This document shows, one piece after another, positions 1-64,000 of a DNA stretch of 64,000 bases. The DNA is from Lepidodermella squamata. Lineage: Eukaryota > Animalia > Gastrotricha. The number at the start of each line of letters is the position of its first letter. Positions within the stretch are counted from its first letter, which is position 1. The stretch covers positions 1,240,001-1,304,000 of the forward strand of contig JBLDXI010000003.1 in assembly GCA_047495785.1 (NCBI GenBank). The letters are read 5' to 3'. A model generated the notes under the pieces. It was not told the origin of the DNA and did not search any database. It saw only the letters and a program-made list of their open reading frames with translations. The translations under genes were made by a program, and so were the position numbers.

Positions 1-223
1 CAACGTTCAAAACAGGGCTGGTCTTTCTCCATTAATGATTGCGGCGAGATATGGTTACCTTGAAATTTTAGAGATGCTCCTTCAAGTTAGAAGTATCAAC
101 CTAGCGGCCAAGGATACCTATGGCTTCACAGCTACAGACTTTGCGTTTCAGTTCAAAAACTACGAAGCAGCCGGTCTTTTGACGATGTTTGAGGTCAGAA
201 ATTCGGCGAAGAAGGACGCGTGA
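1..223 (+). CDS. 3' end of an ankyrin-repeat gene (last two repeats); probably another CCP-ankyrin cluster member, truncated by the window edge
   Basis: GLSPLMIAARYGYLEILEMLLQVRSINLAAKDTYGFTA.. aligns with repeats 6-7 of the downstream paralogs. TGA at 221-223 and AATAAA at 315-320. Confidence 0.8.
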   Translation, partial: NVQNRAGLSPLMIAARYGYLEILEMLLQVRSINLAAKDTYGFTATDFAFQFKNYEAAGLLTMFEVRNSAKKDA

Positions 224-514
224 GCTGATTACTGATAATTATCTTTAAAACTCGTTGTATTTTTTTGTAAATCTTTCGTCGTCGCTCATTCTGCTCGCTG
301 ATATGAAGAAAAAAAATAAAAGGCACGTCGAGCAAGTTGACCAACACTAGTAGTTGAATACTTTTAACAAGTTAGTTTATGGTCACGTATGAAGGTTCTG
401 CTGCTACTGCTGGCCAGGCTCTTGGATTAATAGCATTACGCATAGGCACCTGTGATATCACGATGTAGTTTCTCGCTAGCCTAGAGAATTATTTACACGA
501 CCGACGTGTTTATC

Positions 515-2517
515 ATGATGCTTGTCGTCCTAACCACAATTTTACTATTTGCACTATCAAATGCCGTTGAATTTTGCCCGCGGCAAATCAACATCTTCAA
601 CGGCAATGTCGATTTCAGTGACGGCCGACCTAATCCTGTCGGAATTCGGCGACCTCTACTATGCTCGAAAGGTTTTATATCCCTTGGCCAACCTTACGTC
701 GAATGCACATCTGACGGCTGGTTCGTACCAGGAAATTGCATAAATCGAAGTAAGATTTTAAAAACCTCACAGGACGACTTTATCGTGATTTTCTTTTAGC
801 TTCATTTAGATGCCGGAGATCTGACGGATCATTACCTAAAATCGCATTTTGGGACAGCCCAGAATGGGTTGATGATTATTGGTTCGTAAGGCGTTCTTTC
901 AACTGTGTTGCTAATTACACCCTGAAAGGATTAAGCTATTACGAATGTGACGAAAATCAGAGAGCTCAATGGAAGGCAAGGGGATTCTGCGAGCTTACCG
1001 AAAATCAACTGACAGTCAAAAAAATCGTGCCAATGTGTTCCGATCTGGCGATGAATTTCCTTCCAAACGCGAATTTCACGGGAAATGCGATTCTAGCTCC
1101 GGCTGGGTATTACACAAGATTTTTCCGCTGTAATCCCGACTATTACCTATTTGGAAGCTCCCCGACTGCGTTGTGCAATCCAAATGAGAAGAGAAGTGAA
1201 TACTCTGGTTGGAAAATTCTTGGATCATGTCGACAAGGTTTGATTTATAATCCATCAATTTTTGGCTTAATTTTCTTGTTTTCAGATCCGATGAATTTCC
1301 CAACATGCCCCGAACCTATAATCGAAAATGGGCAAGTTCGAGTAGGAGCGAACACATTCTCCTCCCGCCGCTTCTTCCGCTGCGCTGCTGGCTATGAATT
1401 GCTTGGCGTCAACCACATTATTTGCACTCTAAATGGAACTTGGTTCACCGCAGGAGGCTGTGTACCAGTTGGACAGACAACTATGTTCCCAGCTACAACA
1501 ATTGCCGCCACTACCACGATAAATTATCCTTCTATTTTCGAGTTCGTGTCATTTCGCTCCCGTGCGCTGTCTAATACTAGTTCGCAGCTACCGTATTTTC
1601 GAAACAGCACTACAACTATGCAACCTAGCGTTGCCAGGATAACTATTCAACTAAAGACGACACTCAGGCCGAGAACAACAATGGGAGATTCTCCATTTCA
1701 AGCAATCACTCGGCGCAGGTCAACAACAGTTGCCCCCACTCAAGGAATCCCCCAAGGAATCATGAGATCAACTCAGGGGCAACTAAACACATGTATTTGT
1801 GGAGAAATCAACTCGCCAGACCTGGTCGCAGCAGCGAAATATGGAAACATTCAAACAGTTCAGTATCTCTTATCAAACGGGGCAAGTTACAATTCCGTTG
1901 ACGAAGCAAATCAAACGGCGCTACATGCTGCAATTCGAAATAACCAACAGCGAGTTGTTGAGATTTTCATGTCATGCGTTGAATGCATCAACCTCGAGGC
2001 TAGAGCTAATGACGGCGCGAACACTTTAATGGCCTTATCCAAAAGCAACGATTCATTGCCTGCTCTTGAGTATCTGTTGGCCAAAGGCGGCTTCGATCTC
2101 AACTCTGCGAACCGAAACGGCTCAACTGCTCTTCACATGGCTGCCGAGAATGGCAATATAGGAGCTTTGAGGATTCTCGTTGCCTCTGGGGCTAATTTGA
2201 ACAAATTAGACCATAAAGGAAATACGCCACTGCTAAACGCTGTTAGGAGTGGGTCGTTAGATTCAGTTCGGATTCTTCTCATGGGAACGGCGAATGTCAA
2301 CTTGAGTAGCAATAACGGCACATCGCCATTGATGGAAGCTGCTAGACTTGGTAATACAGATATTGTTAGGATGCTACTACGGCACCCGAGAATTAATCTC
2401 GATATCGTGGACAGTAAAGGCAATACAGCTGAAATGTTGGCCTACGCTAACAGGAACTTGGACGCTGGTCTGTTAATTCAAGAGAAACGCGAAAAAATGA
2501 AATTGAACTCAAATTAA
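515..2517 (+). CDS. Secreted Sushi/CCP(x4)-Thr-rich linker-ankyrin(x7) protein (cluster gene 1); exons 515-749, 800-1237, 1286-2517
   Basis: Hydrophobic N-terminus MMLVVLTTILLFALSNA. Four C..C..GY..G...C...W...GxC modules and seven GxT(A/P)LxxA ankyrin repeats. Two phase-1 GT-AG introns of ~50 nt; AATAAA ~2570. Confidence 0.85.
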
Positions 2518-2704
2518 ACTAATTAACTTATTTTGTATTAAAATCATTCACATGTTTTTGCAACGGAAAAATAAAAGATTAAAGCCGCGCACTGCTGCTA
2601 TTTTGGCTATTACCACCGCAAAACATAAATACGGATTATAGCGATAAGCTGATATAAAATTTTGCGCATGCTCGTCTCAAATGTCAACATTTGTTTAAAC
2701 CACA

Positions 2705-4567
2705 ATGCTACTCACAGCGATAATAATTGGTACCTTTGCTTGTGCGACATCCGCACAAATTTCTGAGGGCAATGTTTGCGCCAATGAACTTTCCATCTAC
2801 AATGGATACGTTGACTTCAGTGATGGCAAGGTGAATCGAATCGGTGTGTCTCGGGCAATCATCTGCAGGCCTGGCTTTATAAGCATGGGCTGGCCAATTG
2901 TTACTTGCGTCTCAACAGGATGGTCTGTGAGAGGAACATGCGTTAACCGAGGTGAGATATTTTCAATCTTTAGTTCCCAACCATTAGTATTCTAACATTT
3001 CAAGCTATGCTAAAATGCCCAAGCTCGGACTATGCACTGGCTTCGAATGCGTATTTCACCGAACCAGAGTGGGCGGATGAAGAATGGGTGCTGAGGCGAT
3101 CATTTGCTTGCGGACAAGGCTACGAACTTCGCGGGTCAAGCTTTTACGAATGTTCCGATGACGACCATCAACCGCAGTGGGTGGCTAGAGGGTTCTGCGA
3201 AATGGCTACCAACAACCGCGAGCCGACTACAGATGACCTGTGGCAATGCTCTGAATTCGCATCGGATGGCTTAGTGAAAAATGGAGAATTCCCTGTCGAA
3301 TCGCGTTCAGCCCCTGCAGGATATCTCGTCCGCGATTTCCGGTGTTTACCGGGTTACTTCGCGACTGGATGGGCTCAGATTGCTGTTTGCAACCCAGCTG
3401 AACGCAGGGAAAGATACTCTGGCTGGAAAGTACTCGGCGGCTGCACTATGCGTAATTATTAATCCATTGAACATTAATTCTTTTATTTTTCCATTCTGAA
3501 TAGGTCAAATCATTTTTCCAAACTGTGGCACGCCGTTGGTCGAGAACGGCAAAGTAGAGCCAGGAGAAGAAACACCCGGAGCAACGCGGACGTATCGATG
3601 TAACAAGGGCTACAAAAGGATGGGTGCTGATCAGTTAATCTGTTCTGTCGATGGGACCTGGTTCACCTCAGGAATTTGCATACCTTCACCAAGTGATATC
3701 GATCAAGTATCCACTGTTGCAAGTTTAAAACTAACAACTAAACGAAGGAAGAGGCCTACAACGCGAACTACAATCAGACGAACTACAAGAAAGCCGACTA
3801 CAACTCAACAGAAATGTAAATGTGGCTCGAGGAATTCGAAAGATCTCGTATTAGCGGCTGAATCTGGCAGTGTTAGGAAGGTCCAATACTTCCTTAATAA
3901 GGGCATCAGTTACAATTCAAGAGACTCTGCAAATCGATCAGTACTCCTGGCAGCTTGCGAGAATGAACAGAGCGAAGTCATTAAAGTTCTGTTCAAATGC
4001 ATCGAATGCATTGACGTTAACTACGCTGATTCAAATGGAATAACTGCTCTAATGCATCTAGCTAAATCTAATCGAACAGTTGAGCACATTCAAAATTTGA
4101 TTACGCAAGGGGTTAACGTGAATGCTGCGAGTAAAAATGGCTCAACAGCTCTCCATTTTGCGGCTAGTTCTGGGAGTTACGTCGCTATTCGTCTTCTTCT
4201 CATGTCCGGAGCTTGGCCTAACAAAATGGACCATGGAGGCAATTCGCCTCTGATCTACGCCGTCACAGGCCGATTTTCCGAGGCAGTTAAAGTTATAATC
4301 AACGGTAAAGGAAACGTGAATCTATCAAATAATACTGGATTTTCGCCGCTCATGGTTGCGGCAAAACTTGGCTATTTAGAAATCGCGAATATTCTACTAG
4401 GTCAGCCGAAAATTCTGCTGGATATTGTTGATAGGGACGGAAATACGGCCGAGAAACTGGCTTATTCGATGGGGCTATTTGAAATTGTCAGTCAAATTCG
4501 ATTAAGGCGGAAACAAAATGATACAGAGTCTGAAAAGGATTCCAGACTACACAGATTCGGAACCTGA
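2705..4567 (+). CDS. Secreted CCP(x4)-basic/Thr linker-ankyrin(x7) protein (gene 2, close paralog of gene 1); exons 2705-2951, 3005-3451, 3504-4567
   Basis: Signal peptide MLLTAIIIGTFACATSA. Same exon structure and same CCP inserts as gene 1 (NPAERRERYSGW vs NPNEKRSEYSGW). Splices keep the frame; AATAAA ~4590. Confidence 0.85.
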
Positions 4568-4708
4568 ATTATTGTTTTGCTTTATTGTAAATAAACGTTT
4601 GGATTCTTTGCACTCTTTTTAAACGCCCACTTATTTGAGTGTGTTAAGCATTAAGTTTACACGGCTTCCACTCACTGTTGTCCACAGTCCGGCATCAGGC
4701 CTGAAAAA

Positions 4709-5828
4709 ATGTATACAGGCTTCTTTGTTTTGCTAGCTGCTGTTAGCTCGAGTAAGTTTTACACGCAAAATTCTAAAATCTGACAAATCTCTCCTCTAGT
4801 TGCCGTTTTTGATGTCGAACGGTCTGGAAAATGTACTCCAGAGCCGTACGGGCTTGAAAACGCGAATTTTACTGAATTCGGTTGGGAGACCAATGGAACA
4901 GTGTGGAAAAAATTTGAATGTGATCGTGGCTACGCCATAAGCGGCCAGCCATTTATTAGATGCGATCCTAACAACGGAACAGGCCGATGGGAGCTCCAAG
5001 GGAATTGTGTTGCCGGTACGCGTTAACAAATTTCTGTATAACTGTATAAACTCAAGTGATATGAAGGTTCTTTCGCGAAGAATTGTGGCGCAGATCCGAA
5101 AATCGACTACGCTTTTGTGTACCCTGGATCCTCTGCAGTAGGTTCAGTTCGCTACTTCTCCTGCGATGCTGGCCTTCGAGTCGTTGGGGAGCCGACTGTC
5201 ACATGTGGAAGCGAAGGCCGCTGGAGGTCCTGGGGGACATGTCAAGTGGGAAGTAAGTCTTGCATCACGAAAAGGATTGATTCGATCAATCTATTTCACA
5301 GCTGACCCTCCTCAACGCTGCGAACGCTATGCTAGACTCCTTAACGCTATTGTCGATCAAAGCAGTGGCGCCCTGGTCGGTACTACCCGGTATTTCACAT
5401 GCGCCCCTGGTTACTACCTTGTCGGACGCAATTCGATAACGTGCCGCTCGCCTGGTTACTGGGACCCAGCTGGCGACTGTCGTAAAGGCTGTGGGGAGCC
5501 TGCCTCTATCGAAAATGGCGGTTTTGGCTACGGCCAGTCTGATACGAATGCAGCGAGAAAGGTGTACTGTTTCGACGGATACCAATACAATGGTTTGACT
5601 TCGATGATTGGATGTCGTGAAGACGGAACTTGGAGCGAGTTGGATGGTTCTTGCGAGCCAACTATCGAGTATGTTGATCCGGTGTGGGGAATGGTTAATG
5701 CTAGGTTACAAATGGCGACAACGCGAGAACCTCCTCGCCCAACCCCCACGCTAAGAAGGATCATTCTTGGAGCTGCAGCAGTTACGAGAAACGATGTCAC
5801 CACGCCTCATCTAGATCAAATGGGATGA
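4709..5828 (+). CDS. Secreted CCP(x4)-only protein (gene 3); 4 exons ~4709-4751, 4800-5015, 5067-~5252, 5302-5828
   Basis: MYTGFFVLLAAVSS|IA signal peptide is split by an intron. Four CCP modules and a Pro/Thr/Arg tail, with no ankyrin. AATAAA ~5864. Confidence 0.8.
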
Positions 5829-6295
5829 ATTATGGACTAAATGAATTGCAGTTAAAAATGAGCAATAAATGGGAATTTTTAATTTCCATCGAAATTATGA
5901 TTTTTTGCTGCTTAATTTTCATCATTCAGAAGAACATTTCACTTGAATTCCGAGTGTTAGTAAAATCTAAGACGCCCACATCTAAGTGCAATATTTCAAT
6001 CTTACTACAAGATTGAAGTTGGTCATCTCAAAACCTGCCCGCTAATACGTGGAAACGCCAATTGTGCTTGCGAATACTACAAGACCACGTTTAAGTGTAA
6101 TTTGTGTTGTTTTTTCATGGTGGTCACTCTCTCGCGTCAAGCAGCCAAGTATGAGTTGGACAAAAAGATGAGTTTATGTTGTTGGCCGCTCAACATGAAA
6201 AGCAGGCTTGTAATTAAGCCAATGATGTAGTTACTATCAATGTTAATATAAAAACAAATTAATGACTGTTGTTGATGTGAGATTACACGACGGTG

Positions 6296-8410
6296 ATGAT
6301 TCTAGAAATCTTAAGCATCGCGGTAGCAGTACTTACCATTCAAGCGCAGCCGAACGCAAGCCCTTGCGTCCTGGTTCCGGTTGTTGAGAATGGCTACGTT
6401 GATTTGGCTGGTAACCCAAATGTGGTAGTAGGCGAAACGCGCATCGTGCGCTGTAACTTGGATGCTAGTTATGTCATATTCGGCAGCACTCGCGTCTTCT
6501 GTACCGAGAATGGATGGACCCAACCTGGTAGATGCATCCGGGGTCAAAGTAAGCATAAACATCAGGGAACCTTTTTTGATCCGCAATTTTAACATCGGGG
6601 AAAATCTTTAAATAGGTTACTAAAGCTTACTGAACCTTTTCCCCAATAATTTTCTTAAAGATTGCATTTTCTGACCTATTTTCCCTGCATAGTATCGTTA
6701 AGCCGGCAATGTCGACCGTTATTGGGACAAGAAGTTCCTAATGCTTACTACACGTCAGAAGAGTACCAGAACACAAACGGCGCCCAGCAACGACTGTTCG
6801 CCTGCAAAGATGGCTACAAGTTGAAAAATATGGGCCTAATCCTCTGCCAATGGGATCCGATGGCCAACGTAGCTGTATGGAAAGCTTTCGGAACCTGTGA
6901 ATTGCGTATGGCAAGGAAAATTCTGAATCTCTTATTTTCTAACCAAATTTGTTTTCCAGCTGCTAAGAACGCAAATAAAGACTGCTCAGAACCCTCGCTA
7001 CCTAACGGCAGGGTCTTCACTGGAACGAATGAAGACGGTGTCATAAGAGGCTTCACGTGCCTTCCCGGTTTTACTCTGACCGGCTCGGCATTAATAACCT
7101 GTAGCAACGGGACTTGGGTTGCTACGGGGGAGTGTTTAAGCCCTCTTGAAAACGATGTATCGCTTCGACCATCTCGAACCACTGTCTTCACATTTCCAAC
7201 ATTTCCGACTTCGACAGAGTTTCCAACTTTCCCTCCACGGCCTGCTACAACAACACCAGTACCAACGGTGTTCTTCATCACAGTTCCGATGTTTTCCACC
7301 CCATCAACGCGCCCGTTTACTATGAACACGGATTTCATCCCCCTTCGGTGCCCAGATAACCCGATGACTCCGAATGCCATCATAAAACCGGGTGGAAATC
7401 TTCCTGGGGACATGCGCCTGTTTGACTGCCGTGATGGCTACGTGTTGACTGGCAGGGGAAGGCTGGTTTGCAGTCGATCCGGCGTTTGGTTACCAGATGG
7501 AGATTGTTCGGCTCCAAGTATGTTGTCACATCAAAAGCAAATTCAAGTGAAAAGTTATTTTTGAAATAGGCTTCTCGTTTTTAACGCCAAAACCTGGCAC
7601 TCAACGTAAGTTTAACACAGCGGAAAGAATGCATTATATTTGATTATTCTTTCAGTTACAACATGGCGGAATACAATTGGGACCGAAGAATTTCCAGCAG
7701 ACTGCAAATGTTTTGGCCGGCAAAACTCTCCGGACCTAATTCAGGCCGTGAAGACGGGTAATTTGGCGAGGGTGGACCAACTACTCTCCGTGGGTGATGC
7801 AGATCCAAATTCTGTTATAGCTGGTTGGACCGCCTTAATGGTGGCATGTGACAACGCGAATGGCGTCATTCTCGATAGGCTCCTTGAATGCGGGTCTTGC
7901 CTAGAGGTCGACAAGAAAAACGAGGCTGGAACTACAGCGTTGATGTTCGCGGCAACAGATGAAGATTTCTCGTTTGGCGCCGGTAAACTACTGACAGCAG
8001 GCGCGAAAGTTAACGAACGCGACGGCTTAGGAACAACTGCTCTATCACTTGCAGCTCAATACGGACGAACTGAAACTGTTAGGACTTTGATAAGATATGC
8101 TGCGAACATCAACGTGGTCGACAATTTTTCAAACACTCCCCTTCTTTACGCAACAGCTGGGAATCATACAAGCACGGTCAGGCTACTGCTTTTCGCTGGA
8201 GCGGATGTTAATGCGAGAAATGCAAGAGGCAGTACGGCTATGATGATAGCTGCTCGTTGGGGCTACATTGAAATTGTCGGAGCGCTACTGAATTTCAATC
8301 CGAATTTGTACATAGCCGATAGTGATGGCAAAACAGCATTGCGTATCGCAGAAAGCTACGGCCAAACAAGGATCGCTCAGATTCTCAGAAACAGCATGAC
8401 CTCTGCTTAG
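6296..8410 (+). CDS. Secreted CCP(x4)-ankyrin(x7) protein (gene 4); exons ~6296-6548, 6693-6905, 6960-7517, 7570-7605, 7656-8410
   Basis: Signal peptide MILEILSIAVAVLTIQA. Three CCPs, an FPT-rich linker, a fourth CCP, then CKC..NSPDL and seven ankyrin repeats. Phase-1 introns; AATAAA ~8435. Confidence 0.85.
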
Positions 8411-8519
8411 TATTTTTGTATCAGTTTTGTTAGAAATAAAAGCGGATTAGCTACTCAGATTAACGTGATACAAGCGGTGAAAGCCTCATCACGTTATCTT
8501 CTTTTAACATCTTTAACAA

Positions 8520-9904
8520 ATGTATTCAACTTTGGTTATCATTTGCGTTTCCTTCTTCATTCCGGTAAAGCTTCAAAGTATTCCCGCGGGTAGGCTAAAT
8601 TAGGATTTGCTGCCAACTGGTTATACTTGCCATTATTTCAAGCCAAGAACTGCTACCCCTTAGCCAATGTTCCAAATGGCGTGATGGGACCTGGTAGTAA
8701 CGAAATCGGGGCCGAGAGGAACATTACGTGCAACAAAGGCTATGTTTTGGTGGGCCCTCCGAAAATCATTTGTTCCACGGCAGGGAAATGGTATATGAGA
8801 TGCCGATGCATGCCAGGTAGACTGATTTCTCAGAATTCTTCAACCTCGTATTGATTTTCGAAAATAGCCAATCTTACACGATGCGGCCGTCCTCTATCGG
8901 TGGATGGTGGGACCTATCGAATATCAGCAGACAATACCTCTGTTTACCTCGATTGCAATGCCGGCTATCGAATCACGCGACCTTCTATTTTAAAATGTGA
9001 GCAGACTGGATTTTGGTCAAGGCCCCAAGGCTTCTGTATACCAAATGACGCCCCAACTGCTGTAACTTCAACTGTTAATCCTAACAAGTGTTGCGCAGGT
9101 AGCAGGTCGAATTCCTTGGCTCTAGTCCAAGCAGCAAGAGCTGGAAATATCACTTTGGTGGATAGAATTTTGCTAACGGGAAATGCCTCTGCTAACTCGA
9201 GAGATGCCAACGGATGGACAGCTTTAATGTGGGCTGCGAATAATCGACATAGAAATGTAGCCAATCGACTGTTACAATGCTGTGCTGATCCAAATCTGAA
9301 AAGCTACTCGAACACTACGGCTCTAATGTTAGCCGTAAAGAGTGGAAGTTCAGAGATAGTCAAGGCCTTACTATCAAAGAAAGCGGATACAAACGTGGCA
9401 AATCAGTATGGCTCGACTGCTGCCCTTTTTGCTGCTCAAATTGGTGATTTGGATGCTTTAACGCTTCTTCTAAATAACGGAGCCGATGTGTCAGCAAGGG
9501 ATATCAGCAACAATACTATGTTGCACACAGCTGTTCGGGGGAACCATATTGATATAGTCAAGTTTTTACTCCGGATGAAGGAAATTGACGTAAATGCTGT
9601 TAATAACGATGGGATATCACCTCTAATGCTAGCTGCTAATTCTGGCTTTACGACTGTTGTGACGCATCTACTTGAAGTTGAGGGGATCGACCTATTCCTC
9701 GGCGATAATGAGGGCCGAACTGCAAGGACATTGGCGGAGGAAAAAGGCCACTCGGAAATTGTTTCGCTGTTGGAAGATGCTGAGAATGGATTCGAAGTAA
9801 ACATGATGACTGAAATAATTGAATCGACGACTTCGACCCTTACTAAACTCACAGCGAAGACCGCAGGTACAACAGAGTCCGATGCATCGTTCGGTCTACC
9901 TTGA
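8520..9904 (+). CDS. Secreted CCP(x2)-ankyrin(x7) protein with Thr-rich tail (gene 5); exons ~8520-8589, 8643-8816, 8868-9904
   Basis: MYSTLVIICVSFFIP N-terminus, two CCPs, then KCCAG..NSLAL and seven ankyrin repeats. AATAAA ~9952. Confidence 0.8.
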
Positions 9905-10403
9905 GCACTATTTGGAAAAAAATTATTAGATTACTTTTGATTGTTTAGAAAAATAAAAACAACAGTCGCGTTCGTTTGATTTCACGTTTCACTGCCGGAT
10001 GGTTTATTCGAACTAAAGATAAAGCAAGAGTTAGCGTCCTTCATATCTGCACTCCGACCTTTGAATCCCTTAGGCCGCTGTGTTATGGGATCTAGGGTCC
10101 ATTCGCACCAGTTATGAGTAAGGTTTGTTGCAGAGAATATTCAGTTACTCATTCACAGAATGAAAAAATAGTAGCCTAAACACGTCTGTCGACGTAAAAA
10201 GTAGTGAAATTCCCCGTTATACTTTTTTCCAACGGCTGACGTGCCTTGTGATATTGCACGCCTACGTTCGACTTGGTGACTCATTCGAGGACCGTGACGT
10301 GTTTAGTAGCCCTACGCAACACGAATCAAGGGCTCTAAATAGCCTTCGAAATTCAGGCCTAACCATTCAGTTCTGAAATACTTGAAAGCAAATAACAACA
10401 ACA

Positions 10404-10874
10404 ATGCAGTTTGTTCTTCTTACTTTGGCCCTGGTGGCTGTTCTACCTAGTACTCTATGCTTATCCTGTGATCAACTCCCGTTGGCAAAACACGGTTTCT
10501 TCATAGTGCCACTCAATGGGATGCCATCTGATGATGTACCAGATTTCCGAGTCCACTCAGCCATTCTAGTCTGTAATGCTGGATATAAACTGGTTGGTGA
10601 ATCTTTGATCAAATGCATGGACAACAATGAATTCAGTCAAATTGGTCAATGCATCCCTGGCCCTTGTGGCGAACCGCCTGTTATAGCGAAAGGCAACATT
10701 TTCTTCGATGGTGATAGCAAGCCCGAAGAAAGAGTCTCTATCTACTGTGATGACGGCTATTCTTTGGCTGGCAACGCGTTTTCCAGCTGTGACGCCCTGA
10801 CAAAGAAATGGAGCGAACCCGGAAAGTGCTTGCCAGATCCATCGGCAACTCCAAGAAAGCCTTACTTTTCATGA
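10404..10874 (+). CDS. Small intronless secreted CCP(x2) protein (gene 6)
   Basis: Signal peptide MQFVLLTLALVAVLPSTLC and two CCP modules in a single ORF. AATAAA ~10912. Confidence 0.85.
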   Translation: MQFVLLTLALVAVLPSTLCLSCDQLPLAKHGFFIVPLNGMPSDDVPDFRVHSAILVCNAGYKLVGESLIKCMDNNEFSQIGQCIPGPCGEPPVIAKGNIFFDGDSKPEERVSIYCDDGYSLAGNAFSSCDALTKKWSEPGKCLPDPSATPRKPYFS

Positions 10875-11573
10875 TTCCTGAACATGAGCAGTTCAATGCT
10901 TGATTTTTCCTAATAAATTGTGAATATTTTTGAAAGGATTGGTTATTTAAAAATTAAACTTGTATAGAAATTTTATCAATTTTCATGGTAGTGTTTGTAG
11001 TAGTAGAACTTGGGTAGAAAGTAGGTAAAAGTTGCTAATGTTAAACATTTCAGTCTCAGGTCTCAGCGTAACTTTCTTTAGGTAAAACTTAGAAGGTATT
11101 TGCCTTGTTTCTATTTATGTTTGGAGATACTTTGTCTACATAAATATTTCCCCTTACTAAAGTGTAATGAATAAGATGTGCGGCTTAGTGTCTCAACTAG
11201 TACCGCTCTCTAGCAGTATTATATACAATTTATACCCGCAAACACGCGCGCACTCTATTCTGCGGCATCGCTTTGCACTAAGAATTGTAATATACAAGTA
11301 TTAAGTATAACACATAACGTGTGTCTATTCACGGCCGTTTTTCCACTGTACACGCGCGGCCAGCCGGGCGCTTTGAGTTCCATTCACCTCAATGCTTTAC
11401 CTATCAATTGACACCACAACGACAACAACAATAACAATAAACATTTTATGACTTAAGGTGGCCATTCTAGGCCGCCTATTGATATACGAGAGCCTTATTA
11501 TGCGAATACCACTCCTGAAAAAATATTAAAACTTTGATAAATTATTTTAATTGATTTATCTTAGATCAAAATA

Positions 11574-14401
11574 ATGGATATTTTTCGGATTTTCATTGTT
11601 TTGGTTGGAGCTAATTTTGTGAGTGCTGAGAGCCTTGAGCACCATGAGCATCGTATGCGGGTTGTTAAATCGATGTCTTTTGACGACGAAGGTAAGAATT
11701 ACCGCTGTTCAAGTGATATTATCGCGATTTCCTCCTAGGCCCACTTCCACCGTCCTGTGGAGCCCTGCCTGAGGTCGACAATGGCTATTTCGTGAGAGGA
11801 TGGGGCTTTCACGTCGGCCACATTCGCTTTATTAAGTGCTTCGATGGTTACGAGCTTGAGGGCCCTTCGAATACAATGTGCCGCTGGACTGGCTGGACGC
11901 TCCCCGGTAAATGCGTCAAGCCATTACCAGAAAAGTGCATGTTAGAGCCGCGTGTACCGAACGCTCGTGTTTCAACTGGCCAAAATTGGGTCGGCTCAAG
12001 GCGCGAGTTTGACTGTTTGATCGGCTACAAATTGGACGGCTTCGCTGGGGTGGTCTGCGATGCTTTCGGCCGGTGGATAGCTATGGGAGACTGCATACCT
12101 CGTAAATTTGCCTTTGCTCGTTTCTATTCTTTCATGTTTTCGTCTTTTTAGTTTTCCCTGTTACTACAACGAGGCGGCCGGGTGATTTACCAGGTTACAG
12201 AAACTGCGTGGACACTTGATGATTTTACTGCACTGCTTTGATGACATCACTTGCAATTTTTTAAGATGCAATCAACAATTGTTAGCCGCGTGATTTTTCC
12301 AATAAAAACTGCTGAACATTAATTTTTGAAATCTACAGCGAATAGCACATCGTTATCCAATGCGACGGAGGCGGGAAATGTGACGAGGCTGTTACCTCCT
12401 GGACTTCTGGCTAGAACCGTCACGCCAACCATTAGAAGTCCAATCACTACTACTACATCAAGAACTGATCTTGGGAATCAAACAATAACTCTTAATCGAA
12501 ATAGCACTGAAGTTCCGCGAATCGCTCAGAACTCAACAACACAGCGACCATTCACAAATGCGACGTTAACCCCCACAAGGATTGCAACTGGCAACGCTTC
12601 TTTGCCTTCAACTTTGAAACCACTGGTTGTTACAACATCAAATGCGATAGCCATAACAACTCCGGCTTTACGTTCAAATCAAAATTCAACAAGTTTAATC
12701 AGCACAACTACTCCAAGAACATTTTCGAACGTTTCGATCGCGTTCATTGCCCCAAATGTTACCTTGCCACTGAGCCCGAGAGGATTCACCACTGTTACTT
12801 TACCTTCTCGCCTAACGAATGAAACTTTGCTCATCACGACTGTGAAACCTGCGATGAATGCTACGACTCGAATTGTTTCGACAAACAGGACGGACATTCC
12901 TGGCCCTGCCAACTCGACATTGGCGAGAATGACCACCGCGAGTCCTGGTAATTCGAGTAGGAATCAGTCACTTTCTGTGGATATAACAACAAACAAGCCC
13001 GAAACCACGACGGAAATTTCAGCTCGGACATTGACCAGCATTTCGACAAGAAGTGACTCTGCGACAACGACTTCCAGGGCGATTACGCAGTTATCATCGT
13101 TCAATACTACAGCACGGCAAAATTCAACAGGTCCAGCAAAAAATCTGCCCCGGCCAACTTCGCCATCGTTCATTGGGAATTTGACGCAAGCTAATGTGAC
13201 TACAGTTCGTCCAACGAAAGGTAAAGGCTACTAACTCGAAGTTATCCAACATTTTGAAACCTTGCACGCATAAACCCGGAACAACCATAATACATGCTTT
13301 AATGTTAACTTTAACTCAACAGTAACAGTAACAGTAACCACATCACGACCTTTACCCAGCTTGCCAATTTTCATCATTCGAAGGACTACAACAGCGCGAG
13401 AAACAAGCACGATCGCAAGTGATTTAAACCAAGGTATTGCTTTTAACGCTGATAACGTTCAAAAAATGAGAGTTACTAACATTTCATCGCTTAGAACTCC
13501 GAAACAGTCTAAATTTATAATGTATATTCACAGTGAAAAAATTGGGAGGCTCAGAGAATCGGGAAATTAAGTTTGTTGGAACGAAAGATATTGGATCCGT
13601 AAAACAAAATAAGTCAGCCAACTCAAAATGCTGCGGGATTTACCCCAAAGTGCAATCTTGGCGCTTGGTCGAAGCTGCTAGAGTAGGGAACGTTTCAGTG
13701 CTCACTGAACTTCTCGACTATGACGCTGATCCGAATACGAACGAAACCTCTGGCGGATGGACAGCTTTACAGGTGAGCGAAAAGCTAGATTCCTAAATCA
13801 TTTGAGACTGATGATTCTCTGGCAGTGGGCAGCTAACAACGGCCGTGTTGAAATAATGCGGGAGCTGCTAAAGTGTTGCGCCGATCCCGACTATCAGAAC
13901 ATCGCTGGCTCGACTGCACTCATGTTTGCTGTACGCAGCGGAATTTTCGACTCTGGCGATGTGCTTATCAAATCTGGCGCCCATGTCAACATCGCCAACA
14001 ACCTCGGCTCGACCGCAATTCACTTTGCCGCCCAAAGCGGTCAGCCAGAGATTGCTGCTTTGCTCCTTGAGAGTGGCGCGAATGTTAATCAGGTCGACAA
14101 AGATGGAAATACTGCGTTGATTTGGGCGGCGAGGACGAATAATCTGCGAACTGTTCGAGTGCTATTAGCTAGGTCTGGTATCGATGTTAATTGGGCCAAT
14201 ACCAAGAAAATGACGGCATTAATGGCGGCGGCTCGTGGTGGCTTTAGCGATATTGTTGAAGCTCTCCTTCTCGAAGGAGCCGAGACAGATTCAAAGGACG
14301 AAAATGGCTACACTGCTCTTGCGTTGGCTAAACTTTACAATAAAAGCAACACTGTCAAGCTACTTGAAAATCCGAAATCTCAGTACTTTTTATTTGATTG
14401 A
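11574..14401 (+). CDS. Secreted CCP(x2)-long mucin-like stalk-ankyrin(x7) protein (gene 7); ~7 exons
   Basis: MDIFRIFIVLVGANFVSA signal peptide and two CCPs (~11740-12100). A ~300-aa Thr/Ser/Asn-rich exon (12339-13220), then KCCG and ankyrins with an intron at 13773-13825 (GWTALQ|WAANN). AATAAA ~14424. Confidence 0.8.
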
Positions 14402-15695
14402 ATTGATAAAAACGAACATGACGAATAAAAGTTATTTACATTGACCCTCAGCTTTGATCGAACCTTTTATTTTGTTGTTTCCTTTCATCATTGTAGGTCC
14501 AGAAATTTGGAGAGATCAGCTCAAGTATCCGAAAGTTTTGTATCGGAATAAGATTCAACGTTGAAGCAAATATATCTGACTATTATCTTGTTATTATGCT
14601 TGGTTTTATCGGTTTTCAGGGCGAGAGGCCGGCTCTTGGCGTTCATTCCTGTTCAAGTATCATCGTGAAATTTCGGCAACCGTGCATCGTCCAGGCCACT
14701 GTGATGTGGCCATAGGCTGACTTTCGATGACATCGATTCAGGTTCCATGCCGGAAATCACCTGCAAAAGAGAAACATGCTTTGTAATTGGGAATCCCTGT
14801 GACCTGTGGCTCTAATTGGGCCCTTTGTTGTATATATCATATATTTAAAACCAACATTCATGGTTTTGAAAAGGCCTTCAGAACGAACAGTCCCAGAAAA
14901 ATTGAAGAAGAGAAATCAAAGATACTCTTTTGCGTTGGAGGCGCTGGAGATTTGTTGAAGAGCAAAAGTTCTGCTCTCCAGCATCTCTCCAACTTCCAGC
15001 GATAACAATTCTCCCAGCCTCCTGTTCAACTGTATACTACAGCTTAAATGCTGTTAGAAGCCAGTAGCCAGCGTAGAAACTGATGTAAAATTAATGTCTA
15101 CGGAAGCCAGATTTGAATATTTCCGCTTTTGTTGTAGGTTACCTAGAAGGGGTAGTGTATGCATTATTTGTATGCAATATTTGGACATATTCCAGTCACT
15201 AGCACATTTGATTTCCCAAGCACTCAAATTGCTTAATTACACAAGTGAAGAATACAGTGTACGCAAGTTGACTGCGAAAAAAGTCATTTGTTTGTATTAG
15301 AAAGCATCCTAAATTACGTTCAAATCTCATCAACACCTGGATAGCAAATTTTAGCGTATTATTTTGCTAAACTTAGGGCTTAAGGCTTAGGGTTAACAAA
15401 GATGCGTCTATTATGACGGCGCCTATTAGCGGAGGAGTGCCGACTTTGCTCACGTCGAATTCGTATGCATTTTAATGATAGAGCCTGTCATGCTCATAAT
15501 AACACAGGGCTCGGGGATCCTGCATCAACAAGCCGGTGTGCAAGCGGGCGCTCGAGACCAGCATCAAGATGGTCTTTTCACTCGTGGCAGGCCAGTGCGC
15601 AAGCATCTATTGTATTAGTTGACCGTGATGATGGAAAAACATAATAGTCAACTTTTTTGTATCAGCGCCGCCGTAGTGCGCGTTGGCGATGGCAA

Positions 15696-15782
15696 GCGCA
15701 AACTCGCCCGCGCGAACGAATCGGCCGGTCGTAATAGTTGCCAATTTACAGCCAGCCCTAATAGACCTGCGCTGATCGCGTA
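15696..15782 (+). promoter_or_regulatory. Conserved upstream non-coding element of giant gene A (paralogous copy at 31159-31255)
   Basis: Colinear shared blocks cgcaa(a/c)ctcgcccgcgcgaa, cggccgg, gttg(c/t)caatt, acagcc, ctaatagacctg and tgatc(g/a)cgt occur upstream of both genes A and B. Confidence 0.55.
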
Positions 15783-16030
15783 GGTGGCGCATCTTGCGCG
15801 TGTTTATTCGCCTCGAAATAACCACTCTCATTCAAAAATAATAAAAAAACCCTCCTTTGAATTAGCTATTCTCTAGATACAGGACGATTCAGACGAAAAC
15901 TTGATCTTGTTCTCGACGTGTTTCCCGGATGTGCTTTTCTCGTTGATAATACTTCTATCCGCTTCAAATTGTACACAGCTAATACTCAAAAGTTCATAAC
16001 CACTTCGATAGGTTCAAGTTTATTGATATC

Positions 16031-19000
16031 ATGGGGACCGCACTTCTTTTAGTGATCGGTAATTTAAAGCGAGAACTTCGAAGCAACTTATTCGTGAATG
16101 TTTAACCGTCTGTTCAGGTCTCTTAGTGGAAGGATCATGGGGCTGTACTTCAGACATTGGATCCTCTCTTAACGGCGTAAAAACTGCTCCAGCTGCAGGA
16201 ACTCGGCATGTCAGATGCAGCGCAAATGGCCAGAAATTCTGCCGACCGACATCTTGCAACTCTGGTGAAGTTAGGGTAGGTTGCTCCAACTTTTATTACG
16301 GGGCAGAATGTGAGGAAATCAAATTTTTGAATTATAGATCCCGATCACCACATCCTTCTCAAACCAATATGATTGCGATACATTCGCTGTGAGTTGGTGT
16401 ATTTTACGAATAAATTAGGCTGAAATTTTGAATCCACAGAGATATATCATCTGCCCAACTGGCAGCGGCAACACCTACCAATGTGTCGCTGATACAGCCG
16501 GTTGTGGCGGCTCGTTCCTCGGGTACGATCTTCAGGTTTACAGCAATTTGCAGACATGCCAGACGCAGGCCAGCTCTTACGTAATTTTTAAAGAAAGAAT
16601 TGTAGATTCGTTGAGACTCATTTCGAAAACAGACAACTTCTAAATGGATCCGATGCTTGAACAACGGCAACCCGATTTGCCGACTCTCCCAGTGCAACCC
16701 CGGCGAGAACAGGGTATCGTAGAGTTTCGTCTGCTTCCAGTTCAAATAATTTTGACCTTGATTTGACAGTTAACTGTGACAGACCCAAATGAATGGGATA
16801 CAGCAGCCGCCTGTAACTCATCATTATTCGTAAGTTACTCACTTTTGGTATGCGATTGGTCTAAGCCGTGTGACTGAAGGCCGCTCTCCCGTGCGTTGGA
16901 CCCTTGAACAAGTCTCCATTCTGGCAGCTGATTACGGGCTACGACCATCTGAGCACCTGCCCGGCTGGCTACAACGCTGTGGCTACGAAATACACGTTCA
17001 AGGCAACCCAGGACATCAAGTTCGACTCAGATTCCTATACAAGCCAAACTGTAGGCTAGATTTTGATGGAGAAATCTGCGTTTAAAAATATGTTCAAAGA
17101 GCTTGAGGCACTACCGCTGCAGAGCTGTCATAAACGGCGAGTACGTACCGGTTTGCCGACCTGACATGGACCCGAATACTGACGGACCCCAGTGCCATCC
17201 CAATGACAAGGGACAGGTTAGCGTCTCAAATCGACTACTCTCACTACTCTGAAATTGACAAGCCTGATTCTCAATTTGCAGTTGAGTCCAGCAGGAGGTT
17301 ACGAAAGCTATGCAGCCTGCAATGCCGCTCGCTATGTTTGTTAAAATGTTGCTTCAAAGCCTTATCGATAAGTTTGTTGTAAAAACAGCAAGCGATACCC
17401 TGTTACAGACCATCGACAACTGGCCCTGATTACTACACCGTGGTCCCAGGCTATGATCTGGCTGAAATTAAAATCGTTGGAACAACGCTTTCCGCTGCAC
17501 AGTGTGGTTCTGGCGAGCTTGCAGTTAGTTGGAAGCATAATCAATTTGATCCAAGCTCATTTTCTCGTGTCTAGCTTTCAACCAGTGTAACTGTTGGCTC
17601 TGACGTCATCACATATTCACAAAGCACCTCGCAAAGTGTTAAACACATCCGCTGTAAGGTGTTCAGCGGATCTAATCCTGTCCCTGTTTGCCGCCCTAAC
17701 TACGGCACTGACACGAACAGAGCTTGTCCAGTGACCGACGCTGGACCTGTAAGCCGTAACTTAAATTGATAACAAATTTTAAATTTTTCCTTTAAGCTGG
17801 CTGGAATAGGAACAGGTTCACTAACAGTGTTTAATGACTATGCGACTTGCAGCCAGAACCTTTACGTAACAATCTTTAACCAAGCGAAGCGAGAATTTAA
17901 GACCAGTTTATTTCAGATCGCTAAACTCTGCTACCGACCAACTACTGTCACCCCCTACTATACCATTGTTGCCGGCTACGACCACAGCTCAACAGGTGGC
18001 TGTGCTGCCAATGAGCTCAGCGTAAGATTCAAATTAAGTTCCCTGGTCGAAGCTGCATGTTACCCCTAAACAGTTTCAAGACAGCACATGGGTTCCGAGC
18101 GCTGCACCTTTCACTCCTAACTCTGCGCAGATCCAACTGTACACTGATGTAAGTCTGCGTAGCTTTAAGTAGCTTTTTTGACGCATTCAATGGAGTGTTT
18201 CATCAAATAGTCGATTACGCTTAAACACACTCGTTGCCAAGTGAAAGACTCCACTTCGAACGCCTTCGTTCCGGTTTGCAGACCCGATATGGTCATAGGA
18301 AACACTGGCTTTCAATGTGGTGCTAATGAAGTGCAGGTTGGTCATATCACCTTGACATGATGCAGATTTTACACCCTTCTCCGCATACAGCTTAATGTTC
18401 CTGCGTTAGGTTACGGTGGCTTGGTCGCTTGTAATCCTGAACGATTTGTGAGTCAACTTAATAGTGTAATCAAAATGGAAAAGTTATCATGCATCGTAAT
18501 TAACAGTATGCCAAACCGTGTTACCAAGCAGCCAAAACGAAGGCCAGCAACTACTACACATTGAACCCCTCCTATGATCATCTCTTGACCAATCCCAGCG
18601 TGGTTACCTGCCAAACTGGCCAAGTGCCTGTAAGTTGTTTCATAGGCACTTCCTGGCATTATTAGTGCTTCTCAAGGCTACCCTGATGTGGTAGAGATGT
18701 CGTGATAATTCTCATTTCTCGCATAGGACCCCCAAATCCATTACATTAATAACAAATAATTATGAGTAAATTTTTACTTCGTAACGCTCTATTTCAGATC
18801 CCTCTTGCTACTTGGTCGAAATTAAATACGGATACAATCACATTCGGTGAAGCAGATTATGCATCAGTCACCGTAATAATCACTCATTTCCAAGCTTTGC
18901 GATAGAATTTTTCAAAAATGTTCTATAACAGATTAAACACTTCCGTTGTAAACTTACTAATTCGGACGGCGCAGCCGATGCTGTGTGTCGCCCGGACATG

Positions 19001-22000
19001 GATGCGACAACAGCCGCGGCTGAATGCGGCGGTGGCGAATCTCCGGTAATAGGCAGTGTTTCCGTGTTTTTCACGATTATTTTTCAACCCATTGTCTGAT
19101 TTCAGTTGAATAACCAAGCAAATGGATGGGACACCCTTACATCGTGCAGAACCCAGCTATACGTATGATTCTACAGACCGACTCGAGTCATAAATTAGTT
19201 TGTTTTTCTTAGTGGGCCAAAAACTGCTATAGGCCGACCACCACTTCAGCCCCTGACTACTTCATTTTCGAAGCCGGCCACGATCACGTTAATTCTGCTA
19301 CTAAACCGTGTGCTGCTGGTACACGGGCTGTAAGTAAATTCGCGAGAAAGCTTTGAGATTAAATTATGATGCCGTGGTTCAGTTTGGCGATTGGAAGAAA
19401 AACTCCGCTTTGTACGCCCCAACTCCAACTGACGTGGCCACGGACTACAGAAGTGCTGATATCAAGCACTACCGTTGCACGGTTAACGTAGCTATTACGA
19501 ACTCTGGCGGTGATTCGCCCTACTACACGCCAGTTTGCCGACCCGATATGGACGGCGACGACCAGCTGCCGTATCAGTGCGCCAACTTTGGCGATTTCGG
19601 AACGACTGACAATCCTGGCTCGGTTAAGAATCTTCAAAATTCATTCATTTTTTCAATTCCATTTTTTGCAACAGCTTCAAAATACAGTTGTGAATGGTCG
19701 ATTCACAGGCGCTGCTTACAAAAATTTGGATGCATGTCGAGCTCAGTTATACGTATGTGGGCCAAGCGTCTGAAAAAATGCTAGAATGTTCGGGTTTAAT
19801 TACAGGTTGCTGCATCATGCTATAAAGCAACGACAACGACTCCTCACTTTTCAATCATACCTGGCTACGACACCAGCCCAACAGGTGCTTGCAAAGACGG
19901 CGATCGCAGGGTATGCTCTTAGGCAAATGTATGTATTTTCGCGTTAATTTTTCGAATAACCAGCTTAATGTCGGCAACCTACCCTCGTGGTACTACGGTG
20001 CTGCTGTTCCTGTTGACGTATCCGCTGGGTATTCGCCGACTGTGGTGAGGGAAAAGCCCTTTTCACATGCATTTTGAGATACCTTGAATCATTTATGCCA
20101 GTCCATCGGACATTTTAGATGCCTTGTTAAAGATGGATCGGGCAATTTCATGCCGCTTTGCCGCCCGGATATGGATGTATCCACGCCCGGTGCTCAGTGT
20201 TATATCCTTGATGAGCGCAAAGTGAGCGAAAGCTCAAATTTTCTTCTGCGTTAATGCCAGTGAAATTGAATTTCTACATTTAGCTCGATATGGATACGAC
20301 CGTTTCAACCCTGCCTACAGATGGCTATAGCAATTTACAAGCTTGTAACGCAGCTCTTTACTACGCAGTGCCGTGCTACGACCCTAGCTTGAGTACTTCG
20401 CCCTACTACTCGTTAACAGCTGGCTACGATCACACCACTGTTACATGTTCTGGCACCAATGTACTTGCGGTAGGATTATTGACAGTTAAACGAACTTGCT
20501 TTCTAATCATATTTCAATCGAACAGCTGCCGGTTGGTGGTGGTTACACTACTTCAAGTGCCATGAATGTCGTATTCGACTCTCCAGCCGTATACACTTCA
20601 AAGGTATGAGTTACTACCTTTCCACGCTACCTTATTTCAAAACAAAATAACATATGACCGAAAAGTTGGGCTTGGCGAGAATTTAGACATCGTAAATCGT
20701 AATCGTAATCAATGGCACTTTGCAGGGCAGCTCTGTGGGTTTTCCTGGTTTTAAGGCGTATTGGAGCATCCTAGAGGTCCAGAATTTGAAAATTCGAAAT
20801 CCTCAACAAAAACTGAGTTGAGACAACTGGGAATCGAAGAATCTTCCCATCTCAAGTTAACAAACATTTTGCCATTCGCTGGAAAATACAGATAATATTA
20901 TTTTCGGTCATATTTCCTATTTCATAAGGGCTGTTACTAAATTGAAAGGTTTTTCTTAGTTCTTGTGTCATTACGGTCATTACGGTTTACGGGTCCACAT
21001 GAACTCAATCGAATTTCCTCTAATAATATGACATCTGGGTGGGATTCCTTTTCGCAATGGGTATTGAAGAAAGAAATCCCATGTTCTGCAATCGAGAAAC
21101 CATTAAGATTCCTCAGGAGAACATAGGGTGCGTTTCTTTATTACAAGGCATTTTTTATTTTAAAATTAAAATTAAACACTGACATTTCTTTATCTTTTTA
21201 AATTTTAAAATTAAAATAAATATCATTTCTTTATTCGATTTGTTCCATTTTATTTCATAAAATAAATATCATTTCTTTATTCGATTTGTTCCATTTTATT
21301 TCATAAAATAAAACGTCATTTCTTTATCACATTTTTTTCATGATTTTGGAAAAGAAAATGTGAATGAAACGACACGTGCTGTTTATAAACTACGCACTGA
21401 TAAAGAAATGAAAAAAAATGTTTTGAGCGTAGTTTGAACGTATGAACGTGATTGCCCTAAGTCCATAGGAGCATGAGAGCGTCCGGGGAGGCGCCGATCT
21501 CAAATTTGTCCCATCGAAACATAATAGGTTGTAGGAAAGTTCAGTGGAACGTAGTTCAATGACTACACCTCAGCGTTACCGATTGAGCAGGCGACACCTC
21601 AGCAACTGCCACTTCCGCAAAATATTTGCAATAATATTGTTGGGCAGTAGAAGTTTTCCACATTCGTCGAATTAAAGGCTCTAAGATATTTGCGCGAATT
21701 GAGCTGAGCGAAGCGACAACTTAGCCACTCGACAGCTCAGCTAAATTTATGTTAATTATTTTTATTAATTAATTATTTAATTATAATACAAGGGACCCTC
21801 AAAAAGCTATAGAGGTGGAGCTGGGCATGCTCGCTCCGCTCGTATAGCCAAGAGTCAACACTAAAATTAATAATTAATTTATAGTCAGCTCAATTGTTGT
21901 TAGCGCAAGTGTCGTGGTTGAAATGTCGCACTACGCACTGAGCAGATATCGTTAACTTTAAAGACCTCAACTGAAATGACGTGGGCTCTATAGTTGTATT

Positions 22001-25000
22001 GCAGAATGACACAACTGCTATAGTGGCAGTTGCTGAAGTGTTACTGCTCAAACATTGCCATAGAGAAGTGACGCTTCTAACCAAGTTCCGTTGAACTCTT
22101 GTACGAGCGCAATTCTATAGGACGATATGAAAATTGACTTTTTCCGCAGAAAAGCCTCAGAATACAGGTGTAAAATAAGACCAAAACAGCTCTACCCCCT
22201 GTTTTTCCTTGAGCTAAAAAATGAATTTTTTCGATGAAATGCGTGCTTTTGCGCCATTTTATAAAATAAAATGACGAAATGAAACGTGAAAACACAAAAT
22301 TTTTTAAACGATGAATATCAATGAGACGACCATTTTATTTTCATTTTATTTTAAAAATGAAATAAAATTGAGATAAAGAAACGCACCCATAGTCCAGGTC
22401 CGTGTAGATTGGTGACTACAAATCTGCCTCAATTTCAGATCAACATCAAGCACGTTCGCTGTCGTAAATATCTATCCGGAACGGTGAATCCAACTGCCGT
22501 TTGTCGACCGGACTATGGTACAGCTGTCTGTCCAACAGGAGAACAGCCAGTAAGGGGCTGCATCTAATTACATTCCGATATATGCTTATACTTTTCTCAT
22601 CAGCTCATTCATTATGACAAAAATGCACCAACAGTACCAAAGCGATGGGACGGATTCAATGACTGTGAATTAAACAAATTTGCAAGTTGCTTTTAAAGGA
22701 AAACAGCTTATTACGCGGCCCATGAATGTGTAGGCGATGGTTTACTGCTATCAGCCCTCGGATACTGACTTTTCGCTTAACCCTGTTTCCGACCTCTTGT
22801 TAACTTATAATAGCGATGGTACCGTAGCTTGTGAAACAGGGCTTTTCAGGGTAAGTAATTCAGGTTACACATTGTATTAACTCAAACTCCCTTATTCGAC
22901 ATATCCAGGTTCCTTCGGCCAAGTACGGCCCCACTTACTCGCCGTTCACAATGGATACAACAGAAAACTCTCCTGATTGGACGACGTATTTCGCGGGAGT
23001 GGTAATTTGACAAATAGATGGTTATCAGTCATATCGCACAATTTTGGTTATGTGAACTACTCAGACAATGAATTTCTGGCGGCAGAAGAGAAAAACTGGC
23101 TCGAACTCTGATGCAGTGTGTCGACCCTATTCCACGCCTGATGCAAACTATGATGATACAACGGTAATTGATTTCACAGTTCACAGCATTATTGCATTTA
23201 TGTGACTTACGTATGGCATTCGCACATTATCAGGCCCGCCTACGTTACGGCTCTGCGCGCGCTCCTATTGGCCGGCAAGTCCGCGCACACTGTTACGCAA
23301 CACATGCGCGCCCTAAGTGCGCGCGTGCACAACTAACTCAATTTTAACCCCAAAAATGTGCGCATTTCGCATCTATTTTGTCAGATTTATGAAACATCAT
23401 TTCAACCGAAAAAATCTTCATCTATCGATATCAAATTTGCATGGTAGGTACGAAAAATAAGCAAATATGGCTAAATTTAGGACATATTTACAAGGCACGC
23501 TCACTCGCTAAAGTCGTGCGCACTGTTATTTATCGCTGATTTTACCGCGCGCGCAGTTGTCAAAGAGTAACTTGACATTTTTGTGTCGGTTTTTATGCCA
23601 AAATGAAGAGAGTTTAATCATCTATCGATTGAATATAGGGTTCTCGCTCAAACGATTGAATGGGAAAAAGTTTTACGTACGCGCACTGAAAAATTTAGGG
23701 CGGGTGACCTCCCGCGAGCGCACCAACAAGTAACCATTATGCACGTAAGATGTTTCATTCTCGAATTTCAATCGTAACAAACCTATATTCAATCGATAGA
23801 GAATTTAATTTACTTCATTTTTATGTAAAAGCCGACGTGAAATTCATAGATTGCCCTTTGATTTCAGTTCAAAATGAGCTAGCCAATAGGAGCGCGCGCA
23901 GAGCCGTAACATAGGCGGGCCTGAAAATGTGCATGACATTCAAACTCTAGCGAAAAACGCCAAATTCGTCATTCTTTTAGTATCGTAGGGCTTTAGCAAC
24001 CTTACACCTTATCGAAATTTTACTTCTGCCTGAATTTCGCATTTCGATCCGGTTTGTCGCAGTAGCTCGCAGAATTACTTTGCTGCGCGAAAACAATAAT
24101 CAACATTGAGGGTTGTAGAATTTACATAGCTCGTTTCAACTTTAATTTTCAACTTTTTCAAATGTCAACTTCTAGTAGCCAGCATGAAGAAGTATTACTG
24201 CTCAAAACGTAAGCTACGTAAAATCGTTGAATTGAAATTACTCTGCACTATCGATAACGTTCATGGCGTTTTGCTTAAAGTGCTGGTTCTTCCGCGCCAC
24301 GAACGATAAGTCTGCCGTGAAAGGTGTAATAGTTCAAAGCGCGCGCAGAAACTTGGGTTGTAATTTTCTAAATTCCACCACCCTAAAGTGATAGAAATTC
24401 GTGCTTCAAAGTAAACTTTGTTTTCGACGTTACTTCAGGCCAATCTGCAGCTGAGAGACAAATTCACAAAATACGCGGACTGCAAATCAAAAGCATACGT
24501 AAGTAAAACCATTCAGGTTTTTTTATTTTCAAATCTGGACCTCCTATATAGGTCGCTACTGTTTGTTATACGGCCACTTCTACTGACCCATTCTACACAA
24601 CCGACATTACTTACGACACGGCGAATAGCGGTTGTGGCTCCAATCTAAGGCTCGCCGACTGGAGCAGTGGAAAGGACACAAGTTACTCACTTAATCAAAT
24701 CTTCACAAGCGGATATGGCCTTGCTGTAAGTTTGATCACAGGCTATTTTCTTGAATATTCTTCCCGTTGCGCACAGGTAATAACCCACAAACGATGCAAA
24801 GTTGGTTCGGATGTCGCTTGCCGACCCGATATGGATCCAAACAACGCAGGACATCAATGCGCGTCTGGTGAAACTCCGGTAATTTTTCTGCATAACCAAC
24901 TATCTGGGAAAAGTAACTAATTAAGAGTGAGGCTAGGCGTTAGCTCGCCAATTATACGAAAGTCAGAAGTGTAAACAATAGTATCAGTTTGCCCATGATT

Positions 25001-28000
25001 TTGAGAAAGCCTAGTTGCCACTGTTATGAATATTGGCTTGTGCTTGCAGCTGACAAATCAGAATACGGACGGAAATGGCTGGCCGAAATTAAACGATTGC
25101 AACGCCATGAAATACGCAATGGTGCCTTGTTATCATCCGATCCCGGGTCCTGGCTACTATCAATATGTACCGGGTTTCGATCATTTATCTGGATGTGCGG
25201 GTGGAGATTACAAGATTGGCTCGGCTGTATATTACGAGGGTGTTAAAACGCGAACCGTATGGGTTTCAGGATCTGAATTCGATGCAATCGATGCGGTTGT
25301 GGCAGCGGTATGTGGCTCACTCAAACCTAACTTTAATCACGCACTAAAAAGCGGCCTTGAAAAACCAGTCGCCGCCTTTTTATGCGTTGCGGTGTCGTTG
25401 AAAATAGTCAACAGCAATTTGCACGAAATCATTTGTGGTATTTGCCCCAGGTTAAGCACGTGAGATGCAAAGTTACCACCCCTTCGGATACCCCTTACTG
25501 CCGACCGAAGCTTGACGGAGGGGAACTAATTCCACAGGGTGCTGCTGCGTGCTTCACCGATGAAACACAGGTATGAAGGTTCAAAATGAATGAATTTTTT
25601 GAATTGGCATCTTTTATTTATTTTTTTAACAGCTCAGTGGCGGAGTTTTCGCAACCCGCTCTGATTGCGTAGCGGCTCTATACGTAAACCTTTCGAAGAC
25701 GCACATCAATTCCTTACATATTTTTTGCGCGCATTTAACAGCAACTCAAACAGTGCTACACAGCGCTGGCAGTGGGTGAGTTCGCATTGCCAGCGCACCA
25801 TTTGTCAAAGTTTTCATGCCCATTTTCAGGCGCTAGTACGACCAAATGGTACTCCACATCATTGGTTCACGACGCACAAAGCGGTGGAGCAACATGCAGT
25901 GGATCGGATATATACGGAGTAAATCCCACATAACACCTTAAACGGCAAAGACGGTATTTGATGAAGGGAGAAGGGAGGGCGCTGAAGTTTAATCATGCTT
26001 TTCAACCAGAACCACTTCAAGTAGGACTAAATCTTATATGTCAGTTCCTTGATCTTTCGGTATTTCTCTTTAGCAAAAGATGGCATTAGGCTAAATCTTT
26101 TGTATGGGCTATGCACTGGCTAAAACTGAATTAAGTTGGGCTGCACCACTATAGTCAGCGCCCAAGTAAACAGAGAACAGGGATGAATGAGTGGCAGAGA
26201 GCATTATTATTCATCTATATGGGCTTGTTTGTTCACTATTTTAACATTATGCAACTTTTTCAAGCCTAGTCTTTGACGTTTATCAAAGCACGAGCTAGAA
26301 AACAAAAATGTGGATCTTCTCTTTGAATCCCCGTTCAATCTGATTTCAATGAACGCATGAACATCTAAGCGGCTAAATAAGCTATGGTTTCTCTTAAGGT
26401 AACAGGCGTAGTTGGCAGCTCGTCGCTTACGTTGCCGGCTGGCACGGATCCATACGATACCATGACGGTAGCTCACAAGCGTTGCCGTACCGCTTCCTCC
26501 CCTACGCTCATCTGCCGTCCACAATTAACCGGCGCACCAGCCCTCTCAGGCTGTGCATTTTCGGAATCAGCCGTAAGTCAATGCATATCGCTAAATTTCG
26601 CTATTTCAAAACAATTCTTTTTCATAGCTGCCTGCTACAAGTGATAGCGCGATTAACACCATAACAAAATGTGACAGCAAGAAATACGAAAGCAAGATGT
26701 GTTACGATTCCGCTGACCTGACTTCAACCCACCTGAGATGCATAGCTGACTACGATTGTCCAACTACGTCTAGAAATGTAAAAATGAACGATGCTATTTT
26801 ATTAATTCATTTCATTTTTCTCAGCTGATTTCGCCAAATTCAGCTGCTAATTCGCAATCAAATGCAGACAGCGCATGTGCTAGCAGTTCGAGCGCAGTAA
26901 GTTGAGATTTATGAACATCTGAGTGACTATTGCTTCTCGAAAATAGCCGAAATTTGTACGCTGCCGACGCCCTGCGGTCTCCACCTTGGCATTCTGCCGC
27001 CCGGTTTCAGACGGCTGCATTGTCTCGTCAAGCGAAATCAGAGTAAAATCACTACATAAAGACCAAGAGTTGAATCAAACTATGTTTTTCCCAGCTTACG
27101 CCCTACGATGCAAGCGGTTTGAGTTACTCAGATTGCACTGATTACGAGGTGAAGCAACTGCTCAGCTCATTTATATCAGGCTGGGTCAATTTAAATGAAT
27201 CTAACACTATCTTGTTTCGCACAGGCTCTAATTGTGTGCTACGATCAAAGCGCTGTCTACAATTACCTCCCAATAGTTGGTGGCGTCAATACAAATCCAT
27301 TTGCTTGTACTGACGATTTTGCTACGTGTGGAGCGAAAATCCAAGTATATCCTAACTATTTCGATCCGGAGAAAATCAATTGAGATTGCTTTCAGCTGCC
27401 GATGGCATCGATTTACGCGGGCGCAGCATCGGGAGACTGCGCTACTAACATAGCAAATTCAGCAGCGTGGTCTGTAACTGTTGGTAAATGGATTCGCTGT
27501 CTGAAACCGTCGACGTCAGCACCCAGTGTTTCATGGGTTATTTGCCGACCGAGGTTGCAGTACAACCCTAATTGCGAAGCTGGTGAAACTCCGGTAGGTT
27601 TATCGCCAGTACTTATCAATTGTCAGCGATTCGTAAATGATCATCCCAACATAGGAAGCTCCTGTGACTGGTGGTTACGCCTCAGTAGATGCTTGCCTCA
27701 GTGCCGCAACTGGTGTAAGGCGTTTCCATTACTCAGATTTTCGCTTCATCCAGCTTGTAACCTTCCTTTAGGCCAAGTGCTGCTGCGGTGCAGGTACTGG
27801 AGTCCTTTCCGGAACTTACAATTCCGCCGATGGTACTTGCTCTTGCGGTGGTGGTTCTTCGGTGAGCGCCCGACCCTTGGATAAAATATTATTGTAACAG
27901 TATATCTTTGTCTAGTCCCGTAAAGGCGAATTCTTTTCATCGTCTTGCACGACGACATGCGGTTCAACGAACTGTCCAGATGCGGCTGAGAAAACACCTC

Positions 28001-28011
28001 TGCTGCCTTAA
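16031..28011 (+). CDS. Giant secreted cysteine-rich repeat protein A (~51 exons, ~15 repeats); family not recognised
   Basis: MGTALLLVIG|LLVEGSWG signal peptide. Exon-by-exon translation gives recurring HxRC..CRP(D)..C / C..Y / CY..GYDH..C units and a C-terminal KCCC..CSCGGG..SRKGEFFS..C. TAA 28009-28011; AATAAA ~28190. Confidence 0.8.
20652..20913. mobile_element. Possible small MITE in an intron of gene A
   Basis: 13-bp inverted termini atatgaccgaaaa / ttttcggtcatat; no convincing TSD. Confidence 0.35.
21126..22388. mobile_element. Non-autonomous DNA transposon, PIF/Harbinger-like, in an intron of gene A
   Basis: TIR gggtgcgtttctttat / ataaagaaacgcaccc with a 3-bp TSD ATA on both sides. 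Sub-terminal AT-rich tandem duplication at ~21213-21310. Confidence 0.65.
23222..23932. mobile_element. Mutator-like MITE in an intron of gene A
   Basis: ~50-bp TIRs (gcacattatcaggcccgcctacgttacggctctgcgcgcgctcctattggc / reverse complement). 9-bp TSD atggcattc / atgacattc (one mismatch). Internal inverted repeat at ~23585-23640 vs ~23781-23836. Confidence 0.75.
24258..24305. mobile_element. 48-bp internally deleted copy of the 37754-37918 element
   Basis: Termini cgttcatggcg ... ggttcttccgcgccacgaacg, flanked by a 4-bp direct repeat ATAA. Confidence 0.6.
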
Positions 28012-28579
28012 TATGGACAAAGTCTTCCAAAGAAAACAAACCATTTTCATCACAGCGAATTCCAATGTATAATGCCTATTATTAGCTCAATATCAAGTGT
28101 TCCTCGTAGCCCATAACCTTTGTTCCAAAAAAGGTCTTGTGACTCGTGACCATCTAATTGGTGTCCAAATTAAGAAGTTAGGTTCATGGAATAAAATGCA
28201 AGTATGAACGCATTTCCAAACTCATCTCGTCTCAAGCTTATAATTCCGCGATTTTATCTCTATATCAGGGTTTGATTTTTCTCGACAAACTGAGTCTCTT
28301 CAAGTGTTCTCAAGCAATTTCAAGGTTTCCTATTGATTTGACCTGTCAATCTGGCTAAAAGTGTTAAGGTTCTCGACAGGAATAAGGAGTAGCGCTAAAC
28401 TATCCTATCTCGATATAATCTCGATCTTAGGCAGGCGAGCAATTTGATTGAATAGAAATACCTTTCAAAAAATTGAAGACGTTGCTCCTTATTCAGTATT
28501 TACGTTCGATTCCGACGCAATGACGCTCGGTGTCAAATCTTAAAATGTTCAACAAAATACGTAGGAAAATATCCGATAG

Positions 28580-30085
28580 GGCTTCCATATTTGTATGATA
28601 TAGCACGAGTAAAAAGTTCATATCTGAACCGAGCCGATCTGAGCTGGCCGAGATTTACGAATCGGAGCGAGTTGAAGAAGGGTGGAGAGAGTGAGAGAGT
28701 GGAGAGAGTTAGTAAATCGAGTACGGCGAGTTCAGATATAAGCGATTTACGAGTTCGGAGTTCGGTTTAAAAATATCGAGTTGGCACATGTACTCGACCT
28801 TTACTTTTGAGTGCAATTCTATATTTGTATGATATAACATGAGTAGGAATCTATATTTGAGAGAAGCACGAAATATAGATCGAGTAAAACGAATGACGGG
28901 AGTGAAATCGAGGCGGAACGAGCCGGCAGGCGAGTGGAGACGAGATTTCACGAGGTGACTGAGTTTTACGAGATCTATACGAGTGCTTCACGAAAATATA
29001 GGTTTCTACGAATGTTGTAGCGTAAAATATTACACGGTGTCTATATTTTTCGCAACGCAGTAGTAATAGAAAATAAAAAATCCAACTTAAAATTTCATCT
29101 AAAAATGGCTTGCTATTCATTTTCGCTCATTTTTTCTCATTCGTTCGAATTTCGTCTCGTTTTGAACGTCGAATTTCCGCACGACCCTATGCTCGAATTT
29201 TGCGAACAAATGCTCCCGGAATCTGCTCCGATTGGCAATGATGCCGCATTCGAAGCCGAATGGTTCGATAACCCATCAACCCTGAAGCCTGCTTCCTTGG
29301 AAATCAACGTTCGCGAAAACCTTGCGCCTTTAAAACCCGAAGAAACTTGTTCGATTTGAACGACACGCGTTTTGATGCGATGCACAAGACTCGAGGACAG
29401 TCCGTCTGAATTTCATCTCCGGTCGTTGAAAATGGCTCAGTTTCGGACAATCGTGTTGCAACGGTGTTTGGTACATCGATTTATCCACTGCAATCGAATC
29501 GGAACTGTCGCTGCAAGTGCTGCAAGATGCAATCCCAGGTGGTGATTTCTGCGAGTTGTGGACTAAATGCTGTCGGATTTTCTTGATCTTCTGCGCAGTG
29601 TTCCCAGTGCTTTCGGAGGCGACTTGCTGACCGTACCTGTTCGAGGATCTTCTGCGCGATCCAGCAATTCATGCACAGCGGGGACAAAATGTTGCCCGAT
29701 TTTCCGGAGTTTCCTGAGAAATTCTGGTTCCTACGACCGATTTTTGCTGCCCGCCTGCCAAGCTGTCCCCGTCTAAATTATTCTCAAAATTGAATTTCTC
29801 CATTTTCTCTCATACCTAATAAATTGCGTTGCGAAAACTATATCACCGTGTTTTTCTGTTAGACTTAGCTGTTTCAAGACCTTGGAAGTATTAGGCTTGA
29901 AAATGGGCGTTCTATATTCAAAATATAGATTCTTCAGGTCAAAAATATAGACTCACCTGAATCTATATTTCAGATATAGATCAGAAACACAGTTCATGAT
30001 CTAATTTATATTTGAAATATGAAGAAATATAGATCAGCGTTTCAAGGTTAAAAATATAGACACAGTGTTATATTTGTATGATCCG
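28580..30085. repeat. Degenerate repeat/transposon relic between genes A and B
   Basis: Recurrent atatttgtatgat (~28588, 28821, 30070) and aaaatataga motifs surround a more GC-rich core; no intact coding frame recognised. Confidence 0.35.
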
Positions 30086-31412
30086 ATGTATTATTCACAT
30101 CCGAGATTTGTAGCACGAGATGTGGGCATGTTGACGAGGCGGAGCTGACGACGAGCCTGATGTTGAATCTATTTGCTATTGGCGGTTTTAATCCGAACCC
30201 AGAAATTTAATGTCCCTGATCGATGATAATATTGCTTAAAATTATTTTCACGTTTCTAAAAAGGATTGAGAAGAATATGTCACAGAAAATACAGTTGGGA
30301 ACGTAAATGAATCTCGCACGCGATGAAAGTGATTATCTCTGACACCTTAGAATTTTACATGAGAAAGCCAAGTTTTGAAAAAAGCAATCAGGCTGATTGA
30401 TAGATACCTTGGAACTGAAGAATTGACCATTAAACCATATGGACCAAAACTGATCAGCTCCTGTCAGCTTTTACTCCGGGCAATGAAGGGTTTCGAATGA
30501 AAATGCGTCGAAAAGTCTCTCGTCTTGCGACCCAGAATAATAACAGCGAGTAATAATACCTGCAAGTACAAAGTTATCCTGTGGAATTGCTTATTGATTT
30601 CAAACTAACTAAATCGTAGTAAGATATCTAGATTTCACAGTTTTTGCCGCCGTATAATACCCAAATACGGGTATTATACCCAAATCGGTGGGTATTATAT
30701 AATATGCTTCATTCACTTTGTACTGATGAGACTGAAAACCTGATGACACAATCTGCTGGAAAACCTTGATTCGTGCTTTGTTTGTACCTGATTTCATTCT
30801 CCTCTCAGTATCTTTCGGGGAAGACTTCTTCACTCACGTTTATTAATGCATTGAAGAACATGAAAGCAACGGGTCTTCTCGAGGTATGTTAGCGTGCGAG
30901 ACCCTCAGTTTGTTGCTTCTGTTCGTTAGTCATGCGACCGGTCGACCGAGCGCCACGAGGAGATAAACATAACGAATATTATAGCGATAGTTATGTTTCA
31001 ACCCCGCCAGCCTTTTGTGTTTGAATATCACCATCGACAGGCGCCGGTGCGAGAAGGGCTGCGCGTGAAATTCTTCAAATTAGTTGACGAGAGAAGATGA
31101 TGAATTATAATATACTAGGTGGTTGTTATAGACGTGTAGTATAGGCTGGAGCTGACGAACGCAACCTCGCCCGCGCGAAGCGGCCGGCTGAGATCGTTGT
31201 CAATTAGACGAGCAATATTAACAGCCTGCGCTAATAGACCTGGCGGTGATCACGTTGCCGTAGCACCTCTCGCGTACGTTGCCTTTCCTAATATTACATA
31301 ATGATGCATACAAAAAAATAACAACAAATCATCGCATTTTGTACTCCACTTTAAGATATCAATTCTACGATTGACTGTTTTTTCAATCATAATTAGGTTA
31401 AATTCACGTTAA

Positions 31413-34400
31413 ATGAAGGCCGCACTGCTGCTAGTGATCGGTGATTTGAAGCAATGGATTATAAACAGATATTTAATTTTAAAATTTCCCCAGGCCTCTT
31501 AGTGGAAGGATCGTGGAGCTGTTCCCCGGATTTCGGCGCCGCTATTAATGGCGTGAAAACCGCTCCGTCTCCCGGAACTCGGCATGTCAGATGCAGCGCA
31601 AATGGCCAGAAAGTATGCCGACCAACTACTTGCAACTCTGGTGAAATTAGGGTAAGTTGTGTTACATTTCGTCGAAGAAGATGGTACTAAAATCGATTTC
31701 CGTATCTTAGATTCCGATCGCCGTATCCTTCCCGAACAATGTAGATTGCGATGGATACGCTGTGAGTTGAGATAGCTTATAGCCGAGTTCTGCTCAACTT
31801 CCTTATTAACAGAGATGGATCATATGTCCGACTGGCAGCAGCAACACCTACCAATGTGTCGCTGATACAGCCGGTTGTGACGGCTCGTTCCTTGGCTACG
31901 ATCTTCAGGTTTACAGCGATCTTCAAACATGTCAAACACAGGCCAACTCTTACGTAATTTGCACAAAGATCCTTTCGTTTAAGATTACACGTTTTGTAAA
32001 CAGACAACTTCTAAGTGGATCCGTTGCTTGAATAACGGAAACCCGATATGCCGACTCTCCCAGTGCAACCCAGGCGAGAATAGGGTACCTTATAATCTTG
32101 ATCCTGAAACAATTTTAATAGCTTGATTATTCAGTTGGCTATGACTGACCCGAAGGAGTGGGATACATCAGCGGCCTGCAATGCTTCTTTATTTGTAAAT
32201 TTCATTCATTTGATCTGATCCGTGAAATTTACATCAAAATTAAAGGCTGCTCTACCTTGCGTCGGCCCTTTGAACACGTTACCCTACTGGCAGCTAGTCA
32301 CGGGCTACGACCATCTCGGAACCTGCCCGGCTGGCTACAACGCTGTGGCTTCGAAATACACTTTCAAGGCAACTCAGGACATAAAGTTCGACTCAGCGTC
32401 CTATACAAGCCAAACTGTAGGCTGGATTTTCATATCATCAGAGACGTCTGCATTTTAAAATATGTTTAAGAGCTTGAGGCACTACCGCTGCAAAGCCGTC
32501 ATAAACGGCGAGTACGTGCCGGTTTGCCGACCTGACATGGACCCGAATACTGACGGCGTCCAGTGCCATCCCAATGACAAGGGACAGGTGAGTGACTCAA
32601 GGCGAAGGCTATTCTGAATTTGACCACATCTCTTCGTAGATGAGTCCTAAAGTTGGTTACGACAGCTATGCAGCCTGCAATGCCGCTCGCTATGTTTGTT
32701 AAAATGTTACCTCAAAGCCTAATTGACAAGCTTTTTGTGAAAACAGCAAGCGATCCCCTGCTACAAGCCATCGACAACTGGCCCTGATTACTACACTGTT
32801 GTTCCAGGTTATGATCTAGCTGACATCAACGTTGTTGGTACAACGCTTTCCGCTGCTCAATGTGGTCCCGGCGAGCTTGCTGTGAGTTGAAACCCCATCT
32901 GAGAAAGTCACGCTCATTTTCCTTGTCTAGCTTTCCACCACTGTAACAGCTAACTCAGACGTCATCACTTATCCAACAAGCACCTCGCAAAGTGTCAAAC
33001 ACGTCCGCTGCAAAATCGGCAGTGGATCCACCGCCTTTCCTCTCTGTCGCCCGAATTATGGCACTGATACCAACCGAGCTTGCCCTGTGACTGATTCCGG
33101 AACAGTAATTCTTGATTTAGCTATGCAAGATGGTTATGATTGATGTTATTTTCAGCTTGCTGGAACAGTGGGAACTATCGGTACAACAGTTTTCGCCGAT
33201 TTCGCCACCTGCAACGCGAACCTTTACGTAATTACCTCAAATCGATTTATTATGATTATATCCTAGCGATTATTCTGCTTTAGATTGCAAAACTGTGCTA
33301 TCAAGCAACAGCATCCAGCACCCCGGCTACGAATCCTTACTTCGCCATTGTTGCCGGCTACGACCACAGCCCAACAGGTGGATGCGCTTCAACTGAGCTG
33401 AGCGTACGATCTTATCCGATGATTAGGCCTAAAGCATAATTTTCTTGTAAAATCAGTTCCAAGATTCTGTCTGGGTATCCAGTGCGATACCTTTAACAAC
33501 TTCCAGTCCTGCGCAAATCGCTTCGTACACTGGGGTGAGTTGTAGAAAATTGAACCGTGAAGCTAGAATCGACTTTTATTTCGCAAGACTCCACTCACCC
33601 ACACGCGTTGCCAAGTGAAAGACTCTACTTCGAACAACTTCGTTCCGGTTTGCAGACCCGATATGGTCATCGGCAATTCCGGGTTGCAGTGTGGTCCGGG
33701 TGAAATTCAGGTTAGTAGAAACTATTAGTCGAGGAGCCAACCAACTTCGTCAATTTTTCTGAATAGTTGAACGTTCCTGCGACGGGTTACGCCACATTGG
33801 ACCTATGCAATGCTGCGAAATACGTAAGATGAATCTTTTAAAATCGCAGCAGATTCTCGAAAGCATGTGTTCATGAATTTCAGTATGCCAAGCCATGTTA
33901 CGAAGCTACTAACGTGAAAGCTGGGACGGATCCAGTTAGCAGCTACTATAGATTGAACGCAGGCTACGATCATGACTCTGCCAATCCGAGCGTAGTTAAA
34001 TGTCCAGCCAATCAAGTGCCGGTAAGTAAACCGTCGAAATACTAGCAGATGCTTTTTACCTGTTTTTGAGGATTTCGCGTTTCGTAAAAGTTTCTCATTT
34101 TGGATCAAGTTTCTAATTTGTAACCATTATTATAGATCCCAGTCGCGAGTTGGAGAATATCGCAAAACAAAGATGTCACGTTTGCTGAGGCTGACTATTC
34201 CGGTATAAGCGTAAGTACTGCCTTCAAAGTGATTCTGAAAGATTTTATTCCTGCCACCTTAAGATAAAACACTTCCGGTGCAAGCTGACAAATACGCAAA
34301 GTAATGCCGATGCAGTATGCCGCCCAGACATGAATGCGGCAACAGCGGCTGCCGATTGTGCTGCTGGTGAAACTTTGGTGAGACGGGGAAATTTCGCCAA

Positions 34401-37400
34401 CCCTCAACCTTATGAACCATATTTTTAGATCAATAATCAAGATAACGGATGGAACACTCTTGCTTCCTGCAGAACTCAGTTATACGTGAGCCGTTGCCTG
34501 TTGAAGAGGAACTATTTTTCAGATTTGTTTTTAGTGGGCTAAAAACTGCTATACTCCAACTACAACCGGGCCGGACTACTACACTTTTGTCGCTGGCCAC
34601 GATCACCTTGTCACACCTGTGACTCGAGGATGTGCTTCTGGTTCTCTGCCGGTAGGAAATATCCAGATCTGACGTATTAGCTACTAAATACTCCTCGAAT
34701 TAGTTTGGCGGCTGGAAGAAAAACCCAACGCTCTACACGCCACTGGCAACAGATTACAACGCTGACTACAGAGATAACACTAACATCAAGCACTACCGTT
34801 GCATGGTCAACGTAGCAGTGGTGGCCAACGGCGATTCACCCTACTACACCCCAGTTTGCCGACCGGACATGGACGGCGATGACCTGCTTCCGTACCGGTG
34901 CGCCAACTATGGCGACTACGTCATTTCAGGCAGTGGAATCGACAGAGATGGCTCTGTAAGCGACTTTCTGTTAGTATGATTTCGAAAGAATGATTATCAA
35001 ATTAAATCCTCCAGCTTCAAAACACGGTTGCCGCTCAAGGCGATAAATTTACTGGCGCTGCCTACTCGAATTTAGCTGCATGCAAGGCTCAGCTATTTGT
35101 AAGTTAATTTGATCTATAAATCTCAATGAGCTGAAATATCGGAGCTAATCAGGTTGCGGCGACTTGCTACAAAGCAACACAAACGTCTACCGGCGCAACT
35201 CCGTTTTACTCGATTATACCGGGCTACGATTCGAGCCCGACAGGTGGATGTCTGGATGGAGATCGAAGAGTGAGTCTTTAAAAGCTCAAATAGCGATAAA
35301 TTCATAATTCCAACGCTTTAGATAAACGCCGGCGCTTCGCAAAACCTATGGTACTTCAGCAGCTCTGTTGGAACGATGAACGTTGCTGCAGGTTACGTCT
35401 CAAGTCTGGTAAACTGCGCTGGCTCAAGTCATGAATTCTTTTCACAACTGTTTCAAATTTCAGCCTGTTGTACATCACCGATGTTTAGTTACCGATGGCA
35501 CTAATAACTTGCCGTTGTGTCGCCCCGATATGGACTTGGGGACGCCGGGATTCCAGTGCTCAATCCTCGACAAAAGCAAGGTATGTGAAAGCCAATGAAA
35601 GATCGACGGATTTCATTTCTGCTTCAAAATTAATTCAAGCTCATCTTGGACACCACTGTAGCAACGAGCGGATACTCCAGTCTGGATGCTTGCAACGCTG
35701 CTCGTTACTACGGCGTTCCTTGCTACAACCCTGGATCAGCTGATTTCCCGTATTACACAATAACAACCGGTTACGACCATCTTGCGTCTCCGTGTAACGC
35801 CGCACTCAATGAACTAGCGGTAGACAATTTGTGTTTGATTTTTGGCTATTCTTTATACCCAACAATTTCAGCTCCCTACTAGCTCCACCTACAAGACAGG
35901 AAGCACTACAAATATCGTCTTTGACGCTTCCGATAACTATGCTGCTAAGGTTTGATTTAAATCTCTGGAGTTGAACTCTAGTAGATCACATTTTTTCGCA
36001 CAGGATATAAAGCATGTCCGCTGTCGTAAATATCAAACTGGAACTTCAAATCCAACAGCAGTTTGCCGACCAGACTACACTCAGGACACAGCAGAGCCTA
36101 CTTGCCCCACAGGAGAAACGCCGGTATAACTGCTCATTTGAACTATGCCTAATTTTTATATCTTGTTCATCGATTTTGCAAGCTCGTTCACGCGCCATCT
36201 GGGACGCGCTGGAACAATTTGGCTGCGTGTGAACTTCAAAAATTTGTAATTTATAACTATCACTATCTTTTATCTCACATTTATGTCCTCAACAGGCCGT
36301 TGTTTATTGCTATACACCAATGGCCACCGGCTTCTCATTGAGCTCCGTTTCTGACCTCAACTTGGACTATTCGACTGTGCCCACTGGAGCCTGCCCGGCA
36401 AACCAATACCTTGTACGTGTTCACGCGGCTCGTTTGAGCAATGCTTTTGACTTGGTTTTCTTCAGATTTCCTCTGCCAAGTATGCCTCGGCATACATTGG
36501 ACTTTCGCTAAGCACAGCAGCCAGCACCACTCCGACCGATGATTATAATGTTTACTTCACCTCGGTTGTATGTTATTCGCAGTTACTCCTGTAGCAGGTT
36601 ATTATCCTTTTGACTCCTGCAGACCATGGACTTTTATCGCCAGAAGCAATCGACCAGCGCAGGTAACGCTGCTGTTTGCAGGCCATATAAAAACGCAATC
36701 GCAGCATGGGATGATACAACGGTAGGTGTTTAGGTTTAAGCTCTCTGTGATTCTCGAGTGATATAGAAGTTTCAAAGCAACAAGTTAAGCAATTTGAGTT
36801 TTTCAGGCTACCCTGCAAGCAACTTCCAGTTATGCCTCTTACGCGGCCTGCGCGAATAACGCTTTCGTAAGTTTGAATTATTCATATCAGGCTGAGCTGA
36901 AAAGCTGATTACTTATGAATAGGTAGCTGCCTTTTGCTATACAGTGTCTGGTGCTACATACAGCACAAGTGTTGTTCACGATACGACTAATGGCGGCTGC
37001 GGCACCAGTCTCAAACTGGCGGGCTGGACTAGTGGTAGGAGCACAGCTTACGTAGAGACGGACCTGATACCGACTGGATACGTTACTGGAGTAAGTATCA
37101 AAGGCTAACGTTGCTTCGCACGATTGACAACCTCACCTTTTTCATTAACAGCCAGTGACACACAGGCGATGTCTCAACGGTGCAACTGTCGTATGCAGGC
37201 CGGATATGGACCCCAGCACTACCGGACATCAGTGCCCATCCGGCGAACGCCTAGTGAGCTACCTATTTTTGCCTAGAAGTTTCGTACCTCCTAAACGGGC
37301 TTACTGAAACTGAAAGGAAAATCTTAAATTGATAAATGATATAGTCTAAGCTCGAGTCACATTTTGATTGAAGCGTTGCATTTCAGCTACCAAATCAAAA

Positions 37401-40400
37401 CGCAGGCAATGGATGGGCAACTCTTACGCTATGCAATGCCGCCTTGTACGCAGCGATTCCCTGTTATCACCCGACAGCGAGCTCGCCATATTATTCTTAT
37501 CTGCGTGTCTACGATACTGCAGCGACAACTACATGCGCAACTGGTGACCTGCTCATCAGCTCTTCTGTTTTCTACTATGCATCAAACAGCGCAACTGACT
37601 GGACCACTGGCACTGACTTCACGACGATTGATAATGCTGTTAAAGCCGTAAGCTTACATTTTCGACCTTGATGCTGTTTAGTAGAGCCACGAGTCGACAA
37701 TTGTTATCTATGATTGTGAGTTGGCTCAGAAACCTGAATGGTCATTGACTGATCGTTCGTGGCGCGGAAGAACCCGCACTTCGATGATTTTTTGCCCTGA
37801 CTGTACCCCGCGAGTACAGCATAACGCGCAGTATTGCATATAGTATCCAAGGCTGTACTCGCGGGGTACAGTCAGGGCAAAAAATCATCGAAGTGCGGGT
37901 TCTTCCGCGCCACGAACGTGATCATCGCTCGATACGCGCCAATTTTCCCGCGATCCCGCTTTTTTGTCAAATGATGCTCTTCGCTAAAAACATTAACTAA
38001 TCAAAACAGATTCGATTCAATCAACTGGTTTAGTTACCACAAAAATCCATTGAAATCATTTCCACCCAATTCTACCCCTCGATCATAGAGAACAGAGTTA
38101 ATAGAGAATAGGTAACTCTATTATGAGAAAATTAAGAAAATTAAGTCGCAACGAAAAATACGTCGTATACAGTATAGCATTCTTTGAATCCTGGAGATTT
38201 TAAGAGAGATGCATTATGATTATGTATGATTTTTCCTGTTAGTTCAAGACCGTGCGGTGCAAAGCTACGGGAACTACCACGCCTTTTTGCCGAACAAAGC
38301 TCGACCAAGGTGAAATGACGCCGCCGCTGAGCAGCGCTTGCGCTAGTGGGGAAACACTGGTATGAGAAATGATAAAGAGCGTGTTAACACTGACTGTAAT
38401 TTTCCGCGTTACAAGTTGAGTGGAGCGACAATTTACCAATCTCGAGACAATTGCGCCGCTAATCTCTACGTGAGTTTATTCCGAGTAAACGTAAACATCG
38501 TTTATCATTTATTTAAAATCAATAGCAAGTCAAGCAGTGCTACACCGCGGACAGTAAGAACATTTACCATCAGTCGACTTCTAAGTTTCGACGATTTTCT
38601 TTACAGGCACCGCTGGCTCATACTTCTCAACATCCATTGTTCACGATGCGGATGCTAGCGGAGGAGTCTGCACCGCATCGAATACATTTGGTGTAAGTTA
38701 TCGGCATTCTCGAAAGTCACGTCGACGGATTGAAGAACTCTAACATGAAGTGCTTCACTAAGAATAAGATATTAGACAAGGAAGGAATCAAAATTATCTG
38801 AATCTAATTGTTTATGAATTATAGGAATTCCAGTACTATGAGCCCTATTATATTAGGGCAAAGTTACCTAAACCAAAGTTACCCAAGAGCGATTTTCAAT
38901 TGTTCCCAATTGTTAAAATGTTTGAATTTGAGCGACCATGGCTCGCTAGCCGTGAACGGTGAGGAAGTGGCTCGTGCGATACTGTGAGCTTATTCAAACT
39001 TGGGACTATTAGTAGGTGGACTTTACACTCCTCAAAATCATTCGGACGGTAGCAAAAAATGGCGATTCAGCGATTTTTTTCCACGCGAAATTTATGAATG
39101 AAAATAATCTTTTTTTTACAACAACACGCAGCCTTCTTCCATTAAGCGGCGAAAAATTGCCAATCTTGGACAATGGGGTCACGATTTCCCCGCAGGTATA
39201 AGCAATATGAAAATAATTCTTGAACATTTAAGAAGAGCAACTCAAGACGCATGCGGCGATGCCAAACAGGGGCAATTTTGTTGCCCAATTTTGTGAGTAC
39301 ATCAAAACTTCCTAAATAAAACCATTCTTTTTAATAGTTCAGAAGAACGCCTGAAAATGAAGGAATAATCGCCAATTTTTCTTGGATTTTTCGGATTTTT
39401 GATCGCAGGGTTCGGCGTTACATTATTTCAAATTTCTATTTTGGTTCAGCTTTTCTAGCCAATTTTTCATTTGCGAAGATTATGGTTAGGATTCGGGTTG
39501 ATTTCAAAATATAATTCGCAAAAGAAACAGTTAAAATTTACCTCATAGTTTAGTAAAAATACTCGTATCCTTTCGTTTGAATATCGACGGAAAAATGTTT
39601 ATCCACCTTCATTATTATATTCCTTTCTTAAAAAAATAGTTAACACAATCGACAAGCAGAACATAGTACTCTGGAGGAAGCTAAATAATTTTTATTGGCC
39701 TCCGATCAAATGCCGCCTAAAATCTTGCGATTTCTGCAATATTAGTCAAACAAATCTTAAACATGCAAGTTATCGCCAAATTGCTAGGTAAATTGATATA
39801 TTGGATGATTGGGAACCGTTTGGTATTATTTTTGCCGCGTGATCTGGGAACCCTGAAATTCAATTTTATCGGCAAATGAGTCGGGTAACTAATAAGCCTT
39901 ATGGTGCGTTTTCACCCCAAAAATCAGTTGAAATTTCAGGGAACAGCATTGAATATTATGCACACAAGGCGCAGGCCTGATCGCGGTAGCTTATAATCAA
40001 AGTGAAATTTCAGCGGCTTCTAACGGTGAATACTCAATAAGTTTTTCATCGCTGCCTTCCTCGAACGATGATCTATGCGATGGTTCAATTTATTCAAGAA
40101 AAAGGTGTGTTGTTTTGGAGTAAACATGTGCCCAGCGTAAAGTCGACGACGTAAAATTCGCGTAATGGTGAGATGCTGGTTTTGCGGTTGATTTATTGTT
40201 AATCGGCCATTTTTTCTGCGATCAAAACAACACGCGATCAATTCCCACGTTTTTGCTTCTCCGGTCTCCCCGAACGATTTATTATGCGTTAGATAGGAAG
40301 TTTCGAGTCCATCTACTATTAGTCCCAAGTATTTAAATGGTTGTCAACTGTTTATAATCAAAATTTGAGGCCGGAGAACTTGATGGTTATGGAATGTAGT

Positions 40401-42251
40401 CGATTTTGTTGACGTCGCCATATTTATTAACAAGCTCTAAATTTCTTCCAAACTGTCTTCAGTGAAAGTTGGAAAGCCGCGCAGTTGATTTTTGATTCTG
40501 ATTTAATTAACGCCGGCTTAACTGTCTTGATTTTTTTCAAGGTAACCGATGTTGTAGGAAACACTGCCGCTTCTTTGCCCGCTGGGACAACGGGATATCC
40601 GACACTGACCGTCGCCCACAAACGCTGCAAGCTGACTGGCTCAGACACAATTGTATGCCGTCCTCAACTAACTAAAACGCCTAACCTCGTTAACTGTCCT
40701 TACGCAACTGACACCCTGGTAAGAGAATGATTAATGCGGAAGAACTGATTGGATTAAAAAGTTTACTATATAGCTGCCGGCTGTTAACGATGCCGATATG
40801 ACTACTTTGGATAGCTGTAACGCGCGGAGATACGTCAGTCAAATGTGTTACGATGCCGCTGATCTGACGGCGGGACATTTGATGTGCAAAGCCGACTACA
40901 CCTGCTCGGCTAAAAATGTAAATACATAATAATGACTTGCGATGTTGCTTGATAACTATTTGCTTTTCCAGCTGATTTCTCCGTCAGCTACCGACAGTAG
41001 CCAAGGCGACGCCAATGCTGCATGCGCCGCTAACGACGGCGTAAGTTGCCATTGATCAATTAGAAGCGCAATCAAACTTCTTCATTTCATAATATAGCCG
41101 AGATTCGTTCGCTGCCGTCGAACTTCTATAACAGCAACGGCATTTTGCCGCCCCATCTCGGATGGCTGCATCGTGTCAACCTCACCAGCGATAAGTGAAG
41201 TCAGAGTAAGTAATGCCTAGAATGAAGATTTTTGGTTGAATTAATTAATTAATTGATTGATTAATTTCCCGATAGCTATCGCCATACACTTCCGGCGGTG
41301 TGAATTACGCTACTTGCACGGGATACGGCGTGAGTAGCCACTAATTATTTAAAGCAAGAATATATTATGTTTCCATATTTTGTTTCGTAAACTCGGCAGG
41401 CGAGAATTGTCTGTTACAATCCTACCGTCCGCTACCAATACTTGCCAGGCCTGCCTAATTACAATTCGAATCCTTACACATGCGAAAATGACTTCGCCAC
41501 ATGTGGATCAAACATTCAAGTGAGTTTCTATATCTAAATCGAGCAGAATCGCATTTAATAATAATTTATCAGGTACCTATGACTTACATCTTCGCCTCCC
41601 CTGTCGCCGCATCAGCTTTAGGCGTCTGCCAAAGCGCTATACATAATGAAGCTGCTTTTTCACCTGCCGTCGGCAACTTCATCCGTTGTCTAAAACCTAT
41701 TACTGGCAGTACCTTATCCTGGATTATGTGTCGGCCAATGCTGCAATATGCCTCATGTCCGAGTGACGAAACCTTGGTGAGTAATCCTATATATAATCTA
41801 AAGATAAATAATAATAATACAAATGGAAATGATAACGTCCGCTCGATGTTACGTAGGACATGGCCAACCTGCCGGCGGGAGCAAATTCTTGGACTTCTAC
41901 TCAAGCGTGTATTGCTGGAGGAGCAATTGCAGTAAGTCATTTTGCTTTCCCTTTTCTCAGTTACAACGTGAGTGAATTTTCATAGGGGAAATGCTGCTGC
42001 ACTGATCCGAGTAATCCGAGCGTTAACACTGGCGGAATTCTAACCGGCACTTATGGCATATATGGTGCGTGCTCTTGCGGTGGTGGCACATCTACGGTAA
42101 TTGTTGAAAGTCTACGATTCATCTTGATGATAGCACGCTTTTTCAGGCCCGTCCTGGAGAATATTTCTCGTGCAGCGGCGGCGGTGCTTGTGCTACAACC
42201 GCCTGCCCGACATCGGCCAGCGCTCCAGTACTTCCAATCCTTGCCGAGTGA
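31413..42251 (+). CDS. Giant secreted cysteine-rich repeat protein B (paralog of A)
   Basis: MKAALLLVIG|LLVEGSWSC start; exon-for-exon colinear with A. Ends ARPGEYFSCSGGGACATTACP..AE, TGA 42249-42251; AATAAA ~42400. Confidence 0.8.
37754..37918. mobile_element. Palindromic (foldback) MITE in an intron of gene B
   Basis: 67-bp perfect inverted arms (37754-37820 / 37852-37918) with a 4-bp direct repeat TGAT on both flanks. Confidence 0.8.
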
Positions 42252-44247
42252 AGATGAAGCTATCCGATTCCAATCGACCCTGCATTGATAAAGTACTCGA
42301 AATGCTGTTAGAAAAGGAGAAACTATAAGCCTTTCTCCCATTTTTCCCAAGCGTAGGTATTATGACGCTATAAGAAGACTTGCTTCCCAGAATACATCCA
42401 ATAAAATCACAGGTTCATCCAAAGTCATATATTGAAATTGGTGTAATTGCTAAACTTCTTTAATGTACATATTTCGGATTCCTATATTACTTCAGAGAAA
42501 AAACACACGTGGCATAGCGTCATTCACTCTAGTGTCGCCCATACTCCATTCCTAGCCGTCAGAATAATCTAACTGGAGTGGGCGGCTGCCGTAACACAAT
42601 AGCCTGCCCAAAGCCTGAAAACTCTTTGTTCAATCGATTCTCTCATGATGAGTTATATCTTCGAGATGTGAAAGAGTGTTAACTTGCTGAACGGTGTACC
42701 CAATCATAATGCAGAGCCGATAATAATAATGTCAATTTTCAAATCTTTTGATATCACAGCTTTGGAAGTTCAGCTGGTTTTGGCTGAAAACTTCAGTTTT
42801 CTTGGGAACTATTCGCAGCTTCCAAATAAAAGACGTGAAAATATTTGGATGTATGTACTAGCACAAACGATTCTGCACAAATGCACATGCACAACATTTT
42901 TTGCACAAACTCAATTTTTCAAGCGGAATCGGTTTGAATATGAAAATTGAAAATAAGGAATTGAAGGCAAAGCCAACTGGCATCAAATAATGAGTTCGGG
43001 CCCTTCCTTCTGAGATATTTTAAAGCGTCTGGTTCGAAATTATATTACAACGAGTAGCGAGTTTCACGTTAGGACCTTCGGCAACGATGAATATATTATG
43101 AAATGAAGGCAAAATCAATCAATGAATGATGTCATGCCCATTTTTCTACCGGTATTACTCAAGATCGTGCTGCCCTTGCATCAGCCACCTTTGATACGCA
43201 TTAAATAATGATGAAATCCGCTAAGAAATTTGAGTTTGTGCAACATTGTGCAAAATCGTTTGTGCAATTACAGGTAAATCAAAATTGCCTGCTGCAGGAA
43301 CCTTAATCATTTCAAAATGCTGGAACAGTGTTTCGCTGTGGAGTCATTGCCGATGGGGCCGTGATCAGAAAATATGCTACGCGATTTCCTGTCTATCATT
43401 CTTAAGAAACGGCAGCACCGTGCAATTAACTGGCTATACCAGCGATTCATTGGGTTTACACGTTTGCGTGCGAAACAGCGCATGCCTTTATTTCCCGAAA
43501 TGGAAAGGGGCGATGAATTCAATTCCCGGACAGCAAGAGATATCAGCTTGGGAACTCATCGACATTTTCTATTTAAACTATCAGTGAACGCGAATGATCA
43601 GGCATAAGATAAGCAAGCACATAATTCGCAGACAATTCTGATGTAGTGATAAAACATAGACGTGATTGTGATTGGTGGAGAGCTAATTAGCCCGCCATAC
43701 TTGAGAATTATTTCTCATTCATTTCGCCAAGTGTGTGGGCAGTAATTTTAAGTCTCGGTCGGCGCCGGCTAGTATTGACGTCACTGGCGGCTGGTGTCGA
43801 GTAGATCAATGGCTCATTGGCGCCACTTGAAATACCAGCAGACAGCCCTCACGCCCTGTTCTAAGAAAGCTTGGACGGTCGTGTCAACTCAACATAAACG
43901 CGATGTTTTGAAACAAGCGAACGCAACTATAGCAGTCTCAGCCACACGAAAATGATAAACATTAAAACAAGCGCATGAAAATCGGCAGCAAATGATGCTT
44001 GCGGGTAATTAACAGTCATTAAAGATATAATGTTATGCCAGCCCACGGGGTATGCAACGGCCTGAGTACATCATGATAATGCGTTTAGCCGGTCTCTGCC
44101 ATGAGTCTGTCAGGGGGTATATGGCCGACGTAGCAGTGCTTAAGCCATAGGCTGAGTACGCATCTTCAAAAGCAATTACATTATTTTTTTACTCAGCCAA
44201 TTAAAGCGCATTATTACTGGTTCTCGCGGGGAGATTATTCCGATCAA

Positions 44248-47200
44248 ATGTTACTCGATTGGCTGATTGGTGTGGGTAAGTTAACTTACAAAATCAATGA
44301 ATACTTTGGAAAATATTCCATATTTTTTCGAAGCGCTTTGCTTCGGCGCCGCATCAGCCTGCACGCCAGACATTTCACGGCAGGTCGGAGGGGTTAAAAC
44401 TTCGCCATCTGAAGGCACAACGTTCGCCCGGTGCAGTTCAAGTGGCCAACGCCTTTGCCATGCTACAGCTTGCGATGCAGGCGAAGTCAGGGTTCGTAGC
44501 TATTACCTTGATCTATCAAGCTTCAAGAATCTATTTACAGCTGCCAGTTTCCGCAAAATTCAGTTCATATATCGAATGCATGAACTACACCGTGAGTCGA
44601 TGAATTTAATCGCGAATCGCTCTTGATTTAATGATGAATTTCAGAGATGGATCGTTTGTCCAATCACGACAACCAACAACCAGTATCAATGCGTTGAAGA
44701 TACTGCAGGGTGTGGCGGGTCGTTCCTGGGTTACGACTTGCAGACCTACTCCAATTTAACAACATGCCTAGCTGTGGCGAACTCTTACGTAAGGTGGATT
44801 CACTTCATTGGCTTCATAACCCATTAATCTTATATCAGACAACTTCGAAATGGATCCGTTGTACGACTGGCAGTAACCCTGTTTGCCGACTTGGGCAATG
44901 CAATCCAGCGGAACAGAGGGTATAAGTTTCCGATCAAAACTGTTTATTAGGTTCTAACCTTTGAAACCCATCAGTTGGTACTGACAACCCAGAAGGAGTG
45001 GGAGAATGAAACCTCTTGCCAAGCCGCTCTCTACGTAAGATTCGGATCGTTACTCTTGTAACAGGACTGTGACCTACTTACTGAATTTCAGGCTGCTGTT
45101 CCTTGCGTCGGGCCTTCGGATACCCAACCTTACTGGCAGCTTGTGACCGGATACGATCATAAGGGCAACTGCCCAGCTGGCTACAACGCCTTGACGACAA
45201 CGTACACTACAAAAGCCACAATGGATATCACTTTCGACCCTGCGGCTGCTTACACGGCTATAACAGTTAATTTCAAAGGAAAAGCTTGAATTCATGTGAT
45301 ATTTGTCCATGTTTACAGACTACTAAAGTTTATCGTTGCAAAGCTGTAATCAATGGAGAGTATGTTCCAGTATGCCGGCCTGATATGGATCCTGTTTCGT
45401 TAGGCGTTCAATGTGCCTCATCAGACAAATCCCAAGTTCGATTAGATTTCCCCTCCAAATTGGTTTCGAAATTATGTCTTTACAGATGAATCCTGTGGAA
45501 GGCTTCGACGGCTACGAAGCCTGTTTCGCGCAGAGATACGTGAGTTTTCTATGAAAAGTTCGAGGCCAATAGGTAATAAGTTGGTTTTGAATCTAGCAAG
45601 CTGTACCTTGTTACAAGGCCACCAATGTTGGCCCTGATTACTACACCATCAACCCTGGCTACGATTTGAGCGACATTGCAACTACGGCCACAGTTCTTTC
45701 CCGCCCAATGTGCGCTGGAGGAGAGCTACAAGTTAGCAAAGTTTCATTAGGCTAGCTTAATTTATAAGTAATAATCTGCAGGTGTCTACGGACGTCACGA
45801 AAAGCGCGAATCCTATCACCTTCGCGAATTCAGTCTCGCAAAAAGCTGCTGTCCTCCAGCATATTCGTTGCAAGCTTTTGACGTCAACAGGCTCGACAGT
45901 TCCTGTTTGCCGGCCTAATTTCGATACATCTGGAGCTTCGGCGACTAAAACTTGCCCTTTGACAGACGCTGGACCTGTAAGCTTGATTTCACTTGAATGA
46001 GATCAACGAAAAAAGGAATTTTCCTATAGCTAGCAGCTACGGATAAATTTACGAATTACGACGCCTGTGCCCTGAAGCTTTACGTTAGTCATTAGATTAT
46101 TTCATTGTTTGAGAGATTACGATTTTCCCGGGTGCAGAATGCCAGAGTATGCTACAAAACTGACCCAGCTCCGCCCGATTATTTCGTCATGGTTCCTGGT
46201 TACGACCACAGCATTACTGGTGGCTGCGATGCGAATCAACTTAATGTAAAATTAAGCCCCAAATGTAGCAAATCGATCTATTTTCCTTGTTCATAGTGGC
46301 AAGGAGACGTTTGGATATCCGGCGCCACTTTCCCACTCACGGTATCTGCACAGGCTGTCACTGATTACAAAAATAAGGTGCGGTTTCATTTTTCTCAAGT
46401 TATATATTGGCAATTATTTGTCTTATTAAGGGTGATCTGGCCCACGTGCGATGTCAAACGATAGATTCCACAAACGCTCGCGTGCCAGTTTGCCGACCAG
46501 ACATGATTCTTGGAAACACCGGACTCCAATGTCCCACTGGAGAGACAATGGTAATGACAAAAAATATCTGTGCCGTTTTACCAATCTATTTTCTATTCCA
46601 ATCTCAGCTTAACAATGATAATTCCTATGCAAATCTTGCTGCATGTGCCCCTGAGAAATACGTGAGTTCTGTTTATTTCGGATCTGAGGATATGCTCCCT
46701 TCAAAATTTCGGTAATTTCAGTACTCGAAGCCGTGCTACCGGGCCAGCAACCTAAAATCTGACAACTACTTCACCTTGGACACGGTCTATGATCACACTC
46801 TTACTAACCCAGCAAATTTGGTCTGCCCATCTCCAACTATTCCTGTAAAAAACAAACATAGAAAGCGTGACCAACATTGACAGCATGATTTTTCAGATCC
46901 CGATTTCGGCTTGGAGGAAGAGCGCTGCCAATACCGTCATTTTCGATGCGACTGTTTATCAAGCTGCCACGGTAATGAAACTTGTTGATAGATCTCGATT
47001 TATATCAATATTTTCGCAATATAGTTGAGACATTTCCGCTGCCTCGTAACTGATCCAACACTGGGTATCGATGTGGTTTGCCGTCCAGATATGAACATCA
47101 ACACGGTAGCAGCTGATTGCTGGACAGGCGATACTAAACCGCTCAACAATAAGGTTAATGGCTGGGATACTTATCAATCATGTGCTGCACAGAAATACGT

Positions 47201-50200
47201 GAGCTTAAATATATTTTCAAAGAACTCAGTAAAGTATTTCATCGGAAACAGTGGGTCAAAACGTGTTACCGAGCTACCAATGCCGATCCTTACTATTCTC
47301 TCGATCCTGGTTATGACTTCCAAGCTCCAGATATAACAAGAGGATGTCCTGTTGGAACATTGCCGGTAATTGAGATTATTGACTCAATTCGCCTTTTAAG
47401 ACATAATTTTAGTTCGGAGACTGGAAATATTCGCCTATAGCGACCTATGTTTTGTCCCAAACCGAAAAGGATACCGACTACGTCAAAAATACCGTTTGTT
47501 GCCCTGAAAACCTTGCACTTTGTATTGCTGATCTCTCTATTTCAGAAAATCAAGCATTATCGTTGTCAAGTCGATTCGGTGCTGAAATTGGGTCCTGACT
47601 CAGCGCCCTACTACACACCTGTTTGCAGGCCTGATATGGATGGGGATGACGTCTTGCCATTCACGTGTGCCATTGCTAGCACTTACGGGGCAGCTGATAA
47701 ACTCGCTGTAAGAAATTGATAGCAAGTTCCAACACGGATCATTATTCTGTTTATAATAGCTGCAAAACGGAGTCGTGGATAACCCTGGAGTTTTTACAGG
47801 GTCCTCTTACGCTGGCTTAGATGACTGTAACGCGAAGAAATACGTGAGTCTCTCTTAATAGTTCGATTGCGATTTTAAATGCCAATTCAAGGTCGCTGCG
47901 TCTTGCTACACCGCTCTGAATACTGTCGATCGATACAAAATCATTGCTGGCTACGACACGAGTCCAACTGGAGGCTGCGCAGTCGGAGATCGAAGGGTAA
48001 AGATTTAAAAAGAAGTCCATCTCAGCTCTCAGCCCAACGAGTATTTTCTAGCTCAACAACCCATTGGCTGTTAATACTTGGTACTTCGGTGCGGCTCCAT
48101 TCAGCATACCATCAACTGCATACGACACTACTACAGTTTGCCTTAATTTCCTGAGCTTTCATTTAAGGGAAAAATCTCTGATCATAGGCAATCGGGCACT
48201 TCAGATGCAATGTCAAGATAGGAACTGATCGAACTCCTGTTTGCCGACCGGATATGGATGTTTCTACACCTGGTTTTCAATGCGGAAACGCCGATATCGG
48301 CCCAGTAGAGACCTACTTTGAATCGCTTTTCTATTTTTACTTATACGATGAATTTTAGTTGAATATGAATGGTGCCGTATTGGCGGCTGGTTATGCCAAT
48401 CTTCAGACCTGTAATGCCAACCTATACTACGCATTGCCCTGCTATTCAGCTAGCGGCATACTCCTGGCTCCGTTCTACACCCTTAAAGCAGGCTACGACC
48501 ATTCACTTGCACCGATCTGTGGAACCGATTTACAGGTATTGAATTCACGAAGCTTTTAGAAAGAGACAGCAAAATACTGAATTTAATTACCCCAGCTTCC
48601 AGCTGACTCCACGAATCCGGTCTACAAGACATCGTCAGCTGCAGATATCACTTTCCCAGTTGATAGCGAATATTACGTCTCAAGGGTATATTTCGATAGC
48701 GGCTTTGGTATTGTTGTTCGAAAGCTCTTTTATCAAACACGTTTAGACTTTCATCAAACACGTGCGATGCAGAGTTTACCAAAATGCAGGCAATCAAAAT
48801 CCGACCGCGGTTTGCCGACCTGACTACGATCAAACGACTACTACACCTGATTGCTTTACTGGTGAACAAGCAGTAAGTTTCAAGTTACAATATGCAGTGA
48901 TTTCCTTTTCTTCTTTGCTATCTGTATGGTTAGATTATGATCTCTGAGCTGACATTAGGGACACGTATAATTTCGATTTTTTTTCAATTCTAGCTATTTT
49001 TGCTTGGCGATACCCGCTATGACGGCTTAGCGGCTTGTGAATCTCAGAAATTTGTGAGTTCACTACCAATTTCGACTAAGCTTGTACTTCTAAGCTTGGT
49101 TAAATTTCCAGTACGCTTCCTATTGCTACCAGCCAGTAATTGATGACTACATACTGAACGTATTTCACGACATTCATCTGAACTTTGCAACAATTTCAAA
49201 TGACTATAAAGGCTGTCCCAACGGCATGTATCGCGTAGGTACCACGTGAATAATCTGATAAATGCATTACCTGCATATTTCCAGGTTCCGTCCATCAGAG
49301 CAAGTTCTGCTTACCCGGTTACGACTCTGACGCAAGCTGATAATTTCAACTCAGTTGTGAGTCTCGTTTTCTTTGTTATTCTTCGATAATACATTGAAAG
49401 CATATTGTTTCAAGTCGATGAGCTTCATCAGATGCAAAAAACAAGGTAGTGCAACAGCGATTTGTCGACCCTACATAACTTGCCAATCAAGTTTTGATGA
49501 TACCACGTCTAGTGTTTGTTCTTGATCGCTCCGAAATAAGCATTTTCGACATTTAAGATATTTCGTGACTAGGGGTTGTCGATTCAGTCTTCAACATTCA
49601 GCAAATTCAGCGATTGCGATGGAAAATTCGTTAGTTTTTGTACTTATTGCACCCTTAGCTACCTGTTGGTTTGCTTTACAGTATAACATTTTATGCTACA
49701 CTGCTACAGACGGTAGCTATACTTTAAGCGTCGGCTCAGATATGAGTGCACCGCCCTGCGGCGCCGCCAGTGGCAACCTGAGACAGGTTTGACGTTTTCC
49801 GACCTTCATCATTCCACTGAATAGAGTTATTTTCGATAGATTGGCGCCTGGATGGGCCCACTGACTGTAGCTTACACGGTCAATTCCGCAGACTACACCG
49901 GCGCGGTATGAATCGTGTAGCAGCGACAAGGGATTGAGATGAACTGTTTCATATTTCAGAAAATCGAGCACCGACGTTGCAAATCAACGGCCGTGGCCAA
50001 CTGCCGTCCAGATATGAATCCGGGCACGTCTACTTTTGAGTGTGCAACAGTGGATGTTGGTGGCTCGGTAAGATAGTCTAACCAAATTAAATGAAACATG
50101 TTGATTTCTGATTTTCAGCTGGCAAATCAAAACGGCGGCAATTACTGGGCCTCTTATAGTGAGTGCAACAGCAACAAAATCGCCGCTATTGCTTGCTACA

Positions 50201-53200
50201 ATCCGTCGGCGTCGGCGGGATACTACACTATCACAGCTATTGAAGATACTACAGGGTCGTCTTGCACAGCGTCGAATTCCATACAGATTGGCACAAAAGT
50301 CTACTACGCTGCAAGTACATCGGCTATGACTTCGGGATCCAACATTTGTGACTCGGCCGGGTGCGGGGCGAGAACAGACCTTCAAGGGGTAATTTTTCGA
50401 TTGAGGCGGCCTAATAATTATTTTTATTTTCAGCTGACACACGTACGATGTAAACCGGAGGCTGATGTGCCTTTCTGCAGACCAAAATACAATACCCCTA
50501 GCGGTTGCCCTGGTACTGAGCCAAGAGTTCCGGTAAGATTTACGAAAAAGATTCATCATTGCCCGTTTTTAGCAGTCATTCGGAATAAATTGTGGCCCCA
50601 TTGCCACCGTTCAGCTGCTTATAATTCTCTTTTCGGTACCCTAAATTCAGATACCAAATCCAGCGTAATGGCTTGAAATTAGCTTGAAATATGGATATTT
50701 AGAATTAAGAATATTAATTCTTCGAGATAGCCGCTATCTTTGTTAGATTATTATAACGATATATGTACTTTCACCATTTTAGAGTGCTTCAACCGTAACT
50801 TATTCCAAATACGATGATTGCGCCGCCGCTAGATATGTGAGTTGGCATTTGATTTCAAGCACCCTTAATAAATGATCATTTGTTCGGCCTGGCCTCCTCA
50901 GCAAGTGAAGCAGTGCTACGTCAACTCTCGTTAGTTGAATTTTTCCAAGTGATCATCTTTTTGCACTCCCTCGATGAATTGTTTAGAAACTACTTCAGAC
51001 GCGCCAGCGTTTTACTCTATTGCGTATACTCACGATGCATTGGCCAGTCCAGGTTGCCCTGCCGGAAGTTCGAATTATGGCGTGAGTTTCTTATTTATTC
51101 TGTCGCAATTCCTTTCGGTTATCTCATGTGAACAAAGGTTACCGCGCCTGTGAGCAGCACAGCTTCTAACACTGTTCCTGCGGCGAATCAGTACGACGGT
51201 TCTTTCTCGGTTAGATTATCACTATTTCATTCAATTAGTTGATTACAATTTTGATATAGGTGAATCATGTTAGGTGCCGCTTCACAGCTTCCAGCACAAC
51301 TTACGTGGTATGCCGGCCGCAACTAACAGGTGGGGATAATTTGAGTGGATGTCCATCTGGCGAGACCCTGGTTCGTCCTATACCTTCGATTCTTTCTCTT
51401 CAACGTTTAAATTGTAACAGACTCTTCAAGAGTACACCCCTGCTTCTATGAGCACTCTATCTGGCTGCAACGCCGCGAGATATGTATTTATTTCAGTGAT
51501 TTTGTCATCCGAGTTTGACAATAGTATATCCTAGGTCGTTAAAATGTGCTATGATTCTTCGGTGTCTACATCGACGTACCTACAATGCTCGCAAGATTAC
51601 GCGTGCTCAGCGACGAATGTAATTTTCGCTATGCTTCAACTTCTCAAACTAGTCTTTTGTTTTTCCATCAAGCTGAAATTCTTCCCCGCCACATTATCGG
51701 CTGATGCCACCTCTGCCTGCACGTTAGACACTTCGGTGAGGAGCAATTGAGATTTTAGTGCTAGATACAGAAAATTCTAAGGCTTGAGAATAGAGCAACC
51801 TTTCACCTGTTCGGCTTTTTCAGATAAGATTCATGCGTTGCCGCCGTGTTACGCCGGCCCTCGGATTTTCAGGTCACATCTGCAGGCCCTACAGTGACGG
51901 ATGTATAAACAGTGGCGGTGTAACTGAAGTTCGGGTAAGTTTTTCGCAATTCTTCGGCTTTCAGTCTCACCAATGTTTCTCATCCGCCATAAGCTCATAC
52001 CATACGATACATCTGGCCTGAGTTACGGCGATTGCCTGTCATACATCGTGAGTGTTTCTCATAATATTTCGGCAAGATTTGTTTGTATCTTCGTTCAGAG
52101 TATCATCAGCTGCTACCGAACAACCTCGAAAGTGAACTATCTGCCGGGCGTCAGCTCCACGACTACTCCGTTCACTTGCGTTAATGATTACGCGACTTGC
52201 ACCGGTAACAACATTCAGGTAGGTACAGTAATAGAGGCTGTAGAAACCATCTCTCGAATTTACCCCTTTTTGGCTGAAATGCTTATCCCAAGTATTTGTC
52301 ATAAAGATACTGCAACCTTCTGTGACATTGTTTAGCTACCCTTCGCGTTCCAATCGAATGAGGTTGGCGCATCTGGCACCGCGACAACAGCTTGCACGTC
52401 TTACATTGGTTCGACGACCTCTTCGCTGTTGCCATATCTCAACGCTAACAGCTGGATTCGATGCTTGAAACCGACCGGCACGGCTGGTGTATCCTGGATC
52501 ATTTGCCGGCCAGCTGTTCAATTCAGCGACTGTTACACGACTTTAGTGAAATACCCCGATGGCGTAACCGCTGGTGATGAAACCAAAGTAAGATTATTCT
52601 CAAATTCTCAACATCTGAAAGTCTAAATGTTCAAGCTCTTTCCTTGCGTAATTTATGTAAATTCTTGATTTGATAATCTCACTTCAGGATGGGGCGACAT
52701 TTGGAACGGTACAAGCGTGCATTACGGGCTTTAGCGGAACGGTAAGGACATCGCAGAGCCATACTTCAATACTTCAATGTGACATAATGCTTTCATTGTT
52801 ATTCAGGCTCGCTGCTGCTGCACATCTGGTGGTTCGACAACAATGACTGGCACGTGGGCGGCTGCTAACACTGGCGCCTGCAATTGTGGCACCGATACAC
52901 CTGTAATAATAATTTTTAACTCATTAGCAAACCCCATAGAGAATAGAGTTAACATATTTTGGTAACTCTATTCTCTGTGGCAGACCCCTATAAAAAAGGC
53001 GAAAGCGACCCAATTGTTTGAGAAATTCTGGAACACGCGCAACGGCGTCAATGGGAACGCTCAACAAATCGGGCCGTTTTTATGTCAAAATGAAATTTAG
53101 ATTGTCTATGGATTGAATATTGAATTCTCACGCGCATAAATATCAATAGAAAATAACAAGGGCCGGTTAGCAGGTAAAATAATCTGCTTAGGTACAATAA

Positions 53201-53510
53201 CAAGGAAGGAAATTAATATTTTAGCAATCAAGAAATTACTATTTTCATATGCCATGTACATGCGCGCACTAAATTTTGCGTATCTACGTGGAAAAATCCC
53301 GCTCACAACTTCGTGTGCACGTGAAAAAATTGCTATTCGCGCAAGAACGCAATTTTCTATGGCAAATTATCTGAGTTTTGGTATAAAAACCTCTTTACAG
53401 CGGAAATTCACTGGTCGTAAAACTAATTCGTTCTCTGTATTTCATTTCAGGCCAGAGTAGGCGAATACTTTTCAGCAGCATCTGGAACCTCATGCTCTGG
53501 AATCCCGTAA
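44248..53510 (+). CDS. Giant secreted cysteine-rich repeat protein C (more divergent paralog)
   Basis: MLLDWLIGVA|LCFGAASAC signal peptide and the same repeat order as A and B. Ends RCCC..CNCG..ARVGEYFS..CSGIP, TAA 53508-53510; AATAAA ~53603. Confidence 0.8.
52934..52980. repeat. Short hairpin repeat (related copy at ~38084-38125)
   Basis: ccatagagaatagagtta-loop-taactctattctctgtgg; a similar catagagaacagagtta..taactctattatg lies in a gene B intron. Confidence 0.5.
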
Positions 53511-54288
53511 AGTGATCAGCAAACCGATGACTAAGATGCATACATAGTTGTATCACGACTGCAAAGAAAGCAAACCTTGCCTATTTCATGCCATTTCTTA
53601 AGAATAAAATTGTATCTTTGTTCAAATACTTGTTATTGAAAAGCAAACTTGATTATTTGACCGCTTTTCGCGGAATTTGTTCGAAAGCAGGATGTTATTT
53701 TCAGCACCTATAAACATGTCTCGAAACTGCAGGATGTGTCCCGTTACTTTTTTCTGGGGATGGTTGCGTAATACCTAATAATTAAGCGTGAGCTGCTGCA
53801 TGGAGAGAAGGATGGCACCAGAATCGCGTCTCGGGTCTCGTTTTTTCAATTTTTCTCTGCTTATTCTTTATTTTCCAAAATTCAACCGGGAGTATTTGTA
53901 AAACTTTCATACATTCTCGGAAAAAACAAGGAAAATCCCGATTGCGATTCATTTGTAGATTATGGGGGTTGTGATCGAAGAGTGCATAATTTAGGGTATT
54001 TTTTGCCTTTTTCGAACAAATTATACCTTTTTGAAACAAATTTGTTTCAGATTTTTACCGCACAAAATGAATATTTTCTTCAAGGGTGAAAGCAAACTGC
54101 CTTGTTGCGTAGGTAATAGAGCTAAATGGCGTAACAATACCGAGGCTGATCATAGAGACTCATTTTCAGCATTGTGGACTCGCGAATAACGATGAGTCAA
54201 CACTTCAAAGCCTCTCGAATTTAAAAAAATGGCGCAAAATCTCACTTGAAAATAATAGTGACAAAATTGACCTACGATCAAACTAAAG

Positions 54289-54642
54289 CAGCGGTTCCCA
54301 AACTGTGTCATACGCGCCACTCGTGGCATCTGAGAGGTCTTGAGTGGCACGCGTGCCACTAGTGGCATCGGGAGCTTTTTCCGTCAATCCCGGGAAACCC
54401 ACCTTAAAATCAGCAAAAATTCACCGAAATCAGCCTGAATTCACCTAAGTGTCATGAAAATTAGCGAGTCTATAAGCAAGACGCTTGGTCAGTTTCGTTC
54501 TTCGCATTAATTAGTCGTCATTGTATTAGCACTGTATTTGACTTTTCACTAGTTTTTCCCTTCATTTATGATAGGTGGCATATGGGGAACTGCGGGATGC
54601 CACTCCTATGTGGCAGCCGCCAAAAAAGTTTGGGAACCACTG
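54289..54642. mobile_element. hAT (Buster/Charlie-type) MITE
   Basis: TIR cagcggttcccaaact / agtttgggaaccactg. Perfect 8-bp TSD aactaaag with a central TA. Sub-terminal gccac/gtggca repeats. Confidence 0.85.
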
Positions 54643-57472
54643 AACTAAAGCGGTTCAAGAACTAAACCAGGTGTCTACATCATCGTCACGGCCTGATTAA
54701 TTATTCGGTTTCAAGTAGTTGTCGTTCGATTTCACCTTCAAGTGAGCATCGCTTCATAAGATCACCGTCGAAAAAGGATTTTATCAGCTCTATAGGCTGA
54801 TATTTGATAGGCTAATTCAGGGGCGGCGTAACCAGGAATTTTTTGGTTGTTCCTATGGGTTCTTATCAGATAGCGAAGGACCGCGAGGGAGGGTAGGGAT
54901 CATCCCCATCAGTTCCATCGTTCCGTATGGTGAGCTCATAAAATGATCAAATGGGGAACCCTAATGTCGACTTTTGTAATCCCTGACAGTTCCACGCGGT
55001 CCTACTTCGCTCTATGGTTCTTATGGATTTGATAGGATAATTTGCAGGATATAAGGATAGAAATTTGCATTTTTGTTAGGATAATCCTAGGCCGGCGAGT
55101 GCCGATTTTCAAATAGGAAATATTGAAAATATCGAGATTTCGAGCGAAGCGAAAAATTTCCTCCACGTTTTACAAGTAATTTTTGCCATTTTGCCAGAAT
55201 TAATAGCCCAAAGATGGGATTTTGAGTTTTTGTTTTGGTAGTTGTTTGAACAACCAAAACAACCAGCTGGTTACGTCCCTGGGCTAATAGCAGAGGAGAC
55301 TTGCACTCAATCTTGCTACCGTATAATACCGATTGCTCACTTGAAGCCTTCTGATCAAAATGGAAGTCGTATGCCATTTTCAGACTGCATTTCCTCAATG
55401 CTATCTAACGGTACCCCACTCATGGGATATTTACCTTACCATCTTCGATTTTTGGTTTGTTGAAGCCATTTTGGCGCGTCAAAGTCGCGCCACCAGCTGA
55501 AGTAATCTGAGGGTATTCATTTTGTCTATTTATTTAGTGATTCGTGATTTTGAAAATAACGAAAATTCCCAGATTTTCTGGTTCCTGGTTTAATGAATGA
55601 CCCTCTGTCTTATTGTTTTGAAAACAATTCTTATTATTCGAGTATTAGGTATCCTGTCACCTCGAGTAAATGAGCTTTGTTATTATTACGGCTGCTCATC
55701 ATCATCACCATCTTCCTCTTATGAATAGACGGCTGCTGTATGTGAGTGTAATAAAGCTCTACGATCATTTAACGTGACCTCATCTCATCGTGACACGCAA
55801 CAGGCCACGCGCTTTATTAGTGGAGAAGTTTGCTGCTACATACTCGTGCGTAGTACATTCATGCGACCGAGTGGCTGCCAAAAAATTTTTTGTTCACTAA
55901 GCTTGTTTACGACCGACCGAACGAACGAAGACGGCGTGGCAGATGGAGAGCAATTGTTACAGACAGAAAGTTCGCTCTTCCAGCTCGAACATCTTGCTAA
56001 CTCTTCTTGTTCCTTATCAAACCCAATTGAAAGCCTTAAGGCAGATTCATAAGCCTTCCCGCATTCAGGCAGCCGGAATTTTGATTATTTCACTCGTAAA
56101 TGACCTTATTATTGTCCGATCTCGTTTTAAGCATTGATTAATTCAGCTTCCGATTTCCTACTTTGAGGATTTCGATGAGCCCCCCGCGATCTAGCTGATT
56201 CACGTCCATTATGTCCAATTTTTTCAAACGTGGCCCATTTGGGGGATATCTCCCTACAATTGATTCCATCTTTAGTACTGAGGTCGAATTCGATTCCACC
56301 ATCAATTGTAATCTTCGGGAGCTGAAGCTCTGAAAACTCAACAAAAGCTCGAAAAGAGGGTACTAAACCACGTGATTTTAGGTGAAATTATTTCCATTTG
56401 GCAGATCACATGGTAAACTGTTTTGCAGGCATTGCCTCTGTCAATATTTTCACTTCGATCCTTTCGTTTTGTTTCTAAAAGTCAAGCCCTTTGGAAATTT
56501 TATGGCCAATTTTAGCTAAAAGGTGAAATGGAATCGTCATTTTTTTAAACTGCAGTGACTGAATTTTCTAAATTTAATTTGATTTAATTTGAAAATTACA
56601 CGTTGCTAGACTTTGAATGTTATCTGTCATTTAGTACCCTCTGAAATGTTCGAATTTTTTTGTATTATTCTCTCAAAATTGAAGAAAAAAATGTATTACA
56701 GCGTGTCCCAGAAATTGCGCTACTATTTGTTATTTCAGCAACGTATTGTAGGAAATTCAACCAATTTCTAAAATTAAAGCTGCTGAGACAATTCCAACTT
56801 TTAAAAAAACAATTTACCGTAGAAAACCCGGAAAACCGCGATCGTATCTAGTTCGGTAATTTTCGGTATTTTACCCGGTCGGACCAAATTTCTCGGGAGT
56901 TTTTTAATCCCATTAACTTTATTACTATTCTCGTCATTTGTTTTCAAATTTTTCCAACATTTTTCTGACCATGAGATGTGACGCCGTCTCTCATTTTGGA
57001 GTTTTTTACCCTTTTTCGTGTATATTCTTTGTATGCGCTGCTTATAGGACACGCTGTAGTTAGTCATTAACCTAAAAATCGGGTTTGTTTTTAGCCTTTC
57101 TTAAATTATTAAGAAATTAAACTTTCAAATGCGAATTTTGAAATGTGGAATGCTTTTCAAATTTGCCTGCTATTTCTTTTAGGTTAATCACTAAGGTCAT
57201 AAAGAATTTGGGAATATCAGCAGTAATTGGGGAAAAAGCAGGAATTACCTTGTTCGCCTTTTATTTTTTTTTGGAACATTCGGAAAAAAATTCCGATTTT
57301 CGTCGCAAAATAGTTATTTTCTTAAGTTTTTTGTTTTGAAAATTCGCGAAACATTGAGTTCACATGCATTCGAATTTTGAAATTTTATCATTTAGTTATA
57401 GCTTATAGCTCAAGCGATCATGGTTTTCTTGTGTTTTTCTAGTTATTGATTGTGTTTGAGATTAATTGATTA

Positions 57473-62977
<5,505 letters not shown>

Positions 62978-64000
62978 CGATAGATTAAGAAGCCGAAAGA
63001 GCGGCAGGAGGATTGTTGCAGGGATGAATTGAAGGAACAGCTTTAAGAAACACTACTCCCAGCTTTGTTTTGTTTTCCGCCTAGAAATCTTTAAAAATTA
63101 TTTGAAAACCTCATTATGCGATATGCCTCTTGCAATAAAATAGCTTTATTTGAGAATTGACGATTTTTTGCTTGAAACTTCTGTACGGTTCAATTCATAA
63201 TTTTTATTCCTAAAAACTATTCCGAATTATCTCGATGATCGGCGGAATTTGCTTCACGAGAGGGATGAGAGACTTACCGCCAAGCCCCTATGACTAAGGA
63301 CTATAGGTTGGATAGCCTTCAGGACGGGCAATCTGAAAATAGCATACGACTACCATTTTGTTCGGGGTTCGGGCAGTGCTGAGCAGTCTGCAGAAGGCCT
63401 GCAGAAAATAGAGAATTTCCATCATTTCCCCGTTACTTCACCTGCTATTCAATGTCCCGAGATAGGATGTATGACTGTGAATAGTACACAGCCGTGATGG
63501 CCTTTTCTTGAGCTATCCAACGGTCTTCGCCTTACCACCTTCGACTTTTGATATGCCTAAATCATCCCAGTCACCAAATTATTTCTGGGTTCTGAGTAAA
63601 AGTGGCTGATTATGGAAAGCATTCGAATCGAATGGCATGGTCTTTTCGAAAGGATGAGAACGTAATTTATTTATTTAATTTTACTTGTAACCATCCCCGA
63701 GGCGATTATAGCAAAAAAAAAACAGAAAAAAGTAGATACTAGTAAAAGTGGTTTCGATGCAGAGGACCTTTGGCGATGCTGATTAACGGCAGAGGATCCG
63801 CGGTCCGTGTGTCGGATTTACCTTCTGTGAACAGGCTTTATGGTCAGCGAATGGGGGGCTCTGTAGCATTGGGTTGGGTATTAGCTTTTTTTTTTTTATG
63901 AAACAACAGACAGTTAAGACAATAAACTGGACAGGAAACTTGAATTTATTAAAATAAATGAAATCAATACATTATTAGCTCTAAAACAGGGTGATAAGTG

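What the first reader, a model, noticed from the sequence alone, without database searches (positions are those of the whole stretch)
1..14401. Tandem family of secreted Sushi/CCP-ankyrin chimeric proteins with no transmembrane segment
Seen: five complete genes join a signal peptide, 2-4 disulfide-type CCP modules and a Thr-rich linker directly to a fixed 7-repeat ankyrin domain, with no hydrophobic span between them. Known: ankyrin repeats are almost always cytosolic or nuclear (spider latrotoxins are a secreted exception), while CCP modules are extracellular. Inference: this is a diversified secreted system. It could be natural DARPin-like binding or immune proteins, or effectors/toxins with a CCP targeting part and an ankyrin payload. 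I do not recognise this architecture.
Basis: partly seen in the sequence, partly recalled or inferred. Interest (0 to 1): 0.9.

Follow-up and report, generated by a model that had tools for sequence, protein, structure and literature searches.

The report
Secreted sushi-ankyrin protein gene family
An unidentified small-intron animal has a tandem family of genes for proteins that should be exported from the cell yet end in ankyrin repeats, a binding module normally found only inside cells; here the repeats carry four fixed cysteines, and I found no description of such a family.

Summary
Window 515-14401 has five + strand genes. Each encodes a signal-peptide-like N-terminus, 2-4 CCP (sushi) modules, a Thr/Ser-rich linker and one seven-repeat ankyrin module. 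No membrane span or hydrophobic C-terminus follows the signal peptide.

In three genes the last CCP, the linker and the ankyrin module share one uninterrupted ORF. In gene 1, spliced GT..AG contig joints link the signal-peptide exon to that ORF. Differences from related public runs are 31 synonymous to 7 non-synonymous.

The array runs about 51 kb (about 17 ankyrin-bearing ORFs, 24 ankyrin modules). Some single ORFs hold 3 or 6 modules.

Every module but one has four invariant cysteines: two before repeat 1 and two after repeat 2. This motif was absent from 390 other retrieved proteins, about 270 of them ankyrin-rich.

Best reading: secreted, glycosylated, soluble binders with a disulfide-clamped extracellular ankyrin domain. 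The ligand and biological role are unknown.

The closest published case I found is Toxoplasma RON9, which has a C-terminal membrane span.

This scan had already noted the same family at other places in this genome.

The parts
2..220 (+). 3' end (last 73 codons) of the upstream family member; its CCP-linker-ankyrin ORF starts at C3:1238919, outside the window
515..2517 (+). Gene 1. Exons 515-749 (signal peptide + CCP1), 800-1237 (CCP2-3) and 1286-2517 (CCP4, Thr-rich linker of about 110 aa, ankyrin module).
   Evidence: Pfam Sushi 1.1e-9 and Ank_2 3.8e-36 in one ORF. Both introns seen as GT..AG joints in X1 contigs, which cover 649-2439 and not the intergenic DNA. Translation.
1777..2514 (+). 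Gene 1 ankyrin module: CxC before repeat 1, CxxC after helix 2 of repeat 2, seven repeats
   Evidence: alignment A1; AF2 pLDDT 94.4 with 7 helix pairs; Foldseek TM 0.80-0.85 to AnkB R8-14 and DARPins
2705..4567 (+). Gene 2. Exons 2705-2951, 3005-3451 and 3504-4567. Same layout as gene 1; ankyrin module at 3800-4534.
   Evidence: sparse X1 contigs over 3435-4429
4709..5828 (+). Gene 3, CCP-only paralog: signal peptide, 4 CCP, Pro/Thr tail, no ankyrin. Exons 4709-4751, 4800-5015, 5067-5252 and 5302-5828.
   Evidence: Pfam Sushi 7.9e-14; intron 5253-5301 seen as a joint and covered by X1; model
6296..8410 (+). Gene 4. Signal peptide, 3 CCP, Pro/Thr linker, a 4th CCP, a 36-nt mini-exon (7570-7605), then the ankyrin module at 7688-8407. 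The join to the ankyrin exon needs introns 7518-7569 and 7606-7655.
   Evidence: no RNA data laid here
8520..9904 (+). Gene 5. Hydrophobic N-terminus (first intron uncertain: 8547-8593 or 8590-8642), 2 CCP (intron 8817-8867), short linker, ankyrin module at 9074-9808 with CC...CC cysteines, Thr-rich tail.
   Evidence: Sushi and Ank in one ORF 8900-9904; models
10404..10874 (+). Gene 6a, CCP-only: signal peptide plus 2 CCP in one ORF
   Evidence: Pfam Sushi 1e-10 with two stretches; hydrophobic N-terminus
11574..14401 (+). Gene 6b. Signal peptide, 2 CCP, Ser/Thr/Asn-rich stalk of about 300 aa (12339-13220) dense in NxS/T, then an ankyrin module (13614-14398, intron 13773-13825). Linker introns are provisional.

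Best explanation
These genes encode soluble secreted glycoproteins. A cleavable signal peptide takes the chain into the ER. There the CCP modules form their disulfides, the Thr/Ser-rich stalk is glycosylated, and the C-terminal seven-repeat ankyrin module folds in the lumen and is exported.

The ankyrin module is adapted to that route. Two cysteines just before repeat 1 and two in the loop after helix 2 of repeat 2 most likely form two disulfides that pin the N-terminal cap to the stack. This resembles the cysteine caps of extracellular LRR proteins.

The proteins then act outside the cell as binding or recognition modules. The ankyrin surface would bind a ligand, and the CCP modules would bind a partner or surface.

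Shown: the architecture, the lack of a membrane span, transcription and splicing of gene 1, purifying selection, and the invariant cysteines.

Inferred: actual secretion, the disulfides, glycosylation, and any binding role.
For: - Sushi and Ank share one ORF in three genes. An upstream member has a signal peptide, mucin stretch and ankyrin module in one 656-aa ORF.
- GT..AG joints at 749/800 and 1235/1284 link the signal-peptide exon to the ankyrin ORF. X1 gives no cover of intergenic DNA.
- Hydrophobic peaks of 1.6 or more occur only at the N-terminus. C-termini are hydrophilic.
- Differences from related runs are 31 synonymous to 7 non-synonymous.
- Four cysteine columns are invariant or nearly so across 15 modules that are 28-44% identical.
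- 19 of 22 modules have an even cysteine count. Four of the seven extra cysteine pairs lie about one repeat (30-34 aa) apart; the other three are CxxC.
- The cysteine motif is absent from 390 other retrieved proteins, about 270 of them ankyrin-rich.
- The ankyrin modules hold 71 NxS/T sequons against 49 +/- 6 in shuffles.
- The ankyrin fold is confident and canonical. CCP1 is a true CCP.
Against: - No protein-level evidence of secretion, disulfides or glycans.
- Signal peptides were judged by simple rules, not by SignalP.
- X1 is only presumed to be RNA, and its contigs are short, so no single record spans a whole transcript.
- Three modules have an odd cysteine count and one module has no cysteine clamp.
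- Four cysteines could instead bind a metal.
- Variability is spread over both faces of the repeats, so no binding face stands out.
- The expressing tissue and the organism are unknown.
Confidence: 0.6

Rival explanations
1. The proteins are cargo of a gland or secretory organelle and are delivered to another organism or cell (venom, adhesive, or effector). The CCP-mucin part would serve for targeting or packaging. The ankyrin module would act on or in the target, as in apicomplexan rhoptry protein RON9 or spider latrotoxins.
For: The architecture has a signal peptide and no anchor. RON9 combines a signal peptide, ankyrin repeats and a sushi domain and sits in a secretory organelle. The family is large, tandem and lineage-restricted.
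Against: No pore-forming, enzymatic or translocation domain was seen in these genes. Each paralog looks conserved rather than fast-evolving. The organism's lifestyle is unknown. RON9 has a C-terminal membrane span, which is absent here.
Confidence: 0.15
2. The proteins enter the secretory pathway but stay cell-associated. They would be held on the cell surface or matrix through their CCP or mucin parts, and would act as adhesion or matrix components rather than free humoral binders.
For: CCP arrays and mucin stalks are typical of surface and matrix proteins (general knowledge). Some members have 3 or 6 ankyrin modules in a row, suited to multivalent scaffolding.
Against: There is no membrane span or GPI-type hydrophobic C-terminus. 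No known matrix-binding domain was found.
Confidence: 0.15
3. The four conserved cysteines form a Cys4 metal (zinc) site rather than two disulfides. This would fit a reducing compartment and weaken the case for an extracellular ankyrin domain.
For: CxC plus CxxC resembles zinc-knuckle spacing. No coordinates of the AF2 model could be inspected, so the geometry went unchecked.
Against: Most modules have vicinal CC...CC pairs, which are unusual zinc ligands. Four of the seven extra cysteine pairs lie one repeat apart, as expected for inter-repeat disulfides. The modules sit downstream of a signal peptide, CCP modules and a mucin stalk in the same ORF.
Confidence: 0.07
4. The finding is an artefact. 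The genes are mis-joined or dead, or the proteins are really cytosolic because the N-terminal hydrophobic stretches do not act as signal peptides.
For: G4, G5 and G6b joins rest on sequence-only splice predictions.
Against: Three fusions lie in single ORFs. Spliced contigs exist for gene 1. The 31:7 synonymous excess argues against dead genes. CCP modules and mucin stalks do not fold or get modified in the cytosol (general knowledge).
Confidence: 0.03

Closest known systems
Toxoplasma gondii RON9 and its coccidian/Cryptosporidium orthologues (PMC3299665)
   Same: A secretory-pathway protein with a signal peptide that combines ankyrin repeats (5-6) with a sushi/CCP domain and low-complexity repeats.
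   Different: RON9 has one sushi domain, PEST repeats and a predicted C-terminal membrane span, is single-copy, and lives in rhoptry necks of a protist. Here there are 2-4 N-terminal CCPs, a mucin stalk, a fixed seven-repeat module with four conserved cysteines, no membrane span, and dozens of tandem paralogs in an animal. Sequence homology was not tested.
Extracellular LRR binders with cysteine caps (for example lamprey VLRs, Slit, Toll ectodomains)
   Same: This is a functional analogy only. Both have a solenoid repeat domain exported from the cell, stabilised by disulfide-bonded capping segments, and often carried on a Thr/Pro-rich stalk (general knowledge).
   Different: The fold differs (LRR, not ankyrin). 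VLRs are assembled somatically and GPI-anchored. No somatic diversification or anchor is seen here.
Regulators of complement activation and other CCP-array proteins (factor H, DAF, CR2)
   Same: Tandem CCP modules separated by phase-1 introns. The CCP1 profile matches factor H, factor XIII B, CR2 and DAF modules.
   Different: None of those carries ankyrin repeats. No complement-related function is shown here.
Alpha-latrotoxin and designed ankyrin repeat proteins (DARPins)
   Same: Ankyrin stacks that work outside the producing cell. The model superposes on DARPins and AnkB repeats at TM about 0.8.
   Different: Latrotoxins lack a classical signal peptide and CCPs and have about 20 repeats plus a pore-forming part (general knowledge). 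DARPins are man-made and free of cysteines.
Notch-type receptors (extracellular modules, membrane span, cytosolic ankyrin)
   Same: Disulfide-rich extracellular modules and ankyrin repeats in one polypeptide.
   Different: The defining membrane span between the two parts is absent here.

Membership tests
CCP / Sushi module (PF00084) | Module of about 60 aa with four cysteines and a conserved Trp, matching the Pfam model above its gathering score | tested here: met
   Scores of 28.8-55.4 bits against a cut-off of 20.7 for modules in G1, G2, G3, G4, G6a and G6b, and 22.8 for G5. The CCP1 profile hits factor H at 4.8e-32 and single CCP chains at 1e-5 to 1e-11.
CCP / Sushi module (PF00084) | The same, for the second and third modules of G1 and G2 | tested here: inconclusive
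   Pfam gives 18.9 bits, below the cut-off. The profile against PDB reaches E 0.006 to CR2. The AF2 model is all-beta but pLDDT is only 61. The 4-Cys plus Trp pattern is present.
Ankyrin repeat domain (PF00023 / PF12796) | Tandem 33-aa helix-turn-helix repeats forming a stack | tested here: met
   Ank_2 E-values of 1e-32 to 1e-60. AF2 pLDDT 94.4 with seven helix pairs. Foldseek TM 0.80-0.85 to AnkB R8-14, ankyrin-G and DARPins.
Type I receptors with cytosolic ankyrin (Notch-like) | A membrane span between the extracellular modules and the ankyrin repeats | tested here: not met
   After the N-terminus, no 19-residue window exceeds 1.42 on the Kyte-Doolittle scale in G1-G4 or the upstream SP-mucin-Ank ORF. 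The one window at 1.85, in the six-module ORF, lies in an ankyrin helix region. CCP4, linker and Ank are one ORF in G1, G2 and G5.
RON9-type apicomplexan rhoptry neck protein | Signal peptide, ankyrin repeats and a sushi domain together with a C-terminal membrane span; orthology to TgRON9 | tested here: not met
   The signal peptide and the Ank-plus-Sushi combination are present. The C-terminal membrane span is absent. Orthology was not tested because no RON9 sequence was in hand. The RON9 description comes from PMC3299665.
GPI-anchored surface protein | Hydrophobic C-terminal GPI signal | tested here: not met
   All five C-termini are hydrophilic. No dedicated GPI predictor was run.
Classically secreted protein | Cleavable N-terminal signal peptide recognised by a trained predictor; protein found outside cells | not testable with these tools
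   Only rule-based evidence is available. Each N-terminus has a hydrophobic core of 10-14 residues right after Met, and four of the five (G1, G2, G4, G6b) end in Ala at -1 before a polar stretch, with a small residue at -3 in G1 and G2. The G5 model is unsettled.

The most novel reading that the evidence does not exclude
This animal has turned the ankyrin repeat into an extracellular recognition scaffold. The scaffold is a disulfide-capped seven-repeat cassette, duplicated into dozens of secreted CCP-mucin-ankyrin genes. According to other unchecked notes of this scan, it is also fused to trypsin-like proteases. That would make it a humoral recognition system built on ankyrin, as VLRs and Toll-like receptors are built on LRRs.
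Probability: 0.3. Interest if true: 0.85.

Novelty: new variant of a known kind. Interest (0 to 1): 0.7.

Why it matters
Ankyrin repeats are among the commonest binding modules in biology, but they are treated as cytosolic or nuclear. Engineered DARPins are valued partly because they need no disulfides.

A natural, expanded and selectively maintained family of exported ankyrin domains would show that the fold can work in the secretory pathway. It would give a natural template for disulfide-stabilised ankyrin binders. It would also point to an unexplored extracellular recognition or adhesion system in a poorly sampled animal lineage.

The idea is directly testable by expressing one gene with its own signal peptide, then mapping its disulfides and glycans and searching for ligands.

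Tried and rejected
**Searches for relatives that gave nothing useful**
- The word-index search with the G1 ORF returned only generic ankyrin proteins. None of the 120 listed carries PF00084.
- The exhaustive profile search with 15 clamped modules was swamped by giant ankyrin arrays: 993,475 hits, the top 150 all 931-6572 aa.
- The CCP part alone found nothing at E <= 0.001.
- Two ESM Atlas searches gave only generic ankyrin clusters.
- These blanks do not show that the family is absent elsewhere. The genome's own proteins are not in the collection.

**Organism identification failed**
- An intronless HSP70 has no exact entry.
- Its best relatives are an unnamed metagenome protein at 83% identity and assorted molluscs, arthropods, tardigrades and vertebrates at 73-78%.
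- No nematode SL1 sequence and no COX1 were found in the assembly.

**Ideas dropped**
- Proprotein-convertase cleavage in the linker: an RxKR motif occurs in G2 only, 1 of 22 linkers.
- Hypervariability focused on the concave face: entropy is high at DARPin-randomised positions (2.5 against 1.9 bits) but equally high on outward helix-2 positions. One repeat was also a residue out of register. This is inconclusive.
- dN/dS between paralogs: the closest pair is 57% identical, too diverged.
- The AF2 model of CCP2-3 was too weak to search with.
- The first literature query was badly chosen and returned food papers.
- Rfam and tRNA scans of the window were empty.
Full report
**What is in the sequence**

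The window is G000:C3:1240001-1304000 of a 121-Mb animal assembly in 151 contigs. Its introns are about 47-53 nt with GTAAG...TTTCAG-type ends.

Pfam finds both Sushi and ankyrin families inside single uninterrupted ORFs at 1027-2517, 3536-4567 and 8900-9904. It finds one or the other in the flanking exon-sized ORFs. So for three genes the CCP-to-ankyrin fusion does not depend on any splice prediction.

**Gene models**

Frame-preserving short GT..AG introns give five CCP-ankyrin genes on the + strand:
- G1: 515-2517
- G2: 2705-4567
- G4: 6296-8410
- G5: 8520-9904
- G6b: 11574-14401

- G3 (4709-5828), a CCP-only gene.
- G6a (10404-10874), a CCP-only gene.
- The 3' end of an upstream member at 2-220.

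Every inter-CCP intron I placed is phase 1, as is usual for CCP modules. The G4 ankyrin exon is reached through a 36-nt mini-exon. The first intron of G5 and several linker introns of G6b are provisional.

**Transcription and selection**

Run X1 has no library record and is only presumed to be RNA. Its contigs skip exactly 750-799, 1236/1238-1283/1285 and 5253-5301 with GT..AG ends. They cover G1 (649-2439) and G3 and leave the intergenic DNA at zero depth, while run X2 covers everything evenly like DNA. This links the G1 signal-peptide exon through the CCP2-3 exon to the CCP4-linker-ankyrin exon.

The X1 contigs are short (about 100-230 nt among those listed), so no single record spans a whole transcript.

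Of the 40 listed differences between the window and these runs, 38 fall in my coding models. Of those, 31 are synonymous and 7 are not, and neither of the two in the G1 ankyrin module changes an amino acid. The frames are therefore real and under purifying selection. Only 40 of 132 differences were shown, so this is a sample.

**Secretory features**

Each model starts with Met followed by a hydrophobic core of 10-14 residues, and four of the five CCP-ankyrin genes (G1, G2, G4, G6b) then have Ala at -1 before a polar stretch.

In G1-G4 a 19-residue Kyte-Doolittle scan reaches 1.6 or more only at the N-terminus. Later peaks are 1.42 or lower and lie in ankyrin helices or CCP strands. C-termini are hydrophilic, so neither a membrane span nor a GPI signal is apparent. 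My first G5 models were out of frame and G6b was not scanned. Their corrected translations show no long hydrophobic run by eye.

The linkers are Thr/Ser/Pro-rich. The G6b stalk of about 300 residues is dense in NxS/T.

An upstream member (C3:1235715-1237682) has a signal-peptide-like start, a long mucin or Pro-rich stretch and the ankyrin module in one 656-aa ORF. This is splice-independent evidence that the ankyrin module follows a signal peptide.

SignalP and DeepTMHMM were not available.

**The domains**
- A three-sequence profile of the first CCP exon hits complement factor H at 4.8e-32 and isolated CCP chains at 1e-5 to 1e-11.
- The second and third modules of G1 and G2 keep the 4-Cys plus Trp pattern. 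They are otherwise only marginally recognised, and their AF2 model is weak at pLDDT 61.
- The ankyrin module folds with pLDDT 94.4 into seven helix pairs. It superposes on AnkB R8-14, ankyrin-G and DARPins at TM about 0.8.

**Extent of the family**

An HMM of the five window modules finds 24 complete or split modules in about 17 ORFs, all on the + strand, from C3:1,203,053 to 1,254,398.
- One 866-aa ORF has a CCP, a mucin stretch and three modules.
- One 1404-aa ORF has six modules, each separated by Ser/Thr-rich spacers.

Further full-length modules lie elsewhere on C3 and C1. The genome also has a very large Sushi repertoire, with 1,734 first-look candidates.

Other notes of this scan report the same family, and trypsin-CCP-ankyrin fusions, elsewhere in this genome. 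I did not check the protease fusions.

**The cysteine clamp**

Across 15 modules that are only 28-44% identical, four cysteine columns are invariant or nearly so. Two lie just before repeat 1, as CC or CxC. Two lie in the loop after helix 2 of repeat 2, as CC or CxxC.
- One module lacks all four.
- 19 of 22 modules have an even cysteine number.
- Four of the seven extra cysteine pairs lie about one repeat (30-34 aa) apart, which places them on neighbouring repeats in a stack. The other three are CxxC.
- A regular expression for the clamp matches 17 of 21 family modules.
- NxS/T sequons in the modules number 71 against 49 +/- 6 in shuffles, with recurrent columns.

Two disulfides tying the N-cap to the stack is the simplest reading. 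I could not inspect model coordinates, so a Cys4 metal site is not excluded.

**Mechanism**

The best-supported account is that these proteins are co-translationally translocated, glycosylated and exported as soluble molecules. Their ankyrin domain is extracellular and disulfide-stabilised, and they act by binding something.

What they bind is unknown. Paralogs are old, with median 33% and maximum 57% identity. Variability is spread over both faces of the repeats. The sampled between-lineage changes spare the ankyrin domain. I therefore see stable, diversified specificities rather than an ongoing arms race.

Rival readings remain open: gland or organelle cargo delivered to another organism, or a cell- or matrix-associated scaffold.

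**Comparison with what is known**

Full-text searches found no animal family of secreted ankyrin proteins. They found only one protein combining a signal peptide, ankyrin repeats and a sushi domain. This is Toxoplasma RON9 and its orthologues, which have 5-6 ankyrin repeats, one sushi domain, PEST repeats and a predicted C-terminal membrane span (PMC3299665).

The present family differs from RON9 in several ways:
- module order and number
- the absence of a membrane span
- the cysteine clamp
- copy number
- host kingdom

Functionally the nearest analogy is the cysteine-capped extracellular LRR solenoid. Database searches for relatives were uninformative, and the organism could not be named.

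**Verdict**

The interpretation of a secreted, diversified family is supported. The specific functional guesses remain untested.

Noticed in passing
L005:1872-4469 (C3:1211872-1214469) and L005:5895-10000 onward (C3:1215895-1220106): Single ORFs of 866 and 1404 aa carry three and six complete cysteine-clamped ankyrin modules in tandem, separated by Ser/Thr-rich spacers. The seven-repeat module therefore behaves as a duplicable cassette. In the six-module ORF, four modules are shortened to about five repeats.
   Followed up: partly
L007:5715-7682 (C3:1235715-1237682): One 656-aa ORF joins a signal-peptide-like start, a long Pro/Thr/Ser-rich stretch and a clamped ankyrin module with no CCP at all. 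The ankyrin cassette can therefore be exported without sushi modules.
   Followed up: partly
L006:1352-2086 (C3:1221352-1222086): One family member has lost all four clamp cysteines together. It keeps two other cysteines 36 residues apart, so the clamp shows an all-or-none pattern.
   Followed up: no
window:4709-5828 and window:10404-10874: Two CCP-only genes (signal peptide plus 4 or 2 CCP, no ankyrin) sit inside the array. The first is transcribed and spliced in run X1. They may be members that lost, or never gained, the ankyrin exon.
   Followed up: partly
whole genome G000: The Sushi repertoire is very large (1,734 first-look candidates, of which the 150 scored all pass the cut-off). It sits in dense clusters, for example on C15 at about 5.0 Mb, C19 at about 2.47-2.52 Mb, C33 at about 1.155-1.162 Mb and C3 at about 2.84-3.19 Mb.
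   Followed up: no
L001:1390-3327 (C2:1536188-1537993): An intronless cytosolic HSP70 of this genome has no exact entry in the 15-billion-protein collection. Its best match is 83% identical, from unnamed metagenome scaffolds. Named animals reach only 73-78%, so the lineage seems poorly sampled.
   Followed up: partly
window:450-6400, run X1: Many X1 contigs show 'opposite strands' joints about 100 nt apart inside exons. These look like fold-back assembly artefacts of that run rather than biology.
   Followed up: no
window:14402-64000: The family stops at 14401. The remaining 50 kb has only three ORFs of 150 aa or more, no tRNA and no Rfam match. It was not annotated further.
   Followed up: no

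What the first reader, a model, noticed from the sequence alone, without database searches (positions are those of the whole stretch)
1792..13879. Co-varying four-cysteine clamp on every ankyrin domain
Seen: each ankyrin domain has a Cys pair just before repeat 1 and a second pair at the end of repeat 2, and their spacing co-varies. CxC goes with CxxC in gene 1 (CIC 1792 / CVEC 1975), gene 2 (CKC 3815 / CIEC 3998) and gene 4 (CKC 7703 / CGSC 7889). CC goes with CC in gene 5 (9089 / 9278) and gene 7 (13629 / 13874). These are essentially the only cysteines in the domains. Inference: two disulfides staple the N-cap to repeat 2, adapting the ankyrin fold to an oxidising extracellular space. A Cys4 metal or redox site is the alternative.
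Basis: partly seen in the sequence, partly recalled or inferred. Interest (0 to 1): 0.8.

Follow-up and report, generated by a model that had tools for sequence, protein, structure and literature searches.

The report
Four-cysteine cap on secreted ankyrin domains
Five neighbouring animal genes encode exported proteins whose ankyrin-repeat domains each carry two conserved cysteine pairs that probably form two disulfide bridges tying the N-terminal strap to repeat 2, but the bridges could not be measured here.

Summary
All ten cysteine motifs sit at the stated coordinates. Every complete ankyrin (ANK) domain in the window has a Cys pair 8-11 residues before helix 1 of repeat 1. Each has a second pair just after the outer helix of repeat 2. 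Genes 1, 2 and 4 carry CxC with CxxC; genes 5 and 7 carry CC with CC. Genes 2 and 4 also have one extra helix cysteine. None of the 315 nearest ANK proteins from a 5.8-billion-protein collection shows this pattern.

The proteins look secreted:
- Each has a signal peptide, Sushi modules and a Thr-rich stalk, and none has a membrane segment.
- Genes 5 and 7 are transcribed and spliced.

AlphaFold models (pLDDT 95) give canonical seven-repeat ANK domains. Order begins at the first Cys pair, on a non-canonical path.

Two limits remain. The tools expose no coordinates, so Cys-Cys distances were not measured. The co-variation amounts to only one or two evolutionary events.

A two-disulfide N-cap staple is the best reading (about 0.55). 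A Cys4 metal site is unlikely. Earlier scan notes describe the same family elsewhere in this genome.

The parts
506..2517 (+). Gene 1: signal-peptide exon (506-799), then Sushi x2, a Thr-rich linker and the ANK domain (ORF 1027-2517)
   Evidence: ORFs; Pfam Sushi and Ank; hydrophobic N-terminus only
1792..1800 (+). Gene 1, Cys pair 1 (CIC), before repeat 1
   Evidence: residues 16 and 18 of model m387a3a88b1ff
1975..1986 (+). Gene 1, Cys pair 2 (CVEC), after the outer helix of repeat 2
   Evidence: residues 77 and 80, after helix 68-75
2705..4567 (+). Gene 2: signal peptide, Sushi exons, and the ANK domain in ORF 3536-4567
3815..3823 (+). Gene 2, Cys pair 1 (CKC)
3998..4009 (+). Gene 2, Cys pair 2 (CIEC). 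An extra single Cys codon lies at 3956-3958.
6293..8410 (+). Gene 4: signal peptide, Sushi exons, and the ANK exon (ORF 7640-8410)
7703..7711 (+). Gene 4, Cys pair 1 (CKC)
7889..7900 (+). Gene 4, Cys pair 2 (CGSC). An extra single Cys codon lies at 7847-7849.
8520..9904 (+). Gene 5: candidate signal-peptide exon (8520-8603), Sushi exon (8627-8854), and Sushi plus ANK ORF (8900-9904)
   Evidence: RNA-type contigs of run X2 cover 8800-9945
9089..9094 (+). Gene 5, Cys pair 1 (CC)
   Evidence: residues 16 and 17 of model mecdfcae5ba8c, inside the short helix 13-17
9278..9283 (+). Gene 5, Cys pair 2 (CC). It takes the place of the x-G of the LLxxGADxN consensus.
11574..14401 (+). Gene 7: candidate signal-peptide exon, Sushi exon, sequon-rich stalk exon (12326-13234), and an ANK domain in two exons (up to 13772, and from 13826)
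   Evidence: introns ending at 12335 and spanning 13773-13825 are seen as GT..AG joints in run X2
13629..13634 (+). Gene 7, Cys pair 1 (CC)
13773..13825 (+). Gene 7: 53-nt intron inside repeat 2, between the two Cys pairs
   Evidence: sequence; joint skipping 53 nt with GT..AG ends in run X2
13874..13879 (+). Gene 7, Cys pair 2 (CC)

Best explanation
Each gene encodes a secreted protein: signal peptide, Sushi/CCP modules, a glycosylated Thr-rich stalk, and a C-terminal seven-repeat ankyrin domain. In the oxidising secretory pathway the four conserved cysteines most likely form two disulfides. These would join a short N-terminal strap (Cys pair 1) to the loop that follows the outer helix of repeat 2 (Cys pair 2). 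That would enclose repeat 1, the N-terminal capping repeat, in a covalent loop. Terminal repeats are the part of an ANK stack that frays first, so this would stabilise the domain outside the cell.

The first Cys of each pair holds a near-constant position. The second Cys lies at +2 and +3 (CxC with CxxC) or at +1 and +1 (CC with CC). The two segments therefore offer matched spacings.

Shown here: the motifs, their positions in the fold, the secretory architecture, transcription and splicing, and the absence of the pattern from ordinary ANK proteins. Inferred: that the thiols are oxidised, and which cysteine bonds to which.
For: - Motifs and coordinates are confirmed. They are conserved in 5 of 5 domains that share only 29-44% identity.
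- The pattern is absent from the 315 nearest ANK proteins.
- The context is secretory: Pfam Sushi plus Ank; hydrophobic segments only at N-termini, with no membrane span; signal-like first exons for genes 5 and 7; sequons at 1.66 against 0.51 per 100 aa.
- Each ANK domain carries four cysteines, or four plus one helix cysteine, so pairing within the domain is possible.
- The AF2 models have pLDDT 95.6 and 95.1. pLDDT rises from 56-62 (residues 1-10) to 81-83 (residues 11-20) at the Cys pair.
- Structural alignments to DARPins (Z 29.5, rmsd 1.3 A over 223 residues) and to long ankyrins start at model residues 19-24. The strap that carries the cysteines is therefore ordered but off the canonical repeat path.
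- Both models show the same four isolated beta-bridges, at strap residue 21/22 and at consensus positions 28, 33 and 6 of the first loop. If 33 pairs with 6, as I recall from DSSP strings of ANK structures, the strap pairs with position 28 of repeat 1. That places it next to the top of the outer helices, where pair 2 sits. This step is inference.
- The CC/CC variant fits disulfides but not a single metal ion.
Against: - No Cys-Cys distance was measured, because model coordinates are not exposed.
- If the strap followed the canonical path of a missing 'repeat 0', pair 1 would lie about 20 A from pair 2. This is my geometric estimate from general ANK geometry.
- The beta-bridge partner assignment is inferred, not read from the model.
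- The co-variation may be a single event. Only (g1,g2) is well supported (96/96). A g5+g7 clade is not rejected (p-AU 0.40).
- Genes 2 and 4 have an odd fifth cysteine.
- There are no protein-level data, and RNA coverage of genes 5 and 7 is low.
Confidence: 0.55

Rival explanations
1. Each pair forms its own local disulfide (vicinal CC, CxC, CxxC), or acts as a redox-active motif. The N-terminal strap would not be tied to repeat 2.
For: The estimated canonical geometry would keep the pairs about 20 A apart. CxxC motifs often form local, redox-active disulfides (general knowledge). No distance was measured.
Against: Vicinal and CxC disulfides are rare and strained (general knowledge). In the gene 5 model the first CC lies in a short helix (13-17), which does not suit a vicinal bridge. 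Local bridges would explain neither why both pairs are always present together nor why both spacings change together.
Confidence: 0.15
2. The four cysteines bind one metal ion (a Cys4 zinc-type site) that holds the strap on repeat 2.
For: CxC plus CxxC in genes 1, 2 and 4 resembles zinc-knuckle spacings (general knowledge).
Against: Genes 5 and 7 have CC plus CC, and adjacent cysteines rarely ligate the same ion. The proteins carry signal peptides and Sushi modules, a setting in which cysteines are normally oxidised. No zinc-finger family matched in Pfam.
Confidence: 0.07
3. Some or all of the cysteines form intermolecular bonds, giving covalent dimers or cross-links to a matrix or cuticle. 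Alternatively they are simply inherited, and the matched spacing is a historical accident on a single branch.
For: The tree allows one change of state (p-AU 0.40 for g5+g7). Two independent indels landing on the same branch of a five-tip tree is not very improbable (my estimate is roughly 0.15-0.3). Both pairs sit at the domain surface near the stalk.
Against: The pairs are strictly conserved across paralogues with 29-44% identity, while the rest of the domain is free of cysteine. The strap is ordered in both models. No mixed type occurs among the five.
Confidence: 0.2

Closest known systems
Designed ankyrin repeat proteins (DARPins) and consensus ANK domains, e.g. PDB 6moj and 6moi
   Same: Same fold, including an N-terminal capping repeat. 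Z 29.5, rmsd 1.3 A over 223 residues, 37% identity. Z 28.1 for the gene 1 model.
   Different: In the structural alignments, DARPin chains have no counterpart to the strap upstream of the N-cap: they start at model residue 19-21. DARPins are engineered proteins (general knowledge). The window proteins are natural, sit behind a signal peptide and Sushi modules, and add a cysteine-bearing strap.
Ankyrin-1 / Ankyrin-2 membrane-binding domains (PDB 7tw3, 4rlv)
   Same: Best sequence matches among solved structures (E 4e-76 and 2e-70). Canonical 33-residue repeats.
   Different: They are cytoplasmic adaptors with 24 repeats (general knowledge). In the printed part of the alignment, other residues align at the query's CC of pair 2, and no aligned stretch reaches pair 1.
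Latrotoxins (PDB 9goa, 7ptx, 7pty)
   Same: ANK arrays in proteins that act outside the producing cell. They match the domain at E 1e-32 to 1e-52.
   Different: They are large pore-forming venom toxins with no Sushi modules. The match is to generic repeats. No four-cysteine cap on the ANK array is known to me.
Toxoplasma RON9 and its apicomplexan orthologues
   Same: Signal peptide, ankyrin repeats and a Sushi/CCP domain in one secretory-pathway protein (PMC3299665).
   Different: This is a protist rhoptry-neck protein with PEST repeats and a putative C-terminal membrane segment. ANK precedes Sushi. No sequence relationship was tested here, and no Cys cap is described.
Bacterial periplasmic or exported ankyrin proteins (e.g. 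AnkB next to catalase KatB)
   Same: ANK repeats exported from the cytoplasm. Many of the nearest database hits are bacterial ANK proteins with N-terminal signal-like segments. 'Periplasmic ankyrin' is a recurring term in the literature.
   Different: Their cysteine content is about 0.75% and none has the two-pair pattern. They have no Sushi modules.

Membership tests
Ankyrin repeat superfamily (Pfam Ank, Ank_2 and related) | Sequence match above the curated cut-off | tested here: met
   Ank_2 scores 110-202 bits against a cut-off of 27.3 in all five domains.
Ankyrin repeat superfamily (Pfam Ank, Ank_2 and related) | Stack of helix-turn-helix repeats with connecting loops | tested here: met
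   AF2 models have pLDDT 95 with 14 helices in seven pairs. Z is 28-29.5 to DARPins and ankyrins.
Sushi/CCP-domain secreted proteins | Sushi domains above the Pfam cut-off, a signal peptide, and no membrane span | tested here: met
   Sushi scores 22.8-55 bits against a cut-off of 20.7. Hydrophobic 19-mers occur only at the N-termini of first exons. No dedicated signal-peptide predictor was available.
Disulfide-stapled extracellular domain | Partner cysteines within bonding distance (C-alpha to C-alpha about 4.4-6.8 A) | not testable with these tools
   Structure prediction returns pLDDT and DSSP only, and no coordinate file appears in /data.
Disulfide-stapled extracellular domain | Even, conserved cysteine set in a protein routed through the secretory pathway | tested here: met
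   Genes 1, 5 and 7 have four Cys per domain. Genes 2 and 4 have four plus one helix Cys. The secretory features are shown.
Disulfide-stapled extracellular domain | Oxidised thiols in the mature protein | not testable with these tools
   This needs non-reducing mass spectrometry or a thiol assay.
Cys4 zinc-binding module | Ligand spacing compatible with one tetrahedral ion in all members | tested here: not met
   Genes 5 and 7 have CC plus CC. No zinc-finger Pfam family matched.
Co-evolving residue pairs (true co-variation) | Several independent, coordinated changes on a tree | tested here: inconclusive
   The ML tree needs two changes. A constrained tree needing one change is not rejected (p-AU 0.40). 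Only five sequences are available.

The most novel reading that the evidence does not exclude
A small animal has evolved a natural repertoire of extracellular DARPin-like binders. Ankyrin domains are displayed on Sushi and mucin-like stalks and made fit for the outside of the cell by a two-disulfide staple. The staple locks the N-terminal capping repeat, and its two halves change spacing together (CxC/CxxC or CC/CC). This would be a new structural solution for exporting a fold that otherwise works almost only inside cells. It might serve as a recognition or immune-type protein family.
Probability: 0.35. Interest if true: 0.75.

Novelty: new variant of a known kind. Interest (0 to 1): 0.55.

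Why it matters
Ankyrin repeats are among the commonest protein-binding modules. In animals they are regarded as cytoplasmic or nuclear, and they normally lack structural disulfides. A natural, secreted, disulfide-capped ANK domain would show how a cytosolic repeat fold can be adapted to an oxidising, protease-rich environment. It would give protein engineers a ready-made N-cap staple for DARPin-type binders. It would also point to an unstudied family of extracellular recognition proteins in a poorly sampled animal lineage. If the cysteines prove to be free or metal-bound, the family is still an unusual Sushi-ANK fusion, but the structural point is lost.

Tried and rejected
1. Three word-index homologue searches returned only generic ANK proteins at 51% identity or less. 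The queries were the gene 1 ANK region, the gene 5 N-terminal module, and a profile of the five N-terminal modules. No hit had Sushi or the Cys pattern, and the window's own proteins are not in that collection. No further family members could be fetched, so the co-variation could not be tested beyond five domains.

2. The exhaustive representative search was not run. In leave-one-out tests true paralogues score 58-84 bits against the family profile. Generic multi-repeat ANK proteins score 124-240 bits. The 150 rows returned would therefore be filled with generic proteins, and the cost was not justified.

3. The ESM Atlas feature search gave only CDK-inhibitor and gankyrin-type clusters.

4. 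None are provided.

5. I considered the idea that the N-terminal pair is a vestige of a 'repeat 0' copy of the same motif (KCCAG against QCCAD in gene 5). It does not fit the CxC/CxxC genes, and the strap is five residues too short for a canonical loop.

6. Literature searches for secreted or extracellular ankyrin proteins with disulfides found no description of such a family. The gastrotrich genome paper named by earlier scan notes does not mention ankyrin or Sushi.

7. The organism was not identified independently, because run and organism names are coded.
Full report
**What is in the window.** The first 14.4 kb hold a head-to-tail array of intron-containing genes on the + strand.
- Pfam finds Sushi/CCP domains followed by ankyrin repeats in five of them. 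Ank_2 scores 110-202 bits and Sushi 23-55 bits.
- A six-frame scan with a profile of the family finds exactly five complete ANK domains. They lie in ORFs 1027-2517, 3536-4567, 7640-8410 and 8900-9904, and in the split domain 13533-13772 plus 13826-14401.
- The same scan finds the C-terminal end of a sixth domain at 2-220, cut by the window edge.
- Nothing like it occurs in the remaining 50 kb.

**Check of the observation.**
- ANK cysteine counts are 4 (gene 1), 5 (gene 2), 5 (gene 4), 4 (gene 5) and 4 (gene 7).
- The fifth cysteine of genes 2 and 4 lies in the same column, in helix 1 of repeat 2. Cysteine is common at that position in ordinary ANK repeats (general knowledge).
- In the alignment the first Cys of pair 2 always follows 'LLx' at the end of the outer helix of repeat 2. 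In the CC genes the pair replaces the x-G of the LLxxGADxN consensus. In the CxxC genes two residues are inserted.
- The first Cys of pair 1 lies 10-12 residues before the conserved Leu of helix 1, and the second Cys 8-11 residues before it.
- The domains share only 29-44% identity, so the strict retention of both pairs is not drift.
- Among the 315 nearest ANK proteins none has such a two-pair pattern, and their mean Cys content is 0.75%.

**Are the domains really outside the cytosol?**
- Every gene starts with an exon whose only feature is a hydrophobic N-terminus. No other hydrophobic 19-mer exists in any exon, before or after the ANK domain.
- Between Sushi and ANK lie Thr-rich linkers. 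In gene 7 the linker is a 302-residue exon with 21 N-x-S/T sequons and no cysteine.
- Sequon density inside the ANK domains is 1.66 per 100 aa, against 0.51 in the generic hits. Composition may explain part of this.
- No KDEL-type or GPI-type C-terminus is visible.
- A 2015 run (X2) carries SMART-adapter and poly(A) loose ends, so it is RNA. Its contigs cover genes 5 and 7 at low depth. They show GT..AG joints that remove 12191-12335 and 13773-13825. The latter confirms the splice inside gene 7's repeat 2.
- The architecture is therefore transcribed and points to secretion. Secretion itself is inferred.

**Structure.** AF2 models of the gene 5 domain (window 9044-9799) and the gene 1 domain (1747-2514) were built on alignments of the paralogues plus 24 generic ANK segments. 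Mean pLDDT is 95.6 and 95.1.
- Both are seven-repeat ANK stacks. The best solved matches are DARPins (Z 29.5, rmsd 1.3 A over 223 residues; Z 28.1 for gene 1), followed by ankyrin-B/G, gankyrin, FEM1 and Notch.
- pLDDT is 56-62 for residues 1-10 and jumps to 81-83 for residues 11-20, the block that holds pair 1. It is 97-98 from residue 21. Order therefore begins at about the cysteines.
- All structural alignments begin at model residues 19-25. This includes alignments to long ankyrins that have further repeats upstream.
- The cysteine-bearing strap therefore does not follow the path of a canonical preceding repeat. It is also about five residues too short for that (my count against the consensus).
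- Both models show the same four isolated beta-bridge residues. One is strap residue 21/22. The other three map to consensus positions 28, 33 and 6 of the loop between repeats 1 and 2.
- As I recall DSSP strings of ANK structures, 33 pairs with 6. If so, the strap pairs with position 28 of repeat 1, just after its outer helix. The cysteines 3-6 residues upstream would then lie within reach of pair 2 on the neighbouring outer helix, about 10 A away.
- If the strap instead paired near the loop tip, pair 1 would be about 20 A from pair 2 and the staple would fail.
This is the main gap.

**Co-variation.** The rule (CxC with CxxC, CC with CC) holds in 5 of 5 domains with no mixed type.
- A tree was built on the 176 columns after pair 2, which excludes the trait's own columns. 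Only (g1,g2) is supported (96/96).
- The ML tree joins g4 with g7 (76/84), which would need two changes of state. Forcing g5+g7 together costs 0.79 log-likelihood units (p-AU 0.40).
- In the N-terminal module g4 also shares GWTAL with g5 and g7, and ADPN with g7. The CxC/CxxC state therefore spans the deepest split and is probably ancestral.
- The data thus show one, perhaps two, coordinated changes. That is suggestive but not statistically meaningful.
- Mechanistically the match is sensible. Residues i and i+2 on an extended strap face one way, as do i and i+3 on a helical turn (DSSP shows a turn at 78-80 in gene 1).

**Weighing the mechanisms.** The Sushi modules have their own complete sets of four cysteines. 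Cysteine counts per exon are multiples of four apart from signal-peptide and split-domain cases. If oxidised, the four ANK cysteines must therefore pair among themselves or between molecules.
- Two inter-segment disulfides explain the joint conservation, the matched spacing and the ordered strap. They would lock the N-cap repeat, the least stable part of an ANK stack (general knowledge from DARPin cap engineering). I give this 0.55.
- Local intra-pair bridges (0.15) require rare, strained rings and explain no coupling.
- A Cys4 metal site (0.07) fits three genes but not CC/CC, and is unusual outside cells.
- Intermolecular links or historical accident take most of the rest.

**Comparison with what is known.** The fold is an ordinary ANK domain, and membership is met by sequence and structure. 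What differs is the context and the cap.
- Precedents for ANK outside the cytosol exist: latrotoxins, bacterial exported ANK proteins, and Toxoplasma RON9, which combines a signal peptide, ANK and Sushi (PMC3299665).
- I found no description of a cysteine-capped ANK domain or of an animal Sushi-ANK family.
- Earlier notes of this scan report the same kind of cassette elsewhere in this genome (tens to about a hundred copies). They suggest a gastrotrich, Lepidodermella squamata. I did not verify either point. That species' genome paper does not mention ankyrin.
- I class the finding as a new variant of a known kind.

Gene 7's ANK domain is split by an intron.

Noticed in passing
window 10369-10935: Gene 6 is a separate short gene (signal peptide plus two Sushi domains, no ANK) with its own poly(A) end near 10926-10935. 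In the RNA-type run X2 its word depth is about 700-1600, against 2-9 for the flanking Sushi-ANK genes.
   Followed up: partly
window 5166-5828: Gene 3 is a Sushi-only ORF (two Sushi hits, 8 Cys). No ANK domain lies downstream before the next gene's signal peptide at 6293, and no obvious signal segment lies in the ORF. It may be a truncated or decayed member.
   Followed up: no
window 2-220: The C-terminal end of another ANK domain is cut by the window edge, so the tandem array continues upstream.
   Followed up: no
window 12326-13234: The stalk exon of gene 7 has 302 residues, 34% Ser+Thr, 21 N-x-S/T sequons, no cysteine and no Pfam match. The upstream intron 12191-12335 is confirmed by an RNA joint.
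   Followed up: partly
window 25026-25463 with 50098-50676, and 27402-27884 with 41501-41935: Two further pairs of paralogous cysteine-containing ORFs have no Pfam match. Local alignment scores are 115 and 149, with shared motifs such as NQN..G..W...CN...A..CY.P and IRCLKP....SW..CRP.LQY. They may be exons of another lineage-specific secreted family.
   Followed up: partly
window 57462-57850: A roughly 400-nt island of 55-72% G+C lies in a region of 24-39% G+C. It has long overlapping ORFs on both strands, rich in Arg, Pro and Ala. Its origin is unexplained.
   Followed up: no
window 8800-14500: The DNA run X1 shows two haplotype-like contig sets (depths of about 45 and about 60-100). Many substitutions and small indels occur in introns and exons. 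I did not check whether any touch the Cys codons, because only part of the table was shown.
   Followed up: no
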